A DNA stretch of 64,000 bases, from the NCBI GenBank assembly GCA_000004985.1, contig GG738865.1. The stretch is one strand, 5' to 3'. This DNA is from Naegleria gruberi (lineage: Eukaryota). The position numbers were made by a program, and so were the translations under genes. Numbering within the stretch: the stretch's first letter is position 1; every line of letters begins with the position of its first letter. Below are positions 1 through 64,000 of the stretch, piece by piece. Below the pieces are notes generated by a model that saw only the letters and a program-made list of their open reading frames with translations, was not told the origin of the DNA and did not search any database.

Positions 1-210
1 AGTTTCAATTGAAGATTTTTCACAAGTTCTCGATGAAGCAAGAGGAAATATTTGCCCACTACTGTCAGGAAGAGGATTTTACATGCCACTAGAGGATGAG
101 GATAATTTTGATTTTGAGGTATACAGTGGTACTGTACCAGAGGTAGTAAGTAGAATAATTGAATACTTTATTTTAACACATGAAAGACTCTGGTAGAGCC
201 ATTCGAGAAT

Positions 211-1729
211 GTGTCACAATTGGCAGATATTATTGGAAGTGGCGTAAAGAAACCATTCATTGCTAGAATTTGGAAAAAGTCAAAGATAAGATACTTTGGA
301 AAAACAAATGAGGAGAAACAATATCCAATGTTCTACGTATTATTAATTACAGACAAATCGACACCAAAAGGTGTACCAGTCACCATTTGGAATGAATTAG
401 CATTGAAAACTTATGGAGATTTAAGTGTTGGCGATATTATTTCAGCAGAGGAATATAGAGTGAAAAATTTCCACGATTCTGGAGTTTTCTCAACCAAATT
501 CAAAACTGAAATTTCTATCAACCCAACAAAATCACGAGTAATTCCAATTCAAAAGTTGGACGATAGAATTGCTAGCTTTGCTCCAATAGAATTTCCACTC
601 ACAAATATTAACACTATTATTCAATCTAAACTCGATGGAACAGTACTGAATATCATGGGCATTGTAGCAAATATTGGCCCTTACAGAAGAGAAAAGAGCC
701 AACATCAATTCTCTCAGTATAGATATGTCACATTAATGGATCCTTCTAGCATTTCTGCGATGTCTGTAAAATTATATACTAATTCAAGAAAGCACATTTT
801 GGATACTGTTCAAATTGGTCAAGTTGTGCTTTTGACTGATGTTTCTGCACATACATTCCTAACCTGTATGGACAAGGCTCAAACTACAACTAGTAATTTA
901 GAAAGCTCATTCATTACTCATGTATTTACAGAATCGCAATTATCTACTCTAAATTTTGCCTCTAATATCAAGGAAATTACTGGATACTTTGAGGATTTGA
1001 ATGAATGGAGAGAAAATAATAAGGACTTTTTCAATACTTGCCTTTCTGTGCCAACAACATTTGGACCTTCGAGGCAATATCCTATTCCAGACTTTCAAGA
1101 TTTTGAATCATTCAAAGCAAGATATGTCAACATTCCTTGGATTTATTACAAGGAATTATTTGAGATTCCTACTACTCTTCAACGTTTTCAAAGTACTAAT
1201 GTAATTGTCAAGGCAGTGGTGAAGGACATAACCATTGAAAATAACCTTAAAAGAAAGAGATCTCAAGAGGATGAGAGTAAGATGAAAAAGTCCAGCGATG
1301 CCAGCTCGACCAGAAGTGAAGAAAATTCCTATGAAGACGAAATTGACACTGCCTATACAATTTTAAGCCTAGAAACAGAGGTAAGTTTCAATTCAATACA
1401 ATACAAATTGGAATATGATATTAATTTAACAACCTGCAAAGGGAGTAAATGGAGATAGAAGACTGGAAATGTTAGTACCAATTTGGAATAATGAATTTTC
1501 GCATCCTGACTGTTATAATCCAACTTTTTTGGATGTAATAGATGAGCATTGCGAACAACTTTTCAAATTAAAAAGTCAAACCCATTACTTTAAGAATATG
1601 AATAGATTAATAGAGTATTATAAAAAAGAGATTGTGGACCAGACATACATTTTTGGAGTGGAAGTTCTTTGCAAAGAATATTCTGAATGCAAATATTATG
1701 TTACTCACATGTTTAAGGATGAGCCATAG
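211..1729 (+). CDS. OB-fold (RPA/POT1/CST-like) nucleic-acid-binding protein, 415-aa ORF; a possible short 3' exon at 1469-1729 reached through a GTAAGT-type intron near 1381-1475 (junction not resolved)
   Basis: Long ORF 211-1458 with repeated OB-fold-like segments (FIARIWKK...VPVTIWN; VTLMDPSS...VVLLTD). GTAAGT sits right after codon 390 and the downstream ORF 1469-1729 is in a frame reachable by a short intron. No canonical GT-AG pair gave a clean frame by hand count. Product assignment is by weak motif resemblance only. Confidence 0.35.
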
Positions 1730-1770
1730 TTTTATTAGCAAGACTGAGATTACTGGATTAAGAAAACAGT

Positions 1771-2811
1771 TCAGTTTTTATTGCTCATAATGGCCTCCCT
1801 GATTTTTTGCACCTTGGTACTGAACTTGATGGCTTTTGGTTCCTCTTTTGTATTATCTGAATCAAGAGGAAAGCGAATAAAGCTTGAACCGTAAACGAAT
1901 GTATCATCTGCGACTTCCTTCTTGCTGTCTGTATTAACTTGTCTTAGTTTTTTCAAATATTTCAATTCTAGACAAGAGTGAAGCATGATAGTATCTATCT
2001 GCATTTCACTATCTTCCAAAAAATTGGAAGAACTCACAACAGTTGGGGCAGTGAATTGATTTTCTCCAACCTTGAACAGAGAAGGTAATGTCTTTTCAAA
2101 AGTATCTGTTTGAACATCTTCCGGCTCAATAGAGAATTCTGGTTGAATTGTTTGATTTACCATCACTGGCTCATTCCAATAAAATTTAGTTCTAGTCTTC
2201 TTTGTTTTCTTGTTATGATAAATATCATTGTACTTGTTAACTAGAGCACTAATTTCCTTTTCAACATTTTCCAAATCCAAGAATCCATTTTGCTTTTCCT
2301 CATCACCTTCCACTCCTGAATAGAGTGAAGACCATTTCATTTGTTGATTCTTCCTCTCATAATATTCAACCTTCTTTAACTTTTCAATCAAAGTCTCCTT
2401 CCTTCGAATTCTTTCATTCTCCTCTCTTTCCGCTAGTACTCTCTTTTTATATTCTGTTTTAAATAACTTGATAGCTTGTTTTCTATAATTATTATTATCA
2501 TCATTTCCATCATGATGAATATTTGCAATAATTTCAAAGGCTGGACAATTTTCTTGTTTTTTCCTCTCGTAAATGATTTTTTCTCTATAAAGATTCTCCA
2601 ATCTCTTGGCCAATATTTCAATCCGTTCCATACTTGATGTATTATTCCCTCCATCATTAATTTTCTTCTCCAACTCTAAAGGCTCTCCGATAGTTTTAAT
2701 AATCTTTCCACAATGTTTCCTGATTCTCCTTTGAAATTCGTTAATAAATTGCAATCGTAGATCGATAGCATCATCTTGTACTGTTACATAGTGAGGCATG
2801 AAGAATTTCAA
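1771..2811 (-). CDS. hypothetical charged coiled-coil protein (346 aa)
   Basis: Uninterrupted 346-codon ORF with coding-like composition and an ATG start. Lys/Glu-rich heptad-like stretches. No recognisable domain. Confidence 0.45.
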   Translation of the reverse strand: MKFFMPHYVTVQDDAIDLRLQFINEFQRRIRKHCGKIIKTIGEPLELEKKINDGGNNTSSMERIEILAKRLENLYREKIIYERKKQENCPAFEIIANIHHDGNDDNNNYRKQAIKLFKTEYKKRVLAEREENERIRRKETLIEKLKKVEYYERKNQQMKWSSLYSGVEGDEEKQNGFLDLENVEKEISALVNKYNDIYHNKKTKKTRTKFYWNEPVMVNQTIQPEFSIEPEDVQTDTFEKTLPSLFKVGENQFTAPTVVSSSNFLEDSEMQIDTIMLHSCLELKYLKKLRQVNTDSKKEVADDTFVYGSSFIRFPLDSDNTKEEPKAIKFSTKVQKIREAIMSNKN

Positions 2812-3012
2812 TCAGCTTATTTTTTTTAAGGATTTTTATTTTATTAAAATTATTAAATTGTTATTTAATATTTCTTCATCATATTGTCATGACAATAAAG
2901 TCCATAATTGGGTTATTTTTCATGTTCTATTTATGGAAGTGATTTTGATAAATAAATTACTATTTAAATATTGATCTGTTATGTTTATATAATTAAGAAA
3001 TTATAAAAAGAA

Positions 3013-3495
3013 ATGAAATTCATTCCGCTTGAAAGAAATCAATTTACCAATCTCTTGCTCAATCAACAGAGAATTCAAGACGTTTCGAATAATTCCAACT
3101 GTCAATGCAGAGCTCGTGATCAACAGCCAACTAATTGTGAATGTTCTCAAATCAATGTTGGAATATTATTGCATCCTTCAAGTCAAACTTCAATTCATGA
3201 CTTTACAATTGAATCGTTTCTCAATCAGTTTAGTTTAAACCTCTTGTCGAAACTACCACATGGACAATCGATTAATATTATTGGAATTGCAATTGTCATG
3301 CCAAAGACTGAACTCAAACAAGAAGGAGAAAATGATTTCATCAGAGAATTTTGGAAATTTTCACCTCCTTATTCAAAACCTAACCATTATTCGAAACGAG
3401 TTTTAATTTCACTTCCTGGTGATGGCAATTCCCTGTGGTTTCATCTTTCTCCCTTCCTTTCCTTCAATTCCACTTCACTTCCTTCAAAACTATAA
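3013..3495 (+). CDS. hypothetical small protein (160 aa), weak call
   Basis: ATG-initiated 160-codon ORF in an otherwise AT-rich spacer. No recognisable motifs. Confidence 0.2.
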   Translation: MKFIPLERNQFTNLLLNQQRIQDVSNNSNCQCRARDQQPTNCECSQINVGILLHPSSQTSIHDFTIESFLNQFSLNLLSKLPHGQSINIIGIAIVMPKTELKQEGENDFIREFWKFSPPYSKPNHYSKRVLISLPGDGNSLWFHLSPFLSFNSTSLPSKL

Positions 3496-3765
3496 ATGTT
3501 AATTTTCATCATCTTTTCATATTCCACTTTCTTCTACTTTCCACCAGTTTAAATTGTACAAATAAGTTAACTAGATCATTTATTGAGTTGTAATTAAATA
3601 GGCGCCGTAAATTCCAGTAAATTTTTCAAAATCTAAAAAAAATTAAAAAAAAATAGAAATTTCATTATCCTTGTTCAGCAGCGTCATCTTTGTATGTTCA
3701 AGAGTCGCAATCACAAATAGATTTTTCAAAGTTCAGCCAATAACAAGGAAAAACAAAATACAACA

Positions 3766-3812
3766 CAACAACAATAACAAATACAACAATAACAAATACA
3801 ACAATAACAACA
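3766..3812. repeat. about 3 tandem copies of a 15-nt unit (acaacaataacaaat) immediately 5' of the GDPD start codon
   Basis: Direct reading: acaacaataacaaat acaacaataacaaat acaacaataacaa caATG. Confidence 0.6.
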
Positions 3813-5122
3813 ATGAATAGTCGGGGGATAAAATCGAGCGGACTAGTAGGGAATGGTTCTACTTCTGCTCTTGTATTATTAATTATCAATGTGATGATGC
3901 TGATAGTAGCGATGAATAATTTCCTAATAATGACGGAAGCAAAATTTGAATTGATTGGACATAGAGGAGCTCCAAATTTGAGACCTGAACATACGTATGA
4001 ATCCTATTTATTGGCTTTTCAACAAGATGCTGATTATATTGAATTTGATGTAATGCCATCTAAAGATGGAGTCCTTATGGTGACTCATAGTTTTGAATTA
4101 ACTGGTAGGTACCTGATTGAAAATCTTTGAGTGTGCTAACTGTTTCTTCTATAGAAATTAGTAATGTTGCCTCTGTGAGCAAATTTTCGGATAGAAAGAA
4201 AACTAAAGTTGTCGATAAGAAATCATATTCTGGATGGTTTATTGAGGATTTTACTGCTTCTGAATTACAGGAATTGAGATTGAGAGAAAGATATCCACAA
4301 GCTAGAACTACCAAGTTTGATGACATCTTTGTCATGCCAACTCTTGAAACAGCACTTGACTATATAATTGCTATTACTCCAAATAATTCTTCTAAAATCA
4401 AGCTCTATATCGAAACAAAGCATCCAACATATTTTGCATCTGCTTTGAATGTCGATGTTAACCAATTGCTTGTTAATGTTTTGGAGAAGTACCATTATCT
4501 TGAATATACCATGTTCCAATCATTTGAAATTTCAAGTATGACTAGTATTCGTACAATTTTGTCCAACAAGAATATTCAACCATTGGGATATGTGATGCTT
4601 TTAGTGGCTAATGGTTCTCAAATTGATAATGGAAGAAATTTTGATGAGTACCTGACTGAGGAAGGTATTGATACAGCAAAGAGTGCTGGTATCACTGGTT
4701 TCGGACCAGCTTGGAAGATGGTTACTAAACCATGGGTTGAATCAGTTCACAAGAGAAATTTAATCATTCACCCATATACTTACAGACCTGAGGAATACTT
4801 TTTGAAACAAACCCCATATACCACCTTCTCTGATTTTATTAAGAGTGCTTTGGAACTTGGTGTTGATGGAGTTTTCACTGAGGACATTGATCAAACCAGA
4901 GCCATTGTTCTTGCCTATGAATCCAATTCAGTTGTGACTGTCTTGCTAATCGTTGCCTTTGTATTCGTTGGAGTTTTATTCATTGTCATTGCTGCCTCTG
5001 TTTTATCAGCTTACCTTTGCAAGAGAAAGACCAATCCATCATCATCAGCCACCCAAAACAGAGAAGAACGTGCAGGTCTTGCCCAACAATCCAATTCCTA
5101 TTCATATAATCAAGATGAATAA
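3813..5122 (+). CDS. glycerophosphodiester phosphodiesterase (GDPD family) with C-terminal transmembrane anchor; 2 exons (about 3813-4104 and 4155-5122), intron about 50 nt (gtaggtacc...ttctatag)
   Basis: Exon 1 encodes the canonical GDPD active-site block IGHRGAPNLRPEHTYESYLLAF...DYIEFDV.PSKDG. Joining ELT|g to aa-att-agt across a 50-nt GT..AG intron continues the frame into ORF 4127-5122. A hydrophobic helix (VVTVLLIVAFVFVGVLFIVIAASVL) lies near the C-terminus. Confidence 0.85.
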
Positions 5123-5439
5123 TTATTACCACTACTTTATAAATCTCACACAATAGATTTATCATCTTTTCAATTATAATGGATTCCAAGATTGACCTTT
5201 GATGTTTCAACTTGCTCCTCGAATTGGTTTGGGAACGCCCATTCATAATTAGGCGCCAAAAACATTAAGACCTCAATAAACGCCTCTCCTACTATTTTAC
5301 TTGTTTGAAAAAACAAAACACTCATCATCTTCCATCCTCCGAACACTACCAATATACTCTGTGTTTTGTTCAATAACTTGGATTTTCCATTATTATTATT
5401 AATACAAATAATTAAATAATTTAATATAGTAGCTTAATC

Positions 5440-6057
5440 ATGCCAACACCATCACCAAAAACCAAAACTACGGAATATGAACCTCTCATCTATAGAATTG
5501 TTGCCTTCCTTCAGGTAATTCTGAGTTTGTTCTTCAACTTGACCTTAATTTGCTTAATTCCGTTCATGATTGTTGCCAATCACAGAACCAATCAGACCAA
5601 TACAGAACAATTAGTAGTCTTGGGTATATGTTTAATCATTTTAACGCTCATGTCCATGGCAAAGAATGTGGGCACAGCTTTGGCTTCATGGAAAGGAACC
5701 TTCATGGCCATTCAGGAAGGATTACAGAATCACATTACTCAACAAAATCTCAGAACGAAACGATTTGCCATGATTGGCTGTGGATGTGCCATTGCTCACA
5801 TGATACTTGGCCTCATTCTTTCCTATTTAGGAACTGTCTTTATTGTCATGCTTGTGGATAATTTGGATGATAGAGAATTCGATTGGGGAGTTGATAGTTT
5901 GGAATTTGATAATCCTTTTGCTTTTGTTGTGGCCATTGTCCATTTAATTTTCAATATTGCCGCATTTGGAGTATCAGTGTGGAATCTCATTTTGGTAACT
6001 CGTGAAATTGCCCACTATCACAATGTCAAACCAAGTGGTGAAGAAGAATCCCATTAA
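5440..6057 (+). CDS. small polytopic membrane protein (205 aa, about 4 predicted TM helices)
   Basis: ATG ORF with four long hydrophobic segments. No recognisable family. Confidence 0.45.
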   Translation: MPTPSPKTKTTEYEPLIYRIVAFLQVILSLFFNLTLICLIPFMIVANHRTNQTNTEQLVVLGICLIILTLMSMAKNVGTALASWKGTFMAIQEGLQNHITQQNLRTKRFAMIGCGCAIAHMILGLILSYLGTVFIVMLVDNLDDREFDWGVDSLEFDNPFAFVVAIVHLIFNIAAFGVSVWNLILVTREIAHYHNVKPSGEEESH

Positions 6058-6163
6058 ATAATTCTTAATCTCTTTCCTTTCACTTATTTTCTTATAACTT
6101 TATTGTAAACTCAAAGTGCAATTGCATCAAAGCATGCAAAAACGAAATTAAATAAAGAAAAAA

Positions 6164-7201
6164 ATGTTACATGAAGAAATACCACCTGTTACATCATCTC
6201 TGGAAAATCACAACAATTCATCCCGAATGTTATCCATGATGAAAAATTGTAAACTCACTCCCGAATTGATCTGTGAAGAATTTGAAGGTTTATTGCAACC
6301 TGAGAGAATTTTAAATGTCTACGTGTATGGAAGTAGATTGTATGGTAAATCGGCCGATAATGATTATTATACTATCAATCAAGATTCGGATTTTGATATC
6401 ATGCTTGTTTATGATTTTGATAATTTTCAGGCACCACAAAAGTTGACTTTCCTTTCGAATCAGAAGGAGAATAGAAATTCAGAGTTTTTCCAATTGGAAA
6501 TTCCTCTGTGGATGAAGAGAAGAGAGAGTTTAATTGAAAATAGTGTGGAAAATTCGAATAATGCATCAGAAAATCTCAACGAGATTGAGAAATTCACACC
6601 ACACATGGAGAGGCAAACACTTGAGAATGGTGAAATTATTTACAATTTCAAACAGAAACAATTTGGAGTGGATATGTGCATTTATACAAGAGAGCAATTT
6701 TTGAATCAATTGAAGAAACATCAATTTTCTGAATTGTTGGGTTTGTTTTTGGAGAGAAGCGATGAAGATTATCACAGTTTTATATTGAAAAAGACAGTTG
6801 ACTTTTCTGAAGAGTTTGAAAAGAGTGGAGTTGGAATTCAGTTGAGTAAATTGAGAGCTTCGCTTAGTCAATCAGCGTCTATGGTGTGGAAATGTTGTAG
6901 ATCCATGATGGAACACAGATTGGATTTAGATCCTCCAGAAGTAGAAGTATTCAAAGGCAAAAAGACACTTATTCACACTCTCAGAGTTTATCACTATGGA
7001 ATTCAAATTGCCAAGTTTGGAAAGATTGTGGATTGGCATGAATGTGACAAGTATTATGATGCAATATTCAAACATCCAGAAAAGTACAATTCCTTTAGAG
7101 AATTATCTCAACAATTCAACAAGATTAGACTTGCCTTACATGATGAATTTAGAAATCTTTGTCCAAAAGATGAGACACTAGCAGAGAATGATGAGGAATA
7201 A
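6164..7201 (+). CDS. nucleotidyltransferase-fold (Pol-beta superfamily-like) protein, 345 aa
   Basis: Motif YGSRLYGKSADNDYYTINQDSDFDIML matches the hG[GS]...[DE]h[DE]h nucleotidyltransferase signature, followed by a helical region. Family (OAS/cGAS/Mab21/Cid1-like) is not determinable by eye. Confidence 0.4.
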   Translation: MLHEEIPPVTSSLENHNNSSRMLSMMKNCKLTPELICEEFEGLLQPERILNVYVYGSRLYGKSADNDYYTINQDSDFDIMLVYDFDNFQAPQKLTFLSNQKENRNSEFFQLEIPLWMKRRESLIENSVENSNNASENLNEIEKFTPHMERQTLENGEIIYNFKQKQFGVDMCIYTREQFLNQLKKHQFSELLGLFLERSDEDYHSFILKKTVDFSEEFEKSGVGIQLSKLRASLSQSASMVWKCCRSMMEHRLDLDPPEVEVFKGKKTLIHTLRVYHYGIQIAKFGKIVDWHECDKYYDAIFKHPEKYNSFRELSQQFNKIRLALHDEFRNLCPKDETLAENDEE

Positions 7202-7293
7202 ATTTTGTACAAATATATTATTGAGAAATTTAGCTAAAATTCGAGTTGTGAGAACGAATGAAACCTAGGATTGTTAAAGAATACTATTGATCA

Positions 7294-8600
7294 TTATTCT
7301 TCAGCAGTTTCGAGTTTTTGAATCAACTTTTCCAGAGTTTCCTTCTTCTTTGTGATTGCTTTTACAATGGCAGTTGTGTCATTTGGATCCAAAGCATCAG
7401 CAAGTTTCTTTTCCAATTCTTCAATTTCATTTGATTCTCTGTCCGCTATTGATTCAATTTCTTCCATACTGGCACGATTAATATCGTCATCTGTGAGGAA
7501 ACTTGTTGAAGCAAGATGTTTGCGAAGTTCTTCAGAAATTTGTTGAACTGGTTCAACAACTGCTGCAATTGGTTGAACAGCAGGTACTGATGATTCAACA
7601 ACACTTGTAGCTGTTGGTTGAGTAGTGATAGGAGTAGGTTCTGGTTGCTTCTTTGATTTTCTCTGTTGTTGAGATTGTTATTAAATCATGAAAATGGGAA
7701 TTTGATACTTACACCTCTCTTCTTCTTGGCAGGAGTACCATTTTGTGATTGTGAACTAGTGGCAACAGTGCTAGTAGTTGTGGATTTACTTGGAGTATTT
7801 GGTGGAGTTTCAATAATTACCGAATCAGATGAAACAGTTGTTGCTTTAGGTGAGTGAGCAATAGAATCAGCAACCATTGTGGATGATGACCTCTTCTTTC
7901 CTCGTCCTCTTCCTCTTCCAGAACTGCCTCTCTTTGATTCTTTAGTTTGTTGAGTTGAAATATGTTCCACATTTGATGATGATGAGTGTACTGCATGTTT
8001 AACACGATGATGTACATAATTATCATTTTCACTTTCAGTTTCACTTGCAAGAGAAAAGTCAAATTGATTATTTTTATCCTCAATTTCTCTTTCAATTCTA
8101 TTGAAAAAGATGATGTTAACAAAAAGTCTAATCAGATAAAAAGACATACATATTATAAACTCCAGATTGTGCAACTTGTTGAATTTTAACATCCACTTCA
8201 GAACGAAGTAATTCTGTTGAATGTCTACTCGTGGAAATGTGTAACATTTGTTGAAGTTGGGTAAGAACTTTTAACTTTTCCCAAGTAATTTCACCTTGTG
8301 CACGGAATGCACTAACCACACTACTGTATGCAGTTGTTTCTATTCAATAATGCACGTAAATATCATCCATACTTGTATCCAATAATACCTACCATATTGT
8401 CTTAAACGTTTAACGAGTTGTTTTTCAGATGACGTTATCAGAGAATCCGTATCAATCATCATGTTATCACTTCCATTTGTTGATTGTTGTTGGCTTAGAT
8501 TTGTTGTGTGATCGGTGACCAAATTATTCGATGCTGATGACGATGAAGCAGTGTTATTCACGCCCGACAACGCTTCTTGTTGTTGGCTCATTTTTTTCAA
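7294..8600 (-). CDS. ENT (EMSY N-terminal) domain protein, 4 exons (about 8600-8393, 8339-8150, 8097-7713, 7662-7294), about 383 aa
   Basis: Exon 2 encodes ETTAYSSVVSAFRAQGEITWEKLKVLTQLQQMLHISTSRHSTELL, a close match to the ENT domain consensus (AYSAVLRAF...LTWEKE.LLT.LR). Three short introns (53, 52, 50 nt; donors GTAGGT, GTATGT, GTAAGT) join four in-frame ORF pieces. The summed CDS is 1152 nt. Confidence 0.6.
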
Positions 8601-8762
8601 TAATTTATTTTTAAAAATTTAAAATTGAAAAAGTTTTCTTTTTTGTAACCGTTACGTGCACTCCCAAACTCAAATACTTATTCAAATTATTCAAAGAAAC
8701 ACTGTAAATATCTATAGAGAGATGAGCAAAATTGTTATTGTTATTATTTGTTGTTAAGTTTT

Positions 8763-10556
8763 TTACATTCTAAAGACACCGAATTGAGTTGGACTTTCAA
8801 TCTTTCCATTTTCACAAGCACTCAAACTCAAACCAAGAATTCTTCTTGTGTCACGTGGATCAATGACACCATCATCCCACAATCTGGCAGATGAGAAGTA
8901 TGGGTGACCTTCATGTTCATACTTGGCTCTAATACCATTCTTGAATTCTTCCATTTCTTGTTCTGGAACTTCCTTACCTAATCTCTTCATACCTTCAACC
9001 TTAACTTGGGAAAGGACGCCAGCAGCTTGTTCACCACCCATGACAGAGATTCTAGAATTTGGCCACATGTACAAGAATCTTGGATTGTAAGCTCTACCAC
9101 ACATACCATAGTTACCAGCACCGAAACTACCACCGAGGAGGACAGTAATCTTTGGAACCTTAGCACAAGCAACAGCCATGACCATCTTGGCACCATCCTT
9201 AGCAATACCATTGGTTTCGTATTGTTTACCAACCATGAAACCAGTAATATTTTGAAGGAACAAGAGTGGAATACCTCTTTGAGAACACAATTCAACAAAG
9301 TGAGCTCCCTTTTGAGCAGATGATGAGAACAAGATACCATTGTTAGCAATAATACCAACTGGCTTACCATAAATCTTGGCAAAACCTGTCACCAATGTAG
9401 TTCCGTATAATTGTTTGAATTCATCAAATCTACTTCCATCGACAATACGAGCAATAATATCTCTGACATCGAATGGTTTTCTACCATCACGTGGAATGAT
9501 ACCTAAAATTTCATCTGGATTATATTTTGGTTCTTCAAAAGATGTTGGAACTTCATTTCTATTACTATTATTCTTTCCCAAAAAGTCAGTCTTTTTCATA
9601 TTGAGATTTGAAATAATTCTTCTTGTCAAATAAATAGCTTCAGTTTCATCATTGGCATAGTAATCAGTGACACCACTTTGTCTACAGTGAACATCAGCAC
9701 CACCCAATTCTTCATCAGTAACTTCTTCACCAGTAGCAGCCTTAACTAATGGTGGACCACCCAAATAAATAGTACCATTACCCTTTACAATAATACTTTC
9801 ATCAGCCATTGCAGGAACATAGGCACCACCTGCAGTACATTTACCCATAACTACAGCAATTTGTGGAATACCTTGAGCACTCATATTGGCTTGATTGTAG
9901 AAAATTCTACCAAAGTGAAGTTTGTCAGGGAAAACATCAGCTTGATGTTCCAAGTTGGCACCACCACTGTCAGCAATGTAAATACATGGCAAGTTATTTT
10001 GTTCAGCAATTTCTTGGGCTCTCAAATGTTTCTTTACAGTGATTGGATAATATGTACCTCCTTTAACAGTTGCATCGTTAGCAACAATTACACACAATTG
10101 ATCGTGAATTTTACCAATACCTGTAATAATACCACCAGCAGGTACTTCATCCTTTCCGTACAATTCATAACCAGCCAATTGACTGAATTCGAGGAAAGGA
10201 GATCCATCATCCAACATTCTATTAATACGATCTCTAACCAAGAGCTTGTTTCTTGAAGTGTGCATCTTTCTATACTTTTCTCCACCTCCCAACTTGATCT
10301 TTTCAACCAAATTCTTCAAATCATTAACTCCTTGAATATTGTGAGTATAATTTGCCTTGTATTCGGCATCATGATGAATATTATTTTCAAGAATATTATG
10401 AGTATTTTCAGCACTTGTAATACTATGATAAAATCTATTATTATTTGATGAAGATCCAGCAGCTAATTGTTTGGCCAAAGAACCACCAACCAAACCAGAA
10501 CGTTGTTGTTGGTTGAGAAGAATGCTAGAAATTTTCTTGGTTGAATTTTTAAGCAT
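8763..10556 (-). CDS. MCCC2: 3-methylcrotonoyl-CoA carboxylase beta subunit (carboxyltransferase), mitochondrial; intronless, 597 aa
   Basis: Near-colinear match to MCCC2 carboxyltransferase blocks ([110 protein letters not shown]). The N-terminus looks like a mitochondrial presequence. Confidence 0.9.
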
Positions 10557-11096
10557 TTTTTTGTTTGTGTTTTTTATTGCAAACTCTGGCTCATATCTTC
10601 ATTGCGCTCCATACTCTTTAGCAAATCATCTACACAAGCATTTGCTTACTTGAGCATAGAATGCAAGCACATACGGACTTCCAAACTTTTCCTTGGTCCA
10701 TTGTTTTTTGAAAAAGTCAGTCCATTGGTCACGGATTGAAATATTGAATGTTGTTGTGTTTGTTACAAGGGAAAAATTCATTTTGATTGAATGGAAAGTT
10801 TTGAGATGGATGGAATTGTGACAATCTTGATGAAAACAAGTGATAATTATCGACTAATAACAACATTGAAAGTTTAACCAATGATGACCAATACATTTAT
10901 GATCATAGATCAACTTGAATGAAACACTTTCCACTATTTTGATTTGATTCAAATCTTCTCAATCTCCTAATCACCGAAACCGCACACACAATAAGAGCAG
11001 AAAAAACAATAGAACAACAACAGTATCCAGAAGAACCCCACAACTCTTCTTGTTTTAATCGAGTGCTCGGAAATCAATAGAGGACAAGTAACAACA

Positions 11097-13193
11097 ATGA
11101 ATAGACGATCATCTTCTAATTGCTTTATCAATTATTTGCTGATGAATAGTCATCATCATGGCACTACAAGTACAATAAGGAGAACAATGATGAGGAGTTT
11201 AATGAATAATAATAGTGGATTGACAACAACAAAAACAACATTAATTAATAATAATAACCGAGGAGGACATTTGAATATATTGTCATCATCATCAGTATCT
11301 GTTAATAATAATAATAATAGGAGAGAATTTAAAACAAATTATTGGACACAAAGTAAACAGGAAAATGGGAATATTGTTGATCATTCATTGGTCGAAGCCT
11401 TGATTACTTTCGAAAGTTCGAGAAAAAGTGTAAATGATAATTTATCAATTCTTTGTAATCAGAGTGACATTACTGAAGAGAGATTGACATCAATATTAAA
11501 TCAAAAGATTATTGAAAAGTTAGATCCATCAACAATATTTACAATGATGCAATTCTATGCCAAGAAGGGAAATGCTCCAAAAGTTAAGGAATTATATAGA
11601 CACATCAAGAATCCAAATGAGGAATCAAAAAAGCAACTTGTTAAATTGTTGGCTTTGGCTGGTTCTAGATTGAAAACAAAAACAAATCCAGAATCAATCA
11701 CACCAAAGGTGGCAAAGAATTTAATGAAAACAATGCCTTCAAATATCAATGTAGCTCATAAGAGAAGTATTTCTGAGCTTAAAGAGGTAGAGGATGCCTT
11801 GAAAAAGAAAAAAGACAGTGTATCATATACACACAGTGTTGTAATTGAAGCATTCTCAATTAGAGGTAACATGAAACAAGCTGAAACTTATTTTGAAAAT
11901 ATTCAACATGTGAATACTGAAGTTTTAAATTCAATGATTGATGGTTGGATTAGAACTTTGACCAAGAGTGATAAATCTCTCATTGAAGGCCAATCTGAAA
12001 ACACAAGTGAAGAATCATTTAATTTTGTAAAGGGCAGAGTGAATTATTATTTTGATTTATTTGACTTGTACAAGATCAAGAGAGATGTGAGAACCTATGC
12101 CTATTTTCTCAGATTTAAATTTATTGAAGCTCTTTTCGTGGATCCTAAAGATCCAGATGTAAATTCAATTGTAGATTTAATAGAGAGTATGATAAGCAAG
12201 GATAAAATTTCACCAGACAATTATTTCGTCTCGACATTCCTTGCCAGACTGAATACCATACACTCCAAAGCCAAAGTGAAAAAGCTTTACAGTACCTATA
12301 AGAAACACCTCCTCAAAGTTAAAGTCACAAATGCCAATAATTTAGCCATCCTCACCACACTTGCCAACTCGAAATGTATTCCAGAAGCTCTTTCATTGTT
12401 TGAACACTTGAAAAAGTCACTTCCAACAAATGAAAAGACCACTGCTTATGAAATTATGATTTCCATGTTCTTGGAGAGTGATGACGAGGCAGCTATTGTG
12501 TTAATTGATGACATGATTCAAAAGAAAGTACCTAGATCCTCTAAAACTTACTACTCTGTTCTCAACTACTTTTCACAACAAGGCAATCACAAGGCAGTGT
12601 CCAAATATTTCCAACTCTTACAGGTTGAGGGGGTTTCGTTGACTCCAGAAATTCTCAAAGTATCCCTAAAGAGTTTAGCTTTAACGAGAAGTAAGAAACA
12701 AGTAATGGACATTCTCAAGAGAGCAGAAACTGAGAATTATCTCACTGAGGAAAGTTGTTCTTCATTTATTGGAACTTATGGACTTTTGGAAGAATTGGAA
12801 GAAGCTGAAAGAGTTTTCAATCTTTTCAAAGATACAAACATGCTGGATATTTACAATGAAATGTTATGTACATATGTTAATCACTCATGTGTTGGTGATG
12901 CCATCACTCTCTATTTGGATTATCCAATGAAGGGTGATATTTTCACGTATGAAACTCTTGTTGGAGCTTTGGGTATTTCAAAAGAGTATTCTGCCATTTT
13001 ACAAATTCACAAAATCATGATCAAGCTTGGTATTCGACCAACTTTTAAATATTATGATCAACTCATTGATATTCTCACCAAGGAACCAGTAACGGATCCA
13101 GAAGTTAAATCCTTCCTCCAATCTCTCCCAGATGAAATGTCTCAATTCAACATTGGACAAATTGAACAATTAATCATGAGACTTTTGTTTTAA
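11097..13193 (+). CDS. helical-repeat (PPR/TPR-like) protein with N-terminal presequence, probably mitochondrial; 698 aa
   Basis: Single long ORF. Basic, Ser/Arg-rich N-terminus, then an Asn-rich low-complexity stretch, then repeated about 35-aa helical hairpin units (e.g. SYTHSVVIEAFSIRGNMKQAETYFENI, LNSMIDGWIR). Assigned by pattern only. Confidence 0.4.
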   Translation: MNRRSSSNCFINYLLMNSHHHGTTSTIRRTMMRSLMNNNSGLTTTKTTLINNNNRGGHLNILSSSSVSVNNNNNRREFKTNYWTQSKQENGNIVDHSLVEALITFESSRKSVNDNLSILCNQSDITEERLTSILNQKIIEKLDPSTIFTMMQFYAKKGNAPKVKELYRHIKNPNEESKKQLVKLLALAGSRLKTKTNPESITPKVAKNLMKTMPSNINVAHKRSISELKEVEDALKKKKDSVSYTHSVVIEAFSIRGNMKQAETYFENIQHVNTEVLNSMIDGWIRTLTKSDKSLIEGQSENTSEESFNFVKGRVNYYFDLFDLYKIKRDVRTYAYFLRFKFIEALFVDPKDPDVNSIVDLIESMISKDKISPDNYFVSTFLARLNTIHSKAKVKKLYSTYKKHLLKVKVTNANNLAILTTLANSKCIPEALSLFEHLKKSLPTNEKTTAYEIMISMFLESDDEAAIVLIDDMIQKKVPRSSKTYYSVLNYFSQQGNHKAVSKYFQLLQVEGVSLTPEILKVSLKSLALTRSKKQVMDILKRAETENYLTEESCSSFIGTYGLLEELEEAERVFNLFKDTNMLDIYNEMLCTYVNHSCVGDAITLYLDYPMKGDIFTYETLVGALGISKEYSAILQIHKIMIKLGIRPTFKYYDQLIDILTKEPVTDPEVKSFLQSLPDEMSQFNIGQIEQLIMRLLF

Positions 13194-13409
13194 AGTATTA
13201 AAGTAAATAGTTTATTATTGATTAATAGTGATTACTAATAGGTGCTAGGTGCTAATATTCAAGGTTATTAAGAATTTAAGAGAAATGCCCCCTTTGTGGG
13301 GAACAAGATTTTTTGTTATTAGCCGTGTGCTGGTTTTTCAAACACATTTTCGCGCCAATTTTCTGACCGTTACCATTATTAAAATACTCCAAAAAAATAA
13401 CAACAAGGT

Positions 13410-15455
13410 ATGCCTCCACCTCCTCCTTCAACATCTTCATCATCAACACCAAGAGGAAAGGCAATGCGATCTGCTTTTCTACCACCCGAAACCCCATTAT
13501 CAACCAAAATTAGAAAACCAATCAGGGCCACTCCTTCTTCTTCAACTTCCTCATCGACCAATGGCACTAAGCTACAAGAACAAGAACAGCTACAAGACCA
13601 ATGTATTAAAGTGTACATTAGAATTCGTCCGAACGATGATCATGACCAATTACAAATTGAATTTCTCAACAATTCTTCAATTCAAGTCACGTGTAAAAAT
13701 CAAGAAAAGGCAGATACACCAAAAGTATTCCTATTTGATCAGGTTTTGGATGAAAATGTTTCTCAGCAACAAGTTTTTGATTTGATTGGTGTTCCAGTTG
13801 TTGAAGAACTTCTTCAGGGGTTCAATGCTTCCATTTTAGGTTATGGACATACAGGATCTGGTAAAACATTTACAATGGGAACTAATCTTCATGAGATTGC
13901 AGATTCCTTTGAGAGTGGCAATTTGCCTGCTGCTTGTGGTTTATTGCCACGAATTGTTGAAAGGTTGCTAAACAGGAAGAAAGTGGACGAACAATTAAGC
14001 TGCTCCTTATTTGAAATTTATAATGGAGGAGTTTATGATTTATTTGGAGAGGCCAGCAAAAAGTGTAAGGTCAAGTATTCAAACGGTGTGGATGTTGTGA
14101 CCAATGCTAAAAAGAAGCTTATTCATTCACTGTCTGATCTTTCTTCCATTTCGTCTGGTTTAAAAAGGAGACATCAAAGTGCAACTGGACAAAATCTATC
14201 CTCATCAAGATCACACTGCATCTTTAGATTGTTTATCACAACTGCAGACAATACTGAAAGATGCCTAAACATGGTTGACTTGGCTGGATCTGAACGTCAA
14301 AAAACTGCCAACATTCACGCTGATAAAATGTTACTAGATGAAGCAAATTACATTAATACTTCATTGACAGTTTTGAAAAGATGCATTGAAGCAGTCTATA
14401 ATAATCAATCCAATACTGATAAGAAGACACTAGTTCCATACAGGGAAGATAATCTTGCCTTATTGTTGCATTCAACTTTGGAAGGAAATTCAAAAACTTT
14501 CTTTATTGGAAATATTGGAACTGCAAGTGAATCGATATCAACTTTGAATTATGCACAAACGGCAAGAAAGATTAAAAAGATGACTAGCAAGTTGAGTTCA
14601 ATGTTGAAGAAGAAATCAGGAGGATTGTTTGAAGAGGAAATTGAAAAGTTAAAGAAAGAGTTGGAAGAAACTAAGGGTAAATTGGATGAGGAAAGAGATA
14701 GCAAGACCAAACATATTGAAGAACTCTCACAGAAAATTGCATTATTAGAAACTAAACAACAGGAAGCTAATGAAATTCTCAAACAATCGAATACCATTAT
14801 AGAAGAGATGCAAATCAGAGACGATTCTCTGAAAGAAATTTGCTCAGAAAAAGAAGAAATTATTTCAAATCTCTTTGAAGAATTGTCAAAAGCCAGAAAA
14901 GAAAGCGAGCTCTTGGAGAAGGACAATTCAACATTGAAGAGTGAAAATTCAATTCTTTTGGAAGCAATTGAAAATCAATGTGAAATCATTAGACAACGAG
15001 ATAAGGAACATGATTCAGCTTTCCAAAATTTGAAAGAGCAACTAGACGAATATCAAAAACAGTCATCCTCAAAGACTCTTACAATTCAAACTCTGCGAGA
15101 TGAATTGAAAAAAAAGGACAAAATCATACAGAGAAAATCTTCAACTACTGCAGAACAACTTTATCAGACCATTGAAAATTTACTTAAAACAATTGAAGAT
15201 CAAAAGAAGACAATTCACATGTTTTTGAATGGAACGATGGAAGTTGTGGATATTGATAAGGAAGAAGCTCATGATGGTAATTCATGTGATAGTGATGATG
15301 ATGATGAGAAGGTGATGTCTGATTCTCCAGTTGTGAAATCAAACAAACGAAAGGTAATTTCTCCACTCCAAAATATTGTCTATGAATCAACAGATGAAAA
15401 TAATGAACCAGAATGTAAATATTCAAAATCTGATTTATTAGAATATTTAAAATAA
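13410..15455 (+). CDS. kinesin-like protein: N-terminal motor domain plus long C-terminal coiled coil, 681 aa
   Basis: Motor motifs: IKVYIRIRP, GYGHTGSGKTFTMG (P-loop), SSRSHCIFRLFI (switch I), VDLAGSERQ (switch II), INTSLTVLKRCIEA. Kinesin subfamily not assigned. Confidence 0.85.
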   Translation: MPPPPPSTSSSSTPRGKAMRSAFLPPETPLSTKIRKPIRATPSSSTSSSTNGTKLQEQEQLQDQCIKVYIRIRPNDDHDQLQIEFLNNSSIQVTCKNQEKADTPKVFLFDQVLDENVSQQQVFDLIGVPVVEELLQGFNASILGYGHTGSGKTFTMGTNLHEIADSFESGNLPAACGLLPRIVERLLNRKKVDEQLSCSLFEIYNGGVYDLFGEASKKCKVKYSNGVDVVTNAKKKLIHSLSDLSSISSGLKRRHQSATGQNLSSSRSHCIFRLFITTADNTERCLNMVDLAGSERQKTANIHADKMLLDEANYINTSLTVLKRCIEAVYNNQSNTDKKTLVPYREDNLALLLHSTLEGNSKTFFIGNIGTASESISTLNYAQTARKIKKMTSKLSSMLKKKSGGLFEEEIEKLKKELEETKGKLDEERDSKTKHIEELSQKIALLETKQQEANEILKQSNTIIEEMQIRDDSLKEICSEKEEIISNLFEELSKARKESELLEKDNSTLKSENSILLEAIENQCEIIRQRDKEHDSAFQNLKEQLDEYQKQSSSKTLTIQTLRDELKKKDKIIQRKSSTTAEQLYQTIENLLKTIEDQKKTIHMFLNGTMEVVDIDKEEAHDGNSCDSDDDDEKVMSDSPVVKSNKRKVISPLQNIVYESTDENNEPECKYSKSDLLEYLK

Positions 15456-15458
15456 AAA

Positions 15459-16529
15459 ATGGGAAATAGTCAACCAAGTAGAAATTTCACAAAAAATCAA
15501 TTAACAACACCAGTTTCCATTCCGATATTGTTTCTTATCGGAGATAAATCAAGTGGAAAGACGCAAACTATTCTTTCATATAACCACAGTTTCGAATTAA
15601 ACAGACGAACCCGACATTTAATTATTGAACTTTCGCGATGCATTCTTGGTTATGAAGCTCATCAAATTTCCAAGATTGACGAAAAACATTACAAAAGCAT
15701 TGCAAAAAAGTTAAAAAAAACTTGGAATTCCAAAAAGGAAAATTCTTTAAAATTCAACGCTGAAAATTTTAAAAGAAATTTAAATTATTTTGAAATTTCA
15801 ATTGAAAAACTTTTGGAAATTCTTGAAAAAATTGTAAAGGACGAATTTAGTACTGAATTGACCAATTCAGAAATTCAAATTATTGAACAAGCTCAACTAT
15901 TAATTCATCCATTTGCTTATTTCCTGGAAAATTGGTCAATTGGAACACAAACTAATCAATTAGTTGAATTATGTGCAATTCCAAGATCGAAATTATCACT
16001 TGATTCAGAAACATTTTCATGGATGAAAGAAAGAGAAAATTCTGTCGTTTTGGTTTTCATTTCATTGATTGGATGGTTGGATGAAACAGAGTATAATTTT
16101 CACAATTTTGATGAGATTGGAAAGGTGCTTGGACACGTTTCGAATAAGAAATTCGAATTTGTTTTTACAAAACCAGATCTGTTGTGGAAAATTCTGGCAA
16201 AAGGAGTGAAATATAAACATCAGGTGAAAGATACAAGAGCAGAGTTATTGGATATGGAAACTAAATACGGATTCGATCGAATAGTTAGCTCAATAATTTC
16301 AAAATACGAAACTGAACTACTGGCAGAATGCAATGATGCACAGAAACCTTTCAACTATCACATAGCAAGAACCAATTCATTGGACGAAATCTCAAAAGTG
16401 ATTGAAAGTGCCACTTCTGAATTTTCTCAATTTATTTCACCATTTATTATTCGAAAGACTTTATTCCAACCAGCACATTCCAATCAATTATTCTATTCAG
16501 ATCTATTAATATTGTGCATCTACCCTTAA
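15459..16529 (+). CDS. divergent G-alpha-like P-loop protein (356 aa): P-loop and NKxD-like motif retained, switch II degenerate
   Basis: The MGNSQPS N-terminus resembles a G-alpha start. ILFLIGDKSSGKTQTIL aligns with KLLLLGAGESGKSTIVK. EFVFTKPDLLWKIL aligns with IILFLNKKDLFEEKI. IARTNSLDE sits where TCATDT would be. No DVGGQR is seen (VLVFISLIGWLDE). Length fits a G-alpha. Assignment is tentative. Confidence 0.35.
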   Translation: MGNSQPSRNFTKNQLTTPVSIPILFLIGDKSSGKTQTILSYNHSFELNRRTRHLIIELSRCILGYEAHQISKIDEKHYKSIAKKLKKTWNSKKENSLKFNAENFKRNLNYFEISIEKLLEILEKIVKDEFSTELTNSEIQIIEQAQLLIHPFAYFLENWSIGTQTNQLVELCAIPRSKLSLDSETFSWMKERENSVVLVFISLIGWLDETEYNFHNFDEIGKVLGHVSNKKFEFVFTKPDLLWKILAKGVKYKHQVKDTRAELLDMETKYGFDRIVSSIISKYETELLAECNDAQKPFNYHIARTNSLDEISKVIESATSEFSQFISPFIIRKTLFQPAHSNQLFYSDLLILCIYP

Positions 16530-16883
16530 TAATCCTTTAAATACAGTGAAAAATTGATTATTTTTAACAGAAACTTTCCGTAATGAAATATAACAGTTGA
16601 CATTTCCATAACTCGTGTCAAGTTTCTATCCAATTCTATCTTCATATTACATGATGAAGAAGGTAGAGTAAGCAACTGCCAAACATCAAAATTTGGCCAG
16701 CTCTATACACCAAACAAACATCTTGAAAGTTTTGCAAGTTTAAATTTCAGATCTTGGAAAAAAACGTTGCAACTTTCCATAAACAGTTTCTATTGCCAGA
16801 ACTGTAAAGAAAAAACCAAACTAATCTTCATAGCGCTCAAATTAAACTTTTAGCTTATTAGAAGACACAAAAAAATAAACACA

Positions 16884-19162
16884 ATGAAGTGGTTCTCTAC
16901 TACACATGTGTTTTGTTTGTTGTTGATTTTGTTGGTAGTGGTAGAAAGTGAGTTGACAATTCTGTCAAGCGAAGATTTGGCATTTGACAGTTCCAGGAGT
17001 AATCAGAGTGTTATTGAAAGGAAATTATTATCAATTGACGAAAATATAAAGAGAATCAATATTTCTAACACAAATTTCCTTCAAAATTTAGCAAATGACA
17101 ATTGGCAGGTAATCGCATCAACTCAATCACTAGTAATTGTTAGTTTACAGAATTTAACAACCATTGATGATGTTCTTCTACTCGCATCACGTAAACTAAT
17201 TAAAATTGGTGTACACACTATTATTGGAATAGACATTAGGTTTGTGGAGACGAAACTTCAACTAAACTCGACGAAACACTTCTACAAGACTGAGAGAATG
17301 GACAGAACATCTTCTGATTGTTGGATGGGAAATGTTTTCGAATATTTCGATGTTGTAATTTCAAGTGATTTGTTTCTTCCAATTCTCATAAGACAAAATC
17401 GAGATTGTTATGTCACAACCCCAGTGTTTAGAACATTAGATTATCAAGATTTGAGTTTAGTTTCATTTTCTCCCTTTGAAATAGTAATAGCAAACTCAAA
17501 AGCATCATTTAATGATCTTGTCACCTATCAATATGAAATAATGAACGACATGTTCAAAAATTTACAAATTTCACAACAAGTTTGTGAATCAACGACAAGT
17601 TCATACAAGGAACATGATTATTCAGTGTTGAGAATTGAACAATTTTTCACAAATATTTCAGCGGATGATTTTTTATTTATTGTGGAATATCATGCGTTGG
17701 ATAATTGGACACTAAATCAAACATTTACTAATTTGGCATTTGAAATGGTGTTAAATAGAACTGGATATAGTGTTGATAAGCTCAATTCTATGAAAAGATC
17801 ATTCTTTCCCACAAAATGTTACTCCTGTCTAACGTCATCTTGTATGTGGGAAGACAGAGCTAGTCCAGTAGCTTCAAATGCAGATGGTGTCAGTATTGGA
17901 GGTGGTATCTCTCTATTCATTGCATTATTTTTCTATTTTCCTTCTTTAATTCTATTCAGAAACAGAGAATCGGTCAAGATTCGTCTCATTGTTCCATACG
18001 TTTCGGTTCTGAGTCCAGTTTTCATCATGTTGATTCAGATTTTTCAACTTATCAAGCCGTGTTATTTGCTCTATCAGATTGCTGTTAATTTTCTATCCTG
18101 TTGGTCGATTATCATTTATTTTTTGATTTGTATTCGATTCGTCTTGTTGAGAAATATTTATACGCTAGTTCTGTATCTTAATGAGAGACATATCAAGATT
18201 TTAAAATGGTTAGTGAGTAAGAGAGTTGCAAGTATTGGATCCTTTCTGATGGGTGTGTTGATTGGATGTTTAGTTTCCCTCGTTCCCCTTGTTGGATTTT
18301 ATGATGTAAGTTGTTATTCGAATCCCAAACTAAACATCTTCTTTGAAAATAGGAATTCTTTGGAAATCGTGCTGCCATACAATGTGCTTTCATCACCTTT
18401 GGAATCACTGTAGCCATTGCAACATTATCATTACTAGCACTTGTCATTCATTTCCTCTTCAAGATTCCAATAATTTGGAGAAGAGGTCTATTATATATTC
18501 TATTCTTTGATGATCCATTTCAAATCAAGTTTGATATTTTATTCTTCTCACTCAATACTATAGTCATTACAGTTTATTTATTCACAGAGGCGAATCAGAA
18601 TTATGTTTACAGTATTTTTGCACCACTCCTATCTCACAATATTGGAATGTTGTATAGAGGAGGTTTAGTTTTGATTATTGAATGGTTTAAAACGATTTAT
18701 TTTAGAAAACAACTGAATATGACTGAGAAGGAGAAAGTGGACGAATTGGTTCTTCATTTGGAAAATCCAGAATTCTTCAATTTAATGAAGGAATTTGTTG
18801 CAAAGGAAACTTCACTTGAGAACTTGAAATTTTACGAAGAATTGAAACAAATAGAAAGAATGAGTCAATCTGACAAGAATCCCAAAATCAGTCACGAAGA
18901 AATGATTCGAATAAGGGACAAGTACTTTAAAGAAAATGTTCTATACGAATTGAATATTGGAGGCCAAACTAAGCAATCGTTTCACAATCTCGTAGCAACA
19001 GCTGCAAATCCAAATGAAGAAGTTCGCCTTAAAGATTTGAAATTCATTCTCGATGAAGAATTGATGGGAAATTTGAGTGATGCCTATTTGAGATTGAAAC
19101 AACAACCAGGTTTTAAGAGATGGAAAGTAGCTCACAATATTTATATTGAGGAAAAGGAATAG
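16884..19162 (+). CDS. seven-transmembrane protein with C-terminal RGS domain: signal peptide, large ectodomain, 7 TM, RGS; 2 exons (16884-18305, 18353-19162), 47-nt intron
   Basis: The N-terminus is a cleavable-signal-like helix. Seven hydrophobic helices are split across a GTAAGT...AATAG intron that preserves the frame into ORF 18647-19162. The C-terminal 140 aa match the RGS box (LENLKFYEELKQ; IRDKYFKENVLYELNI; FILDEELMGNLSDAYLRLKQQPGF). Confidence 0.7.
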
Positions 19163-19448
19163 TTTGGGAGTTTTGGAAAAATTTGTACTTTTCTCTATCC
19201 CAAGATTGAGTTTTGATTCTTGAATTCATCTTGGTTCCTTGAAAATCAGTGAAATTACTTTTCGTTCCATTTATTGGAGGAATTCTCTGAATAGTTCACT
19301 CTCGTATTAGGAAAAGCAAACTCATTCCTTTATGAGAGCTCTATGGAACGTTGAAAACCTCATAATCAGTTTGAGAATCCATTAATGTGAAATTTTAGAA
19401 AATATTCTTTACTATTATGGTTAAAGAAATATAGTTCTGGATAATCTT

Positions 19449-21133
19449 TTATTCGTCAGCAATTGCTTTCATATTTTTAATTTCTTCCTCGTGTTTCTCT
19501 CTCAATTCCTTCTTATTGAGCGATTTCTTAAGAATTGCCAAGAATAAGAAAGCTGGAATTAACCAAATAAATAAAACTAAAAGTAAGGTTTGAGGAAGTT
19601 TGAGTTTGGACAAGATACTATAAACACCACTGGTCACAGAAATTCCCAAATAGGTAAATGTTGAAAAGAAACCCATAAATTCACACTTCTTTTCCAATGG
19701 AATTAATTTGCTCATTAATCCACGAGCTACACTAGCATTCCATGCATATAAAAATCCAACAACCAGAAATTGAGCCAAAACAATGTACTTTTCCACTTTC
19801 ATTGAAATTGTAATAAATACTGAATTGAAGAAGAATTAGAAAATTCTCATTCAATTTGATTTGAAAACTTACTCGAAAGTGTTAAAACTCCAAAAAGTGA
19901 ATTTTGACCTGCCAAAACATAAATGTCATGAACCTTGAATAATTTCTCAAAAATTACACCTCCAATCACACCACCAACCATGGCAATCTTGAAATACAAG
20001 TTCAATAACACCTCCTGTTCAAGTCCAAAATTATAAATATCAATAAAAAGAGGTCCCAAATAAATTGTCACAACAGTACCAGCTGTGGAGAAGAATAAAT
20101 AGGAAAAGAGGAAAATCCAACAGTGATAGTATTGCTCATTCCTTCTCCAATGGATGAAGGTCTCAGCAAGTGATTTTAAAGATTTGGCAACCACTGCATA
20201 GACCTTTCCCAATCCTCTCAAATATTTTGGTAATTTGGAGAAACATTCAGGAATTTGCAAAGTTTGTGCTGTTTTGGCAGAAATTGGCTCTGGATTCAGA
20301 GTGACCTTATCTACACCATTTGGACTCAGAATGACAAACAGAGAGACCAGAATGGTGAGACTTGTGAAAACGAGAACCCACCAATTTTCTCTCGAAATAT
20401 CCCAAACTCCTCCCGAAAAAACACTCGAAGGTACAAAGGCCAATACCAATAATCCAACAAGATTGACACCAAATCCAATGAAATTACCCAACAAACTCAA
20501 AATCATCATATTCTTCTTATCAAAACAAGGTAAGAGAGCATTATTATTCATTACTGAAAATCTCAAAAAGAACATGGCCAATATATACACAATTTCACAA
20601 ATAGCCAAATGAGAAGTATAATCCTGTGGTGATTCATGTGGTAATTTATCAGTGAAAAACAATCCAATTGTTGCCAAAATACCCAAATACATTGTCACCA
20701 TCATTGAACTCCTAATTAATTTCAAATTATCAACCAAAGATCCCAAAATTGGCAATGTCAATGCACTTGCCAATGTTGTCACTGTATTAATAATTGAAAA
20801 TGCAGTAGAATACTCAGCTCCACTACCAGAAGCAACATTATGTAAAATCTTTGGATACAGAGCTGAATAGACAATTGTGTTCAACACATTAAAAACAATA
20901 CTAAACGATAACCATCCAATTGAACTTTTCACAACATGAAACAGTATCTGTGTTCTACTACTATGACCCATTCTATTCATTCCATTCTTAGCATCATCAT
21001 GTTCTGCATCATCATCATTCATCATTAATTGTTTTGATTCTTCATTATCAACAAATGATTGATCATGATGATCTATTGATTGAAAACGAGCATGATGATC
21101 ATATTCATCACCTCCATCTCCTCTTTGTATCAT
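19449..21133 (-). CDS. polytopic membrane transporter (MFS-like), 2 exons (21133-19873, 19819-19449), 53-nt intron, about 543 aa
   Basis: About 12 hydrophobic segments. The Asp/His-rich cytosolic N-terminus has no TM helices. A GTAAGT..TTCAG intron joins the 428-aa and 117-aa ORFs in frame. The family call is weak. Confidence 0.5.
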
Positions 21134-21149
21134 TTCTTGTTCTTCTGTT

Positions 21150-21250
21150 CTGTTGTTGTTGATGATGATGTTGAAGAAGAAATGATGATGCAGAATTATT
21201 GTGATGATGAGGATGAGGATGATGATTATTGGAGAGTGATGATAGATCGG
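21150..21250. repeat. low-complexity trinucleotide-rich tract (GTT/GAT/GAA/ATG-type triplets) in the upstream region of the transporter gene
   Basis: Direct reading: ...gttgttgttgatgatgatgttgaagaagaaatgatgatg...gatgatgaggatgaggatgatgat... Confidence 0.5.
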
Positions 21251-21704
21251 AGGGTGCCTTGACGAGTGGTGTAAATTTACTTGGCATTAATTCTTCTCTT
21301 TTTCACAACAAGTGTATGTAGTACTATTAATTATTAAATGTTTGAATATATTGAATATATTGAATTCCTCCGATGAAAATATTTGGATGAGGATGTTGGT
21401 GAGTGATGTGAAGAATCTTTTTTTCAAAGGGTTTTTTGAAAGTTGAGAAGGAGCGGTTTGGCAATGGATGTGTGAAAAGATATTTTGTAAAGATTGGTTC
21501 AGTATGTGATGATGGTAAATTGTATTGAGGCAAAGGGCAAAACGTTGAAGACATTGTTAGTGATATTGAAAAGGGGACTGTTTGATATTTAACAGAAATG
21601 GATTTTCACAAAAGAAATAGTTAAAAATAATCTCAAAGTTGAACTAGAGTCTAGAAATTCTGAAGAAGAGAGAAAGGATATCTTTTATTGACATGCATTA
21701 ATGA

Positions 21705-22073
21705 TCACTTGTTGGATTGATAGATTGAGGAGAGGCTCTCAATTATATCTTTACTCTTTGCAAGTTTTTCTTTTCCAAATTCAATCAAATAACCAATAGA
21801 TCTTATCTGATTCAAGAGCAGCAAAATACAACTCATAGATATGATTGCATATAAATTATTGAAACTACAATAAATCAAAGCAATAAAGTTCAGTAAAGTG
21901 TATATTAACATGCCTAGAGGATCTCTTGTTGCCATTGAATAAAACCCACATAAAACTGCCAACAAAAGCAAAATACGTATGAGTGAAAAACTATAGTTAA
22001 GGGGAGGAGAAAATCTGGAAAAACAAGATAAGATCACCAAAAATCCAATTAGCACCAATTGAAAGGAGAACAT
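21705..22073 (-). CDS. small hydrophobic protein (122 aa, about 3 TM), weak call
   Basis: ATG ORF with three hydrophobic helices. No homology recognisable. Confidence 0.25.
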   Translation of the reverse strand: MFSFQLVLIGFLVILSCFSRFSPPLNYSFSLIRILLLLAVLCGFYSMATRDPLGMLIYTLLNFIALIYCSFNNLYAIISMSCILLLLNQIRSIGYLIEFGKEKLAKSKDIIESLSSIYQSNK

Positions 22074-22297
22074 GTTTCCTAATTTCGAAAATCGGTACTG
22101 ATTTGGAAAGAGGCAATCAGTGGTTCAATATGTTTGGCAAACATGTCGTAAAGTGGTGTCGTGTTGCTTTCAGAGTTGAGCAAGATTGGTTCTGTATGTC
22201 GAGACATTTTTTAAGTTGCTTTCAACCAACTAGAATAATACGCATGCACCTTCTCTGATTGGTCCAAATACGAACTTTACAAAAAATGAATACGTAT

Positions 22298-23746
22298 CTA
22301 TATTGTCTTGATGGTGAGTTTGATGATAGGGAATGTTTGGGTGTTGAGGATATGCAAGAGCGCATCATTGTCGAATCTAACCAGTTTAAAAATTAAATCA
22401 TCCCAGTAGTGAAATGTACAAAATTGGTAGTGAGGAAGTTGTGGAAATTTGGAGCGAATTTTTGAGATTATTGTTGAGAAGTTAGATTCTTGTAGAGTGT
22501 TAGAAATGAGAACTGTTTCGTCTTGGAAAGTGGCATAAACCACAACCCTTCTATCAATAGATTGATTACTACCACTACTTGCGATTCTTGTCTGAATATT
22601 TAACTGTTCCATTGTCGGCGTGCTTGTAGAAAGAAATATCTCTTCATAATCTTTTAAAGTCCTAGATGGGATTGGAAGAGCTGTTGAGGGTGTGAAATAC
22701 GAAGTGTTTGCATTCTGAACTTCATTCTCTAAGGTGGTGACAATAGTTTCATGACGTTCATAAAAGATTGGTTTGATCGTAGAAACATCAACTGGTGCAT
22801 TACGCTTAATATCAGTTTCATTCGACAGTGGTGTTTTAGCATTTTTCTCTTCTTCTATTTTATGAATCTCTGAAGCAGTACGGTTTTTGAACAGTCTTTG
22901 ATTATTTGGCAGTTCCTTATTAATTTTTTCTTTTGAAATGGGTGTCTTTTTTGGAGAGGAGGTTTCTTGTTTCCTCTTTTTTCTGTGCTTTTTCAAAGGG
23001 CCAACAATCTGTCCAGCCAACCGTGGATCGTTGGAGGTAGCTGACCTTGTCAATTTAATTGGTGCACTACTTCTTGTTCTCCTAGTATTTGAATTTGGAT
23101 GTGAGGAATTTGACTCATCATTGTATTCACTATCAGATTCAGAATTAGAGTATAATGAAGAAGACGATGATGAATCTGACTCACTCTCTGAAGATTCATT
23201 CAATACTACCTTTGGTTTTCTTCCTCGTTTAGCCTTCACCTTCCCAATATCACTGGTTGACTCTTGTGAGAAATCAAAACTATGTTGTTTGGCTATTGCT
23301 TTGGCAACCTCCACAACTTGTGGTGTCAATTTGGCATAGAATTCTTCAATTTTCTTCAAATAATCCTTTTTAAATGCTTCCTTCTCCTCTTCAGAACCAC
23401 TAACTGATTGAAGGCTTTTTTTAATAATTGTAGTAATTTCTCTTCTAGCCTTTATCACATCTGCATTATCCTCGATCTTATTAGATATAGAACGCCACAA
23501 ATTAGAAATAAATGAATTATTCTCTAGAAGAAAGGGGGCTGGCAATCCCGAAAGGAATTTGAATAGTTTGACATATTTGCACTCACCACTCGAATGGTGG
23601 GTAAATATACAGTGAGGACATCTCATGGCAAATTTTGAGTCGTCAATTGCCCCTTTCTCTGAACTCTTTTCATTCTTCTTTTCAACAAATAAAACAGGCT
23701 GTTCCTCAGGCTGCACTTGCTTGTTCATATCGGAAATCTGCTCCAT
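22298..23746 (-). CDS. hypothetical Ser/Lys-rich nuclear-type protein (482 aa) with a compact C-terminal beta-grasp/PB1-like module
   Basis: Long ORF with a Cys/His cluster near the N-terminus (CPHCIFTHHSSGEC), an extensive Ser/Asp/Lys-rich disordered middle and a conserved-looking C-terminal 80 aa (VVVYATFQDETVLIS...FCTFHYWDDLIFKL). Confidence 0.45.
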   Translation of the reverse strand: MEQISDMNKQVQPEEQPVLFVEKKNEKSSEKGAIDDSKFAMRCPHCIFTHHSSGECKYVKLFKFLSGLPAPFLLENNSFISNLWRSISNKIEDNADVIKARREITTIIKKSLQSVSGSEEEKEAFKKDYLKKIEEFYAKLTPQVVEVAKAIAKQHSFDFSQESTSDIGKVKAKRGRKPKVVLNESSESESDSSSSSSLYSNSESDSEYNDESNSSHPNSNTRRTRSSAPIKLTRSATSNDPRLAGQIVGPLKKHRKKRKQETSSPKKTPISKEKINKELPNNQRLFKNRTASEIHKIEEEKNAKTPLSNETDIKRNAPVDVSTIKPIFYERHETIVTTLENEVQNANTSYFTPSTALPIPSRTLKDYEEIFLSTSTPTMEQLNIQTRIASSGSNQSIDRRVVVYATFQDETVLISNTLQESNFSTIISKIRSKFPQLPHYQFCTFHYWDDLIFKLVRFDNDALLHILNTQTFPIIKLTIKTI

Positions 23747-23994
23747 TCTTCTTTAAACAGATTCTGTAAAATCAATTTATATTTAATAATTTAATAAATT
23801 AAAAAAGGGGTAGAAATTAATAATGGGTTGATGGGTTGTCACTGATAAAAAGCCTTGTTCATCAGTGTTTGCTATTATTTTTTTAAAACAAGGCTTGATT
23901 GATTTGGGGATTTGTCTTTTTAGTGACAACTCTAGCCGCACAGAAGTAATGAAGCTTTCAATGAAAATGGTCTTTATTTGTACAATGTGGTATT

Positions 23995-25434
23995 TTACAA
24001 CATTTTTATAATTACATCAATATACAATGTGTTATCTACAAGGAATCCACTCTGGGGGTCATTTAATCTTTCTAGAGCGAGTAATTGTTGCCTACCTAAA
24101 CTGGCACTATCTTTTTGAAAGTGTTCATTGAAACATTCGTGTTCTACTGATAGATTTTGCATGTCTTTCTGGTTGACCACTCTGAGGGTAAAGTCACAAT
24201 AGGCACTCGATTGATTATTATTCTCAATGACCAGACTCAAAAATACACTTATATGAGTATTGAATGAATCTCCCAAAGGATAGAGAACTACTTTCCATGT
24301 ATGTCCACCAATTTGAATTAATGGAGAGCTAACATGTTTCTTACTAATTTTAGAATAGTTTGGAATTCTCCAACGATAGTGGGCATGAGCATTTTGTTTG
24401 AATACTTGAACTACATAAATTCCCTTTCTATTTGGATTAATTCTTCCTTCATCTCCTCTCAATACTGCTCTCCTATTCTTGACAAAACTTGTTTCATTGG
24501 TACTATAATATTTGTAAGCCTCAAAAAGTAATTCGTGAGGAACAATATCCAAAGGTTCCACAGAATTCAATAAATATTCAGGTTTAATGAGTGGGAATCT
24601 GATAAAGTCGACTACATTCTTAATGATATCTCTCACAGATAATGTAGAATCTTTTCGGTCAATCCTGATCATACCCCAAGAAACTACCTTTTCTATTTCA
24701 AATTGTTAACAATTAATGATTATAAAGAACTTACCAAATAAATATTCTTCCTTTAAATTTAAATAATCCGATTGAAGAACTTCAATTAATGAATCCTCAG
24801 AAAGTAGAGTGAGGAAAGTATCATTTTCAAAACATTCATCCACATGATCTAATGCCACACTGTAAATAATTATTACTAAATATAATAAAATTACCTTCAA
24901 TAAATCTCAAACATAATTTCTTTAAAAGAGGTAATTCAAGCTCTCCTGCTGCATCAATCAGAGGTACAACATTTGCAGCTGAAATTTGTACTTTTCCACA
25001 ATAAATAAATCTCAAAACTTCCTTGAACACTATTTCCAAATTAATTTTAAAGATTAAAAACCATAAAACCCACCATTTGGAAGAACATTTGGCTTCTTGA
25101 TTGGATTTTCTTCAGAACTGTTACTCTCACGAAATCCGAGAGTGAACATGTTACGAAAATATGGACAACGAGCAGCTAGGACACATTTGTGTGCTGATAT
25201 TAATTCCTGATCATGATGTTCAGATCCAACAAGAAAGAAAACATCTCTGAAATGTTCCATCTGATATAATTGTTCAAAATCCGTACTCAATGTACTAGTA
25301 TCTTGTAAATCAGTTCCGACTAATCCAAAAATTTGATCACCATAATTTTGACTAATATTCAAATCGGAATCATCAAGATTTGGAGTCTCCACACCATTAG
25401 GTTCATCAACAGCTGATCCTAGTTGATGAACCAT
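23995..25434 (-). CDS. BTB/POZ protein with BACK-like linker and C-terminal MATH (TRAF-like) domain; 4 exons (about 25434-25079, 25037-24884, 24848-24750, 24694-23995)
   Basis: Exons 1-2 carry the BTB core (FRDVFFLVGSEHHDQELISAHKCVLAARCPYFRNMF ... EVLRFIYCGKVQISAANVVPLIDAAGELELPLLKKLC). The last exon carries a MATH signature (YRWRIPNYSKI...IQIGGHTWKVVLYPLGD...ISVFLSLVIENN...YCDFTLRVVNQKD). Three short GT..AG introns connect in-frame ORF fragments. Confidence 0.65.
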
Positions 25435-25680
25435 TTTTTTCTATTTAAAAATAAATTGTTTAATATTAATAAATAATATTTTAAACAATGTTGTAAAACT
25501 CCCAATCCATCGTATTCATATAATTAATGAATTTATCAATAGGATACCTGTTAAGGATGAATATTAAAAATTGTTTTTGTTAACATTTGTATGATGATCA
25601 CGTTGGCGCCAAAACCATGTACAATTCCTACATCATCTTTTTCACCTCAAAGCCTCATCATACAACAATAAAAGAAAAAA

Positions 25681-26793
25681 ATGTCTACAAAAGGTGAATC
25701 GACCCGTTTGAAACCAAAGAATGCACCTCTCATTGAGGAAATTAGTGATGATGAAGAAGAAGTCACAATTGAAGAAGAAAAACCAAAGATTTCAAAGAGA
25801 CAAGAAAAGAGGGAGAGAAAGGCTTCAAGAATGATGGATCCTGCTGCTACTGAAGACAATGATTCCGAAGAATTAAAAGCCCTCAAAAGAGAAGTTCTCA
25901 AAAAAGCATTCAGCACATTTAAAGAGACTGAGGAAAAGAAACAAACAAACAAGTCAGCAATTGCCTACAACTTTATTGTCTTTGTTTTCATTGTCTCAGT
26001 GCTATCCTTATTTATTTTTCAAGCATTTATCATGAAGATTGCACCAACAGATGTAATTACTCCAAAAGAAACTCAGGAATTATTCTCTGGCAACAGCTCA
26101 ATCAAGGCCTTTAATATTCTATTAGGTATGGCATACTCTCCTAGACTTACTCTCCTCTATTTGGCTGTCACTGATAGACAAGTTATTGTGGATCTTTTTG
26201 ACAAGTCTGGATTAGTTTTTGGAAAGGACAAGAACAGCTATCTTGATTTGAGTCTTAAGGTGATGGGGTGTGCCATCTCTCCACGTTTATTCTTCATTTT
26301 ACAGAGTGCCAACGTGTTGATTGATAGACATTATGATCTTGTTGAGAGTGGAACAGTTTTTTCTGTAATTTCAGAACAACTTCAAGACTTTGGAGGTCTC
26401 TACTCTTTGGTTACTGACTCCTTCTGGAAGAATGACAAGACATTTGAGACTCTCTTCTTTTCATTCTCAATTTTCTGTCAAGTAGTATTTTTAATCTTTG
26501 ACTTTGCTTCGAGAATTGGATTTTTCAAGAGAGGAGTTAAATTCTTAATCATGCTTCTCCTTTGGGTTGTATTGAACTCTTACTTTATCCCTCCAATGAT
26601 TTTGTCTTACATGTTCAAGATTACCTATTTCATTCAGCCTGGATTAACTTTGATCATGTACTTGACTGAAAGTTTGGAAATCAAATACGAAAAGCAATTA
26701 CTCGATTCTCAAGAAAGAGAACAAAGAGAAGCCTTCTTAAAGGATGCTCGTGAAACTTTGAAAAAGGCTCAACAATCCAAAAAGCAAGAATAA
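25681..26793 (+). CDS. membrane protein with acidic N-terminus, about 6 TM segments and C-terminal coiled coil (370 aa)
   Basis: ATG ORF with multiple hydrophobic helices. Family not recognised. Confidence 0.45.
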   Translation: MSTKGESTRLKPKNAPLIEEISDDEEEVTIEEEKPKISKRQEKRERKASRMMDPAATEDNDSEELKALKREVLKKAFSTFKETEEKKQTNKSAIAYNFIVFVFIVSVLSLFIFQAFIMKIAPTDVITPKETQELFSGNSSIKAFNILLGMAYSPRLTLLYLAVTDRQVIVDLFDKSGLVFGKDKNSYLDLSLKVMGCAISPRLFFILQSANVLIDRHYDLVESGTVFSVISEQLQDFGGLYSLVTDSFWKNDKTFETLFFSFSIFCQVVFLIFDFASRIGFFKRGVKFLIMLLLWVVLNSYFIPPMILSYMFKITYFIQPGLTLIMYLTESLEIKYEKQLLDSQEREQREAFLKDARETLKKAQQSKKQE

Positions 26794-26941
26794 AGGTTCA
26801 AATATTTATTATTTTTTAAAAGTACCTCCAACTTTCACAATATCATAGGTGCTTACTGTCAAGGGTAAGTATTTCAATATGAATCATCAACCCTGTTACA
26901 AAACTCTTAAGAATATTTATTAATAAAAATTCAAATAAAAA

Positions 26942-27502
26942 ATGCAAGAACAATTCACCACACGACCAATCTATCAAAAACTGATAACGGAAGTTTATGA
27001 AGATAGGTTGAGACAATTAATAGAAGAAAGAGATACCCTTTCGGAAAAGTTTTTAAAGTTGTATGTGCTTGTTTAAATATGTATTGTGTAGGAATTTAAT
27101 TCATGATCAATAGTCAGGAATTAGCTGTGCAATTACAAACAATTAGTAGTAAGAAGGAATTTAATACTCTGGTGGATGTCGGAAGTAATTTCTATGTTCA
27201 AGGACATGTGTAAGTGTAAAGATGATGAAATTAAGTTGATTTATATAATTTTGGGGATAAATGATTGTTGAACGCTTTAAATTGGTTAATTTATGGATTG
27301 GATAAACAGACCAAGTACGGAAATTGTTTATTTAAATATTGGATTAGACTTCTTATCGGAATTCAAGCTAGCAGATGCTATCAACTTTGTAAATAATCAA
27401 ATCAAAATTTTGGACGACATGATTGAAGATAAAAAGCAAAGAGCCATAATTTTGGAACAAAACATTCATCTTGCATTGACTAATAATGGATTTGAAAAGT
27501 AA
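26942..27502 (+). CDS. alpha-class prefoldin-like small protein, 3 exons (26942-27060, 27114-27209, 27310-27502), about 135 aa; not present as one ORF in the track
   Basis: The exon 1 ORF from ATG 26942 (MQEQFTTRPIYQKLITEVYEDRLRQLIEERDTLSEKFLK) ends at GTATGT. Exon 2 (QELAVQLQTISSKKEFNTLVDVGSNFYVQGHV) ends at GTAAGT. Exon 3 is the ORF 27293-27502 (PSTEIVYLNIGLDFLSEFKLADAINFVNNQIKIL...). Two beta-hairpins flanked by helices is the prefoldin alpha architecture. Confidence 0.5.
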
Positions 27503-27521
27503 ATTTATTTTGGCTAGTTCC

Positions 27522-30500
27522 TCACTCGACCAAATCATCAATTACTTTTTCATTCTTTTCAACAAATCCTGGAATGCTCTTTTCACCAATACCAATTTTG
27601 GTGAGCTCGTTAATGGATTTGAATGGTCTGTGTTCGATAATCTTTTCAGCCTTTTTATCACCAATAGTGACAAGCCTCTTCAATTCTTTAACTTCATTTG
27701 ATTCATCATTGATATATTCCAATATCTTTTCAGCAGTTGAGCTACTCTTTAAAGATGCTGGTTTGGATTTTGTTGCTGTCTTTTTCTTTGGTTTCTCCTC
27801 TTCTTCATCTTCATCGACCATCTTGTCGTTGTTAACTTGTTTCTCCTCTTCTTCATCTTTGTAAAGTGCCTTGGTTCTTTCTTCATTCTTGATTCTTCTC
27901 TTCAACTTTTCAACCTTTCGTTGGAGTTTTTCATTTGTTGGGAGAAGAGCAAGAGCCTTTTCCAAGAGTTCCAAAGAACCTCTCTCATTACCTTCCTTCT
28001 TTAAAATGGCTGCTTCCTTAATGTGATTTCTTGCAAGAGCCAGTTTGTCCTCTTTCGTCAACATTCTTCCAGAATCCAATGTCAAATCCATGGACTTGTT
28101 AATGGCAAAAGTGCTAATCTCCAGAAGAGCTGCATTATCGAAGAATACTGCACCAGCTTCCTGCTTTGGTTTCTTTCCTCTTCTGACGGCCTTTGGCACA
28201 AAACTATTCTTTTTCTCCTCTTCTTCCACTTGCTCTTCTTGTTCATTTTCAGAATCAGAATCTTCTGCTGAAGATCTCTTTCTTTTTGGAGCAGTATTCT
28301 TCTTGGTAGCTTGTCTTGTCTTTGGCTTTTCCTTTACAGGAGAAGGTACATTGGTCTTGGTGTAAATGATGGATTCTTCGATTTTAGGATCAAAGATAAT
28401 TCCTTCCAATGGTTGTACTGGTTGTATTTTAACAGGTTTAGGAAGTGTAGTCTCTGTTGTGATCTTTTCAAGTAATGGTGAAGGAGTAATAATGATTGGT
28501 TGAACTGCAGTTGATGTCGACAATTCGTTATTCTTCTTTTCGAATAAATCATCTGTTGTAACATTCTCCAAACCTCCCAATATAGTGTGGAAATCATCAA
28601 CAGGGAAGAGTGTAATATCCTTCTCCTTGATTGGGGAAATTGCTGAAAGATCCAACTCTGGAAGGGTTGACTTAGTTGACGAACCTGGCTTAGTAATACC
28701 TCTTGATTGCAAGCTCTTTAACCTTTGATTTCTTGTTGGAGTTTTGTTATTTACATGATTAGGTTTTTGATTAGATAAATTAGTTTTTGGTTTTTGATCT
28801 GACAATGTTTGAGGTGATGGTACTTTTCTTTGTGCACTCAGGTTTAAGGTTGACTTGGTGTTTATCTTAGAGAGTGAGGTTGTCTTAGATGCAGCTAGTG
28901 ATGGTGTATTGTTGCTAGGTGTGGAAGGAACTTGATTTTCCTTTCCTAATTGCTTGTTGGCAAATGATGGTGTCGAATTCATAGTGTTGGTATTAAGAGT
29001 AGAGAGTGGAGCTCTGTTGGACGATGTTGCTTTGAAAGTCTTAGCCAAAGGTGTAGTGGTAGTAGATACAGATATCACTTTGCTCATTACAATCTCTGGT
29101 GTTCTTGAGTCCTTCTTGTTTGAGGACTTTGGAGCTTGGAATGAAGAGGTTGTTGGTTTAGGAGTAGTTGTTGATTGCTTTTGGAAGAGAGGTGGAGTTG
29201 GGAGCGAATTCATTGTCTTGACACTCATTGGGGTAGAGGAGCTCTTCTTTGTGGAAGTGAGTGGAGTTGAACCAACACTCTTAGCAGAGCTAGGAGTTGA
29301 GCTAGTTGATTTGGATGGAGTAATCTCGTCTAAATCATTTAACATGGCACTCAATTTTCTCTTCATGTCCATAAAATCTGAACCATCAGAACTGACCATT
29401 GTATTAGATGAAGTATTCGAAGCTCCTGTAAGTGCCAAATGTTCCAACTTGGCCAATCTATCCAAAATCTCATCTTGCAACGAAATACTCCTCTTCAAAA
29501 TTGGATTCAAAATGCCTTGTTTCAAATCTTCTTGTGCCTTCTCCAAGTCTTCTTTTGTTGCAAAATTGTTTGGAGCTAAAAGCATCATTTGGTTAATATA
29601 ATCAGCTCCAGACAGAGATTTAGATGTGGAGGTGACTCCAATCTTCTTTTGCGACATTAATTTTTCCTTTTCCAATTGCAAAAGTTTCAATTGTGTATCC
29701 TTATCAGCTCCATATCCTATGTTTGCCATATTTTCCAAGGCTTTTCTTTCTTCCTCATTTTCAAAGTAGCTGGCATTTATCACAGGCTTATTTACAATGG
29801 ATTGTGATTTCATACCAAATCTCAGGGATTTGTGAGTATCTACATAGTGTTCAGTAAATGGAGAAACATTGACAACCATGATTGCTTGAGAAGATCCACC
29901 GAGAGAATCTTGTAACAATCGTGTAAGTTTGCTGTCACGATACGAAACCTTTTGATTCTTGGAATTTAATTGATCTACAACCTTTCTCAAGCTGAATAAG
30001 GATGTATTGATACTACTCGATTCTGCCAACCTAGCACCAGTATTACCAGTCTTTCTATTATCTTCAGAACCAGCCAAATCTATTAAATTAATCTTACCAG
30101 TGAGCCATTGACCTGATCTAGGATCCTTATTTTTCACAGTAAGTGTTAAAATAGCATGAGATCGAGAAGATTGCACGTTGAGTTTCGTTGAGGCAACCTT
30201 CCTATTCTTCATACCCACTTGATAAAATTCCTCACAAAATCCATCATAGGACGTTATTGATTTGATAGTTAGTCCCTTAACAATAATATTCTTACTCTTA
30301 TCTTCATGGAGAGGTAAATCCTTTCCAAGAGATGTGGTTGAATCTTTCGAAGAAACCAACAAGTCAAAGACCTTCTCGTTATAAATCTCCAAGTAGGAAA
30401 CAGATAATTTACAGAGTGGAGCAGAACTATCTGGGCCCTTTCTCCTTTCCACTTCAAATAATAATTGTTGTACTGTTCGAGGAATAAGGCCCATATTTTC

Positions 30501-30977
30501 CAAAGTTTCACCACCCTGCATGGTGTGAGTTTTACCACTTCCAGTCATACCATAGCAAAACACTGTTGTATTAAAACCATCAAAGAGAGTGTCCACTATT
30601 GGTATTATTTCGTTTTGGAAGATTTCATCTTGTGTGGAGGATTCATCATAGGTGGCATCGAATTCAAAACGAATTTCATCGCCAGGATTTCTTGGATCCT
30701 TCATGTACACTATATTGTTCAATGATTGTTGTTGTTGTTGTTCTGATTTGCCAACACGACATGTTTGAAAGCCTGATTTTTCAACTTCACTGGGCAGAAG
30801 AGGTCGGATACGAGAGGCAACTCTTACCTTTCTTCCACCTGTTGTTGATGTGTTATTATTACTAGTAGTGGTGGTGCTGTTGTTGGATATTGATAAACTT
30901 AATGATGGCGAATCGTTGTGTACCATAAAATTTGCCGAGCAACCACGAGGACTCTTTGCAATGCACTGTGTTGACAT
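27522..30977 (-). CDS. KIF22: chromokinesin (Kid/kinesin-10-like): N-terminal motor, Ser/Thr/Pro-rich stalk, TPR-like helical segment, C-terminal helix-hairpin-helix DNA-binding motif; about 1151 aa from ATG (MSTQC...)
   Basis: Motor motifs: RVASRIRPL, FCYGMTGSGKTHTM, SSRSHAILTLTV, LIDLAGSEDNRKTG, HVDTHKSLRFGMKS. The C-terminus (LKRLVTIGDKKAEKIIEHRPFKSINELTKIGIGEKSIPGFVEKN) resembles the HhH of Kid. The first ATG is at about 30977, downstream of the track's TTG start. Confidence 0.8.
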   Translation of the reverse strand: MSTQCIAKSPRGCSANFMVHNDSPSLSLSISNNSTTTTSNNNTSTTGGRKVRVASRIRPLLPSEVEKSGFQTCRVGKSEQQQQQSLNNIVYMKDPRNPGDEIRFEFDATYDESSTQDEIFQNEIIPIVDTLFDGFNTTVFCYGMTGSGKTHTMQGGETLENMGLIPRTVQQLLFEVERRKGPDSSAPLCKLSVSYLEIYNEKVFDLLVSSKDSTTSLGKDLPLHEDKSKNIIVKGLTIKSITSYDGFCEEFYQVGMKNRKVASTKLNVQSSRSHAILTLTVKNKDPRSGQWLTGKINLIDLAGSEDNRKTGNTGARLAESSSINTSLFSLRKVVDQLNSKNQKVSYRDSKLTRLLQDSLGGSSQAIMVVNVSPFTEHYVDTHKSLRFGMKSQSIVNKPVINASYFENEEERKALENMANIGYGADKDTQLKLLQLEKEKLMSQKKIGVTSTSKSLSGADYINQMMLLAPNNFATKEDLEKAQEDLKQGILNPILKRSISLQDEILDRLAKLEHLALTGASNTSSNTMVSSDGSDFMDMKRKLSAMLNDLDEITPSKSTSSTPSSAKSVGSTPLTSTKKSSSTPMSVKTMNSLPTPPLFQKQSTTTPKPTTSSFQAPKSSNKKDSRTPEIVMSKVISVSTTTTPLAKTFKATSSNRAPLSTLNTNTMNSTPSFANKQLGKENQVPSTPSNNTPSLAASKTTSLSKINTKSTLNLSAQRKVPSPQTLSDQKPKTNLSNQKPNHVNNKTPTRNQRLKSLQSRGITKPGSSTKSTLPELDLSAISPIKEKDITLFPVDDFHTILGGLENVTTDDLFEKKNNELSTSTAVQPIIITPSPLLEKITTETTLPKPVKIQPVQPLEGIIFDPKIEESIIYTKTNVPSPVKEKPKTRQATKKNTAPKRKRSSAEDSDSENEQEEQVEEEEKKNSFVPKAVRRGKKPKQEAGAVFFDNAALLEISTFAINKSMDLTLDSGRMLTKEDKLALARNHIKEAAILKKEGNERGSLELLEKALALLPTNEKLQRKVEKLKRRIKNEERTKALYKDEEEEKQVNNDKMVDEDEEEEKPKKKTATKSKPASLKSSSTAEKILEYINDESNEVKELKRLVTIGDKKAEKIIEHRPFKSINELTKIGIGEKSIPGFVEKNEKVIDDLVE

Positions 30978-31594
30978 TTTTTTGGTTCTTATTTTCTTCA
31001 ACGGTTTGTGTTTTGAATTTTTGGCGGGAAGAAGTTGAACGAATGAATTGGGTTTATTGCAAAATCAAGGCTAGCTTGGTGTAGTTCCATGTCATCAGCT
31101 TGGGAATTAAATGCTCTAATTACTCCTCATTTAGGATTGATTCCTCTTGCATGTTAAATCAAGGTGAGCCAAATATTCAAGATTCTTTGCTGAGAAGATA
31201 GAGGTTGAGTGTACCAAAGTTTTTATTTTGGTGGTTCCATCCAGACAATACCACGTCTACATTTAAAATGTAACGGCTAGTTTGTTTGATATCATAATGA
31301 TTGAAGAATAATATCAACACCTATATAATATGTTCTTCTTTACCATCACCTTCATCTAATTACGAATTCTGCTCAGTACACAACTTCTTGATGTGATTGA
31401 AACCTAATATTTGTGCTCAATCCTTGTGGTTCCATTTACATCTTGTATCTATTTTCAAACCGACGCGCCAAAATTTCGATCCTCTTCCAAGTTTACAAAA
31501 AACTGTTATTCATTTTACTCAGAAAAAATAAATTCAACCTTCGTCACAGTCAGCAACAACCAAATCAACAAAGAAAAAAACAACAACATCAAAA
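30978..31594. promoter_or_regulatory. shared divergent intergenic/promoter region between the chromokinesin (-) and histone H2B (+) genes
   Basis: About 620 bp AT-rich spacer between two divergently oriented start codons. No element-level motif assigned. Confidence 0.4.
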
Positions 31595-32085
31595 TGCCAG
31601 CTAAGACTAAGAAATCCACTGAAAGCAAGGATAAGACCAAGGAAACCAAGAAGGACAAGGTTACCAAGAAGACTACAAAGGCTTCCGGTGATGGTGAAGA
31701 AGGTGAAAAGGACGACAAGAAGAAGAAGTCTAGACATGAATCCTACTCTTCATATATCTACAAGGTCTTGAGACAAGTCCACTCTGATATTGGTATTTCC
31801 ACCAAGGCTATGTCTATCATGAACTCTTTCATCCAAGATATCTTTGAAAGAATTGCCAATGAAGCTGCTCAATTGTGTAGAGTCAATGGTACTAAGACTT
31901 TGTCTTCTCGTGAAATCCAAACTGCTGTCAGATTGATCCTTCCAGGTGAATTGGCTAAGCACGCTGTTTCTGAAGGTACCAAGGCTGTTACCAAGTATCA
32001 AACTTCATCAGGAAAGACTGCTCCAAAGAAGAGAGAGAAGAAGGAAAAGAAGGAAAAGTCTGAAAAGGCTACTGAAAGCAAGTAA
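31595..32085 (+). CDS. H2B: histone H2B with lysine/glutamate-rich C-terminal extension (163 aa)
   Basis: Histone-fold region near-identical to canonical H2B ([88 protein letters not shown]). It is followed by the non-canonical tail [31 protein letters not shown] at 31595. Confidence 0.95.
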
Positions 32086-32318
32086 ATTGCTATTGGTAAA
32101 ATCCATCAATACACACAAAAACAACCCTAGGCAACTGTACAAATTAACTTATATAAACATACAAAATTCTTAAATATTTATTGTTTAATATTTCGCTAAG
32201 CTTACAAGTATCGGAAATGTTTTAAAATCATAAAAAATAACTTCACTACTGTTGGAAGCTAATGTGATTGATAACACTTAGTATGAAGTTAATTTCTGAG
32301 GAATCATCATTATGTTTA

Positions 32319-33263
32319 TTACAAATCTTCATTGGAATCAATGAGTCTCTCTTGACCAAAGTTGGCAGTATTTCTCCTCTTGATAGTATCATTACTACTT
32401 GTTACTACATCGGAGGAATTGTGAGTAGTTGTCTTTCCAACATAATCATCATAATCTTCATCATCCTTCTCTTGTTTGGTATAGTCATGATGAACAACTT
32501 CTGCAGAATGATCATCATGTCCATGAGCATGCCCTGGATGAGCATTCTTTGGAATATGTTGTGCCTTAGCCAAATACAATGAAACACTGTGACCACTATG
32601 AAGGAAATGCGAACCTTTGTCTGCTATGATATACATGTGAATAACAACTTCCAAAATTTCCACAACCAATTCCTGTTCCAAAGTAACTTGAGCATGTGCA
32701 AATTCTTCTGGTTTCTCCTCTCTCTCAACAACCTCTGAAGCATACTTCTTTCCAATATAAACAATATGAAGAATGGCAGTAAAACAACTATAGATGAAAT
32801 AGGTTAAAAAGACAAAAGCTTCAAGCCAGTTGACCCATGTTGTGAGTGGTTTCTTTCTCTTGATAGCAATTAATTCTCTGATATATCTGATTGTGAACAT
32901 GAGAATTAACACAGCCATGTAAAAATATGAAATAATTTGGAGTGCCTTTTGTAAATCAATTTCAAATTGTTTTCTTGCACTAGAATTGGTACCGATCAGA
33001 GAGTTTGCTTGTACATAGGTAATTGCAAACATCTATTTCGTTAGTTTGATTTCGAATAAAATATAGCAGGTTACTAATCGTGAAGTAACTTTGCTACATA
33101 CCTTCAAGACTGAGTAAATGTACATCTTGAGTCTTCTATTACCGAAAGTCCACTGATTAAACTTCTTCCACTTTTGTTTGAAACTTTCCCATCCACTTGT
33201 TGGAGCTTTATTATTCGATTGACCATGGATATCATAATAGGGAGTGTGATGATCGTGTGCCAT
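32319..33263 (-). CDS. membrane protein with His-rich (HPGHAHGHDDH) cytosolic segment; 2 exons (33263-33096, 33032-32319), GTATGT..AATAG intron
   Basis: Exon 1 (MAHDHHTPYYDIHG...YSVLK) ends at GTATGT. Exon 2 begins at ATG 33032 in phase 0. There are about 4 TM helices and a C-terminal acidic tail. The His cluster suggests metal binding but the family is unassigned. Confidence 0.45.
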
Positions 33264-34217
33264 TATGAGTTGTTTCTTTTTATTTTCTTTCTCTCTATTG
33301 TGACTGGTAATTTATCTCATATTATATTGCGTCTTTTAAGTCGCTCACCAAATTTGATAATTCAACTCCACTCTCCGCTCTGGAAAACACTTTTTTGATT
33401 GGATAAAACATTCCAGAACCATTAAATGAAACCTTGCACCAAACGGATAACATTTTTATATGGAAGTGTTACAAACAATCATATCTAGCGAGATTTATTG
33501 TTACATTTTGCAATGTAGATGTCTTTCGCTCAACTCTGATTTCTAAATGCAATATTTAATTTAAAAACTAATTGGGTTTTATTTACTCCAAAAAGATGTC
33601 TCACAAAATTTTGATTTACAAGTGGATTTCGAGATAGATTTTAGCTTTGGTCCTGAGAAATTGATTTACTAAGGTACAACTATAGCTTTGAAAAAACACT
33701 TTTCAAAGGTCTGTATCAAAGATCGTTCTCTTGTACCTTTTTGCTCAGACTTTTCTGGAGACAAGAAAACAATGTAGTTGACTGAATACCAATTTGACCT
33801 ATGAGTTGAAGTGGTCCATTGTTCCAGATAACTCTCACAAAATTCAATTATGTTTCACTTTTTGAATGTACTCAGTTGAGAAGTCTATCAACTCTACCAA
33901 TTTAATGGATTTTAATCAGGTCACGTCTAGTTAAGATTGGGCCTTTTATTTAAGCAATTTGGACCATCGAATACATGTGTGTTACTTCCCAGCAAACACT
34001 TTATTGGGATGCACACAGGTCTGTATCGAGGTTTGTCAAATAATTGCCAAATCCTCTCATCTCCCAATTACAACTGTTGCATAACTTGTTCAACCAATCA
34101 AATAATTGCTTATTTACAAATCTCTTCCATTAGAACAATACTAATCAAAACTAACTCGTCCTATTGCGTAGCACTTGTCACCACGTCTTTGTTGGAAGGA
34201 AATTTTGACAAAAAAAA

Positions 34218-36179
34218 ATGTTCAAACAATTCCCAGCAGATGTACTTCCCCATCTGTTTAGTTTTTTCTCTCTGAGAGAAATCTATTATAATCTCCAATT
34301 TGTTAGCAAGGAATGGCTAGAAATTGCCAACGTACCTAATGAATATAACAAAGTACGAAGAAGAAACAATGTTGGTGGAGGAGACAATAGTGATAATGGT
34401 TATCATCAGTCGTGGTCAATTTATTTGGTTTCGTCATTCAGAAGTGGAAAGCAATTTAAAGAAATTAATCGAATGATGAGTGATTTGGAGAGCGATGCTT
34501 CTGATGAGGAAATTTCAAGGGCCATGTGGGATGATCAACATACACAATTGATCTTTTCATGTATTGAAGGAAAGATGGTGCATGGCTTGCATGCTGGTAA
34601 TCCACTTGTTAAAAAGGATGGTATTGGTGAAATGATCAAATCAATGCAATTCCTCTATGGAGTTCATTATGATAAGGAGCTTGTTAAGAGAATTGTTTCA
34701 GATAGTAACTCAATCAAGTCATGTCTCTATGTAGAGAATGAAGAATTTGCTAAAAACTTTCAAGAAAGAGTGGTTGAAAATGGTAGCGGTTTAAGTGATC
34801 TGAAGGAAAAGTTCTATTTTATGGATTTGTGTTATTTGGACTCCTCTTTGAAAAATGTTAGTGATGAGGTATTCATTTACAAAATATTTGAGAGGGTGTT
34901 TTCTTTGGATTTAGATAACGATTGGTCCAATGTATTTCCCTGTATTCGAAAATGCAAATTATTGAAACAGAAACTAGAAAAATGTAATGGAGAAACTATT
35001 AGAAAAATGTTTCAAATTGAAATGGAGATTGCCTTGAAAATGTTACTCAATATTCTCAAGTGGGGTTACCATCTATCTGATTTGAACTTTCTATACTCCT
35101 TTGCAAGTTATTGTAAATTCACACAAAGCCAATCTGAAGAGATAGTGAAATTGTCTGATTCTCTTATTAATGAAATTAATAGAGTTGTATTGATTGAAGA
35201 AGTGGTACTCACTCCAATCATTGAAGATGACTACATCTCCACCAGCATATTGGATCAGTTCAAGAATAACAAACTTATTGAAATGGTCAACCAAAATAAT
35301 GCACATCCACTCGAAGAAATCGAATATAGAAATCTCTATACTAACACATCTTGCTTTTTAAAATTTCTTCATAGAAAATTTTCAATAGGAGAAATGTTTA
35401 GAACAACAATTAACAAAAGAAAAAAGCTACTAGATGCAGAGAATAGATTGAATGGATATTTCGTTTTTTGCATTGTCAACCAGAGAGACATGGAAAAGAG
35501 AGCAAAATTTTTGGAAAAGATTGAACAGGCATTTATTTATGCAACTGAGCTGAGGGATTTCAGAACTGCTTTCTTTTTCTCGACTCTATTGAATAATGCT
35601 TGTGTTTATAGATTACGTAAAACTCGTGAACACGTGGATAGATCAAGTAATTTCAAAAATCTGTTCGAGGAGAGCCAGAAAACAATTTCTTCAGACGGAA
35701 ATTATAGAAAATTATACCAAACTGTTGAAAAATATGCCAAAGAAGCCAATATTCCAATGTAAGTTTGTAATTTCTGGTTAATTCGATTCAACTCATTATG
35801 GTATATTGATAGCCATCTTCCATTGACAAATTTAACGTTTGTTATTGAAGGAAACTCAAATCAAATTACTATTCTCTTTTTGAGTTACAGATTTATAGCA
35901 CAATTTGGAAGATCATTGAGGATACCATCTAAACTTGGTAACTATGAGAGGAATTTATTCGATAAGAAAACTATTAAAATTATTGACAAGAAGGGAGTTA
36001 AGCATTCAATCAAATCATTTTTTGAAGGAGATGATGATACTTCACACATGCATTATGAACTACAAGCTGATCAACAAGTGTTGGAACTTTTTGTTTTCAT
36101 TGCATTTAATTTCCAACTAAAAGAAGATTCAGAGTTGTACAAAATGAGTTTAGAATGTGAACCAAGACAAGCCAAATAA
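34218..36179 (+). CDS. F-box-like N-terminus fused to RasGEF (CDC25-homology) domain; 2 exons (34218-35759, about 35879-36179)
   Basis: N-terminus FPADVLPHLFSFFSLREIYYNLQFVSKEWLEIAN is an F-box-like motif. The C-terminal half carries RasGEF blocks (FRTAFFFSTLLNNACVYRLRKTREHV; exon 2 FIAQFGRSLRIPSKLGNYERNLFDKKTIKI). The donor is at ATGTAAGT and the acceptor TTACAG continues the frame into ORF 35823-36179. Confidence 0.55.
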
Positions 36180-36242
36180 TAATATAACTTATTCTTGAAT
36201 TTTTGAAAATAATGATTTTAATATAATTGCTAAAGAAAGATT

Positions 36243-36989
36243 TCATCTCAATAAGTCGAATATTTTCTGTATGGATCCAGAATCAAGATAAATAATTGAA
36301 TTGGATCTTCTGATTCTAACTTCATTGGGTGCGAGTGAGCATTCAGATTGTTTACAAATTGACAAGTAGACATTCTTATCTTTTGGAACAATATTATCAT
36401 TCCTCAAACTCAAATCTCCATTCACAACAAAGATATCTGCCTGTGAATTTTGAACTAATTCAAATCTTGCCTTCAGGTAGGTATTTCTTGTCAGTTGCTG
36501 AATGATGGCTGATTTCATTTCATCTTTGAAATCATCTCCAATGAAGAATTTGATTCTTCTTCTTGTTACAAATCTCCAAATAAAGAAACATCCAACAGCA
36601 GCAGTACACAAGAGCACACTCTTTCCAAGAGTGAAATGAGTCTTGAGAATTGAAAGGAGACCAACTGGCGAAAATTGTGTCAAATTGTCAGATGTTGGTT
36701 TCATTGGTATTTCTGAAATTACTGAAATTTCAGGATTTGATTGGACTATTTCCGGTTTTGCGTTTAGAATTTTCTGAATTCTTTCTCCCAAGTTGGCAAC
36801 AACAGTTTTCAAGCTATTGGTTGACTTCTCCACATTGTCAAGTTTTTCCATTAATGTCTCAAGTTGTTCATCAGGGATTGAAACTGTACTTGAGTTTAGT
36901 TGAGGTTTACTTTTGTTGTTGGAGAAGAAAGAGCCGAGAAATGCACCCACTGTAGAAGTAAGCAGTATACCAACAAGCCGTTGATTCAT
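36243..36989 (-). CDS. hypothetical protein with N-terminal membrane anchor, coiled coil and second hydrophobic helix (248 aa)
   Basis: ATG ORF. No recognisable family. Confidence 0.35.
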   Translation of the reverse strand: MNQRLVGILLTSTVGAFLGSFFSNNKSKPQLNSSTVSIPDEQLETLMEKLDNVEKSTNSLKTVVANLGERIQKILNAKPEIVQSNPEISVISEIPMKPTSDNLTQFSPVGLLSILKTHFTLGKSVLLCTAAVGCFFIWRFVTRRRIKFFIGDDFKDEMKSAIIQQLTRNTYLKARFELVQNSQADIFVVNGDLSLRNDNIVPKDKNVYLSICKQSECSLAPNEVRIRRSNSIIYLDSGSIQKIFDLLR

Positions 36990-37243
36990 TTTTTAATTAT
37001 GTGAATACAGATATATTACATCACGTTTAAGATTTATTAATTGTAGAGTTTAATAAAACGTGACATCACGGTTCGAGAATTTTTACATTTTGATTAAATT
37101 GTAAACTGCTACAACTGCCTTGGAGCCCATTGTAGGGTATTGTCATTGTAAACTGAAAACGTGAAATCACGTATTGTAAACAGCTATTTAAAGAATCAGA
37201 ATGATTTGATAATTCAGTAATATTCAACAAAAAAAACAACAAA

Positions 37244-38412
37244 ATGTTCAATATTCCAAATAATATTACTGATATTCGTTCTTTGTTTACCTATGCAATC
37301 GGAACACTTTCTATTGGCTCCATTGTCGCAGCTGCATCCCTTTCTTACAAACACTTTTTTACATGGTCCTTGAATAAGCAAGACAAAAATCCAAATGTTT
37401 GTGTGTTGAGGCTTGCTGGTTTAACTCCAAGAAAGCTGGAGATTGTGGACAGAGAAACACAAGTAACCTTGTATATTGCAAATGAAACCAAGGAGATTAG
37501 AATAGTGGACAATTTTAAGGGCTCTCTCTTTTTCAAAGTGTATGGTAAATCTGACATTCCATATATTCATATATTACCAATTCGGTCTATGTCAATACTA
37601 GAGATAGACTTGGTGTTTCTGATAGTTTACTTGAAAAGATTGATGCCAAAATGGAAAAATTGCAATATTTCTCTATTTTATTCACTGGAGGAAAAGGTTG
37701 TGGAAAGAGTATGATGATTGTTTGCTTTATTATGTTCTTCATTGAAATGGGATATGAACTTAAAGTTTCTGAACACAGATCACCAAAGGAGGCATTTGTT
37801 ACAGCAGGAACTGATGATCATGTCACAACAAAATTTCAAGTTGCCAGATTGGAGAAGAAGATCAATAACAAAACTATTGTATTAGAATTGATTGACTCTC
37901 CAGGAATTGAAAAGAGTTACAAGGGTCAACCTTGGTATGGAGACATGAAGGAAACATTCAAGAAAATAATGGATGGTCAAGTGAGAGCCAACTCTTGTGT
38001 TTTCGAAGAAAGAAGGCATACTCTCAATTCAACTAATCCAGATGAAAACATTCCAAAACCAATGTTAGCACTTGTTTGTTCAAACCAAGCATCAGTTGAA
38101 TCTGGAAATGCCAACGATCCATTATTGAACGTCCTGACGAAACAATTACAAAAGAGGGCCTTCTCTGTTTCTACCAAAATTGACCAATCTATGGAAAAGG
38201 ATGATAAGAAAACAACAGTGTTAAAGTTCAATAATGGAAAATTTGAAGAAGTTTTGAATGATATTCGTTGTGTTGGTGATCAGAATGATTTACAATTCTT
38301 TTCACTTACAAAAGAAACCTATTTCAAATTTAAAGATTGTGATGATATTATCAAGTTGCACACTGCCAGATTCATTCACAGTATTCTTGATATGTATAAC
38401 AAAAATTGCTAA
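37244..38412 (+). CDS. membrane-anchored TRAFAC-class P-loop GTPase (AIG1/dynamin-like motif set); 2 exons (37244-37544, about 37604-38412), intron about 59 nt with GTAAAT donor
   Basis: N-terminal TM helix (IGTLSIGSIVAAASL). Exon 2 has G1 FTGGKGCGKS, G3 LIDSPG and G4 STKID. Only a phase-1 GTAAAT..CTAGAG intron joins the two ORF frames without stops. Confidence 0.5.
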
Positions 38413-38554
38413 ATGGGATTCCTTTTTTCAATTTTTAAATATTTTGTAAATTATTTTAAAATTTATTAAACATTTATTGTATTTGTTAAATTTTTGGCGC
38501 CAAAAGTGTTTGAGGTTGTATTACAGTTTTTTAAAAAAAATTAAGAAGAAAAAA

Positions 38555-40092
<1,538 letters not shown>

Positions 40093-40396
40093 AAACATCA
40101 TGTTTAAAAATCTTTACAAAAATGTCCAAGCACTTCTTAACAAGTTGATTCATTACTCTTATCAAGTACTCCACTCCAGTAATTCCTTAATTGTCGGCCA
40201 GCTTAGAGGTTCATTTTCAGTGTGTAGATAACCTCCTTTAGATCTGCAGTAGATCTTTGCTCAATAAGGGCATCAGAAATGAGAGAATAAGGAATAAGGA
40301 TGGACTCCTTTATGGACAATTACGAAAAGATCATCTTTGGTTATTTCACATTGTTAATGTGTTGTTATATGAAATTGTGACAAAATTGTTTTTTAT

Positions 40397-41776
40397 TCAA
40401 GCAATAAGCCCTTGACTTTGCTTCCACTTTTGACCGTGAGAAGCTACTTGTGTTCTTGATCGTGTCTTGACATACTTTTCAGCAATGAGTTTCCAATTGT
40501 TACCACATGCCTCAAGACCTTCGAGGAAACGTTGATGTTCTTCCTCTGTCCACCATCCCTTATGACTACCATTCTTATTCTTGGCAGACAAATCACCCTT
40601 CACACTCGACTTGAGTCTCAGCTTACCAATCTTTTGTTTCGAGTAATTGTTAGCAATGTCAACTTCTTCATCGTCACCTTCAGATTCTTCACTTGGTGTC
40701 GTGGTATTTTGTTTGTTTCCTCTCTTAATACATGCAGAAGCAACCTTCTTGAGCACTTCAACATTTGGACATGTTGTTGATGAGACACTGGCAGTTGTTG
40801 TCGTTATGGTTGGATTCTTCTTCTGGAGCTCTTCCTTACTACTACTTGTCATTGTGGTTTCACTACTAGAAACACCACTCGAATGATGATCGTTGAATTG
40901 ACTAGGGGATGATGAATTACTACTTTTCACATCTGTGCCAATAATTGAGACATTGGAAGAATGGGAAAATCCAGATTCATCCATCAATACATTACTATTT
41001 GGAACGTTTCTAACTGGGCTCAATACAGGTGGTGCTGTAGTTGTAGTGGCTGTAATTGTTTTACAGGCAATTGGCACTGCACATGTCACTATCTGCTGAC
41101 TTGTGGCATGATTAAAAGCAACAATTCTTCCAGTAGTTGGGGAGGTATTCAAAAGTGGGTGTTAAAGTGGTGTTAAAGTTGGTGGTGGACTATTCACATG
41201 ATCCACTACTTTAGAGTTGGTTGTAAAATAATTTGGCTTGTTTACAGTACCTTCCCAAATGGAGTTTTCTCGATATAGTTGTTGAGGTGCTTGATGGGTT
41301 GGATAAACGGAGAATAACGAGGAGTAACGATTGCCAACAACGACATGATGACTCGTAGACGATGATGCAACAACAGGCATTATTGATTGGCTTGTGGTGG
41401 TGGAGTGAGAAAGGGATGGGAGTTGTTGTGGATGATGTTGCATCATCTGTGGTGGTTGTGTTGAAGAATAATTATTATTACATGATGAGGATTGACTGGT
41501 AGTAGGAATGGCTGTACAGGAAATGGTATTAGAGAAGGCATGTGTTGGTCTGGTTAACAAATTAGGATAGTTTGGTGTTGTTGTGGTTGCAGGATATATA
41601 TCTGAAAAGAGTGAAGAAATGGAAGGTAATTGAATAGTGGCAGAACTATTAGTACTGCTGCCACTGTCTTTTGTCAAATGATTCATTGGCTGAATGTATT
41701 GTTGTTGTTGTTGGCTTGCACTCATGAGTGGATTGGTGGTCATAGTATTCATTCTTGTCATGTTATCTGCCATCAT
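40397..41776 (-). CDS. SHAQKYF-class single-MYB/SANT transcription-factor-like gene, interrupted by an in-frame TAA (+ strand 41162-41164) between a Gln/Ser-rich N-terminal half and the MYB-containing C-terminal half
   Basis: The C-terminus has KGWWTEEEHQRFLEGLEACGNNWKLIAEKYVKTRSRTQVASHGQKW (MYB/SANT, SHAQKYF-like). ORFs 41776-41162 and 41152-40397 are in the same frame, separated only by the TAA. Status is uncertain: intact gene with a cryptic intron, sequencing error, or pseudogene. Confidence 0.55.
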
Positions 41777-43314
41777 GATGATTTAATTCGTATGTTCGGT
41801 ATTATCTTTGAAATAATGATATTGCTGCTGCTATTGTGTCAGAGTAACAAAATAGATCGAATATCGAACCTAGTTGTGTGTGTTGTTTTTTTTGTTGTGT
41901 TGCTGAAGATTTAAATGCTTAGTAATCTTGTGTGTGGTTAGCTGTTTGGCGATTTTGGTGCGTTGTTCTTTTGTTGTTCTTTTGACGCAACGCAAAATTG
42001 CTGTCGATTTTTGCATTTTTCACTTTTTGCTTGGAAGAGAATTGTGATAGCTCTTGGTTGGCCATGAGTGAAATGAAAACGCGAGTATTTTGGAGTTTTT
42101 CTGGCCAATCAGAAAAGAGACAGATGATGAGAGGAACTAGCATCGCAACCAAAACATACTTGAGAATGTGATTGAATTGGTCACTAATAAGCATGTTTAA
42201 TTATCCATAGTTTCCATTTGCTGTGGTGACACTACCATGTCACTCAAAGATCTAATATCAGCAAATGGAATGCATCATGTTGCATTGATACATCCTCTTC
42301 TTGAATAAAATCTATCACTATTTCTGTACTGTATAAGAAGATCAATGTCAATGTGAAATAGAGGTTCCCAAAATCAAGTCACACCATCAGTGTCTTTAAG
42401 GAGTTGTGAAATTACAGTGTTTCACACAACACCAACCCACTGAAAAGCATGGTATTACAATTTTCGATAGATAGCTCTATTTTGGGTTGGTACACAAAGC
42501 TTAATCCTTATTGTTGTTTTTACCGTTGATTCTGGGTTGAAAACAGCAAAAATCGCGAATTCCTTCCTAATCGGTAAGTGGATTGTTGAATCTTGCCCTT
42601 GACTACAGTGAATTATTATCTTGGCTATCTTGTAAATATCAACAGCCCATTCCCAACGTCACTGTATCTAACAGACCAGTGAGAATTGGCTCTTTCTGGA
42701 TAATGGTCCAGTAATCAAATCTATTGAGGATGGTCCGTAAATTCCAACAACCATACGGTTGTATCAATGATTTGTGAACAAACAATCTAAGGTTCATATT
42801 GAGTAAAATCACTACAGTCCTATCTGAAATCTTTCTAAATGCAGACTGATATCGTTAATACAATTAATACAATGCAATTTCAAGGGCTCAAGGGTGGTAC
42901 CTCATTGCAGATAAGTGGTTGTGAGGATTACTCAACGAGCACACACACCCTTACTCACTTAGTACTCACTTCATTCAACAATTTGATCATTGTGTTTGTT
43001 GAGCTGATGATAATCTAGTATCCTCTTTTTACGTAATTATTGAAACATAGTTATTCCAACTAAATATTCCACTATTACATTAATAATATTACTCAATATT
43101 ACACCTTACTAGAGGTTTTAACAATGTGAGGTTGGTTAAAAACTGTAAATTACACATGTTAAAAAAACCTAAAATAGATTGATTATCATCACTAGAACGT
43201 ACTGTTAGGAAAATTCGAGATAGTAACCTCTCATTATTGCAAAGTGAATGTTGAATTACCAACGTAACTATAATCAACTATAATAACCATAATTACATGT
43301 TACTATTATTATAA

Positions 43315-44826
43315 TCAGAGTTGATATTCGGAAAATTCAAAACTGAATGGCTCCTTTTCAACAATCATTGAGCCAATTTCATCATTGTCAAGTAATGATT
43401 CGTAACATACTGAAAGACAACAAATACTCTTCAATTTATCCTTAGCACTGTTGAAAAAGATGGATGTGTAATAATTCTTGAAATTTTTCCTCTCGTTTGA
43501 TTTCTTCCACAACCTGACCTTCTTTAATACATGTCTCTCAATGGTATTCTCAATGAGGAGAGGAGATCCCACCATGAGGGAGTGGGAACTAGATGACACA
43601 CATCCATTGTATAAATAGTACAGTACTCTCATGGTGTGAATCAATATGAAATCAATGCTCAATAGATTATACTTGTCCAATTCATAAATCCACCTCGAAA
43701 CGATATGATTCAATACTTTAAAGTTTTTCTTTGGAGTTGGCTCGAGAGGTTGAGGGATTTCAAAATAGTTTGTATTCGATTGTTTGATAAATTTGGGTTG
43801 AATCCACATTGGTTTGAATCTGCCTTCAAATGTTGATATTAAAGACTTGGTTGCTCGTTTCATTCTAATCTTTTTCCAAATATCTGTTATGATTTCTTCC
43901 TCATTGCCACTACTGCCATTACTTCCACTTGATTCTTCTTCATCTTCGCTATCTTGTCTATTTGTATCAATTGTCTTCTTTTTGGCATTTGATAAAAAAT
44001 TCCAATCTTTTCTTTGGTCAACTGGAGAAGAATCAGTACTATTGGGAAAATTTAGTGTTTTTCTTCCTTTTTGAAAAGTTTCTGAATGGATAATCGTCCA
44101 ACAATTATCCTTTCGCTTTGACAATAGTATTGAATCCATTTTCAGTTCGACATCATTCATTGAAAAGAACCAATTTGACATGGTAATTTCACTCCAATCA
44201 CAACAAACTCCCTTCTTTAGTGCACTTCTAAAATCAATTTGTAAAAATTGAGGAATTGGGGCTGAAAATTGGGTTCTTTTCAATCCTCTTATCCAATTAG
44301 GTTCCGTAAAAAAAGACTTTTTATCCACCAACAAGGAACACTTATTAATTGAAAATAGGTAATTTGAAATCATGAGAGTGGCCTGTCTCCTCGTTCTCAG
44401 TTTTGTTTGACTTTTCAAATAAATTTCCAATTGTCTTTGTAAATTTAATTTAAATTCCTCCCTCAATTTAATATCCTCCAATGAGAGGGAATAATTCGGA
44501 TCATCATGAAATCTTTCATTTTGCTCACGATAATTAATTGATTTGTTATAGATAAACACCTGATTGGTGGGCACTAATTCCGAAATATAATTCCAAATAT
44601 TATCAGATAGATAGGGCCACAGAGAGTGAATATCATCCCTATTGATTTTATCATACCATTTATGACAGACAAGACTTGATTGAATTAAAATGGATGGTAG
44701 TGGTAGATAACTCAAAATACTATTGAATAATTCATCAATTTCAAATAAATGGTGCCAAAAGTTTTCCGAAAGGGTCAATTTTGTGGATAAACTTTTTGTC
44801 AAGTTTTTCATTTTTTTTAATTTCAA
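43315..44826 (-). CDS. F-box domain protein (503 aa)
   Basis: N-terminal LFEIDELFNSILSYLPLPSILIQSSLVCHKWYDKI is an F-box motif. The rest is unassigned. Confidence 0.55.
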   Translation of the reverse strand: MKLKKMKNLTKSLSTKLTLSENFWHHLFEIDELFNSILSYLPLPSILIQSSLVCHKWYDKINRDDIHSLWPYLSDNIWNYISELVPTNQVFIYNKSINYREQNERFHDDPNYSLSLEDIKLREEFKLNLQRQLEIYLKSQTKLRTRRQATLMISNYLFSINKCSLLVDKKSFFTEPNWIRGLKRTQFSAPIPQFLQIDFRSALKKGVCCDWSEITMSNWFFSMNDVELKMDSILLSKRKDNCWTIIHSETFQKGRKTLNFPNSTDSSPVDQRKDWNFLSNAKKKTIDTNRQDSEDEEESSGSNGSSGNEEEIITDIWKKIRMKRATKSLISTFEGRFKPMWIQPKFIKQSNTNYFEIPQPLEPTPKKNFKVLNHIVSRWIYELDKYNLLSIDFILIHTMRVLYYLYNGCVSSSSHSLMVGSPLLIENTIERHVLKKVRLWKKSNERKNFKNYYTSIFFNSAKDKLKSICCLSVCYESLLDNDEIGSMIVEKEPFSFEFSEYQL

Positions 44827-45011
44827 AATTAAAATTGAAAATCAAATATGAAATGTCAATGTTTTAGAAAGGCATAGCATGCTAGTGTCAAAAATAAACC
44901 AGAGTTAGAAATCTGTACGCTGGCTGGGTCAAAAATAGCATTTTTCTATAGTAAAGTTAATTAGGTAGCAATGTTATTTGACATAAATAGTTTTTGAATA
45001 ATAAACAAGAA

Positions 45012-45083
45012 TCCCGTGTGGTCCAATGGCTAAGATACCTGGCTCTCACCCAGGAGATCCGGGTTCAATTCCCGGCACGGGAG
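45012..45083 (+). tRNA. trnE-CUC: tRNA-Glu (anticodon CUC), 72 nt
   Basis: TCCCGTG/CACGGGA acceptor stem; anticodon stem CCTGG/CCAGG; loop CTCTCAC (CUC at positions 34-36, U33, A37); T-arm CCGGG-TTCAATT-CCCGG. The layout is nearly superimposable on known eukaryotic tRNA-Glu(CTC). No intron. Confidence 0.9.
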
Positions 45084-45374
45084 GATTCATTTTTGCTGGC
45101 CTTCGTTTTTCATTCTCATGCTGCTTTTGCATTATCAATACTGCAATAATATAAATAAAGTCTTTTTTCAAATCATTTTGCAACTACTAGTACTAGTAAG
45201 TTAAATTAGTACTACGCACAAATATTCCAAAATCAAGTCATCTTGACTCATATCAAATATTTCAAATAGTAACAAAAACCGAAATTCATAGACCACATCA
45301 ATTTTCGCTTCCTCCACAAGTAGCACTTTCCACAAGTTCTCAATTATGTTGGGTCAGTCATCATCTTTAAAAAA

Positions 45375-46695
45375 AATGGCAACTAAAGTAACCGAAACTC
45401 TTGTTGTGCTTTTGTTGTTATTCTTCGCTACTGCTTCTGGCATTAACGCATCATCACCTGCGGAGCCAGCATTCAAAAGTCAATTACGTTCATGTTTTGA
45501 AGCAAATAGAAATACCGAATGTTTGGCCACACAATCATCTTGGTCTTCATGTGGAGGTTCAGTTTATTCTTCATATCAACTTGCACTCTCCATCTCAATG
45601 AATTGTATGAGAAGTGTCTGTGGAAGTCAAAATAGTTTATGTTGCAATACCTATTGTACAATGTATGGTTTATCTGGATATGATCATTCAGTTTGTTTCA
45701 ATAAGTGTTTCAATGGATATACTGGTTCAGTTGTTGGTGCTGCAACTTTGATGAAAACAATCAAGAGTAGTTTGGATACCAATGTTGATTATGTTCCTCC
45801 TGCCACAGCTCAAAAGAAGGACGATGAAACCAAAGTCTATTGTGATATTCCATGTAATTCAGAATTTGCTTTCTATTCCACAACTGGTAAACAACCAAGT
45901 ATTTTAAATGGTGGTTTGAAGGCATTGTTGGCTTCTAATACCAAGACTAATACTTTGGCTGCTAAGAAAAAGCTCATTTCTTCTTGGTCAACCAAGGTTG
46001 GTTCCTCTAAGCCATCATCCTCATCCTCCTCCTCACGTAAGAGCATCAGCAGCATTAAAAGCATCATTGGAAGAAGTAATAGTGGTTACAACAAGGCCAT
46101 TTCAAAGAGCATCTCAAAATACCTTGGCTTCAAACCAGTTAAACAAATTAATAGTGATCTGGTCTATAAGAGACTTGTTAAATTTGTTTCAAGCATTCCA
46201 AGTCTTGGATACATCTTGAGAGGTATTCGTGATAAGAAAACCAGAACCTACCTTACAAGAGGTTACAAATTCATTCAAGCTGCTAGAAAACAAGTCTATC
46301 CACAAAAAGCATTTGCAATCTATGATGGTAAAGTATTGAATGTGAAAGCCACAGTTCAATTGGGTAATCCAGCATTGGTTAAGCAGAGAAGTACCATTTT
46401 CCCAATTCCATTCAATTCATTGACTCCATCTTCACTTTCAAAGAAATCCTTTTTCAATTCCAGTGTTAAACATAATCAAATCTGTACTGGTACAGCTATT
46501 GCCAAAGTGGAATATTATCGTAGATCTCGTATCACTTGTAAAAAGATCAAGTCATGGATTAGTGGAGCTTCAAAGATTAATCCAAAGAATATTTATCAAG
46601 TCAACAAGTTCCTCTTCCTTGTTTATAATCAATGTAAGAAAGCTAAAGCTACTTGTGTTGTTCCATTTGTTGAAGCAATCAAAACAACTGATTAA
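45375..46695 (+). CDS. secreted cysteine-rich modular protein, paralog A (signal peptide, 10-Cys N-terminal domain, Ser/Lys-rich linker, 4-Cys C-terminal domain)
   Basis: ATG 45375. Signal-like MATKVTETLVVLLLLFFATASGINA. N-terminal domain SSPAEPAFKSQLRSCFEANRNTECLATQSSWSSCGGSVYSSYQLALSISMNCMRSVCGSQNSLCCNTYCTMYGLSGYDHSVCFNKCFNGYTGSVV is shared with the paralogs at 46905 and 47970(-). The C-terminal Cys module (QICTGTAIAKVEYYRRSRITCKKIKSW...CVVPF) is also shared. Confidence 0.7.
45440..45735. repeat. left arm of an inverted repeat (about 290 nt, about 98% identical to 48715-49010 in reverse orientation), coincident with the 5' coding region of paralog A
   Basis: By-eye alignment of 45451-45731 with the reverse complement of 48721-49010 shows only about 5 mismatches, all at synonymous third positions. 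Mirror-image antisense ORFs in the track (45473-45661 - and 48797-48985 +) are near-identical, which confirms the repeat. Confidence 0.8.
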
Positions 46696-46904
46696 ATTTT
46701 TGTAATTCAATAACTTTTTACAAATATAATATTAATAATATTGAAAAATACTTATTACAATTACAGGTCTGTTACAAAATCTTTTAATGGATAGGAATAG
46801 CATTTTTAAAATACTCGCTCAAACTATATGCAAATTAAACAGTGTACTTTTCACCAAATGTGTATGTGACTCAAAACATCCAACTGTCACACCAGTAAAA
46901 AAAA

Positions 46905-47894
46905 ATGACATTGTCATCCAAACAAATTGTCGTTGTGTTAATTATTGTTGGATTCTGTGTTTCTTACACATTGGCTTCTTCTGCCAGCGAACCAGCATTC
47001 AAAAGTCAATTACGTTCATGTTTTGAAGGAAACAGAAACACAGAATGCATAGTCAATCAAGGAAGCTGGAATTCTTGTGGTCGTTCAGTTTATTCTTCCT
47101 ATCAATTAGCTGTTTCCATTTCAATGAATTGTATGAGAAGTGTTTGTGGTAGTCAAAATGGTTTATGTTGTAATACTTATTGTTCAATGTTTGGTTTATC
47201 TGGAAGTGATCATTCGAATTGTTTCTCCTCATGTTATAATTCATACAGGCCATCGACAAATGGTGGTTCATCTTTTGGTGGAAATATTCCTGCAGCTAGT
47301 GATGCTTTAACTGGTTCTGTATCTTGTTCTATTCCATGCGCTGCTGCTTTCTCCTTCTATGAAAATAAAGTAGCCGAAAGTGTGGCCAAAAAACCAGCAG
47401 AAGTCAAGACATTCAAAACTTTGGTCAAGAATTTACAATCTGGCAAACCAATCAAAAAATCAAATCCTGGCTACACAATCACCTCTGCCAAGACTTTGTC
47501 AACCAGCAGCCCTAGTTCTGCAACCTATTTCACAGCACTTAAACCAAAAGTTGTCCTGAAGGGAAGTGAACATAATCAAGTCTTACGTACCTCTATTGAA
47601 GAAGCTGTTCCAACAAACTTGGACTCGGCTCAATTTTACAATTCTCAAGTGGCATCCAATCAAATTTGTTCCAATTCAATGAAAGATGTTGTAAAGGTTT
47701 CAATTTTGAAGAATACCAAAATTGAATGTTCTAAATTGTTGCAATGGATTAAGAATGATAAGACAATTGCTCCTGAAAATTTGGAAAATGTTTATAATTT
47801 CATGTTGGTTTTGCATCAAAAGTGTTCTGCTTTGCCAAATAGTAAATGTGTCATGCCAAATGTTGGATCCATCAAGCTCACTAACACTAAATAA
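46905..47894 (+). CDS. secreted cysteine-rich modular protein, paralog B (329 aa)
   Basis: Signal-like MTLSSKQIVVVLIIVGFCVSYTLA. Same N-terminal Cys domain, more diverged (SASEPAFKSQLRSCFEGNRNTECIVNQGSWNSCGRSVYSSYQLAVSISMNCMRSVCGSQNGLCCNTYCSMFGLSGSDHSNCF). The C-terminal module is also shared (QICSNSMKDVVKVSILKNTKIECSKLLQW...CVMPN). Confidence 0.7.
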   Translation: MTLSSKQIVVVLIIVGFCVSYTLASSASEPAFKSQLRSCFEGNRNTECIVNQGSWNSCGRSVYSSYQLAVSISMNCMRSVCGSQNGLCCNTYCSMFGLSGSDHSNCFSSCYNSYRPSTNGGSSFGGNIPAASDALTGSVSCSIPCAAAFSFYENKVAESVAKKPAEVKTFKTLVKNLQSGKPIKKSNPGYTITSAKTLSTSSPSSATYFTALKPKVVLKGSEHNQVLRTSIEEAVPTNLDSAQFYNSQVASNQICSNSMKDVVKVSILKNTKIECSKLLQWIKNDKTIAPENLENVYNFMLVLHQKCSALPNSKCVMPNVGSIKLTNTK

Positions 47895-47969
47895 ATTGTG
47901 GATCTATCAATTAATAACTAATTTTTATTAGAAAGCACCCAAATCATAAATTTCCAAAATAAAATTATT

Positions 47970-49087
47970 TTAAAGAGTGTCAGTATTCAAATTAATTCTT
48001 CTAAACATTGGAACAACACATTGTTTAGACTTCTTTGGAATGAGAGATCTACACTTATTATGAACAATCATCATGAATTTGTAAACAGTAAGCAAATTAT
48101 TTGGTGAAATTTCTGAAACTTCCTTCATCCAACGTTGAATCTTGTTACAATTTACTCTAGATCTCTTATAATAGGTAACTTCAACTGTCTTTCCAGTATT
48201 GGCACAGATTTGATTTTTACCAACTTGGCTGCTTTTCAAAACGGGATTCAAAGGGACAACCTTATCAAGTGAAATGTCAAAAACTTGAAGTCTGTCACGA
48301 GTTACTTGAATAACATTGGAAATCATCTTTTTATCAGTTTTTCCTGATGATTTAGAGGTTGATTTAGTGACCTTTCCATTCTTAATAGTTGTGAGTTTAG
48401 TTTTTTTCACAAAAGACGAAATGAAAAGTTTCTTCTTTTTGCCCAATACTGAAACTCCACCATTTCCACTTGCTGTTCCAGTAGTACTATTTGAACCATT
48501 AATTTGAGAAAGGAGAGTTCTCAAGAAATTTCTTTCCTTTCTTGTTGGTTGTTCATTGGCAAAATAAAAAGCATAAGTAGCATCACATGAAACAGAACAT
48601 TTGACAATGGCTTTATCATCAGTGGTGGCACTTTTTGGAACAAAGTCAGAGTTATCATCGAATGGGATGGAAGCATAAGCAATAGAAGTAGAAATTGGTT
48701 TCATCAAAGTTGCAGCAGCAGAAACAACTGAACCAGTATATCCATTGAAACACTTATTGAAACAAACTGAATGATCATATCCAGATAAACCATACATTGT
48801 ACAATAAGTATTGCAACATAAACTATTTTGACTTCCACAAACACTTCTCATACAATTCATTGAAATGGAGAGTGCAAGTTGATATGAAGAATAAACTGAA
48901 CCTCCACATGAAGACCAAGATGATTGTGTGGCTAAACATTCGGTATTTCTATTTGCTTCAAAACATGAACGTAATTGACTTTTGAATGCTGGTTCCGCTG
49001 GAGATGATGCATTGACAAAAGATGAAGATGTGAGAAGGGCTGCCAACAAGACGAAACATGCCAAAACTAGTGGATTGAATCTTGTCA
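47970..49087 (-). CDS. secreted cysteine-rich modular protein, paralog C (about 372 aa from ATG MTRFNPLVLACFVLL...)
   Basis: Signal-like start MTRFNPLVLACFVLLAALLTSSSFVNA. The N-terminal domain protein sequence is identical to paralog A. The linker has diverged. The C-terminal module is shared (QICANTGKTVEVTYYKRSRVNCNKIQRW...CVVPM). Confidence 0.7.
48715..49010. repeat. right arm of the inverted repeat (partner of 45440-45735)
   Basis: See left arm. It lies in the 5' coding region of minus-strand paralog C. Confidence 0.8.
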
Positions 49088-49305
49088 TTATTTTTTTTAA
49101 GCTTTCTTCAAAGATGTCACCCACAAGAACACTGACACAATCAAAATGGGTAAATTTGTCAAAAAAAATTTAACACACTAAATATCTTATAACCATCACC
49201 CGTCAATATTATTATTCGAATCCAATGAACATTCAAAGAGAGATGAAAGAAATTAAAGGGAACTTGCAAGTGAAAAGTTCCCGCCAAAAATAACTACAAA
49301 AAAAA

Positions 49306-52300
49306 ATGAGTAAAAACATATGGTTGCCGCCACTTTCGCTATCATCTCTGCAGAGAAATGATGGGAAGAACATCATGTTTGACACTCAGAAAGTAATCAA
49401 GCCGACCACCTGGTTGTATATAATGATGATACTGCTGATATTGTTAATGAATAGTGGAGGAGTTGTGAGATGTGGAAATGTTGTGGAAGTGGATGCTGAG
49501 GAAGTGAGGCAGTTGGATTTATATTTGAAAAAATCAAAACCTGATTTGGAAAATTCTCAGCTAGCTTTATTGGCATTTAAGGAGACGAGTCAAATGCTTA
49601 TACTCACCAAGACATTGTCATCCTTGTCCATCACACCAAGAACAATATTTTACTCTGCAGGGTTTATCGGAAATACTATTGTTCAATTGAATGCAAGTGA
49701 AATCAAATTCACCTCCTTGGCTAATGTATTTAACAATTCAACAAGACCATACAAAGTTGTTGATAGGCTTACATCATTATGCTCTTCTACTCTTTCTCAA
49801 TTATATCAGAACAACACCTTTATTCCAAATTATTATATTTGTTTTTTCAAAACAACACTCACATCAGAGAATAGAGTTTTCTTCTCAACAACAAGTGAAG
49901 GATTCAGATGTTTAAAACTAAATTCGGATGGGGATGTAATAACCAAGGATGTTTCTAAGGGATTTATTGAAGATTTTGCTACCTCATTATGTGTTATAAC
50001 CATAATATTTATAGCCCTTCTGTGGGTACAAGGATCATTTAAAAGGAGAATTATTGATACAAAGAGATATCCCTTTACCAATTATTACTTTGGAAACGAT
50101 ACTGATTGGAACTCTTCAACTTTTTCGGATCTTTCAGTAACTCTTAGACCAATATTTCCATTCTTTAAACATTTTTCCAATCAGTTTGACAAGCTTTATA
50201 AACTGATATTCAGATCAATTCAAAACAAAGTGGACCAGGAACATATTAGGAAGTATAAGAAATTTGGCTCTTCAACACTGCTGAAATACCAATTATTCTT
50301 CGACTTTTTCCTCTTTATAGTTATTAGTTGCTTATCAATGGTGCAGTTATTTGTTCCTTCTGTACTATATTTCCCAAATTTTATTCAAATACCTATTAAT
50401 TTTGACCTTGGGAATGACGAAACCTTCACAAGTTATTGGATAGGAGGGGCTGATTTTGTACCTATCAGTTTGGGTTTTTGGTTAATATCCCTCACTTTGA
50501 TGATATTGGGAATAATTTTGTTAATAGTTACTTCTAGTTCAAAAGAAAAGATGATGTATTGGAGCACAAACTCTTTGCCAGACACCAACATTTTGGTTTT
50601 CACTGATGCAATCTTCAAAATTATTTTCATAGTCTTGATTAATGTGATAATCATTTTACTACCGTTCTGGACATTTACCATTAAGGGAGTTCTTATGGTG
50701 GTTATTACAATAGCATCTATTTTCTATGGGAGTCAACAAATTTTAATTCCAACAGAGAAGGTTATTCACGCTATTCATGATGGAAATTATAAGATGGTTG
50801 TTGCCTTCTTGATGTTTGCATATTTTAAGGAACTTCTAGTGATCATACCATTTTTTATTCAGATATTCATGGTGGCCGAAACTATATTTGGGCTAGTTTG
50901 GAGCTTGATTCTTTCCTTTGTTGCAAACAACAGCAAGCTTTCCTTGATTGGTATTTTTGGTATTGTAATTAATTCTGCAACAAGTTTACTTCAAGACTTA
51001 CTACAGCCATCCAGAGTTACCAGGAAAAAGATTGTGGAAAGGTCAGATACATTCGTTTTTCCCTCTCTAACAAAGACCAGCACACAATTCATCCTTGATA
51101 ATGTCGCTGCAAAATATGGTGGCATTATTAATACCTACTCTAAACTGGTAGAAAGTAATGAGATGGTGGATTATACATACAAGGATATTCTCTCATTAAA
51201 TGACAACTTGGAAGAACTTAAGGACATTACAAGAAAAAGAAGTCAGTCTGTTGGAAAATCTGAAAACGGTGAAGCTAAGCTAGCAGCAACAACTATTGAA
51301 AAAATTCACAACCCTGTTAACATCAAATTCGAAAAAAATGAAGACAAAAACGAAGAGGAGCTAAAAACAAGATATACGGAGATCAATGATAGGCCAAAGT
51401 ACATGCATGTTCTCTTCAAGAAAGAAATTGCCTTACTCGTTAGAGGCATCTTCCTTTCAACGCAAGAGAAGAAAAATGAAAAATTGAGAGTAATCTTTAA
51501 GAGAGGAGAGAGGCTTTATACTCCATTGTTGAATACAGACATCAGAAGAATCCATCACAATTTAGTGGGTAGAGTCAAGATAGCAACAGGAAATCTGAGT
51601 AATTATTTAGTAGTAATTTTGATTGCAATGATTATTTTCTTGTCTTTTACTTATTCTGGTGCTGAAAGTGATGGTATGGACATTATGTCAAATATGGCTA
51701 TTGTTATTTCAATCTTTATTCCACAACTTTTTGGAAGATTGGATGAAGGACAAGTTGATGAACTATTCGAAAGAAGAATTGAGGAAACTATCCTTTTAAC
51801 CAAGAGAGATCTTGCAAAGAAACTTGACTTACCAGAGAAGGATCTCAATTTTTGCATTTTCAATTTTCAAAACGATTCAGATATTAGTAACTTTTTAGAG
51901 CACAACACCCCAGCAGTGTCTGAAACTATTGGAAGAAAAATGTAAGTATATTTTAACGAATTGTTTTACTTGAATCAAATGAAAGATTGGAACATTGGGA
52001 AAGTGCTTCAACAAATGGATTTATTACAGCTCAAAAATTCAAGCCACTCATGCTTATTGTATGGGATGAAACCCTTAAAATCAATGCAAAGAAGGGCACT
52101 GCTTCCGCTACAAATGACTATCTCAAGACTCATAGCCAATTCTTGACATCATTTTCAAACATAATTTATTGTATTAGTAATTTTGAGGCTGACTCCTTTG
52201 TGAGTGCTTACGAATTCATTCACGCTGTGGAGCTTCTCAAAAAATCAATCACAAGAAAGGAAGAAGATCAATGCTCAGATATGGATATAACATTTGCATT

Positions 52301-52601
52301 TCTATTCTTTTGCTATTTGAGAGGAAGAAGTGCTGAAGTAGGAATGGTGAATTGTAATTCTTTAGAAGTTAGTTTTGCAGAAGAAGAGTATAACCATTTC
52401 TTTTCCACTTTCTATACTTGGATAGCTGTTAACGATACCAAGAGAGAAAAGCTAAAGGAAGCAAAACAATTTATTGAGTTGGTATTCTCTGTGTATAGCT
52501 CTGAGCAGCGTCTATCATTGGAACATTTCTTGAATAGCTATAGATCGGTCAGAAGTGCAATGTCCAACACAAGTAGATCGATTGAAATCGAAGAGTTTTG
52601 A
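49306..52601 (+). CDS. large polytopic membrane protein (signal/anchor, ectodomain, about 10 TM helices) with C-terminal cytosolic helical domain; 2 exons (49306-51943, about 52008-52601), about 1075 aa
   Basis: The 879-aa ORF ends at ATGTAAGT. The acceptor AATGAAAG continues the frame into ORF 51987-52601. There are many long hydrophobic segments. Family unassigned. Confidence 0.55.
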
Positions 52602-53064
52602 CTGGACATGTAATGGAGCTGACTACAATTCATTTAGCTTAGAAAGAACAGCTCATTTTCTTCAAGTTTGACACAAAAGAAACACAATTTTACTGATGCT
52701 GTCATTCAAACAAAAAAAGAAAGCATTCATCCTGAATGATTAGAGCTTTACCATAGACTTCCAATAAAAAAAGTACGAATGCCAACCTTAAACCAGAAAA
52801 TTACTCTAGTGTTTGAAGTCGTTTTGTGGTATACCTGATGACATTTTTCCATTGAAGAGAACCTTATGTTTTTCAACAACAGAAGTTAACATTCAACCTA
52901 TTTCCTTCATTGATTTACAAATTGGTATAAACAAAGAACAAAAATGATTAGAAATGCACTTGTACAGGAATTGGTTCATTTGTCAACCACTTGAACTGTT
53001 TCTATTGTCAGATTTTCATTGTAAAATAACTTGTTTGCAATTTCCGCAAATCAAGAGAAAAAAA

Positions 53065-54024
53065 ATGAATGCAAAACTCACCATCAAACGCAAGCAATCA
53101 CAATCATCTTCATCGTCTGCATCAGCTTCAGCATCACAATCTTCGCAATCTTCAACAATAAATTCTTCCACAAGTTGTATACAAAATAGTCAAAATGATG
53201 AAGCAGATGATGATGATATTGTGGAGGTGGCTCCATCATTATCGGGAAGTAGTACATTGCACTTTCCGATTAGGACAATGGTATCAATTCATAGGAATGT
53301 AGTGCTACAGATTACATTATTTGACAAGTTGAGGGATAAATCTACATTAAAGTCTTCATTGGCTTCGACTTGGTTTAAAAAGGAGCACCTGGATGAGTTC
53401 TACACTTATTTGAAATACTTTTTGAAGAAACAAATTTATCAGGAAATCAAGTTTATTCCAACAGAACCAGGTAGGATTGAATTGAAAATAGAATTACCTC
53501 CAGAAAAGACGATTCAAGTAATTAAATGTAAAACCATTCAATTTACCTATGAGTGGAAAAAGACATATTCTAATTTTTTCATGTTGAGGAGAAAGGATAC
53601 ACAAGAGGAGTATGAAAGAGAATTATTGAAAGCACAACTTACAAGAAAGCCATCTGTGCCTATTCTTATTGAGGATGATCCACAAGGTCCAGTCAAACAC
53701 AATTTGGATTTAAGTGACGAGGAAACACCAAACAAGAAGCAAAAATCAATTCACAATTTGGATTTGAGTGATGAGGAAAATGTGAAACAAACCCCACCAA
53801 GAAAGAAAAAGAAACCAACTGTTATTATTGAGGATGACGATTCTTCATCATCTGAAGAGGAAGATGTAGAATTAAAGGAAGATATTGAGTTAAACTCTCC
53901 ACCTTTCAAAAAGTTTAAACAAAGTCTGGTATCTTGGCGGTACCAGCTACTTGTCTATTTGGAACCAAAGGAAAAGGATATTCTGGAATTGACAGGAGCT
54001 AAATCAAAAAGCAAATTCTTTTAA
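53065..54024 (+). CDS. acidic Ser-rich protein with duplicated HNLDLSDEE motif and several hydrophobic-acidic (SIM-like) clusters; about 319 aa from ATG 53065
   Basis: ORF with a poly-Ser tract; motifs DDDIVEVAPS, ILIEDDPQG, VIIEDDDSSSSEEED; tandem HNLDLSDEETPNKKQKSI / HNLDLSDEENVKQTPPRKKKK. Confidence 0.45.
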   Translation: MNAKLTIKRKQSQSSSSSASASASQSSQSSTINSSTSCIQNSQNDEADDDDIVEVAPSLSGSSTLHFPIRTMVSIHRNVVLQITLFDKLRDKSTLKSSLASTWFKKEHLDEFYTYLKYFLKKQIYQEIKFIPTEPGRIELKIELPPEKTIQVIKCKTIQFTYEWKKTYSNFFMLRRKDTQEEYERELLKAQLTRKPSVPILIEDDPQGPVKHNLDLSDEETPNKKQKSIHNLDLSDEENVKQTPPRKKKKPTVIIEDDDSSSSEEEDVELKEDIELNSPPFKKFKQSLVSWRYQLLVYLEPKEKDILELTGAKSKSKFF

Positions 54025-54055
54025 TAATTTAAGATTTTTTTACAATTATTTGGAT

Positions 54056-55279
54056 TTAAATATTGAGTACACGAAGTTTTTCAGCTTTTGGAACAGTGTG
54101 GATCAAGACACGACCATCATAAGATACAGTACCAAAGGTCCAGCTGTTAGTATTACTCCAACAAAGAGAGTAGACACTTTCTTCATGTTCATCATATGTG
54201 TGAACAAGGTTATCAAACAATTCCTCCTTCTTTGGTTTGGATTTTTCTTCTTCAGATGCTTGTAATTCTTCGTCTAATTCTTGCTCTTTTGCCTTTGATG
54301 AAATTGAGGCAATAGACCATAAATTTACCTTACTGTCAGTACTTCCTGTCAAAATCAATTGATCATATTGTGGATTAAATCTGACTTTGGAAATCCAGTG
54401 TGAATGACCTCCTAAAACCAACAATGGTTCCTTCGTCGAACGAATATCCCAAAACTTTACAAAGCAGTCATCACCACAAGTTGCCAATCTGTACATATGA
54501 TATGGATTGTATTGGACATCCCTAACCATTTGGTCATGAGCAATAAATTCAACATTCTTCTTATTATTCTTTTCTCTCAAGTCAACTTGGATGACCTTTC
54601 CTTGGGCAGCAACAGCAATAATTTCTGAATGATGAGGATCCCAAGCACCAGTTCTTAATCTTCTTCCACCCAAATCATACTTGTTAACAAATTTACATGT
54701 TTTTTCAAATCTAAATTCTCTCAAACATTTTTCATCGATTGAAATTACACGATCACTAGTTCCATTTTGATCCCATAATATTTCGTGTACTCTTTCATTA
54801 TCAAATTGTTTGGCATCTAATTTTGACAGAGTTTCCAAATTATTGGTATTATTACTTTCCAATTCTTCTCCAACATCTGATTGTCCTGCTTGTTCCGAAT
54901 ATGTTGACATTCCGTATAGTGCTGCTTCAAAACCATTTTTAATGGTATTATATGTTGTGAAGAAATATTTTGGTTTTGATGGATGTGGACTAATCGACCA
55001 AACTTCGTGTTGATGTGAAAAAGCAGCTTGACAAAAAACATCATTTTCTTCCTCGTTAAATTCAATAAGATGGACTTCATTGTTGGCATTCAGAGCACAA
55101 GTTCCTACAAGAAATCTATTATTTTGAGTATCACCTTTTACCGCAGCCATACATCTACTCTTGTTTAAACGTTGACCATAGATTGCAGAGGTGTGTCCGT
55201 GACTATCCTGTTGTGATGCTGATGAGGCTGTGTAATCACTGTGTGATCGTAAATGTCCTCTTGTGTTGGATCTTTTCAT
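54056..55279 (-). CDS. EIPR1: WD40-repeat protein EIPR1/TSSC1-like (407 aa)
   Basis: Colinear with EIPR1/TSSC1 (FLVGTCALNANNEVHLIEFNEEEN; ATCGDDCFVKFWDIRSTKEPLLVLGGHSHWISKVRFNPQYDQLILTGSTDSKVNLWSI; YDEHEESVYSLCWSNTNSWTFGTVSYDGRVLIHTVPKAEK). Confidence 0.8.
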   Translation of the reverse strand: MKRSNTRGHLRSHSDYTASSASQQDSHGHTSAIYGQRLNKSRCMAAVKGDTQNNRFLVGTCALNANNEVHLIEFNEEENDVFCQAAFSHQHEVWSISPHPSKPKYFFTTYNTIKNGFEAALYGMSTYSEQAGQSDVGEELESNNTNNLETLSKLDAKQFDNERVHEILWDQNGTSDRVISIDEKCLREFRFEKTCKFVNKYDLGGRRLRTGAWDPHHSEIIAVAAQGKVIQVDLREKNNKKNVEFIAHDQMVRDVQYNPYHMYRLATCGDDCFVKFWDIRSTKEPLLVLGGHSHWISKVRFNPQYDQLILTGSTDSKVNLWSIASISSKAKEQELDEELQASEEEKSKPKKEELFDNLVHTYDEHEESVYSLCWSNTNSWTFGTVSYDGRVLIHTVPKAEKLRVLNI

Positions 55280-55463
55280 TTTTTAATTATAAATATTAAA
55301 TCTTTTAATAATATATCGTTATGATAATCACCTGTCCCATCACGCCAAACAAAATAAAAACACTTTTTAATATTTTAAATGAATATTAAATATTAAATAA
55401 TATTAAATTTAATTTTATTTAAACACAATCATGGTGTAGATTTTCATTTACATATAAAAAGCA

Positions 55464-56420
55464 TTAGTGCTTCTTATAATTATCGAGAATTTCTCTGAGA
55501 TGGAACTTTTTACGAATTATTGTCCTCACATCAGAGTGTTTGTATAATTGTTTCAAAAATGGAATGAGTTTCATCAATTCACGATCTTCCTTATCATCAA
55601 ACCAACTCAAAATTGGTATTCCGTTATCGATTTGATAACCGTATGCTTGTGGTGAGTTATCAACAATGCAAGTCTTGGAAAGATCACGTCCAAGTACTTC
55701 TAAATCCTTCAAATAGTTTCTCTCAACATCAATACAAGAATTTCTAAAAACTCTGTACTTGATGTACTTTCTTTCAGGATCAAGGATTGAAAGCAATTTA
55801 TCAGCATACACACTTTGTGATGCAGTGAAAACAACAACTTCGAAGATTTTTGATACAGCTTCCAAAAACTCAACAAAGTAAGGTCTCTTCCGCACGTAAA
55901 CTGTATATTCAACTCCATGGAAGAGTACAGTAAAGGTAAAGTCAGGATCAGGAATTGGTTCAGTGCTACAATGGACAAGAGTTTCATCAAGATCCAAAAC
56001 TAGGGTTATATCTGGTTGTGATAATTCTTTAGGTGGAAGACAATATTGATGAGGGGAGATCTTAGGTTTTGGTGGAAGGTGGGCAATAAAGTCAAATCTA
56101 TGAAAACGTTAGAACAACAAATGTTTTCATATGAAAATAAAACTTACGGATTGAATTCATCATCATCTTCATACTCAATATCTAATAATTGAGAGTATGA
56201 AAAATCATAAATATCTTCTTCATAGTCTTCTTCCTTTTGCATGACTTTTTCATCATAATTTACACCAAGAGTAATATCTGTGTCAGAGTCACTCAGAGAG
56301 AATCTTCGGGGTGAGAAGAGTTCATCTTCATTGGAGATGGTTGATGTAGAGTCAGAGTAAGAAAGTTTACGAAGAGCTAATGGAGAGGAAGATTTTGGAG
56401 TTGATGATTTTTGTTCTGTC
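55464..56420 (-). CDS. CTD small phosphatase-like (SCP1/NIF, FCP1-homology domain) protein; the last exon 55464-56097 holds the catalytic domain, an upstream acidic exon lies at about 56148-56420, and the 5' end/start codon is not resolved
   Basis: [13 protein letters not shown] (DxDxT catalytic motif), [41 protein letters not shown] and [26 protein letters not shown] match the CTDSP/NIF family. A GTAAGT..TTCATAG intron (about 56098-56147) joins an upstream Asp/Glu-rich exon that has no in-frame ATG within the open frame, so at least one further 5' exon is expected. Confidence 0.75.
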
Positions 56421-57150
56421 TGATCGGCGTCATTTTCGTTTCCTTTTCGTTCTGTTATGGAGGAACAAAAGTTTGGACGTTATTATTGATTGTATAGAGT
56501 TGTTCATATGTTATCAGCAGATGGTTTGTTGTTGAATAGAGTTAGCATAAATACAGTAAAATAGATAGTTACTTTTTTGAGTTGGTTTGTTAGGAGAGGA
56601 GGTTATTATAAAAGCAGACTTTGGATTAGACATTTTGGAAATCTAGGTACCTGAACAATGGAATAATTCGGATGATGAAACCGTTACGTAAATCCAATAA
56701 ACAGCAAGGTAGGATTGCTAGGTATTGTTCTGGTATTTTTTTTAATAAATTTTAAAACAATAATTTTTTAAAATAAAATTACTGATTTGCAACGTTTAAT
56801 TTTTTTTAGGAGGGAATATTTGTTGTGACAGGTTTTGAAAAGAATATTTTGAAAATATCGACAAAGAATGACTTTGATATAAATGATTACAAACCGAAGG
56901 TAAGGAATAGTTTTCCAGTTCGACTTCGAGATATTGATTGTTGAAATGATGTGTAATTATTTTGAACATTTCTTTGTGGATTACAAAATTCAATGGAATC
57001 ATTCTCTAATTATGTCTGCTCTCTTCACATCTATTAAGAGAATCAAAAAGACCAATCAATCAAATATATTTTCTGTAGTATTAAAGTGATTGGTTTATGG
57101 CGGGAAATAGAGCTGTTGATTAGGTTGTAAGCTAAACCAAAATCAAAAAA

Positions 57151-60100
57151 ATGCTTTCACTGAACAGAACACTATCATCATCGATTTTAACTCAATGTAA
57201 TAGGGTTGGCTCTCACACATTGTCTCTATCACACAGAGTGTCGAAAGCTTGTGGAAAATCCAATTTTAAAGTTATTCTTGGGGTGAATAATTATAACACA
57301 TCGGAATTGATAAACTGTGTTATTAAAAACAACAATCAGAGAAATTACACTCTTACACAAAAATTAAATGGAAAGAAGAAGGACGCTACAAATGATGAGG
57401 AAGAGGATGTTGTAGAACTAAAATCAATCACTACCGAAAGTGTTGATTTAAAAAATCAGAAATTTACTCCAATGATGAATCAATATTTCAAAATTAAAGA
57501 AAAACATTCGGATTATTTATTATTATTTAGAATGGGAGATTTTTATGAAATTTTCTTTGAAGATGCTGTTAAAGCTTCACAAGTTTTACATATTACAGTA
57601 TGTTTAATATTAGATTATGAAAGTATTGAATTTATTTAAATTAGTTGACTAAAAGAGGAAAGCATTTGGGACAAGATATTCCAATGTGTGGAATTCCACA
57701 CCATGCATTAGATGCCTATTTACAAAAATTAATTAAGAATGGTGTTGTAGTTGCTATTTGTGATCAAGTAGAGGATCCAGCCGAAGCCAAGAAGAATAAG
57801 AAAATAGTCGAGAGACAAATTACTAGATTGTAAGTATTAATTTGAATTGGAATTCATTACTCAACTAATATAGAGTAACACCAGGAACATTGACAGAGGA
57901 TAGATTTTTGGAAGCAAGTGAACACAATTATTTAGCTGCTATTGGATTGCCAGAAAAATTCTCAACCAATGACGAAAATCATAAGGAGCAACAGGTTACT
58001 CTTTCATGGGTTGAATTATCGACTGGTGAATTTAATTATTTGAATTGTTCCTGTATGTAACAACCTTAATTATTATTTTAATATTTCAAGTTGGTAATTT
58101 ACAATCGGAGTTATTGAGATTGAGTCCAAGTGAAATTTTGATTCCTTCCAACTTTGAATACGTATTCAAGGTAAGACTGGAGGAATACCATGTCACTCTC
58201 AGAAAACCAGCTTCATATCAACACTATGCAAATTTCATTCAAAATCATTTCAAATTGGACAAGCTTTCAAGTTATAGTGGTGTAAGTTATTTAATAATAT
58301 TAATTTCTCATTATCAAATAGTTGGACATAACTACATGTGGAATGATTTTGGACTATGTTAAAGAAACTCAAAAAGGTCAAATGCCAACACTTAGTACAC
58401 CTGAAAAATTCAAAATGGAAAGAAATATGTCTATTGACTTGGCAACCAGAAAAAGTTTGGAACTCACACGGACCCTATCAGGATCTAGGAAGGGAAGCTT
58501 ACTTTCAATTATTGATAAATGTGTAACAGCACCAGGTGCTAGATTATTGTCGAATCGATTGGCCTCACCATTGGCTGTTCCTTCCGAGATTGAGGATAGA
58601 TTGGATTGTGTAGAATATCTCACTGAAGATAAAGTTCTCATTGATCAAATCAGAGACTATCTGAAGAATTGCTACGACATTGAAAGAGCCATTCAAAGAT
58701 TGAGCATGAGCAGAGGTTCACCAAAGGATCTTTTCACAGTTGCAGCAACGGTTTCACAATGTCAACAACTGAAGGAAATTATTTTGGAAAATGAGGCGAG
58801 GAGACATACCAAATTACCAACAGTGTTGGCCAAAGTAGTGGAAGAATTGAATTCGGATGTCCAACTCGAGGCGATGAACGAGATTTTATCCGCCATGAAA
58901 GAGTACGAGGACCTACCTACTTCTGTAAGTGAGGGAGGCTTCATTAGGGTTGGATATTCAACAGAGCTTGACGAATGGCTCAAATTGAGTCAACACAGTG
59001 AAACCCTTATTCAAGATCTCCAAAAGGAATATAAGGACAAGACTGGAATTAGTACATTGAAAATTAAGAATAACAATGTGATGGGTTACTTTGTAGAAAT
59101 TCCAAGCTCACAACGTGATAGAATTCTTCCATTTAAGGAGTTTTCACACAAGCAAACCATGACTAATGTAGTTCGTTTCAAGACTGACAAGCTAGAAGAA
59201 TTGCAAGAAAAACTTGGAAAGGCACAACAAGAAGCCATCGATATGGAGCTGAAAATCTTCTTCCAGCTTCAAAAGAAATTACTAATAATTGCCAAAACAC
59301 TACTCTCCTCTGCTCAATCTATTGCCTCAATTGACTTGTATTCATCTTTGGCTTTGCTGGCAAGAGAGAGAAGCTATACGAGACCTAATGTAACACCATT
59401 CATTGAGTCTGAAGAGTTGGAAAAATCGAAAAAGAAAGTTCCAATCCTCAATATTCAAAAAGGTAGACATCCAATTGTTGAATATGCACAACAAGTCGGA
59501 GGAGCCACCATTGACAAGTCAAAGTTGGGTAAGAATGTAGGATTGACCTTTGTATCCAATGATTGTACAATGTTTAATAATGAGAATAGACTCATGCTTT
59601 TAACAGGTGCAAACATGGCAGGAAAAAGTACATACCTCAGACAGAATGCCCTCATTATTATTTTAGCTCAGATGGGATGTTTTGTTCCAGCTCAAAAGGC
59701 AGAATTTATGGTGGTTGACAAGATTTTCAGTCGTGTTGGTGCCTCTGATAATCTTGCCAATGATCAATCGACATTTATGGTTGAAATGGTTGAGACTGCT
59801 AATATTCTCAATCAAGCAACCAATAAGAGTTTCGTAATTATGGATGAATTAGGAAGAGGAACATCAGTTCTAGAGGGTTTGAGTATTGCCACAGCTGTTA
59901 TTCAACATTTACACAATAAGATTCAATGCAGAGCTCTATTCGCCACTCATTTCCACGAGCTCATTGAGAAGGCAAAGGAATTGAAATTTATGAAACCCTA
60001 CAAGTTGGAAGTACGAGTTAACAAATCCAATAATATCACGTTCACATACAAGATAGTTCCAGATGAGATTATTGATGGACAAAGTGCTGCATCAACTCAT

Positions 60101-60202
60101 TCGTCCTATGCCATTCAAGTTGCTAAATTGGCTGGTGTACCATCTATTGTAACAGATGAGGCAGAAAAGATTTTAGCAAAATTAAAGGCAGAGAGAAAGT
60201 AA
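57151..60202 (+). CDS. MSH1: MutS homolog, mitochondrial type (MSH1-like); 5 exons (57151-57597, 57645-57829, 57874-58052, 58091-58281, 58322-60202), about 961 aa
   Basis: Presequence-like N-terminus. MutS domain I blocks: [34 protein letters not shown] and [40 protein letters not shown] ATPase domain V blocks: [47 protein letters not shown]. Four short introns (47, 44, 38, 40 nt) with GTATGT/GTAAGT donors were each checked for frame continuity. Confidence 0.85.
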
Positions 60203-60476
60203 GGAATGCTCAAAAATCTCTTGGAAAACAGCCGGTAACGTGTCCTTAAAATTATGTGGCTACATTATTGACAGGCGCACTGAAACACACAGAAGAGTGT
60301 CTTTGTCACTTGTCAGGCCTTGTCACTATCATTAAAAAAAATTATCATCACAACTGTGTTATCCAGTTAAAACACATCACAACGATAATCATAAAAACAA
60401 CACCACAACAACAAAACAACTGTAAAACAATAATTAACTACTAGATAACAATAACTACGGACTAAATCACATAAAA

Positions 60477-63400
60477 ATGTCCTCCCTATTCAATCGTTTC
60501 AAAAAGAATAACAGCAATGCAGAGAATAAATTTGAACAACAACGTAACGCCAATCGTAAAACACTACAACCTCAGGATTTGACCTCGACCCAAAGTGAAA
60601 TCAGTGCTCATGACAAGTCGGGTTCACTCTCAATTCCATCAAGTAATACTGCCAGTAGTGGTTCTCTAGCCTATTATGAGGAAGGAGCATCAGTGAATGC
60701 CATGACTCAACTCTCAAACAAAAACAGTAAGAAGGGAGATAACAACAAGGAAAAGATGCCACCACCAGAGGAAATTGTTGCTCAATTTGAAAAGTTGTTG
60801 AAATATCAAGGTATTACACCAACTGAAAAACGATACAAATTGATGATTATGAAACCTTTGGAAGAAAAGTGGAAATTGGTTAAAATTATGCAAAATACAA
60901 AGAAGGAAGCTGATAAATTGCATACCATCAAGGACACTCCTGAATATATTGTACATCGTTTGAAAGATGAACCAACACTTGGTTCAGTTACTGAATTGAT
61001 CAGTCTCTTAAAGGGAGCTAAATCAGAGGATTGGATTCGTAAATTCTTGGATTTACAAGGTTTGGAGTGTTTATTTCAAATACTGGTAGAAAGTTGTGAT
61101 CAACAAATTAGAGAACAGTATGTTTTTGTTAACATTTTCAATAATTTATTGAATGTAACATTATTCAATTGATTATAATCCTTTTTTGGACATTTTTGTA
61201 ACTTTTTCAATATTTGTAATGTCCTCCAATGATTTTTAACACAGAGGTGGTAATATTCACGAAGAATTTTCTGATGATGAAGCACAACCTGAGGAAGAAG
61301 AAAATGAAGAGGAAGAAGATGGACTCGAAGATGAGGAAAAGAAGGAAGAAACTGGTTCCGAACAAGTGGAAACCAAGTCTTTGGATCCAAAGAGTAAACC
61401 ACCTCCACCTATGCTTCCACCAAGAATTGAAACTAAATCAAAGCGTGAAGATCCATACGATGCTCTTCAAGCTGAATGTGTCAGAGCACTTCGTGCATTG
61501 ATGAATACCACTCTTGGTCTTAATGCCTTTTTGCAAAGTAAGGACAAGTCAGTGTTAACTGTCACCAAGATTTTGGATTCCAGAAATATCAAAACCAAAA
61601 CTCAAGTTTTCTTCTTGTTGGCAACTATTTGTAGATTCGAACAAGGTTTTTGGATTGCTATCGATGCTATGAACAAGTACAAGTTGAATAGAAAGGAACG
61701 TGCTAGATTCCAAACCATTGTTCGTTTATTGAAGAAGAAGGTTGAAGTGAGTGATGAAACTATTTTACTCAAAACTTCAATTATTGTTTTCATTAACTCT
61801 TTAATTAATTCTCCACAAGATGCTTCATTGAAGAAACAATTGAGAAAGGAATTTGTTGATCTTAAAATGATTGAAATCAGTGAACAATTGAAAGCTTTGG
61901 ATCTTGACGATACTTTAACAATGCAACTTTCATTCTTCGAAGAGGAAGTTCAAGATATTGAAGATGCTGAAGAGGAGGAAGAAGAGCTAGATCTCGACGC
62001 ATTGGAAGATCCTATGGAAATTCTCAAACTTATTAGAGTTCAATTGGGTGGTTCTCAAGCTTTCGAATATTTCGTTAAAATCCTTCAATACTTTTTAATC
62101 ATTTCCGGTAAATCAAATGAAAAGGAAAAATCAAAGAATATGAATATTCTCTTGACAATGATCAAGAAGGCTGTTGCTTTCAAGGAAGATGGTGGAGTTG
62201 AAGAAGTCAGTGTTAAGGAATTGCAATTAGCTGATCGTGTTGAAACTCAACAACGTAAGATTACACAACTCGAAACTAGATTCTTGAAATTGGCAGAAAT
62301 GTTAAAGACTGGTAAAATTGATGATAAGGTTATTGAAAAATTCATTAGTTTGACATCTAAGGACACAAGAGAAAGCTTTAACAAATCAGTTGAAAGTATG
62401 GATCCTAGTGAGTTACAAGAAGAATTCCTCAAAGATGCCGAAGAATTACTTGTAAAGGTTAAGTCAAAAGGTGGATTTGATTTGGATACTTCAAATGCTC
62501 CAGAAGATTTAAAGAAACACTTGAAGAAACTCGAAACTGAGCTCAAATTTATGACTTATAAGGCCAAACAATTAGAGAAACAATTACAATCTGGAGGTGG
62601 AGGAAAAGGTGGAGGTGGTTCTGGTGGAGGATCAGGTGGAGGCGGCTCAGTAGGTTCAGGAGAAGCAAGCTCTGGTGATTCAGGATCTGAGGTGCCCTTC
62701 AGGTGAAGGTGGTTCAACAGGAGGTGATTCATCTGTTCCATCCATACCAACAATTCCAGTTGCAACTGAAGGCATTCCATTGCCACCTGGTATGGGAGTT
62801 CCTCCACCACCTGGTATGGGAATTCCACCACCACCTGGTATGGGCGGTATTCCACCACCACCAGGATCAGGTATTCCATTGCCACCTGGCGTTCCACCAC
62901 CACCTGGCATGGGAGGAATTCCAATGCCACCTGGAGTTCCTATGCCACCTGGTATGGGTATTCCTGGTATTCCAGGTATTCCACAAGGATACGTTCCACC
63001 AAAATTACCAACCTATAAGAGTACTGCTGTAATGAAGGGTGTCTTTTGGAGTAAGGTACCAGTTCAACAATTGAAGGACTCTATCTGGATTAAGAAGGAT
63101 ATTGTCACTGGATTGGAAGGTATTGAATTGGAAACAACAGAATTGGAAAAGCTCTTTGCTAAGAAGGAATCTATTGTATTGGAAACTAACACAAAGAAAC
63201 CAGAAAAGGTTACCCTCATTGATCCAAAGAAGGCCCAAAACTCTGCCATCGTTCTCGGTTCTATGAGATTGGACCACGATGATATTAAATTATCCATGTT
63301 GAGAATGGATGAAGGTGTTTTGGCTCCAGAAAATATCAAGGCCCTCAAGGACATGGTTCCTACAGCCGATGAAAGACAAGCTCTCAGTGATTATAATGGT

Positions 63401-64000
63401 GATTTCAACATGTTGGGAACAACTGAACAATTCTTGAGTAAGGTCATGGATATTCCAAGACTCGAAGAAAGATTAGAAAGTTGGTTGATCAAACTCAAAT
63501 TCCCTGCCAGTGTTTCCTCAATTGAACCAGATATTGAAACTATCATTTCTTGTTGCAAACAATTACAACAAGGTAAAAAATTCCACAAAGTTTTGCAAGT
63601 CATTTTGGCTATTGGTAACTTTATCAATGGTAACAAGAAGGCAGTTCACGGTTTCCAAATCAATGCCCTTCCAAAGTTGAAGGACACAAAGGCAACAGGT
63701 GCTAAGATTAATATGCTCGATTATATTGTTCAATTTTTGGAGAAGAATCATCCAGAAACTCTCAATTTTGGTGATGACCTTTCTGCTCTTAAGGGTGCTG
63801 AAAGAGTTTCAATTCAAGGTATCACTTCTGAATTGAATGAAATGAAGAATGGTGTCAATTTTGTTGGTAGAGAAATTGAAAAGTCAGATTTAGACACAGA
63901 ATTCGACAAGTTTAGAGAAGTCATGGTTGACTTTTTAGATTTTGCCTCTGAAAAGGTTGAAACATTCGAAAATCAAATTAAGGAAATGCAAACTCAAATT
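60477..64000 (+). CDS. diaphanous-related formin (GBD/FH3, coiled coil, Gly-rich linker, FH1 poly-Pro, FH2), 3'-truncated by the window end; intron about 61127-61244; unresolved frame break at about 62597-62706
   Basis: N-terminal FH3-like region (PEYIVHRLKDEPTLGSVTELISLLKGAKSEDWIRKFLDLQGLECLFQIL). FH1 repeats (IPLPPGMGVPPPPGMGIPPPPGMGGIPPPPG...). FH2 region (AVMKGVFWSKVPVQQLKDSIWIK...VLGSMRLDHDDIKLSMLRMDEGVL...ILAIGNFINGNKKAVHGFQINALPKLKDTKA) is open to position 64000 in a frame absent from the ORF track. Confidence 0.85.

What the first reader, a model, noticed from the sequence alone, without database searches (positions are those of the whole stretch)
15459..16529. Divergent G-alpha-like P-loop protein with degenerate switch II, immediately upstream of a 7TM-RGS gene
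The protein has G-alpha length (356 aa), an MG... N-terminus, a P-loop placed as in G-alpha (LFLIGDKSSGKTQ vs LLLLGAGESGKST), an NKxD-like motif (FVFTKPDLL vs FLNKKDLF) and a TCAT-position block. The DVGGQR switch II and RxxTxGI switch I are not recognisable. If it is a G-alpha derivative it is probably GTPase-impaired. Its co-orientation and adjacency (gap about 350 bp) to a gene encoding a 7TM protein with an RGS box recalls the plant GPA1/RGS1 module and suggests a co-functioning signalling pair.
Basis: partly seen in the sequence, partly recalled or inferred. Interest (0 to 1): 0.6.

Follow-up and report, generated by a model that had tools for sequence, protein, structure and literature searches.

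The report
Degenerate, unannotated G-alpha paralogue in Naegleria
This is an intact but unannotated Naegleria gruberi gene for a badly eroded G-protein alpha subunit that keeps its nucleotide-binding motifs but has lost its GTPase switch regions, so it adds one member to a gene expansion already known in this amoeba and is probably not a working partner of the 7TM-RGS gene next to it.

Summary
Window 15459-16529 (+) is an intact 356-codon ORF in a Naegleria gruberi NEG-M scaffold. It has coding-type codon usage, and a 7TM-RGS gene lies 354 nt downstream on the same strand. The ORF is absent from the annotated proteome and has no Pfam hit.

An exhaustive search of 1.84 billion proteins found two relatives, both from N. 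gruberi. One is an uncharacterised paralogue, EFC44932 (E 6e-16). The other is EFC44299 (E 4e-4), a bona fide Pfam G-alpha (3e-42). A profile of target plus paralogue scores 54.6 bits on EFC44299 and 26.2 bits on a second G-alpha, P0013.

All four share clade-specific features: [STV]KPD in place of NKxD, an insertion after it, and a C-terminal FISP...SD[IL] extension. The protein is therefore G-alpha-derived.

It keeps Walker A (GDKSSGKT), the G4 block and an all-helical insert. It has lost switch I (Arg, Thr, Gly), switch II (DxxGQ) and the Ras-G12-equivalent glycine. It is most likely a pseudo-GTPase that cannot be a canonical RGS substrate.

Given the more than 100 RGS genes counted in N. 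fowleri, the adjacency is weak evidence for pairing. Verdict: a new member of a known kind, of modest interest.

The parts
15459..16529 (+). Intact 356-aa ORF encoding the G-alpha-derived protein. It is not present in the annotated N. gruberi protein set.
   Evidence: ORF coordinates. Chance and codon-usage tests. Absent from the protein collections. Homologues.
15540..15563 (+). G1 / Walker A, GDKSSGKT (residues 28-35). The GxxxxGK[ST] pattern is kept. The Gly equivalent to Galpha-i1 G42 / Ras G12 is Lys30, and the Glu43 equivalent is Ser31.
   Evidence: SSGKTQTIL (residues 31-39) is one of the two longest identical runs between target and paralogue. The role of this Gly is described in PMC9283941.
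15636..15923 (+). All-helical insertion (about residues 60-155) between the P-loop/alpha1 and the next beta strand, at the position of the G-alpha helical domain.
   Evidence: Both AF2 runs predict only helices here. Lys34 to Asp240 spans 206 residues, against 226 in Galpha-i1 (the Galpha-i1 numbering is from my own knowledge). hhalign of the N-terminal half against G-alpha is collinear but weak, E 1.3e-3.
15924..16043 (+). Degenerate switch I / beta3 / switch II region (residues 156-195). It has no RxxTxGI. 'LCAIPRSK' sits where 'VDVGGQRS' is in canonical G-alpha. Trp188 is retained at the switch II Trp position.
   Evidence: Alignment to EFC44299 (LVTAGGKKMERRRW) and P0013 (IDVGGRRNERKKW). 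This is the least conserved stretch between target and paralogue, with 1-3 identities per 15 residues.
16152..16184 (+). G4 block FEFVFTKPDLL (residues 232-242). TKPD replaces NKxD.
   Evidence: This is the longest identical run with the paralogue. EFC44299 has SKPD and P0013 has VKPD at the same column.
16359..16373 (+). G5-position block HIART (residues 301-305), in place of TCAT.
16416..16526 (+). C-terminal extension (residues 320-356, '...SQFISPFIIRK...YSDLLIL...'). It replaces the canonical receptor-coupling tail. It is shared with the paralogue and with the G-alphas EFC44299 and P0013.
15453..15461 (+). Junction with the upstream kinesin gene, TAA AAA ATG. The kinesin stop codon is in frame with the start codon and only 3 nt upstream of it.
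16884..19162 (+). Downstream 7TM-RGS gene. Exon 1 is 16884-18305, the intron 18306-18352 and exon 2 18353-19162. It encodes 743 aa. The RGS box covers about 18758-19009.

Best explanation
The ORF is a real gene that the annotation of Naegleria gruberi missed. It encodes a strongly degenerate paralogue of the heterotrimeric G-protein alpha subunit. It belongs to a Naegleria-specific G-alpha subclade defined by [STV]KPD instead of NKxD, an insertion after G4, and a C-terminal FISP...SD[IL] extension.

Shown here:
- It keeps the G-alpha layout: Ras-like domain, all-helical insert, Walker A, a G4 Lys/Asp pair and a G5-like block.
- These nucleotide-contact blocks are the best conserved parts between the two deep paralogues.
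- It has lost the switch I Arg/Thr/Gly, the switch II DxxGQ and the P-loop Gly equivalent to Ras G12. It has no predicted alphaN helix.

Inferred:
- It may still bind guanine nucleotide.
- It cannot hydrolyse GTP or undergo the GTP-dependent switch.
- It cannot form the canonical interfaces with G-beta-gamma or with RGS boxes.
- It therefore acts, if at all, as a pseudo-GTPase, meaning a constitutive binder or scaffold, possibly at a membrane.
- Its position next to a 7TM-RGS gene is most likely coincidental in a genome crowded with RGS genes.
For: Real gene: ORF length, codon usage and frame specificity.

Homology:
- The only two hits in 1.84 billion proteins are N. gruberi EFC44932 (E 6e-16) and EFC44299 (E 4e-4).
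- EFC44299 is Pfam G-alpha at 3e-42 and hits solved G-alphas at 1e-13. P0013 is Pfam G-alpha at 2e-54.
- The target+paralogue profile scores 54.6 and 26.2 bits on them, against shuffle maxima of 8.3 and 11.9.
- hhalign gives 96.8% probability, E 2.9e-10.
- The alignment against canonical G-alpha is in register: FTKPDLL aligns with FLNKxDI, and HIAR with H.T.AT.

Shared derived characters are visible in the alignment.

Structure:
- The AF2 model built on an 8-sequence alignment has pLDDT 59.7 and pTM 0.60, with G-alpha topology.
- The top 36 Foldseek PDB hits are all G-alpha, E down to 6e-5.

Motif state.

Conservation pattern: SSGKTQTIL and FEFVFTKPDLL are the two longest identical runs at 31% overall identity, and the switch region is the least conserved.

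Functional reading of the lost residues:
- The switch I Gly is required for RGS action in Naegleria.
- The P-loop Gly is required for hydrolysis or activation.

Genome background:
- Degenerate catalytic motifs in some of the 44 N. gruberi G-alphas are already reported (PMC8584482).
- N. fowleri has 28 7TM-RGS genes and 80 other RGS genes.
Against: - No direct significant match to canonical G-alpha. The assignment rests on two intermediates from the same genome.
- The significant alignments cover only the C-terminal about 60% of the protein. Homology of the helical insert is weak, at E 1.3e-3 pairwise.
- There is no expression evidence. The ATG lies 3 nt after the kinesin stop codon, which leaves no room for a promoter.
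- No orthologue was found in annotated N. fowleri or N. lovaniensis proteins.
- Nucleotide binding is an inference only.
Confidence: 0.7

Rival explanations
1. The G-alpha-like protein and the adjacent 7TM-RGS receptor form a dedicated signalling pair, as AtGPA1 and AtRGS1 do in plants or the 7TM RGS and G-alpha pairs do in N. fowleri. The RGS box would act on the G-alpha-like protein, or bind it as a non-hydrolysing decoy or anchor.
For: - The two genes are co-oriented with a 354-nt gap.
- Naegleria G-alphas do engage 7TM-RGS proteins (PMC9283941).
- By alignment to RGS14, the RGS box keeps the E-N pair and the Asn of 'ELNIG' at Galpha-contact positions (the role of these positions is from my own knowledge of RGS4).
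Against: - Switch I (Thr, Gly) and switch II (Gly, Gln), which form the RGS-binding surface, are absent.
- A single Gly-to-Ser change in switch I already abolishes RGS action on Naegleria G-alphas.
- N. fowleri Galpha6 and Galpha1, which deviate much less, bind no RGS domain.
- There are about 108 RGS genes in N. fowleri and 44 G-alphas in N. gruberi. With about 15,700 genes (my own knowledge), roughly 0.1-0.2 chance adjacencies of a G-alpha to a 7TM-RGS gene are expected, and about 0.6 to any RGS gene.
- No RGS gene was seen in the 1.3 kb upstream of the paralogue in contig L001.
Confidence: 0.1
2. The ORF is a non-functional relic: a duplicated G-alpha copy that landed directly behind the kinesin gene, is not independently expressed, and is on the way to becoming a pseudogene.
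For: - It is not annotated.
- The start codon is 3 nt after the kinesin stop, with no upstream spacer.
- All catalytic motifs are eroded.
- No orthologue was found in other Naegleria proteomes.
- In an environmental strain the paralogue carries a deletion of about 106 nt that shifts the frame and removes G5 and the C-terminus.
Against: - A 356-codon open frame in 32% GC DNA (P about 1e-12) with gene-like codon usage.
- It is only 31% identical to its closest paralogue, so it has stayed open through long divergence.
- Conservation is concentrated in the nucleotide-binding blocks, which is not the pattern expected from neutral drift.
- The MGN.Q start is conserved.
Confidence: 0.15
3. It is an unrelated P-loop NTPase, such as an AAA-type, GPN-loop or other TRAFAC GTPase, that resembles G-alpha only by chance.
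For: - Pfam gives only sub-threshold hits, for example AAA_22 at E 0.19.
- The GPN-loop GTPase Npa3 appears at Foldseek rank 37.
Against: - The only significant sequence relatives outside the paralogue are Pfam G-alphas.
- The alignment is collinear and in register across beta3, alpha2, beta4, alpha3, beta5 (G4), alpha4, beta6 (G5), alpha5 and a clade-specific tail.
- An all-helical insert of about 100 residues sits exactly at the G-alpha position.
Confidence: 0.02

Closest known systems
N. gruberi divergent G-alphas EFC44299 (NAEGRDRAFT_49275) and P0013, both Pfam PF00503-positive 'predicted proteins'
   Same: - Same genome.
- They share [STV]KPD in place of NKxD.
- They share the insertion 'KGVKY..QV' after G4.
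- They share the 'SSII..YE' and 'YH[IV]' blocks.
- They share the C-terminal FISP...SD[IL] extension.
- In EFC44299, P0013 and the paralogue EFC44932 the P-loop Gly42 equivalent is Ser; in the target it is Lys.
   Different: They still pass the Pfam G-alpha threshold (3e-42 and 2e-54). They also keep a recognisable switch II (AGGKKMERRRW; DVGGRRNERKKW), and P0013 keeps switch I RTTGI. The target has lost all of these.
N. gruberi EFC44932 (NAEGRDRAFT_48704, UniProt D2VDP2), annotated 'predicted protein', on the same scaffold
   Same: It is the closest relative, at E 6e-16 and 31-32% identity. It has the same MGN.Q start, an identical SSGKTQTIL and FEFVFTKPDLL, HIAR.N, the same tail, no Pfam hit and no switch motifs.
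   Different: It lacks the switch II Trp and has two short insertions. Its NCBI model starts at an internal Met. It carries a frameshifting deletion in an environmental strain.
Catalytically deviant G-alphas: plant extra-large G proteins (XLG), some Dictyostelium and Naegleria G-alphas, and N. fowleri Galpha6
   Same: All are G-alpha folds in which the catalytic motifs deviate, with reduced or lost nucleotide-dependent activity (PMC8584482). Nf Galpha6 shows no detectable nucleotide exchange and no RGS binding.
   Different: Nf Galpha6 can still be activated by GDP plus AlF4-, and all N. fowleri G-alphas keep the switch II Trp and the switch I Gly. From my own knowledge, XLGs still bind G-beta-gamma and have long N-terminal extensions. 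Here both switches are unrecognisable and the N-terminus is short.
AtRGS1-AtGPA1 and N. fowleri 7TM RGS-Galpha modules
   Same: A 7TM protein with a C-terminal RGS box is encoded next to a G-alpha-family gene.
   Different: In the known modules the G-alpha is a self-activating, hydrolysis-competent GTPase that the RGS box contacts through the switch regions. Here those regions are gone. The known partners are also not defined by gene adjacency.

Membership tests
Heterotrimeric G-protein alpha subunit (Pfam PF00503) | Significant match to the family profile or to solved G-alphas | tested here: not met
   No PF00503 hit at E<=1. phmmer and the target+paralogue profile find no G-alpha in the PDB. 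A small G-alpha HMM gives 2.6 bits, reached by 43 of 2000 shuffles. hhalign against canonical G-alphas plus P0013 gives probability 9%, E 0.0036.
Heterotrimeric G-protein alpha subunit (Pfam PF00503) | Common descent with bona fide members, shown through intermediate sequences | tested here: met
   E 4e-4 to EFC44299 in a library of 1.84 billion proteins. The profile scores 54.6 and 26.2 bits on two Pfam-positive G-alphas, against shuffle maxima of 8.3 and 11.9. hhalign gives 96.8% probability, E 2.9e-10.
Heterotrimeric G-protein alpha subunit (Pfam PF00503) | G1 P-loop G-A-G-E-S-G-K-S-T | tested here: inconclusive
   The Walker A pattern GDKSSGKT is present and conserved with the paralogue. 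However, the Gly42 equivalent is Lys and the Glu43 equivalent is Ser. Changes at this Gly impair hydrolysis or activation.
Heterotrimeric G-protein alpha subunit (Pfam PF00503) | All-helical domain inserted between alpha1 and switch I | tested here: met
   The 206-residue spacing from the P-loop Lys to the G4 Asp. Helices only at about residues 47-158 in both the single-sequence and the alignment-based AF2 models. Foldseek alignments of about 350 columns to full-length G-alphas. Sequence homology of the insert itself is only weak, at E 1.3e-3, but collinear with the LW.D and PT..D motifs.
Heterotrimeric G-protein alpha subunit (Pfam PF00503) | Switch I RxxTxGI (catalytic Arg, Mg-binding Thr, RGS-contact Gly) | tested here: not met
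   Residues 150-170, 'HPFAYFLENWSIGTQTNQLVE', contain no Arg or Lys and no TxGI.
Heterotrimeric G-protein alpha subunit (Pfam PF00503) | Switch II DxxGQ (gamma-phosphate Gly, catalytic Gln) | tested here: not met
   'ELCAIPRSK' aligns to 'VDVGGQRSE' and to 'LVTAGGKKM'. Only the downstream Trp188 is kept.
Heterotrimeric G-protein alpha subunit (Pfam PF00503) | G4 NKxD and G5 TCAT guanine-recognition motifs | tested here: inconclusive
   TKPD keeps the Lys and Asp but has Thr in place of Asn. IART sits in place of TCAT. The same [STV]KPD is found in the Pfam-positive clade members.
Heterotrimeric G-protein alpha subunit (Pfam PF00503) | N-terminal lipidated alphaN helix for G-beta-gamma and membrane binding | tested here: not met
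   MG is present, but the PROSITE myristoylation pattern (PS00008, recalled from memory) fails because of Pro at position +5. The paralogue passes it. Only 22 residues precede beta1, two of them Pro, and they are predicted disordered with pLDDT 33-37.
Heterotrimeric G-protein alpha subunit (Pfam PF00503) | GTP binding and hydrolysis | not testable with these tools
   This needs recombinant protein assays.
7TM-RGS / G-alpha module (AtRGS1-GPA1; N. fowleri 7TM RGS-Galpha) | The partner is a 7TM protein with a C-terminal RGS box | tested here: met
   The 743-aa model has a signal peptide, about 7 hydrophobic segments (six hydrophobic peaks in the scan between residues 338 and 554, plus a weaker seventh at about 560-585 read by eye) and RGS PF00615 at E 2e-7.
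7TM-RGS / G-alpha module (AtRGS1-GPA1; N. fowleri 7TM RGS-Galpha) | The G-alpha presents the canonical RGS-binding switch surface | tested here: not met
   Switch I and II motifs are absent. The switch I Gly is essential for RGS action in Naegleria.
7TM-RGS / G-alpha module (AtRGS1-GPA1; N. fowleri 7TM RGS-Galpha) | Demonstrated physical or functional interaction, or conserved linkage | not testable with these tools
   The genomic context of the paralogues in NEG-M could not be fetched. The only flank seen, in L001, shows no RGS gene.
Pseudo-GTPase (GTPase fold without catalytic motifs) | GTPase fold with loss of the catalytic G2 and G3 residues | tested here: met
   Fold. Motif loss. Whether it binds nucleotide cannot be tested here.

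The most novel reading that the evidence does not exclude
The G-alpha-like ORF is expressed from the kinesin mRNA itself. The two ORFs are in the same frame and are separated only by TAA AAA. Stop-codon read-through would therefore give a 1039-aa kinesin fused to a G-alpha-like domain. Termination-reinitiation would give a bicistronic message. Either way a motor protein would be coupled to a nucleotide-locked G-alpha-like module, which might in turn dock on the neighbouring 7TM-RGS receptor as a non-hydrolysing partner.
Probability: 0.06. Interest if true: 0.65.

Novelty: new member of a known kind. Interest (0 to 1): 0.3.

Why it matters
The practical value lies in annotation.
- An intact gene was missed in the N. 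gruberi reference set.
- Its paralogue EFC44932 can now be labelled G-alpha-derived, and its NCBI start codon appears to be wrong.
- The Naegleria G-alpha expansion therefore reaches below the detection limit of Pfam, so published counts (44 in N. gruberi) are underestimates.

Biologically, four proteins form a graded series of switch II decay within one clade of one genome:
1. P0013: DVGGR.
2. EFC44299: TAGGK.
3. The target: CAIPR.
4. EFC44932: LVST.

This series would be a convenient natural set for asking what a G-alpha scaffold does once the GTPase switch is lost. It opens no new principle. Degenerate G-alphas and 7TM-RGS signalling in Naegleria have both been described already.

Tried and rejected
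- The word-indexed homologue search with the target found nothing, not even the target itself. An exact look-up of the target also found nothing. This shows the ORF is unannotated.
- Pfam on the target gave only noise.
- phmmer and the two-sequence profile against the PDB gave no G-alpha.
- The single-sequence AF2 model was unusable, at pLDDT 40.
- The third homologue search, with a four-sequence profile, returned only EFC44299 because of the candidate cap.
- Positional look-ups for the kinesin, EFC44932, EFC44299 and P0013 failed. The neighbours of the paralogues in NEG-M could therefore not be checked for RGS genes.
- A scan of JGI metagenome contigs with the family's conserved peptides found no relatives.
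- The afdb50 fold library was unavailable.
- The Anantharaman et al. 2011 paper is not held. No paper mentions the locus tags.
- I considered a spliced kinesin-G-alpha fusion using GT at 15415 and AG at 15468-15469. By hand-reading it is out of frame and runs into a stop, so I rejected it.
- I considered the terminal 'CIYP' as a CaaX prenylation box. It is not conserved in the paralogue or in the clade, so I did not rely on it.
Full report
**What the window is.** Ten long ORFs of the window were looked up by exact sequence. Seven were found, and each belongs to a Naegleria gruberi (strain NEG-M) protein cluster on one 820-kb scaffold: six as the GenBank entry itself and one (54059-55279) as an ENA copy clustered with EFC45057. 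A second look-up matched five more ORFs to clusters holding N. gruberi entries. The ORF just upstream of the finding is kinesin EFC44949. The window has about 33% GC and is gene-dense with few introns.

- At this base composition a 357-codon stop-free run has P about 1e-12. Fifty shuffles of the window never gave a run longer than 173 codons.
- Codon usage is gene-like only in this frame: +0.25 bits per codon, against -0.25 to -0.54 in the other five frames and 0.25-0.56 for nine annotated genes.
- All the quoted motifs are present: MGNSQPS, LFLIGDKSSGKTQ, FVFTKPDLL and HIART. DVGGQ and RxxTxGI are absent.
- The downstream gene starts 354 nt later on the same strand. I modelled it as two exons, 16884-18305 and 18353-19162, joined across a 47-nt GTAAGT...AG intron. 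This gives 743 aa with a signal peptide, an ectodomain of about 310 aa, about seven hydrophobic segments (six hydrophobic peaks in the scan, plus a weaker seventh read by eye) and a C-terminal RGS box (Pfam PF00615, E 2e-7).

**The ORF is not annotated.**
- Neither the word-indexed search, nor exact look-ups, nor an exhaustive phmmer of 1.84 billion representative proteins returned the protein itself. Its neighbours are all present.
- GenBank numbering leaves a single plus-strand entry (EFC44950) between the kinesin and EFC44951. That entry must be the 7TM-RGS gene.

**What is it related to?** Pfam gives nothing, and the PDB gives nothing by sequence. The exhaustive search gave exactly two hits.
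- P0010 (E 6e-16, 31% identity) clusters with N. gruberi EFC44932 (NAEGRDRAFT_48704), a 'predicted protein' on the same scaffold. It has no Pfam hit.
- P0011 (E 4e-4) is N. gruberi EFC44299 (NAEGRDRAFT_49275). It is a clear G-alpha: Pfam PF00503 at 3e-42, and solved G-alphas at down to 8e-14.
- A search seeded with EFC44299 added a second N. gruberi G-alpha, P0013 (Pfam 2e-54), and four canonical G-alphas.

**How strong is the link to G-alpha?**
- An HMM of target plus paralogue scores 54.6 bits on EFC44299 and 26.2 bits on P0013. The best of about 900 scored shuffles (of 1000 made) of each scored 8.3 and 11.9 bits. The canonical G-alphas score about -1 bit.
- Profile-profile comparison gives 96.8% probability (E 2.9e-10) when EFC44299 is in the G-alpha profile. 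Without it the figure is only 9% (E 0.0036), although the alignment stays in register: FVFTKPDLL on LFLNKxDI, and HIAR on H.T.AT.
- The link to G-alpha is therefore real but transitive.

**Shared derived characters.** The multiple alignment shows what ties the four Naegleria proteins together and separates them from canonical G-alpha:
- [STV]KPD instead of NKxD.
- A 5-residue insertion after it (KGVKY..QV; EARYQRQV; NGVKYGGEL).
- The 'SSII..YE' and 'YH[IV]' blocks.
- A C-terminal extension of about 30 residues, FISP.I...SD[IL], that replaces the usual receptor-coupling tail.
- Ser at the position of Galpha-i1 Gly42 (Ras Gly12) in EFC44299, P0013 and the paralogue EFC44932, and Lys in the target.

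**Motif by motif.**
- G1: GDKSSGKT satisfies Walker A.
- Switch I: absent. Residues 150-170 contain no Arg or Lys and no TxGI.
- Switch II: shows a graded decay within the clade. P0013 has IDVGGRRNERKKW, EFC44299 has VTAGGKKMERRRW, the target has LCAIPRSKLSLDSETFSW and EFC44932 has LVLVSTNIFKL. Only Trp188 survives in the target.
- G4: TKPD keeps the Lys and Asp.
- G5: IART in place of TCAT.
- Spacing from the P-loop Lys to the G4 Asp is 206 residues. It is about 226 in Galpha-i1 and about 100 in small GTPases (both figures from my own knowledge). A large insert is therefore present.
- Both AF2 runs predict that insert to be purely helical. hhalign of the N-terminal half aligns it collinearly with the G-alpha helical domain, placing KKTW on LW.D and LTNSE on PT..D, but only at E 1.3e-3.

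**Structure.**
- The single-sequence model was poor, at pLDDT 40.
- With an 8-sequence alignment the model reached pLDDT 59.7 and pTM 0.60. Its topology is beta1, P-loop, alpha1, helical block, beta, alpha2, beta4, alpha3, beta5, alphaG, alpha4, beta6, alpha5.
- Foldseek against the PDB returned only G-alphas in the first 36 places, E down to 6e-5, with alignments of about 350 columns.
- Because the input alignment contained G-alphas, this is supporting evidence and not independent proof.

**What still seems to be under constraint?** Target and paralogue are 31% identical overall.
- The two longest identical runs are SSGKTQTIL (P-loop and start of alpha1) and FEFVFTKPDLL (beta5 and G4), followed by HIAR (G5).
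- The switch region has only 1-3 identities per 15 residues.
- This pattern fits a protein that still uses its nucleotide pocket but no longer uses the switch. That reading is an inference.

**Consequences for mechanism.** In N. fowleri, RGS boxes of 7TM-RGS proteins act on G-alphas through the canonical interface.
- A switch I Gly-to-Ser mutation abolishes GAP activity, and binding is selective for the AlF4- transition state (PMC9283941).
- P-loop changes at the Gly42-equivalent region slow hydrolysis and abolish RGS engagement.
- The target lacks all of these elements. It also lacks a predicted alphaN helix: only 22 residues, two of them Pro, precede beta1, and they are predicted disordered.
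- I therefore infer no GTP hydrolysis, no GTP-driven switch, no canonical RGS interaction and no canonical G-beta-gamma interaction. In other words, it is a pseudo-GTPase.

**Is the adjacency to the 7TM-RGS gene meaningful?**
- N. fowleri encodes 28 7TM-RGS proteins plus 80 other RGS proteins. N. gruberi has 44 recognised G-alphas (PMC8584482).
- With about 15,700 genes (my own knowledge), roughly 0.1-0.2 chance adjacencies of a G-alpha-like gene to a 7TM-RGS gene are expected, and about 0.6 to any RGS gene.
- The adjacency is therefore only weakly suggestive, and the missing switch surfaces argue against a GAP-substrate relation.
- I could not retrieve the neighbourhoods of the paralogues. 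The one short contig carrying the paralogue from an environmental strain shows no RGS gene in its flanks.

**Relation to what is known.**
- Lineage-specific G-alpha expansion in N. gruberi, and deviation of catalytic motifs in some of its members, are both in the literature (PMC3971589; PMC8584482).
- So is 7TM-RGS signalling in Naegleria (PMC9283941).
- What is new is limited. This particular gene is unannotated, it and EFC44932 are too eroded for Pfam, and they can be tied to a specific subclade.
- I therefore rate it as a new member of a known kind.

**Open oddity.** The ATG lies 3 nt after the kinesin stop codon, and the two ORFs share a reading frame (TAA AAA ATG).
- Other tandem gaps in the window are 100-350 nt.
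- The paralogue has its own upstream spacer of about 180 nt and the same MGN.Q start, so a stand-alone start is ancestral.
- How the target is transcribed remains unexplained.
- A candidate GT...AG intron that would splice the two ORFs is out of frame (hand reading).

Noticed in passing
window 15453-15461: The kinesin stop codon and the start of the G-alpha-like ORF are separated by 3 nt and lie in the same frame (TAA AAA ATG). Read-through of one stop would give a 1039-aa fusion. AATAAA at 15451-15456 overlaps the stop. Other tandem gene gaps in the window are about 100-350 nt.
   Followed up: partly
window 15459-16529: This intact ORF, with gene-like codon usage, is absent from the NCBI, UniProt and EukProt N. 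gruberi protein sets. It appears to be a gene missed by the reference annotation.
   Followed up: yes
L001 1326-2318 (ENA ERZ929261 contig, paralogue of the target): In an environmental N. gruberi-like strain the paralogue differs from NEG-M EFC44932 by 4 substitutions over 268 compared residues. It also lacks about 106 nt encoding 'IISSII...HIARANLLNE'. This shifts the frame and truncates the protein before G5, so it is either a pseudogene in that strain or an assembly artefact.
   Followed up: partly
L001 1326-1412 versus EFC44932 (P0012): The NCBI model of EFC44932 starts at an internal Met (MVGGSSSGKT...). The contig shows 29 further in-frame codons beginning MGNKQATQ, which matches the target's MGNSQ start and the PROSITE myristoylation pattern. 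The annotated start is probably wrong.
   Followed up: partly
window 16884-19162: My two-exon 743-aa model of the 7TM-RGS gene (47-nt intron at 18306-18352) is not identical to any protein in the collection. The deposited model (presumably EFC44950) must therefore differ. The ectodomain of about 310 aa has no Pfam match.
   Followed up: partly
window 16515-16526: The target ends in ...LCIYP. 'CIYP' superficially resembles a CaaX prenylation box, but it is not conserved in the paralogue or in the related G-alphas.
   Followed up: no
window 19449-21133 (-): Two adjacent minus-strand ORFs (117 aa with a sub-threshold MFS_1 match of 26.4 bits against a cut-off of 33.4, and 428 aa with no Pfam hit) look like exons of one gene for a multi-pass membrane transporter, split by a short intron.
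   Followed up: no
window 27525-31001 (-), 34218-35759 (+), 60477-64000 (+): There are further cytoskeleton and signalling genes nearby. They include a second kinesin with a sub-threshold C-terminal helix-hairpin-helix match (HHH_3, 25.9 bits against a cut-off of 27), a RasGEF (CDC25) protein (EFC44953) and a diaphanous-related formin (EFC44961).
   Followed up: no
window 45012-45083 (+): A single tRNA-Glu(CTC) gene.
   Followed up: no

What the first reader, a model, noticed from the sequence alone, without database searches (positions are those of the whole stretch)
16884..19162. Seven-transmembrane receptor-like protein with a large ectodomain and a C-terminal RGS box
After a signal peptide and an ectodomain of about 330 aa come seven hydrophobic helices (four before and three after a 47-nt intron), then a clear RGS domain. 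A receptor that carries its own GTPase-accelerating domain is a restricted architecture, known from plant RGS1-type proteins and a few protists. The large N-terminal ectodomain is not like plant RGS1 and is unassigned.
Basis: partly seen in the sequence, partly recalled or inferred. Interest (0 to 1): 0.5.

Follow-up and report, generated by a model that had tools for sequence, protein, structure and literature searches.

The report
Naegleria 7TM receptor with RGS domain
This Naegleria gruberi gene encodes a cell-surface protein with a small-molecule-sensor-like outer domain, seven membrane helices and a built-in G-protein "off switch" (RGS) domain; it belongs to a receptor family already described and partly tested in Naegleria, and the only new detail is the likely fold of its outer domain.

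Summary
Exon 16884-18305, a 47-nt GT..AG intron (18306-18352) and exon 18353-19162 give a 743-aa protein. It has a signal peptide, a roughly 315-aa ectodomain, seven hydrophobic helices (four before the intron, three after) and a C-terminal RGS box (Pfam PF00615, 31.7 bits against a cutoff of 23.9).

The window is Naegleria gruberi. Full-length homologues (35-43% identity, E about 1e-130) occur only in Naegleria and Willaertia. The N. fowleri homologue is one intronless ORF, so the RGS exon belongs to the same gene.

The architecture is not new. Bosch et al. 2022 reported 28 7TM-RGS proteins in N. fowleri and showed GAP activity for three of their RGS domains.

The most likely function is a receptor-GAP: it keeps self-activating G-alpha subunits off, and a small ligand bound by the ectodomain modulates that activity.

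The "G-alpha-like" neighbour is not substantiated.

Verdict: a new member of a known kind, of moderate-to-low interest.

The parts
16884..18305 (+). Coding exon 1 (aa 1-474): signal peptide, ectodomain, TM1-TM4, start of extracellular loop 2
   Evidence: ORF and translation; aligned to homologues over its full length
18306..18352 (+). 47-nt intron, GTAAGT...TAG, phase 0, in extracellular loop 2
   Evidence: Sequence. Removing it restores the frame and gives a gap-free alignment to homologues. The N. fowleri homologue is intronless. L002 has an intron at the same site. No RNA evidence was available.
18353..19162 (+). Coding exon 2 (aa 475-743 plus stop): TM5-TM7 and RGS box
16884..16949 (+). 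Signal peptide (aa 1-22, MKWFSTTHVFCLLLILLVVVES)
   Evidence: Hydropathy peak 2.59 at aa 9-27; an N-terminal hydrophobic segment is conserved in the family. The cleavage site is inferred, not predicted with a dedicated tool.
16950..17816 (+). Ectodomain (aa 23-311). The structured part from about aa 55 has a periplasmic-binding-protein type II (NMT1/SsuA/PhnD-like, Venus-flytrap-like) fold. Conserved motifs: IGVHT, ERMDRxxxDCWMGNVFEYFD, RQNRDC, HDY
17817..17843 (+). Juxtamembrane cysteine motif C312-x2-C315-x4-C320 (CYSCLTSSC)
   Evidence: C315 is invariant, and C312 and C320 are at least 90% conserved, over 30-36 family members. The role in disulfide coupling to C393 is inferred.
17892..17960 (+). 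TM1 (aa 337-359)
17979..18047 (+). TM2 (aa 366-388)
18063..18149 (+). TM3 (aa 394-422), preceded by the nearly invariant C393 and ending in the conserved RFxxLRNxY motif on the cytoplasmic side
18225..18299 (+). TM4 (aa 448-472)
18377..18451 (+). TM5 (aa 483-507)
18518..18589 (+). TM6 (aa 530-553), preceded by the conserved cytoplasmic KG...FLFFDDPF motif
18608..18682 (+). TM7 (aa 560-584), with a conserved GG
18758..19135 (+). RGS box (aa 610-735). Counterparts of the RGS4 G-alpha-contact residues: S628, E630, N631, N675, D717, R721
   Evidence: Pfam PF00615 31.7 bits, above the 23.9 cutoff. phmmer alignments to RGS14 and RGS18. Alignment to RGS4, whose sequence was recalled from memory. Structural match to RGS16, RGS4, RGS8 and RGS9.

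Best explanation
The gene encodes a member of the Naegleria/Willaertia family of seven-transmembrane RGS proteins ('receptor-GAPs'). Shown here: a secretory signal, a glycosylatable ectodomain of about 290 structured residues with a periplasmic-binding-protein type II (Venus-flytrap-like) fold, and a conserved CxxCx4C stalk. These are followed by a lineage-specific 7TM module oriented N-out/C-in, and a cytoplasmic RGS box that keeps the residues RGS4 uses to contact G-alpha. Inferred by analogy with AtRGS1 and with the N. fowleri 7TM RGS2-4 domains tested in vitro: the RGS box accelerates GTP hydrolysis on one or more of Naegleria's many G-alpha subunits. Some of those subunits exchange nucleotide spontaneously, so the receptor holds them off at the membrane. 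A small solute binding in the cleft of the ectodomain would change the 7TM conformation, possibly through a disulfide between the stalk and C393 in extracellular loop 1. That change would alter GAP access or remove the receptor from the surface, letting G-alpha-GTP accumulate. The direction of regulation and the ligand are unknown.
For: Gene model and single transcript. Seven TM helices, N-out/C-in: family-averaged hydropathy and the positive-inside rule, sequon distribution, AF2 helices. RGS: Pfam above the gathering score. RGS4 contact residues S85/E87/N88/N128/D163/R167 are matched by S628/E630/N631/N675/D717/R721, and the corresponding positions are kept in the Naegleria homologues. Fold match to RGS16/RGS4 complexes. 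Family: 80 representative proteins match the ectodomain+7TM profile. All named ones are Naegleria or Willaertia. Nineteen of 36 scanned members carry Pfam RGS. The 7TM profile also hits longer proteins (896-1188 aa) with other N-termini and a C-terminal RGS. Ectodomain fold. Mechanistic precedent: N. fowleri has 28 7TM-RGS proteins; the RGS domains of Nf 7TM RGS2-4 are GAPs for Nf G-alpha2/3/5/7, and Nf G-alpha5 and 7 are self-activating (PMC9283941). AtRGS1 model: PMC3718340.
Confidence: 0.6

Rival explanations
1. It is a conventional GPCR that activates a G protein as an exchange factor when ligand binds. The tethered RGS box only shortens the signal: a built-in terminator rather than the primary output.
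For: The cytoplasmic face of the 7TM module carries strongly conserved motifs that could be a G-protein coupling surface: RFxYLRNLY at the end of TM3, NRKxIKxKG...FLFFDDPF before TM6. Naegleria has both slow-exchanging and self-activating G-alpha subunits (PMC9283941). 7TM-RGS proteins and canonical GPCRs coexist in several lineages (PMC3971589).
Against: There is no sequence relation to any GPCR family with known GEF activity. No 7TM-RGS protein has been shown to have GEF activity (PMC3718340). The only function demonstrated in this family is GAP activity.
Confidence: 0.15
2. The RGS box is a non-catalytic scaffold, as in GRKs, axin or sorting nexins. The protein signals or traffics independently of G-alpha GTP hydrolysis.
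For: The RGS box is divergent (31.7 bits; PDB phmmer E only 0.6-1). Two RGS4 interface positions are changed, S164 to A and R166 to L. Some RGS domains have lost GAP activity (PMC3971589). With 229 RGS proteins in N. gruberi, functional drift is plausible.
Against: The residues most critical for GAP function in RGS4 (E87, N88, N128, D163, R167) all have counterparts that are kept across the Naegleria homologues. The best structural matches are catalytic R4/RZ/R7 RGS domains, not RGS-like domains. Related Naegleria 7TM-RGS boxes are active GAPs.
Confidence: 0.15
3. The ectodomain is not a ligand-binding PBP. It is a structural, adhesion or dimerisation domain that only resembles one lobe of the fold, and the receptor is regulated some other way, such as by phosphorylation, endocytosis or cell contact.
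For: Only about half of the model aligns to PBPs, and scores are moderate. The second half is helical. There is no sequence-profile link for the candidate itself. Other Naegleria 7TM-RGS proteins carry adhesion-type ectodomains (EGF, lectin, GPS).
Confidence: 0.25
4. Gene-model artefact: exon 1 and exon 2 are separate genes, or the locus is a pseudogene.
For: No transcript data were available. The exact protein is not in the protein collection.
Against: The alignment across the junction is gap-free. The N. fowleri homologue is intronless. Both exons have intact frames with conserved motifs. TM5-7 lack a start codon of their own. A four-TM protein ending in loop 2 would have no counterpart among the full-length family members.
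Confidence: 0.03

Closest known systems
Naegleria fowleri 7TM RGS proteins (28 genes; Nf 7TM RGS1-4 studied by Bosch, Jeck and Siderovski, J Biol Chem 2022, PMC9283941)
   Same: Same genus and same overall design: extracellular N-terminus, 7TM, C-terminal RGS box. The candidate's 7TM profile also matches long RGS-bearing proteins (896-1188 aa) over the 7TM region only, so the 7TM+RGS cassette is shared. The isolated RGS boxes of Nf 7TM RGS2-4 are GAPs for Naegleria G-alpha subunits.
   Different: The four studied proteins are much larger (RGS boxes at residues 1036-1678). They are described with EGF-like repeats, lectin domains and GPS motifs. The candidate is 743 aa with a PBP-II-like ectodomain, which that paper does not mention. 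I could not map the candidate's N. fowleri homologues (P0001, P0004) to that paper's gene list.
Arabidopsis AtRGS1 (plant 7TM-RGS)
   Same: 7TM plus a C-terminal RGS box acting on a self-activating G-alpha. It is the proposed model of a receptor whose ligand relieves GAP activity (PMC3718340).
   Different: Homology of the 7TM modules was not tested here. The candidate's 7TM profile recovered only proteins whose named members (20 looked up) are all heterolobosean, among 1.84 billion representatives.
Class C GPCRs (mGluR, CaSR, GABA-B, T1R; Dictyostelium Grl)
   Same: Design logic: a bilobed periplasmic-binding-protein-type sensor, a cysteine-containing linker, then 7TM.
   Different: Class C receptors use a type I PBP (ANF_receptor), an NCD3G cysteine-rich domain and a 7tm_3 module, and they activate G proteins. 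The candidate has none of these Pfam families. Its sensor resembles type II PBPs, and its output domain is a GAP.
Type II PBP sensor domains fused to other outputs: BvgS/EvgS sensor kinases, ionotropic glutamate receptor / plant GLR ligand-binding domains, Plasmodium PfVFT1
   Different: Sequence identity is 7-13%. The outputs are kinases or ion channels, not 7TM-RGS. By Foldseek and Pfam the closest subfamily is NMT1/THI5/SsuA/PhnD rather than the amino-acid-binding group.

Membership tests
7TM-RGS receptor-GAP proteins (architecture class) | Seven transmembrane helices, N-terminus outside, C-terminus inside | tested here: met
   Seven family-averaged hydrophobic segments at aa 339-582; K+R 16 inside against 2-3 outside; signal peptide and eight sequons in the N-terminal domain; seven long helices in the AF2 model. 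No dedicated topology predictor was available.
7TM-RGS receptor-GAP proteins (architecture class) | RGS box C-terminal to TM7 in the same polypeptide | tested here: met
   Pfam PF00615 31.7 bits, above the 23.9 cutoff, aa 610-693; RGS fold match; one gene.
7TM-RGS receptor-GAP proteins (architecture class) | G-alpha-contact residues of catalytic RGS boxes retained | tested here: met
   S628/E630/N631, N675, D717 and R721 align to RGS4 S85/E87/N88, N128, D163 and R167 (RGS4 sequence from memory). N675 is also aligned to the RGS14 and RGS18 Asn. S164 and R166 equivalents are not retained.
7TM-RGS receptor-GAP proteins (architecture class) | GAP activity on a cognate G-alpha; ligand-dependent regulation | not testable with these tools
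   Needs biochemistry. There is precedent only for other Naegleria family members.
Naegleria/Willaertia 7TM-RGS family (homology) | 7TM module homologous to that of other heterolobosean RGS-bearing 7TM proteins | tested here: met
   The profile search finds 80 representatives, 56 at E below 1e-10. Named ones are N. gruberi, N. fowleri, N. lovaniensis and W. magna. Shared motifs: PSxKRRLxxPY, RFxYLRNLY, FLFFDDPF, GG.
Plant RGS1-type proteins | Short extracellular N-terminus; 7TM homologous to AtRGS1 | tested here: not met
   The candidate has a 315-aa ectodomain. No plant protein appears among the 20 hits whose sources were looked up, all of which are Naegleria, Willaertia or unnamed metagenome contigs. 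Direct comparison with AtRGS1 was not run.
Periplasmic-binding-protein-like II superfamily (NMT1/THI5, SsuA, PhnD, SBP_bac_3) | Two alpha/beta lobes joined by two crossover strands; structural match to solved members | tested here: met
Periplasmic-binding-protein-like II superfamily (NMT1/THI5, SsuA, PhnD, SBP_bac_3) | Sequence-profile match to a member family | tested here: inconclusive
   Candidate: no Pfam hit; family profile against PDB sequences: none; hhalign against E. coli SsuA: none. Paralogue P0023 (W. magna) does pass Pfam NMT1 (22.3 against 20.5 bits) over the stretch aligned to candidate aa 78-159.
Periplasmic-binding-protein-like II superfamily (NMT1/THI5, SsuA, PhnD, SBP_bac_3) | Binds a small ligand in the inter-lobe cleft | not testable with these tools
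   Needs a binding screen or a structure.
Class C GPCRs | ANF_receptor (type I PBP) + NCD3G + 7tm_3 | tested here: not met
   None of these Pfam families is hit at E up to 1. The fold matches are type II, not type I, PBPs.
Heterotrimeric G-alpha (for the upstream ORF 15459-16529) | Pfam G-alpha domain with G1-G5 motifs and a helical insertion | tested here: not met
   No G-alpha hit at E up to 1; no PDB match; no homologues. BLASTP against human G-alpha-i1 (from memory) gives only the P-loop, E 0.89. By eye there is a GxxxxGKT P-loop and a TKPD in place of NKxD at collinear spacing, but no DxxGQ or TCAT.

The most novel reading that the evidence does not exclude
The roughly 750-aa proteins with this ectodomain form a distinct, undescribed receptor class in Heterolobosea. 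There are at least eight paralogues in N. gruberi besides this one, plus members in N. fowleri, N. lovaniensis and Willaertia. The class would be a type II periplasmic-binding-protein (Venus-flytrap) sensor wired through a cysteine stalk to a 7TM-RGS cassette. It would be a convergent counterpart of class C GPCRs whose output is G-protein inactivation rather than activation. It would also be the first 7TM-RGS proteins with an identifiable small-molecule-binding module.
Probability: 0.5. Interest if true: 0.5.

Novelty: new member of a known kind. Interest (0 to 1): 0.3.

Why it matters
Whether 7TM-RGS proteins are real ligand-gated receptors is still open. That holds even for AtRGS1, where glucose action may be direct or indirect (PMC3718340). 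Bosch et al. state that it remains to be determined how extracellular cues alter GAP activity in Naegleria. A family member whose ectodomain is a soluble, expressible solute-binding fold makes the question testable: screen the isolated ectodomain for ligands, then ask whether the ligand changes GAP output or surface residence. For Naegleria biology, including the pathogen N. fowleri, which has homologues, it points to chemosensing of small solutes through G-protein de-repression. Beyond that, the gene is one more paralogue in a large, already published expansion.

Tried and rejected
1. Pfam on the candidate ectodomain, on 30 ectodomains and on 18 7TM modules gave only noise.
2. Profile searches of PDB sequences with the ectodomain (A4) and 7TM (A5) alignments found nothing.
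3. hhalign of the ectodomain profile against the single E. coli SsuA sequence gave probability 0.05. This is a weak test because the template is a single sequence.
4. Full-length AF2 with six sequences was poor (pLDDT 46) and usable only for the RGS part.
5. The AFDB50 fold library was not available.
6. The upstream ORF as G-alpha was tested with Pfam, PDB, a homologue search and BLASTP against G-alpha-i1. All were negative or insignificant.
7. A look for paralogues or a signalling cluster in the window found no other family member there. Neighbours are MCCC-beta, a PPR protein, kinesin-1, an MFS-like transporter and a MATH-domain protein, so there is no functional clustering.
8. An exact look-up of the candidate and of alternative ORF models found nothing in the protein collection. 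I considered that the gene is unannotated in N. gruberi, but GenBank numbering leaves room for one plus-strand model here, so I do not claim that.
9. The contig look-up for the N. gruberi neighbour was not on record.
10. Anantharaman et al. 2011 (Gene 475:63), the most likely place for a prior domain description, is not held. No held paper contains both '7TM-RGS' and 'periplasmic'.
Full report
**Observation.** The stretch 16884-19162 on the + strand holds an ATG-initiated ORF that runs to 18413, and a second frame that is open to the TAG at 19160-19162. Removing 18306-18352 (47 nt, GTAAGT...TAG) joins them in phase 0 into a 743-aa product. Every number in the finding is correct.

**Organism.** The window is Naegleria gruberi. 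The neighbouring methylcrotonoyl-CoA carboxylase beta ORF (8766-10556, minus strand) is 100% identical to the N. gruberi protein. Five neighbouring ORFs are exact matches to N. gruberi GenBank proteins on an 820,293-bp contig.

**Is it one gene?** Three lines say yes.
- The spliced junction (...VGFYD|EFFGNRAA...) aligns without a gap to four full-length homologues from N. fowleri and N. lovaniensis. These are 35-37% identical over 89-95% of the query, with E from 6e-121 to 4e-132.
- The N. fowleri homologue P0001 is a single uninterrupted 2493-nt ORF containing ectodomain, 7TM and RGS (L001).
- The closest relative (43% identity) sits on an environmental contig that has an intron at the same place in extracellular loop 2, plus a second one (L002).
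- Unspliced, ORF 1 would stop after TM4, and TM5-7 would have no start codon.

No transcript data were available to me.

**Topology.** Hydropathy averaged over 28 aligned family members then gave an N-terminal signal-like segment and exactly seven hydrophobic segments between aa 339 and 582. The predicted cytoplasmic loops and tail hold 16 Lys+Arg, against 2-3 in the extracellular loops. All eight N-x-S/T sequons upstream of TM7 lie in the ectodomain and none in the 7TM region. The full-length AF2 model is poor (pLDDT 46) but places seven long helices at the same positions.

**RGS box.** Pfam RGS scores 31.7 bits, above the gathering score of 23.9. phmmer aligns it weakly to RGS14 and RGS18. 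The C-terminal domain of the model superposes on solved RGS domains: RGS16 at TM 0.82 and rmsd 2.3 A. The top 18 Foldseek hits, and nearly all of the top 45, are RGS or RGS-complex chains, although every E-value is 0.015 or higher because the query is the whole low-confidence 743-aa model. In an alignment with human RGS4 (sequence recalled from memory), the G-alpha-contact residues have counterparts that are kept in the Naegleria homologues:

| RGS4 residue | Candidate residue |
|---|---|
| S85 | S628 |
| E87 | E630 |
| N88 | N631 |
| N128 | N675 |
| D163 | D717 |
| R167 | R721 |

S164 and R166 are replaced.

**Family.** A HMMER profile of ectodomain+7TM, searched against 1.84 billion representative proteins, found 80 matches, 56 below 1e-10.
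- About 35 matches cover both ectodomain and 7TM and are 700-830 aa long.
- Others match only the 7TM part and have different, often much larger, N-termini (up to 1371 aa). Several of these end in a Pfam RGS domain.
- All members that carry names are from N. gruberi (at least eight paralogues), N. fowleri, N. lovaniensis or Willaertia magna.
- Nineteen of 36 scanned members pass Pfam RGS.
- The 7TM module has its own conserved motifs: PSxKRRLxxPY after TM1, RFxYLRNLY at the cytoplasmic end of TM3, NRKxIKxKG...FLFFDDPF before TM6, and GG in TM7.
- The module has no detectable relation to any Pfam GPCR family or PDB chain.

The picture is a lineage-specific 7TM+RGS cassette combined with interchangeable ectodomains.

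**Ectodomain.** It has no Pfam hit, but it is strongly conserved. Within the close subfamily the conserved motifs are IGVHT, ERMDRxxxDCWMGNVFEYFD, RQNRDC, HDY and FPxxCYSCxTSxCMWED. Across the wider family, C146, R170, R173, D189, P197, C234, D245, C312, C315 and C320 are kept.

With a 30-sequence alignment, AlphaFold2 gives a confident model (pLDDT 84.2, pTM 0.82).
- Foldseek puts THI5/NMT1, PhnD, ThiY and SsuA on top (E 5e-5, probability 1.0, TM about 0.36).
- Independently, the W. magna paralogue P0023 passes the Pfam NMT1/THI5 threshold (22.3 against 20.5 bits) over residues that align to candidate aa 78-159.

Against this, only about half of the model superposes and its C-terminal half is helical. 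The family profile finds no PBP in PDB sequences, and hhalign against E. coli SsuA is negative. I put the PBP-II assignment at about 0.75.

**What is known.** The architecture is published for this genus.
- Bosch, Jeck and Siderovski (PMC9283941) report 28 7TM-RGS proteins in N. fowleri, some with EGF, lectin and GPS ectodomains.
- They show that the isolated RGS boxes of Nf 7TM RGS2-4 accelerate GTP hydrolysis on Nf G-alpha2/3/5/7, of which G-alpha5 and 7 are self-activating. They state that ligand regulation remains to be determined.
- The four proteins they cloned are over 1200 aa. They are therefore the long-ectodomain class, not this one.
- De Mendoza et al. (PMC3971589) count 229 RGS proteins in N. 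gruberi and find 7TM-RGS proteins in many lineages.
- I found no held paper that links a periplasmic-binding-protein fold to a 7TM-RGS protein. The most relevant older survey, Anantharaman et al. 2011, could not be read.

**Mechanism.** Three things are shown: the domain order, the topology and the retention of the RGS catalytic-interface residues. The rest is inferred. [quoted passage not shown] A solute bound by the ectodomain changes this, perhaps through a stalk-to-loop-1 disulfide (C312/C315/C320 with the nearly invariant C393), as proposed for AtRGS1. The ligand and the sign of regulation are unknown. The rivals are a conventional GEF receptor with a built-in terminator, a non-catalytic RGS scaffold, and a non-binding structural ectodomain. 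They are listed with their tests.

**Neighbour.** The ORF at 15459-16529 starts 3 nt after the stop codon of kinesin-1, in the same frame. It has a P-loop-like GDKSSGKT and a TKPD. It has no Pfam G-alpha hit, no PDB hit and no homologue, and it gives only E 0.89 against G-alpha-i1. Calling it G-alpha-like is not justified on present evidence. No other family member or G-protein component lies in the window.

**Verdict.** The gene is a further paralogue of a known, partly characterised Naegleria 7TM-RGS family. The fold assignment of its ectodomain is a modest new point that makes the ligand question experimentally approachable.

Noticed in passing
window 15459-16529 (+), and 13410-15455 (+): An orphan 356-aa ORF (MGNSQ..., P-loop-like GDKSSGKT, TKPD) begins 3 nt after the stop codon of the kinesin-1 gene and in the same reading frame. 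It has no homologue, no Pfam hit and no PDB hit. It is unclear whether it is a separate gene, a degenerate G-alpha-like GTPase or part of another model.
   Followed up: partly
window 15456-25680, + strand: GenBank protein numbers of flanking N. gruberi genes (EFC44949 kinesin-1 at 13410-15455, EFC44951 at 25681-26793) leave room for only one plus-strand model between them. Two plus-strand ORF sets lie there: the orphan ORF and the 7TM-RGS gene. Neither product, nor anything nearly identical, is in the protein collection. One of the two is either unannotated, or the record is not visible.
   Followed up: partly
L002 (ENA ERZ27315067 k141_1739053) 552-2779: The closest relative (43% identity) lies on a 3-kb metagenome contig. 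A prokaryote-style gene caller split it into separate proteins (a 479-aa one, P0005, and a 195-aa one at 2192-2779) at two short introns. One intron is at the same loop-2 site as in the window and the second is after FFDDPFY. Eukaryotic genes in metagenome protein sets can look like truncated families.
   Followed up: partly
window 19449-21133 (-): Two minus-strand ORFs (19449-19802 and 19847-21133) are separated by 44 nt. The shorter one hits Pfam MFS_1 weakly. They look like one transporter gene with a short intron, convergent with the 3' end of the 7TM-RGS gene.
   Followed up: no
proteins P0052, P0056, P0060, P0065, P0069, P0070, P0076: The candidate's 7TM profile matches proteins of 896-1371 aa only over their 7TM region. 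Three of them have a C-terminal Pfam RGS. Their large N-terminal regions have no Pfam hit at E below 0.001. The 7TM+RGS cassette seems to have been combined with several unrelated ectodomains.
   Followed up: partly
protein P0023 (Willaertia magna KAL9643344.1) aa 73-145: This is the only family member found to keep a recognisable Pfam NMT1/THI5 signature in its ectodomain. It is a useful bridge sequence for tracing where the ectodomain came from, possibly a bacterial solute-binding protein.
   Followed up: partly
window 16884-19162 versus 8766-10556: The receptor is only 35-37% identical to its best N. fowleri matches, while the neighbouring MCCC-beta is 86% identical between the two species. 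Either the receptor evolves very fast or the N. fowleri proteins are paralogues rather than orthologues. There is no synteny around the N. fowleri gene (L001).
   Followed up: partly

Follow-up and report, generated by a model that had tools for sequence, protein, structure and literature searches.

A Cys-rich modular protein family apparently restricted to Naegleria shares its N-terminal domain with exported proteins of bacteria

Three adjacent genes in a 64-kb window of the Naegleria gruberi genome (the whole stretch of 64,000 nucleotides analyzed here) encode paralogous Cys-rich proteins, and we consider it somewhat better than an even chance that they represent a Naegleria-restricted family of secreted, nonanchored, disulfide-rich modular proteins that has its N-terminal domain (N-domain) in common with bacteria and acts by a putative ligand-binding mechanism. 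Our best guess is that they are extracellular binding proteins, perhaps aimed at the bacterial envelope, a target that is proposed because of the bacterial gene neighborhood only. The cluster by itself is ordinary, because many protists have secreted Cys-rich families that are specific to their lineage. The N-domain is unusual: it has no detectable Pfam or PDB relative by sequence or fold, an amoeba that feeds on bacteria and a small set of freshwater betaproteobacteria have it in common at 57 to 74% identity, and its phylogeny conflicts with the species tree inside Naegleria despite a conserved architecture and neighborhood. The domain thereby provides a concrete case of exchange between a predatory protist and bacteria on which it may feed.

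Gene A (positions 45376 to 46695, plus strand) is an ORF of 439 amino acids (aa), 100% identical to P0001; gene B (46905 to 47894, plus strand) encodes 329 aa; and gene C (47970 to 49088, minus strand) is an ORF of 372 aa. They match the NCBI N. gruberi models XP_002677700.1 (NAEGRDRAFT_67035), XP_002677701.1, and XP_002677800.1 (NAEGRDRAFT_48735), respectively. The preliminary description of the window placed gene B correctly, started gene A one base early (45375), and left gene C one base short (49087). A longer ORF for gene A begins at position 45346. The paralogy of the three genes is well beyond chance, with tblastn E values of 2.5e-77 for A against C and 4e-51 for A against B and values of 1e-12 to 1e-16 among their C-terminal modules, and the earlier proposal of three paralogous, secreted-looking, modular Cys-rich proteins is borne out by the ORFs, the tblastn comparisons, and the alignment. 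No other copy or fragment of the family was detected by tblastn in the 64-kb window. The database name of gene B, "nucleoporin," is rejected and corrected here: the protein has no Pfam match, carries a signal-like N-terminal hydrophobic segment and 16 Cys residues, and is paralogous to the A and C proteins. The cluster sits in an 820-kb N. gruberi scaffold with eukaryotic genes on both sides (F-box, TTL, Myb, and EIPR1 genes; GC content of about 0.33). A tRNA-Glu(CTC) gene (45012 to 45083, plus strand; ARAGORN; Rfam, 61 bits), a neighbor outside the family, lies 292 bp upstream of gene A. The adjacency noted in the preliminary description is thus real, but it is incidental, because the corresponding locus of Naegleria lovaniensis has no tRNA gene, and a role of the tRNA as an integration landmark is rejected on the same grounds. 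A literature search by locus tags and accession numbers retrieved no paper on these genes, and the literature on the Naegleria secretome, cyst wall, and horizontal gene transfer contained nothing specific to the family.

In the alignment, each protein consists of a predicted signal peptide, a 10-Cys N-domain of about 90 aa, a linker with a small Cys motif, and a 4-Cys C-terminal domain (C-domain), so that all of the modules first described from the sequence, namely, the N-terminal hydrophobic segment, the 10 invariant Cys residues, the mid motif, and the 4-Cys C-module, were recovered. Signal peptides were called by heuristics (n- and h-regions and a conserved SS[PA]xEP preceded by Ala at −1 and by a small residue at −3) and by aligning the N termini to those of the bacterial homologs, which carry Sec signal peptides. 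In gene A, the predicted signal peptide spans positions 45376 to 45450 (aa 1 to 25; cleavage at GINA↓SSPAEP, a site that aligns with the bacterial one), followed by the helical N-domain (45451 to 45723; aa 26 to 116), the mid-linker motif (45841 to 45876; C156-x3-C160...F166-Y167), and the C-domain (46471 to 46692; aa 366 to 439; pI 9.9). The corresponding features lie at 46905 to 46976, 46977 to 47249, 47325 to 47360, and 47655 to 47891 in gene B (plus strand) and at 49088 to 49008, 49007 to 48735, 48599 to 48564, and 48218 to 47973 in gene C (minus strand). Each protein has a single hydrophobic segment, the N-terminal one; neither a transmembrane segment nor a hydrophobic C-terminal tail was seen in A, B, or C, and each mature protein, after the predicted cleavage, contains 16 Cys residues. 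The mid motif (CxxxC..F.FY) is invariant in the three proteins and is also present in N. lovaniensis (CEISCNSVINFY). The linkers range from 135 to 249 aa, are not alignable among A, B, and C, and contain 23 to 25% Ser plus Thr and 10 to 13% Lys (pI 9.4 to 10.3; net charge, +6 to +32), with 2 to 8 dibasic sites each and no tandem repeats except a 21-nucleotide (nt) Ser run. Mucin-like secreted glycoproteins, with which the linkers were compared, have a Ser/Thr/Pro-rich tandem-repeat region that bears O-glycans. The N-domain is near neutral (pI 7.4 to 8.1), and the C-domain is strongly basic. An AF2 model of the N-domain is confident and helical (pLDDT of 87 to 91 over about aa 31 to 110); the full-length model, built from a three-sequence alignment, is too poor to use (pLDDT of 38.7), with low confidence in the linker and C-domain. 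The alignment and the AF2 model place a CX3C...CX3C pattern on the last two N-domain helices, the inner Cys pair of which is lost jointly. Paired Cys changes are apparent in C49/C59, which is exclusive to N. gruberi, and in C94/C107, both of which are gone in P0014, P0015, and P0017. The possibility that the C-domain is a diverged copy of the N-domain was rejected (hhalign probability, 0.09%).

Database searches agreed with the initial impression that the proteins belong to no named family. No Pfam family matched the full proteins, the isolated N-domains matched none at an E value of ≤10, the sole match of the C-domain was Hyccin (E = 0.027, attributable to chance), and 13 family members gave only chance matches (E ≥ 0.035). 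Saposin, LTP, CFEM, hydrophobin, EGF, antistasin, and other Pfam Cys-rich secreted domains gave no HMM match. A PDB sequence search with single sequences and with N- and C-domain profiles yielded nothing significant, and the confident N-domain model had no similar fold among PDB and viral structures. No homolog was found in viral contigs, phage records, or plasmid records, and there is therefore no sign of a mobile vector.

When 1.84 billion representative proteins were searched with a profile, the family with its full architecture appeared to be Naegleria-restricted, and its N-domain also occurred in bacteria; besides short bacterial proteins, only N. lovaniensis C9374_014248 was found, with no homolog under an N. 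fowleri name. The preliminary description had overlooked that the N-domain is shared and not private to the cluster. In bacteria, it constitutes by itself an exported protein of 114 to 145 aa in Acidovorax lacteus (JCM 31890), in Acidovorax metagenome-assembled genomes (MAGs; e.g., MBP8140968.1), and in a lower-GC proteobacterial lineage, with contig GC contents of 0.60 to 0.67 and 0.45 to 0.48 among the bacterial homologs; it is always annotated as a hypothetical protein, and in GTDB only 1 of 185,579 species representatives matched. The hmmsearch E values were 5.7e-45 to 2.1e-33 for P0011 to P0017, 1.4e-32 for P0004, 2.8e-20 for P0006, and 1.4e-8 for P0008. The N. gruberi N-domain is 57 to 74% identical to the Acidovorax-type proteins, and the homology spans the whole domain. 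In the bacterial and Naegleria proteins alike, the predicted signal peptide (−1/−3 rule) is directly followed by SS[PA]xEPxFxxQL, and the bacterial and N. gruberi sequences share the cleavage context A↓SS[PA]xEP and the blocks EPxFxxQLxxCFE and CxRxxCG..N.LCC.T. The bacterial proteins retain 6 to 8 of the 10 N-domain Cys residues and lack the C49/C59 pair, the linker, and the C-domain. The bacterial gene adjoins lipoprotein or other secreted-protein genes, and a gene for an Lnt-like N-acyltransferase paralog lies nearby on every contig long enough to display neighbors. This paralog retains the WPE, K..LVP, and LLC[FY]E motifs and is rare, with only 12 further proteins in the whole database at an E value of ≤1e-60. 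Searches of the operon partners against NCBIfam and PADLOC returned nothing but lnt, which scored 131 bits, below the cutoff of 132.9, and at one locus (L009) the AT content of each of the three small genes exceeds that of the lnt-like gene to the same degree. In the N. gruberi window, no Lnt-like, lipoprotein, or partner gene was detected (tblastn, none at E ≤ 1). Homology of the linker or C-domain with the bacterial operon partners was rejected (tblastn E values of ≥0.5 only).

The N. lovaniensis ortholog (C9374_014248; XP_044541618.1; hypothetical protein) is a single-copy gene with the same signal peptide, N-domain, basic linker with C-x3-C..FY, and 4-Cys C-domain, and it lies in a collinear gene order between Myb/TTL genes and a marker matching the window at 52.4 kb. 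It differs in that its N-domain has 8 Cys residues and is only 41% identical to that of N. gruberi, its C-domain is 22 to 27% identical, a 115-nt GT-AG intron lies within the N-domain, and the N-domain clusters with a different bacterial lineage. Since the N. gruberi N-domain is closer to the Acidovorax type than to N. lovaniensis and Naegleria monophyly received 0% bootstrap support, the sequences imply at least one passage of the N-domain between bacteria and Naegleria. N. lovaniensis grouped with P0006 and P0008 (97 to 99%) and N. gruberi fell inside the Acidovorax type (84 to 93%), with quartet-informative sites at 9:1:1, in neighbor-joining trees of 75 to 90 columns with a simple distance correction, in which N. 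lovaniensis, P0006, P0008, and P0004 form long branches, so that long-branch attraction could produce both the apparent nonmonophyly and the nesting. The GC3 values are host-like on both sides (0.15 to 0.21 in Naegleria versus 0.70 to 0.81 in the Acidovorax-type genes), which excludes contamination and a recent transfer and makes GC3 uninformative on the direction. The tree topology slightly favors passage from a bacterium to the amoeba for the N. gruberi domain, and the common Naegleria architecture and collinear gene order favor at least one transfer from amoeba to bacterium.

Under the favored ligand-binding explanation, cleavage of the signal peptide would leave a mature protein whose first part is a compact, helical domain (about 90 aa) with five predicted disulfides that include a CX3C...CX3C staple joining the last two helices. 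The Ser/Thr/Lys-rich spacer that follows is long and basic, is probably disordered, may be O-glycosylated, and contains one small CxxxC loop; it would lead to an end domain of about 75 aa that is basic and has 4 Cys residues. The N-domain would be the ligand-binding end, recognizing a bacterial cell envelope component or else a common ligand that is a lipid or a glycan, and the protein may be kept on anionic surfaces by its cationic parts, the linker and the C-domain. Once released by the amoeba, the proteins would attach to prey bacteria or to the surface matrix of the amoeba itself. E42, R79, N86, and T92 (numbered as in gene A) are invariant polar residues, and it is just as possible that they belong to a catalytic site or an inhibitor site.

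Alternatively, the proteins may be structural components of the cyst wall or surface matrix, the Cys-rich ends of which cross-link or bind wall polysaccharides and the Ser/Thr spacer of which is a glycosylated strut. The secreted appearance, the 16 Cys residues, the unanchored Ser/Thr-rich spacer, and the two terminal domains able to bridge partners are consistent with this reading, and Cys-rich lectins are reported to be the main cyst wall proteins of Entamoeba, Giardia, and Acanthamoeba. We nevertheless consider it unlikely: Pfam revealed no similarity to known wall lectin or carbohydrate-binding families, no homolog appeared under the name of N. fowleri, which also forms cysts, and stand-alone exported bacterial homologs are hard to tie to a eukaryotic cyst wall. 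We give a rather slimmer chance to a pro-protein that is cut at the dibasic sites of the linker to release the N-domain (about 90 aa) and the C-domain (about 75 aa) as antimicrobial or toxin-like peptides against prey bacteria. Amoebic pore-forming peptides and plant alpha-hairpinins come from multipeptide precursors, the CX3C...CX3C pattern of the last two helices, the inner Cys residues of which are lost as a pair, is a helical-hairpin staple of the kind that small defense peptides typically have, and the C-domain is strongly basic. However, the dibasic sites are expected by chance because the linker is 10 to 13% Lys, the N-domain is near neutral, Pfam indicated no similarity to antimicrobial families, saposin-like ones included, and the fact that a bacterium makes this domain for itself speaks against a general bactericidal activity.

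A further scenario, to which we likewise assign a rather slim chance, makes the N-domain a molecular token between amoebae as predators and bacteria as their prey. It would have an undescribed fold that has passed repeatedly from one domain of life to another and that a shared functional constraint has held at 57 to 74% identity. The module secreted by Naegleria would serve in recognition of self or of surfaces; Acidovorax-type bacteria would have acquired its N. gruberi-type version from the eukaryote, would lipidate it by the dedicated Lnt-like acyltransferase and show it on the envelope, and by this mimicry would evade or manipulate grazing. The reverse is possible, with the amoeba turning a captured bacterial envelope-binding protein into a prey recognition receptor.

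The family at this locus may predate the split of N. gruberi and N. lovaniensis, with growth to three copies in N. gruberi probably by tandem and inverted duplication. The local expansion, proposed at the outset, is indicated by the single N. lovaniensis copy at the collinear locus. Gene conversion occurs between the N-domains of A and C: a 299-nt inverted repeat (45445 to 45743, plus strand, and 48715 to 49013, minus strand) is 97% identical, with a dS of 0.125 and a dN of 0 inside the tract and a dS from ≥0.7 up to saturation in the flanks, which explains the near identity of the two N-domains. The N-domain dN/dS is about 0.23 to 0.32 for A/B and B/C, and the domain may be kept nearly uniform by purifying selection together with gene conversion while the linker drifts. 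The preliminary description read the cluster as a fast-diversifying secreted effector or adhesin family with a linker under positive selection, the adhesin- or effector-like role being a guess; we regard this as improbable. It would account for the local copy number increase, the unalignable linkers of 135 to 249 aa, and the concentration in the linker of allelic differences of gene B. Yet linker synonymous sites are saturated (pS of 0.70 to 0.80) and the alignment there is unreliable, so that no dN/dS can be computed and diversifying selection is not supported; the 8 changes in P0019, a 98% identical allele of gene B, fall in the signal peptide, linker, and tail and fit relaxed constraint as well as positive selection; and a linker that keeps its basic, Ser/Thr/Lys-rich composition while its sequence drifts has the signature of a compositionally constrained spacer. 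In addition, N. gruberi is a free-living bacterivore, and to our knowledge it has no host for effector delivery. Bacterial contamination or a chimeric assembly, brought to mind by up to 74% aa identity to Acidovorax, which is unusually high for a eukaryotic gene, has almost no probability and is refuted by the 820-kb scaffold of eukaryotic genes, the amoeba-typical GC3, the in-frame fusion to Naegleria-only modules, the spliceosomal intron inside the N. lovaniensis domain, and the presence of the bacterial copies, with the same neighbors, in an isolate genome and many independent assemblies.

Among known systems, alpha-hairpinins (CX3C...CX3C), saposin-like proteins, nsLTPs, and CFEM are small disulfide-stapled helical secreted domains. 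The N-domain resembles all of them in being all-helical, secreted-looking, and disulfide-dense, and it resembles alpha-hairpinins in particular in carrying CX3C...CX3C on its last two helices with covarying loss of the inner pair. The bacterial loci recall the Aat/Cex system, in which the Lnt paralog AatD acylates the mature N terminus of CexE or dispersin (PMC7943197, PMC7478709). They differ in that the bacterial homologs have no sequence similarity to CexE or dispersin (no Pfam match), begin after predicted cleavage with Ser (Ser-Ser-Pro) instead of the Gly of Aat/CexE, and are not accompanied by AatPABC-like transporter genes at these loci; in the Naegleria proteins, nothing suggests acylation, and the Lnt paralog was found in the bacteria but not in the N. 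gruberi window. As in Aat/Cex, a small (about 10- to 12-kDa) Sec-exported protein without a lipobox lies beside a dedicated Lnt paralog; here its best-conserved end is the mature N terminus, the end that is acylated in Aat. The new bacterial module defined here, in which a lipoprotein, small secreted proteins, or both accompany a rare Lnt-like acyltransferase paralog, may extend the recently discovered noncanonical N-acylation of secreted proteins.

The cluster in the N. gruberi window is a lineage-specific family of secreted Cys-rich proteins built around a horizontally exchanged domain. The window is AT-rich and eukaryotic (GC, ~0.33), and the neighboring F-box, tubulin-tyrosine-ligase (TTL), Myb, and EIPR1 proteins are encoded by long intron-poor ORFs. 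Gene A (positions 45376 to 46695, + strand; 439 aa; XP_002677700.1/NAEGRDRAFT_67035) and gene B (46905 to 47894, + strand; 329 aa; XP_002677701.1) lie head to tail with 209 bp between them, and gene B and gene C (47970 to 49088, - strand; 372 aa; XP_002677800.1/NAEGRDRAFT_48735) lie tail to tail, separated by 75 bp; a tRNA-Glu(CTC) gene occupies positions 45012 to 45083. The three-gene Cys-rich cluster reported in the preliminary description is thus confirmed with all of its genes, the starting and ending coordinates of 45375 and 49087 each being one base off. The product of gene A is 100% identical to an N. gruberi protein from an 820-kb scaffold, and no further copies or fragments of the three genes are found within the 64 kb. 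Gene B is called "nucleoporin" in NCBI and UniProt (XP_002677701.1 and D2VDT7), which looks like a misannotation, as its product lacks a Nup domain, starts with a signal-like N terminus, and is predicted to have 16 Cys residues when mature, and the gene has two paralogs annotated as "predicted proteins." Adjoining gene C is an ORF of 879 aa (49306 to 51945, + strand) with many apparent hydrophobic segments and no Pfam match, for which tblastx finds no counterpart in 19.6 kb of the N. lovaniensis locus.

Alignment of proteins A, B, and C bears out the layout proposed earlier, in which a signal peptide is followed by an N-terminal Cys-rich domain (N-domain), a linker, and a C-terminal Cys-rich domain (C-domain). 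Each protein has a single hydrophobic segment, at the N terminus, and a C-terminal tail that is not hydrophobic, so that a soluble secreted product without a transmembrane or GPI anchor is predicted. By a heuristic reading, cleavage would occur ahead of a conserved SS[PA]xEP motif, with Ala in position -1 and a small residue in position -3. The mature proteins contain 16 Cys residues each, of which the N-domain accounts for 10 (C-x8-C-x9-C-x17-C-x4-C-x6-CC-x3-C-x12-C-x3-C), a mid-linker motif (C-x3-C...F.FY) for 2, and the C-domain for 4. The linker (135 to 249 aa) is rich in Ser and Thr (23 to 25%) and Lys (10 to 13%), and has a pI of 9.4 to 10.3 and a net charge of +6 to +32; a short Ser run is its only tandem repeat. 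The C-domain is also basic (pI 9.4 to 10.1) and is unrelated to the N-domain in an hhalign comparison.

The AlphaFold2 model of the N-domain, built from a 14-sequence alignment, is confident (block-mean pLDDT of 87 to 91 over approximately residues 31 to 110; pTM, 0.60) and predicts an all-helical fold with short helices first and then three main ones (residues 67 to 82, 87 to 96, and 101 to 112). In the model, the second of these main helices carries C90-x3-C94, and the third carries C107-x3-C111. Gain and loss of Cys residues is paired: only N. gruberi has C49/C59, and C94/C107 are jointly replaced in the bacterial homologs P0014, P0015, and P0017, a pattern that suggests C49-C59 and C94-C107 disulfides; the geometry of the modeled hairpin points to C90-C111 as a further bond. 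The putative C94-C107 and C90-C111 pairs would form a CX3C...CX3C helical staple. Ten non-Cys residues (P31, L37, F41, E42, W56, A70, R79, G83, T92, and G98 in gene A numbering) are invariant in all 14 sequences, including both Naegleria species, and N86 is nearly so.

No Pfam family matches the three proteins and no PDB sequence matches the family, in keeping with the earlier remark that the domain combination was not recognized as any named family. Among 5.8 billion proteins, a word-indexed search returned the three N. gruberi proteins only. When a profile was run with full HMMER against 1.84 billion cluster representatives, five further proteins were found, namely, N. lovaniensis C9374_014248 (356 aa), which has the same overall architecture as in N. 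gruberi, and short proteins of 70 to 145 aa that span the N-domain alone; eight more (six full-length proteins of 114 to 116 aa and two partial ones of 97 and 64 aa) came from a second indexed search, for which the enlarged alignment was used. None of the matches in these protein searches bears the name of N. fowleri.

The N-domains of genes A and C coincide with the arms of a 299-nt inverted repeat (45445 to 45743 and 48715 to 49013; 97% identical). By Nei-Gojobori estimates, A and C differ in this domain by a dS of 0.125 with a dN of 0, whereas dS across the signal peptide, linker, and C-domain ranges from 0.7 up to saturation; this contrast shows recent gene conversion between A and C that is limited to the N-domain, atop strong purifying selection. 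The dN/dS ratio is ~0.23 to 0.32 for the N-domain in the A-B and B-C comparisons and ~0.45 to 0.6 for the C-domain in all pairs. Diversifying selection in the linker, as proposed in the preliminary description, is not demonstrable because synonymous values there are saturated (pS of 0.70 to 0.80 in all pairs, with poor alignment) and no dN/dS can be defined; that interpretation is thus partly supported, with its description of the proteins upheld. P0019, from a 2,052-bp contig of an ENA assembly, represents an allele of gene B at 98% identity, with eight differing positions, two in the signal peptide, five in the linker, one at the extreme C terminus, and none in the Cys domains. The pattern is one of conserved end domains joined by a spacer that is held in composition and free to drift in sequence.

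The N. lovaniensis ortholog is interrupted after codon 99, within its bacterial-like N-domain, by a 115-nt GT-AG intron (positions 10298 to 10412 of locus L002); A, B, and C are all intronless. The N. lovaniensis locus and the window are collinear, with Myb and TTL genes to one side and, to the other, a marker that matches window position 52.4 kb, which indicates that the family was in place here before the two species split; one copy later became three in N. gruberi, and the local expansion noted earlier therefore holds. The conserved TTL and Myb genes (window 38675 to 40717; L002 1296 to 3219), with TTL up to 91% identical by tblastx, form a block whose orientation with respect to the Cys-rich gene is inverted; the loci are therefore collinear in order and rearranged locally. 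GC3 is amoeba-typical in the Naegleria N-domains (0.15 to 0.21) and, at 0.70 to 0.81, typical of their own contigs in the higher-GC bacterial copies (Acidovorax type). An assembly artefact is refuted, and contamination is ruled out with it, by the host-like GC3, the in-frame fusion of the domain to modules known in Naegleria only, the N. lovaniensis intron, and the collinear locus. The sharing of the domain with bacteria does not reflect a recent transfer.

The history of the N-domain conflicts with the Naegleria species tree. Over 90 aligned columns of the mature domain, the N. gruberi sequences are 69 to 74% identical to bacterial homologs P0011 to P0013, 65 to 70% to that of Acidovorax lacteus, 59 to 67% to P0014, P0015, and P0017, and 57 to 59% to P0004, versus 41% to N. 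lovaniensis. In neighbor-joining trees of 75 to 90 columns, with the variable loop kept or removed, the split between N. gruberi plus the Acidovorax type and N. lovaniensis plus P0006 and P0008 has 97 to 99% bootstrap support, the monophyly of Naegleria has 0%, and the nesting of N. gruberi within the Acidovorax type, P0004 excluded, has 84 to 93%. Quartet-informative sites agree with this grouping, favoring it by 9:1:1, and the N. lovaniensis residue is exclusively common to lower-GC bacteria at 11 sites, to the Acidovorax type at 7, and to N. gruberi at 2. C-domain identities (33 to 39% among A, B, and C and 22 to 27% with N. lovaniensis) are as vertical descent predicts. One of two readings is that an older resident N-domain in N. 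gruberi gave way to one from an Acidovorax-like donor, which then spread among the paralogs by gene conversion; this fits the nesting and needs an in-place domain replacement. The other is that the gene is vertical in Naegleria and was transferred at least once from the N. gruberi lineage into Acidovorax, which agrees with the common architecture and the collinearity of the loci and needs fast evolution in several lineages; the nesting and the grouping of N. lovaniensis with P0006 and P0008 would then partly be long-branch attraction. These columns and distance methods do not separate the directions, and at least one transfer of the domain between bacteria and amoebae is required under either. 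A structurally unclassified domain common to bacteria and an amoeba at 57 to 74% identity was unexpected.

The Acidovorax-type contigs (GC, 0.60 to 0.67) carry ABC-transporter, GGDEF, aminotransferase, and CoaBC genes. A. lacteus JCM 31890 is the single match among 185,579 GTDB species representatives, one cluster member is a protein of an NCBI "Acidovorax sp." MAG, with members of its cluster on 57 and 67 contigs, and a scan of 241 million metagenome records yielded only two more Acidovorax-like loci. Viral contigs, phage records, and plasmid records yielded no homologs and hence no vector. In the Acidovorax type, a lipoprotein with a lipobox (292 to 313 aa) is followed by the Cys-rich protein (114 to 116 aa) and by a paralog of apolipoprotein N-acyltransferase (Lnt-like; 525 to 547 aa). 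The lower-GC lineage is represented by two contigs (GC, 0.45 to 0.48): L009 encodes a Cys-rich protein of 145 aa, secreted proteins of 137 and 218 aa, and an Lnt-like protein of 520 aa, and the shorter L010 encodes a Cys-rich protein of 122 aa and a protein of 141 aa before it stops within a third gene. In L009 (340 to 1906), GC3 is 0.33 to 0.40 in the three small secreted-protein genes versus 0.56 in the adjoining Lnt-like gene. The Lnt-like protein scores marginally below the NCBIfam lnt cutoff (131 versus 132.9 bits), retains the catalytic Glu/Lys/Cys motifs, and is a rare paralog, with only 12 further relatives at an E value of ≤1e-60 in the whole database; the A. lacteus copy is named "hypothetical protein" by NCBI. 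More distantly related members occur in Chitinilyticum litopenaei and in a metagenome lineage; they adjoin a homologous lipoprotein, and their small secreted partners are of a different kind (88 to 103 aa, with a C-terminal PPEVLNLQL[AT]PP). Linkage of the Lnt-like paralog with a ~300-aa lipoprotein, small secreted proteins, or both is seen in L001 (5062 to 7943), L006 (4841 to 7972), L007 (1218 to 4137), L009 (340 to 3471), L013 (5001 to 8524), and L014 (3045 to 6650), from Acidovorax, Chitinilyticum, and uncultured bacteria. Because the small partners differ, the core of the bacterial module is the Lnt-like paralog with its lipoprotein or other secreted partners, and the Cys-rich protein is one alternative small partner of several.

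A, B, and C are modular proteins of the secreted, anchorless type whose N-domain is strongly constrained and evolves in concert, and the same domain stands alone as an exported protein of Gram-negative bacteria, beside a lipoprotein-acyltransferase paralog. Our confidence in this structural and evolutionary description is high. In a tentative functional proposal, in which our confidence is low, the N-domain would be the ligand-binding end, with a bacterial-envelope component as the candidate ligand, the cationic spacer and C-domain would hold the protein on anionic surfaces, and the amoeba would bind prey or its own matrix with these proteins. The rival explanations are a cyst-wall or matrix protein, a pro-protein that would be cut into small defense peptides, a diversifying effector family, and the assembly artefact refuted above.

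The closest precedent for the bacterial operon is the Aat/Cex system, in which AatD, an Lnt paralog, attaches an acyl group to the N-terminal glycine of mature CexE, a small secreted protein (PMC7943197; see also PMC7478709). The bacterial Cys-rich proteins differ in having Ser rather than glycine at the predicted mature N terminus, and the Aat transporter genes are absent from their loci. Their very conserved mature N terminus would nevertheless fit the logic of N-acylation, and by analogy with AatD/CexE, the Lnt-like loci may represent an undescribed dedicated acylation module.

What the first reader, a model, noticed from the sequence alone, without database searches (positions are those of the whole stretch)
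45440..49010. Near-identical inverted repeat (about 290 nt, about 98% identity) inside the 5' coding regions of the two outer paralogs
The first about 100 codons of paralog A (+) and paralog C (-) encode identical protein. At nucleotide level they differ at only about 5 positions over about 290 nt, all synonymous third positions. This contrasts with the strongly diverged paralog B between them and the diverged linkers. Such an arrangement implies ongoing gene conversion between the arms or very strong purifying selection. It also creates a substrate for inversion of the 3.3-kb segment containing paralog B. The antisense mirror ORFs in the track (45473-45661 - and 48797-48985 +) are artefacts of this repeat.
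Basis: seen in the sequence. Interest (0 to 1): 0.6.

Follow-up and report, generated by a model that had tools for sequence, protein, structure and literature searches.

The report
Gene-converted inverted repeat in Naegleria paralogs
Two oppositely oriented copies of a small Naegleria gruberi secreted-protein gene family share a ~300-base stretch that one copy has overwritten in the other (gene conversion), an ordinary process; less ordinary is that the copied protein domain is about 68% identical to small secreted proteins of bacteria.

Summary
The inverted repeat is real. Its arms are 45445-45743 and 48715-49013 (299 nt, 97%) and extend to 317/320 nt with one 3-nt indel. The window is Naegleria gruberi. 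The arms encode 97 identical residues, the mature cysteine-rich N-domain of outer paralogs A (+) and C (-). The signal peptides are not included and have diverged.

The arms differ at 8 positions, not about 5. All 8 are synonymous third positions. In the arms dN = 0 and dS = 0.14, against dS of 1-1.9 in the signal-peptide, linker and C-terminal regions of the same gene pair. A Sawyer-type run test gives p <= 1e-4 for A-C only.

Best explanation: interlocus gene conversion confined to the only region with enough DNA similarity, followed by purifying selection. "Ongoing" conversion is not shown, because arm dS is 1.5-3 times the divergence (0.04) from an independent environmental strain. Inversion of the 2.97-kb spacer would keep both genes in frame, but no data here could test it.

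In passing: the N-domain has ~115-aa stand-alone bacterial homologues, for example in Acidovorax lacteus (68% identity). In the five gene neighbourhoods inspected these lie beside an Lnt-like gene. The single N. lovaniensis orthologue is only 43% identical, which suggests inter-domain gene transfer. The repeat is a new member of a known kind, of modest interest.

The parts
45445..45761 (+). Inverted-repeat arm 1: mature cysteine-rich N-domain of paralog A (ungapped core 45445-45743; the 97 identical codons are 45445-45735)
48694..49013 (-). Inverted-repeat arm 2: mature cysteine-rich N-domain of paralog C (ungapped core 48715-49013; the 97 identical codons are 49013-48723)
45376..46695 (+). 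Paralog A (P0001, XP_002677700, NAEGRDRAFT_67035, 439 aa): signal peptide, N-domain, Ser/Lys-rich disordered linker, 4-Cys C-terminal domain. The mechanical ORF starts at 45346.
46905..47894 (+). Paralog B (P0003, XP_002677701, 329 aa, labelled 'nucleoporin' in the source). Its N-domain at 46971-47261 is 83-85% identical in DNA to the arms over about 240-250 nt.
47970..49088 (-). Paralog C (P0002, XP_002677800, NAEGRDRAFT_48735, 372 aa), tail to tail with B. The mechanical ORF extends to a GTG at 49124.
45744..48714 (.). The 2971-nt segment between the arms: the 3' two-thirds of A, all of B, and the 3' two-thirds of C. It would be inverted by a crossover between the arms.
   Evidence: inference
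45473..45661 (-). Antisense 62-aa ORF inside arm 1, a by-product of the repeat
48797..48985 (+). Antisense 62-aa ORF inside arm 2, mirror of the one in arm 1

Best explanation
The window is nuclear DNA of Naegleria gruberi. It carries a three-gene cluster (A +, B +, C -) of a small family of secreted proteins. Each protein has a signal peptide, a helical cysteine-rich N-domain of about 95 aa, a disordered Ser/Lys-rich linker and a 4-Cys C-terminal domain.

The paralogs are old, with synonymous sites saturated outside the N-domain. The N-domain of A and C was homogenised by non-reciprocal homologous recombination (interlocus gene conversion) between the two oppositely oriented genes.

Inferred: the tract is limited to the N-domain because selection has kept enough DNA similarity for heteroduplex formation only there. 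B is still 83-85% identical there, whereas the signal-peptide and linker DNA is essentially unalignable. This makes conversion self-reinforcing and gives the sharp edges.

Since the last conversion, 8 substitutions have accumulated, all silent. The N-domain protein sequence is therefore under strong purifying selection.

A side effect is a 0.3-kb, 97% inverted repeat that could mediate inversion of the 3-kb spacer. Both arms encode the same protein in the same frame. Such an inversion would exchange promoter plus signal peptide between the two different linker/C-terminal halves and flip B without breaking any reading frame.

Shown: the repeat, the dS contrast, the selection signature. Inferred: the conversion mechanism and why the tract is bounded. 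Untested: inversion.
For: - Repeat geometry and significance.
- Organism and gene models. Eukaryotic neighbours (F-box, TTL, Myb, EIPR1/WD40).
- Per-region divergence: A-C N-domain dN 0, dS 0.14, third-position identity 0.92. Signal peptide dS 1.9, linker 1.7, C-domain 0.98, with third-position identity 0.35-0.49. Fisher test on third positions, N-domain versus C-domain, p = 5e-10.
- Same-codon use for A-C is 0.92 against 0.47 expected from window codon usage.
- Sawyer-type longest-run permutation test: A-C run of 29 polymorphic sites, p <= 1e-4. A-B and B-C are not significant.
- All 8 differences are synonymous. With 21% of possible single changes synonymous, P = 4e-6.
- Differences cluster at the 5' edge, and an indel plus a mismatch lie at the 3' edge. 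I read this as consistent with staggered or patchy conversion tract ends.
- An independent metagenome contig, L010, is 97.9% identical over window 46434-48486 and has the same A-3'/B/C-3' layout. The interior of the cluster is therefore not peculiar to one assembly.
Against: - There is only one assembly of the arms themselves. No read-level or population data are available.
- The single-copy N. lovaniensis orthologue gives no outgroup for dating the A/C split independently of conversion.
- At 6 of the 8 A/C differences B agrees with C and never with A, and all six A states are G or C. A simple 'convert, then drift equally' model does not predict this asymmetry (two-sided P about 0.03).
- A-B and B-C N-domain dS (0.86, 0.62) is also somewhat below the rest of those pairs. 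Part of the low dS could therefore reflect codon constraint or older conversion.
Confidence: 0.85

Rival explanations
1. Purifying selection alone: A and C N-domains are identical only because the protein, or an overlapping RNA or antisense element, tolerates no change. No DNA was exchanged.
For: All 8 differences are silent. The N-domain is the most conserved part of the family, even across to bacteria. B also shares more codons with A than expected, 0.70 against 0.49.
Against: Protein-level selection does not preserve synonymous sites. dS is 0.14 for A-C against 0.62-0.86 for the equally constrained B N-domain and 1-1.9 elsewhere. The antisense ORF translations change at four residues although every underlying nucleotide difference is silent in the sense frame. 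The run test is significant only for A-C.
Confidence: 0.03
2. Recent inverted duplication of a whole gene, followed by very fast divergence of everything except the N-domain.
For: A and C are the most similar pair in the linker and C-domain as well (35% and 45% aa identity against 25-42% for pairs with B).
Against: Synonymous sites outside the N-domain are saturated (dS 1-1.9), and fast protein evolution cannot cause that. The transition from 97% to unalignable DNA happens within a few codons at both edges.
Confidence: 0.03
3. Assembly artefact: one arm was pasted in by mis-assembly of reads or haplotypes.
For: The arms themselves are seen in a single assembly only.
Against: Each arm continues in frame into different unique sequence on both sides and yields an intact gene. 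The arms differ at 8 sites plus a 3-nt indel. The interior layout is reproduced in an independent metagenome contig. From general knowledge, not checked here: the assembly is Sanger-based, and a 0.3-kb repeat is shorter than such reads.
Confidence: 0.03
4. The repeat is maintained because it works as a recombination switch. Recurrent inversion between the arms swaps promoter and signal peptide between two alternative linker/C-domain 'bodies' and flips B, giving two expression states.
For: The geometry allows it. The arms are in inverted orientation, encode identical protein in the same frame, and flank 2971 nt. Gene conversion and crossover share intermediates. Rare inversions accompany arm-to-arm conversion in Y-chromosome palindromes (PMC3723533 abstract).
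Against: No isomer was observed. No chimeric A/C protein exists in 5.8 billion clustered proteins. No recombinase-like gene was found among the neighbours scanned. 97% identity over 0.3 kb is a weak substrate. Nothing requires selection for inversion.
Confidence: 0.05

Closest known systems
Interlocus (ectopic) gene conversion between closely linked paralogs, e.g. the C. elegans hsp16 inverted modules, hsp70 adjacent inverted genes and fog-2/ftr-1 (review PMC3966223)
   Same: Non-reciprocal homogenisation of part of a coding region between nearby paralogs, in direct or inverted orientation. Tracts are of the order of 100 nt and longer, and the process depends on pre-existing sequence identity. 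It is detected the same way, as a block of identity between diverged flanks.
   Different: The organism is a heterolobosean amoeba. The tract coincides with one protein domain of a family with no known function. A third, unconverted paralog sits between the two partners.
Arm-to-arm gene conversion in large palindromes (human Y palindrome P6; PMC3723533)
   Same: Inverted-repeat arms are kept similar by intrachromosomal conversion, with rare inversions of the spacer as a by-product. A GC bias of conversion is reported there, and G/C states are over-represented in one arm here.
   Different: Y palindrome arms exceed 99.9% identity (abstract) and, from general knowledge, span tens to hundreds of kb. 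Here the arms are 0.3 kb, 97% identical and purely coding, so conversion is older or rarer.
Domain- or exon-restricted concerted evolution in receptor families (CEA/CEACAM family; PMC7042247)
   Same: Conversion acts on some parts of the paralogs and not others, and selection decides which converted tracts persist.
   Different: Those are vertebrate multi-exon Ig-domain genes. Here the genes are single-exon, the domain is a helical Cys-rich module, and the biological reason for keeping A and C identical is unknown.
Unnamed bacterial family of ~115-aa secreted Cys-rich proteins, encoded between a ~300-aa lipoprotein gene and an Lnt-like (apolipoprotein N-acyltransferase-like) gene (Acidovorax lacteus L003; metagenome loci L002, L004-L009)
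   Same: The repeated unit, the N-domain, is 63-74% identical to these proteins over its whole mature length, including the conserved N-terminus ASSPAEPAFKSQLRSCFE.
   Different: In Naegleria the domain is fused to a linker and a C-domain, has two extra cysteines, and has no Lnt-like or lipoprotein neighbour. No Pfam or NCBIfam model exists for it.

Membership tests
Interlocus gene conversion / concerted evolution of paralogs | A block of high DNA identity between paralogs with abrupt transition to diverged flanks | tested here: met
   97% over 299 nt; flanks about 40-46% identical, which is the random level
Interlocus gene conversion / concerted evolution of paralogs | Synonymous divergence in the block far below that in the rest of the same gene pair | tested here: met
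   dS 0.14 against 0.98-1.94; same-codon use 0.92 against 0.47 expected
Interlocus gene conversion / concerted evolution of paralogs | Statistically significant run of shared polymorphic sites (Sawyer/GENECONV-type test) | tested here: met
   A-C longest run 29, p <= 1e-4; A-B and B-C not significant
Interlocus gene conversion / concerted evolution of paralogs | Paralogs predate the homogenisation, i.e. orthologues in a sister taxon group by gene outside the tract and by species inside it | not testable with these tools
   The only other Naegleria homologue found, in N. lovaniensis, is single-copy
Interlocus gene conversion / concerted evolution of paralogs | Conversion still active (paralogous sequence variants shared or segregating among strains) | not testable with these tools
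   No second sequence of either arm was found; L010 stops short of both arms
Programmed DNA inversion switch (invertase or shufflon-like) | Inverted repeats flanking an invertible segment | tested here: met
   Arms flank 2971 nt. The arms are long coding sequence, not short recombinase sites.
Programmed DNA inversion switch (invertase or shufflon-like) | Dedicated site-specific recombinase encoded nearby | tested here: not met
   No recombinase domains in the 13 neighbouring ORFs scanned against Pfam; the organism is a eukaryote
Programmed DNA inversion switch (invertase or shufflon-like) | Both orientations present in a population | not testable with these tools
   No reads or alternative assemblies; no chimeric A/C protein in the databases
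Bacterial Lnt-operon small Cys-rich secreted protein family (unnamed) | Sequence homology over the whole mature domain | tested here: met
   68% identity, E = 1e-47 to Acidovorax lacteus; profile hits with E = 1e-33 to 1e-45
Bacterial Lnt-operon small Cys-rich secreted protein family (unnamed) | Stand-alone ~115-aa protein encoded next to an Lnt-like gene | tested here: not met
   In Naegleria the domain is fused to a linker and C-domain. There is no Lnt-like or lipoprotein homologue in the window or in L001.
Nucleoporin (the source's name for paralog B) | Nucleoporin domain or FG-repeat architecture | tested here: not met
   No Pfam hit at E <= 0.1. The N-terminus is hydrophobic and signal-peptide-like, the protein has extracellular-type Cys-rich domains, and its only homologues are this family.

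The most novel reading that the evidence does not exclude
The homogenised module is a domain exchanged between bacteria and Naegleria. The N. gruberi N-domains nest inside a clade of Comamonadaceae-type bacterial proteins with 94% bootstrap support. The N. lovaniensis orthologue groups with a different, distant bacterial subgroup at 99%, and Naegleria monophyly has 0% support. One reading is that the N. gruberi lineage acquired or re-acquired the domain from bacteria separately from N. lovaniensis, and that recombination between paralogs, of which the A/C conversion is the visible trace, spread it through the cluster. A still more speculative reading is that the in-frame inverted repeat is used as an inversion switch that re-pairs signal peptide and promoter with alternative C-terminal halves.
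Probability: 0.25. Interest if true: 0.6.

Novelty: new member of a known kind. Interest (0 to 1): 0.35.

Why it matters
The repeat itself is a textbook-style case of domain-restricted gene conversion. It is useful mainly as a caution for annotation and phylogeny of this family. N-domain trees will not reflect gene history, and the antisense ORFs are spurious.

It also marks a place where N. gruberi assemblies could differ by a 3-kb inversion.

The wider point is the identity of the unit being homogenised. It is a strongly constrained, secreted Cys-rich domain shared at about 68% identity with bacterial proteins that lie beside an Lnt-like acyltransferase gene in the five bacterial loci inspected. 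That is a candidate inter-domain gene transfer. It links an orphan amoeba protein family to a bacterial operon in which function could be studied experimentally.

Tried and rejected
- Pfam on A, B and C: no hits. NCBIfam on the bacterial homologue and its neighbours: only the Lnt-like gene is recognised, at 131 bits, just under the 132.9-bit cut-off.
- Looked for other assemblies of the arms to test inversion and artefact. The exact-protein look-up of B found nothing on record. A scan of JGI metagenomes with N-domain peptide patterns found no relative. The one independent contig, L010, ends before both arms.
- Tested whether the linker or C-domain derives from the bacterial operon neighbours: no similarity. 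Tested whether Lnt-like or lipoprotein homologues occur in the window or in the N. lovaniensis locus: none.
- Literature: no paper mentions the three gene or protein identifiers. Nothing relevant on Naegleria/Acidovorax gene transfer.
- The first genome-contig query with a too-diverse alignment failed. It was repeated with a narrower alignment.
- No other long repeats or extra family copies exist in the window.
Full report
**1. The observation**

The repeat finder on 44000-50500 reports one outstanding inverted repeat. Its arms are 45445-45743 and 48715-49013: 299 nt, 97% complementary, 2971 nt apart. Gapped blastn extends the match across a 3-nt indel to 45445-45761 / 48694-49013, with 307 of 320 identities and E about 1e-146 to 1e-149. 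A self-comparison of the whole 64-kb window finds no other long repeat. The only other matches are the 83-85% matches of both arms to a third copy at about 46974-47225. The repeat is therefore real and far beyond chance.

**2. Where it sits**

- The window is 34% G+C.
- The three ORFs involved are identical to three Naegleria gruberi proteins on one 820-kb scaffold:
  - A = P0001 / XP_002677700, 439 aa, window 45376-46695 (+)
  - B = P0003 / XP_002677701, 329 aa, window 46905-47894 (+)
  - C = P0002 / XP_002677800, 372 aa, window 47970-49088 (-)
- The neighbours are ordinary eukaryotic genes: F-box, tubulin-tyrosine-ligase, Myb and EIPR1/WD40 proteins. A tRNA-Glu(CTC) lies at 45012-45083.
- The three proteins share one architecture: a hydrophobic signal peptide, a Cys-rich N-domain of about 95 aa, a short conserved C-x3-C...FY motif, a variable Ser/Lys-rich linker, and a C-terminal domain of about 75 aa with four Cys.
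- They have no Pfam match.

**3. Exact anatomy of the repeat**

- The arms start one codon before the conserved mature N-terminus (N-ASSPAEPAFKSQ...) and end just after ...NGYTGSVV.
- Over 97 codons (45445-45735 / 49013-48723) the proteins are identical. The DNA differs at 8 positions, all third-position and synonymous, with 6 transitions and 2 transversions.
- Four of the eight lie in the first 21 nt, so the remaining 270 nt are 98.5% identical.
- Beyond the 3' end of the identical block there is a G/SA indel, then 23 nt with one mismatch, then no similarity.
- The signal-peptide codons are not part of the repeat: 26% aa and 41% nt identity.
It is wrong about 'the first 100 codons' and undercounts the differences.

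**4. Why the arms are so alike**

Nei-Gojobori estimates by region:

| Pair and region | dN | dS |
|---|---|---|
| A-C, N-domain | 0 | 0.14 |
| A-C, signal peptide | not quoted | 1.94 |
| A-C, linker | not quoted | 1.70 |
| A-C, C-domain | not quoted | 0.98 |
| A-B, N-domain | 0.21 | 0.86 |
| B-C, N-domain | 0.21 | 0.62 |

- Third-position identity in the N-domain (89 of 97) differs from that in the C-domain (36 of 73) with Fisher p = 5e-10.
- A and C use the same codon at 92% of positions, against 47% expected from codon usage in long ORFs of the window.
- A Sawyer-type permutation test on 469 polymorphic sites gives a longest A-C run of 29 (p <= 1e-4; the maximum in 10,000 permutations was 16). 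It gives nothing for A-B or B-C.
- Protein-level selection cannot freeze synonymous sites. A whole-gene recent duplication cannot leave saturated synonymous sites next door.
- The supported explanation is non-reciprocal recombination, that is interlocus gene conversion, restricted to the N-domain.
- After that event selection was strong. With 21% of possible single changes in the domain being synonymous, 8 of 8 silent has P about 4e-6.
- My inference on the sharp tract ends: the N-domain is the only segment where the paralogs retained enough DNA similarity for heteroduplex formation. B is still 83-85% identical there. Conversion is thus confined to it and reinforces itself.

**5. Is conversion ongoing?**

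- An independent metagenome contig (L010, ENA ERZ929261) matches window 46434-48486 at 97.9%. It has the same layout: 3' end of A, then B, then the 3' end of C on the opposite strand. For B it gives dS = 0.043 between strains.
- The arm divergence is 0.14 overall. For the core, with 4 differences in 90 codons, I estimate roughly 0.06-0.07. That is about 1.5-3 times the between-strain value.
- The last homogenisation is therefore not very recent, and 'ongoing' conversion is not demonstrated.
- L010 does not reach either arm. No other sequence of the arms was found.

**6. Inversion**

- A crossover between the arms would invert 45744-48714.
- Both arms encode the same residues in the same frame. 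The products would be two intact chimeric genes, A-promoter/signal/N-domain joined to C-linker/C-domain and the reverse, with B flipped.
- This is possible in principle and resembles the rare inversions seen with palindrome arm conversion (PMC3723533 abstract).
- Nothing here tests it. No chimeric protein exists in the protein databases, and no recombinase gene is nearby.
- I rate a selected 'switch' function as unlikely, about 5%.

**7. Antisense ORFs**

- The ORFs 45473-45661(-) and 48797-48985(+) are mirror images.
- The nucleotide differences that fall inside them are all silent in the sense frame. The two antisense translations nevertheless differ at four residues (three R/K, one P/L). 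This is the opposite of what a selected antisense gene would show.
- B has a comparable open antisense frame at 47053-47271(-), probably a codon-composition effect.

**8. An unexplained asymmetry**

- At 6 of the 8 A/C differences B has the C state and never the A state. All six A states are G or C against A or T in C and B.
- The changes are therefore either concentrated on A, all AT to GC in a 34% G+C genome, or they are remnants of patchy conversion.
- The sample is small, with two-sided P about 0.03. I leave this open.

**9. What the repeated unit is (noticed in passing, partly followed)**

- A profile search of 1.84 billion representatives finds only five further relatives. A second word-based profile search finds twelve proteins in all.
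- One is a full-length, intron-containing, single-copy homologue in Naegleria lovaniensis (P0005, L001 10001-11186). It lies in a loosely syntenic neighbourhood: the TTL and Myb genes at L001 1296-3254 match window 40717-38640.
- The others are proteins of about 64-145 aa, most about 114-116 aa.
- Every short homologue whose context I could inspect is bacterial: Acidovorax lacteus JCM 31890 and metagenome contigs at 48-67% G+C.
- Each sits in the same operon-like context, next to an Lnt-like apolipoprotein N-acyltransferase paralog and usually after a lipobox protein of about 300 aa.
- The A/C N-domain is 68% identical to the A. lacteus protein (E = 1e-47). It is only 43% identical to the N. 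lovaniensis orthologue.
- Bootstrapped NJ trees on 90 columns:
  - A+B+C group together at 97%.
  - N. gruberi groups with Comamonadaceae-type bacteria at 94%.
  - N. lovaniensis groups with two distant homologues at 99%. One of these (P0008) sits in a bacterial locus. The context of the other (P0006) was not inspected.
  - Naegleria monophyly is recovered in 0% of replicates.
- The bacterial members are diverse, down to about 30% identity, yet keep the Lnt-like neighbour. This argues that the family is at home in bacteria and that Naegleria obtained the domain by transfer.
- Whether that happened once with unequal rates, or twice, cannot be settled with about 90 positions and NJ.
- No homologue of the operon neighbours is found in the Naegleria loci. 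The linker and C-domain have no bacterial counterpart.

**10. Comparison with what is known**

- Mechanistically this is a standard case of interlocus gene conversion between linked paralogs. Such conversion is known in both orientations and with tracts of this size (review PMC3966223). It is akin on a small scale to arm-to-arm conversion in palindromes (PMC3723533) and to part-of-gene concerted evolution in receptor families (PMC7042247).
- In N. gruberi itself, exceptionally similar multi-copy alpha-tubulin genes were described long ago (PMC2115128 abstract).
- The finding is a new member of a known kind.
- The source's name 'nucleoporin' for B is not supported.

**11. Verdict**

Conversion plus purifying selection is supported, 'ongoing' is unproven, and inversion is possible but untested.
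- Interest in the repeat itself is low to moderate. The bacterial affinity of the converted domain is the more noteworthy lead.

Noticed in passing
window 45445-45735, 46971-47261, 48723-49013; loci L002 6233-6577, L003 6001-6348, L004 2126-2476, L006 340-777, L007 3651-4001: The N-domain has stand-alone ~115-aa homologues in bacteria (Acidovorax lacteus and metagenome contigs at 48-67% G+C). In the loci inspected they lie beside an Lnt-like acyltransferase gene, usually after a ~300-aa lipoprotein gene. Identity to N. gruberi is 63-74%, but only about 40% between N. gruberi and N. lovaniensis. NJ bootstrap never recovers Naegleria monophyly. This is a candidate inter-domain gene transfer whose direction and number of events are unresolved.
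   Followed up: partly
L001 10001-11186 (N. lovaniensis PYSW02000081.1): N. lovaniensis has a single full-length family member with an intron, near TTL and Myb genes that are also near the N. gruberi cluster. The three-gene cluster is therefore a N. gruberi-lineage expansion or a loss in N. lovaniensis. No N. fowleri homologue appeared in any search.
   Followed up: partly
window 45447-45651 versus 49011-48807 and B 46973-47177: At 6 of the 8 A/C differences B matches C and never A, and all six A states are G or C. This is an asymmetric, AT-to-GC pattern in a 34% G+C genome. It might be lineage-specific codon selection in A, biased repair, or patchy conversion.
   Followed up: partly
L010 1-2052 = window 46434-48486: An environmental metagenome contig (ENA ERZ929261, PRJEB11402) carries the same A-3'/B/C-3' segment at 97.9% identity. 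For B, dN is 0.009 and dS is 0.043. A close N. gruberi relative is therefore present in that sample.
   Followed up: yes
window 46905-47894: Paralog B is named 'nucleoporin' in NCBI/UniProt. It has a signal-peptide-like N-terminus, Cys-rich domains and no nucleoporin domain, so the name looks like a mis-annotation, probably prompted by the Ser-rich linker.
   Followed up: yes
window 45012-45083 (+): A tRNA-Glu(CTC) gene lies about 290 nt upstream of paralog A. The 51-aa ORF at 44994-45149 simply overlies it.
   Followed up: no
window 47053-47271 (-): Paralog B also has an open antisense frame (72 aa) across its N-domain, as do A and C. This is probably a codon-composition effect of the domain rather than a gene.
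   Followed up: partly
window 49306-51945 (+): An 879-aa ORF that looks like a multi-pass membrane protein, with no Pfam match, lies directly beside paralog C, divergently oriented.
   Followed up: no
L006 827-1906: In the most divergent bacterial locus, two extra small paralogous genes (137 and 218 aa, 33% identical to each other) lie between the Cys-rich protein gene and the Lnt-like gene.
   Followed up: no
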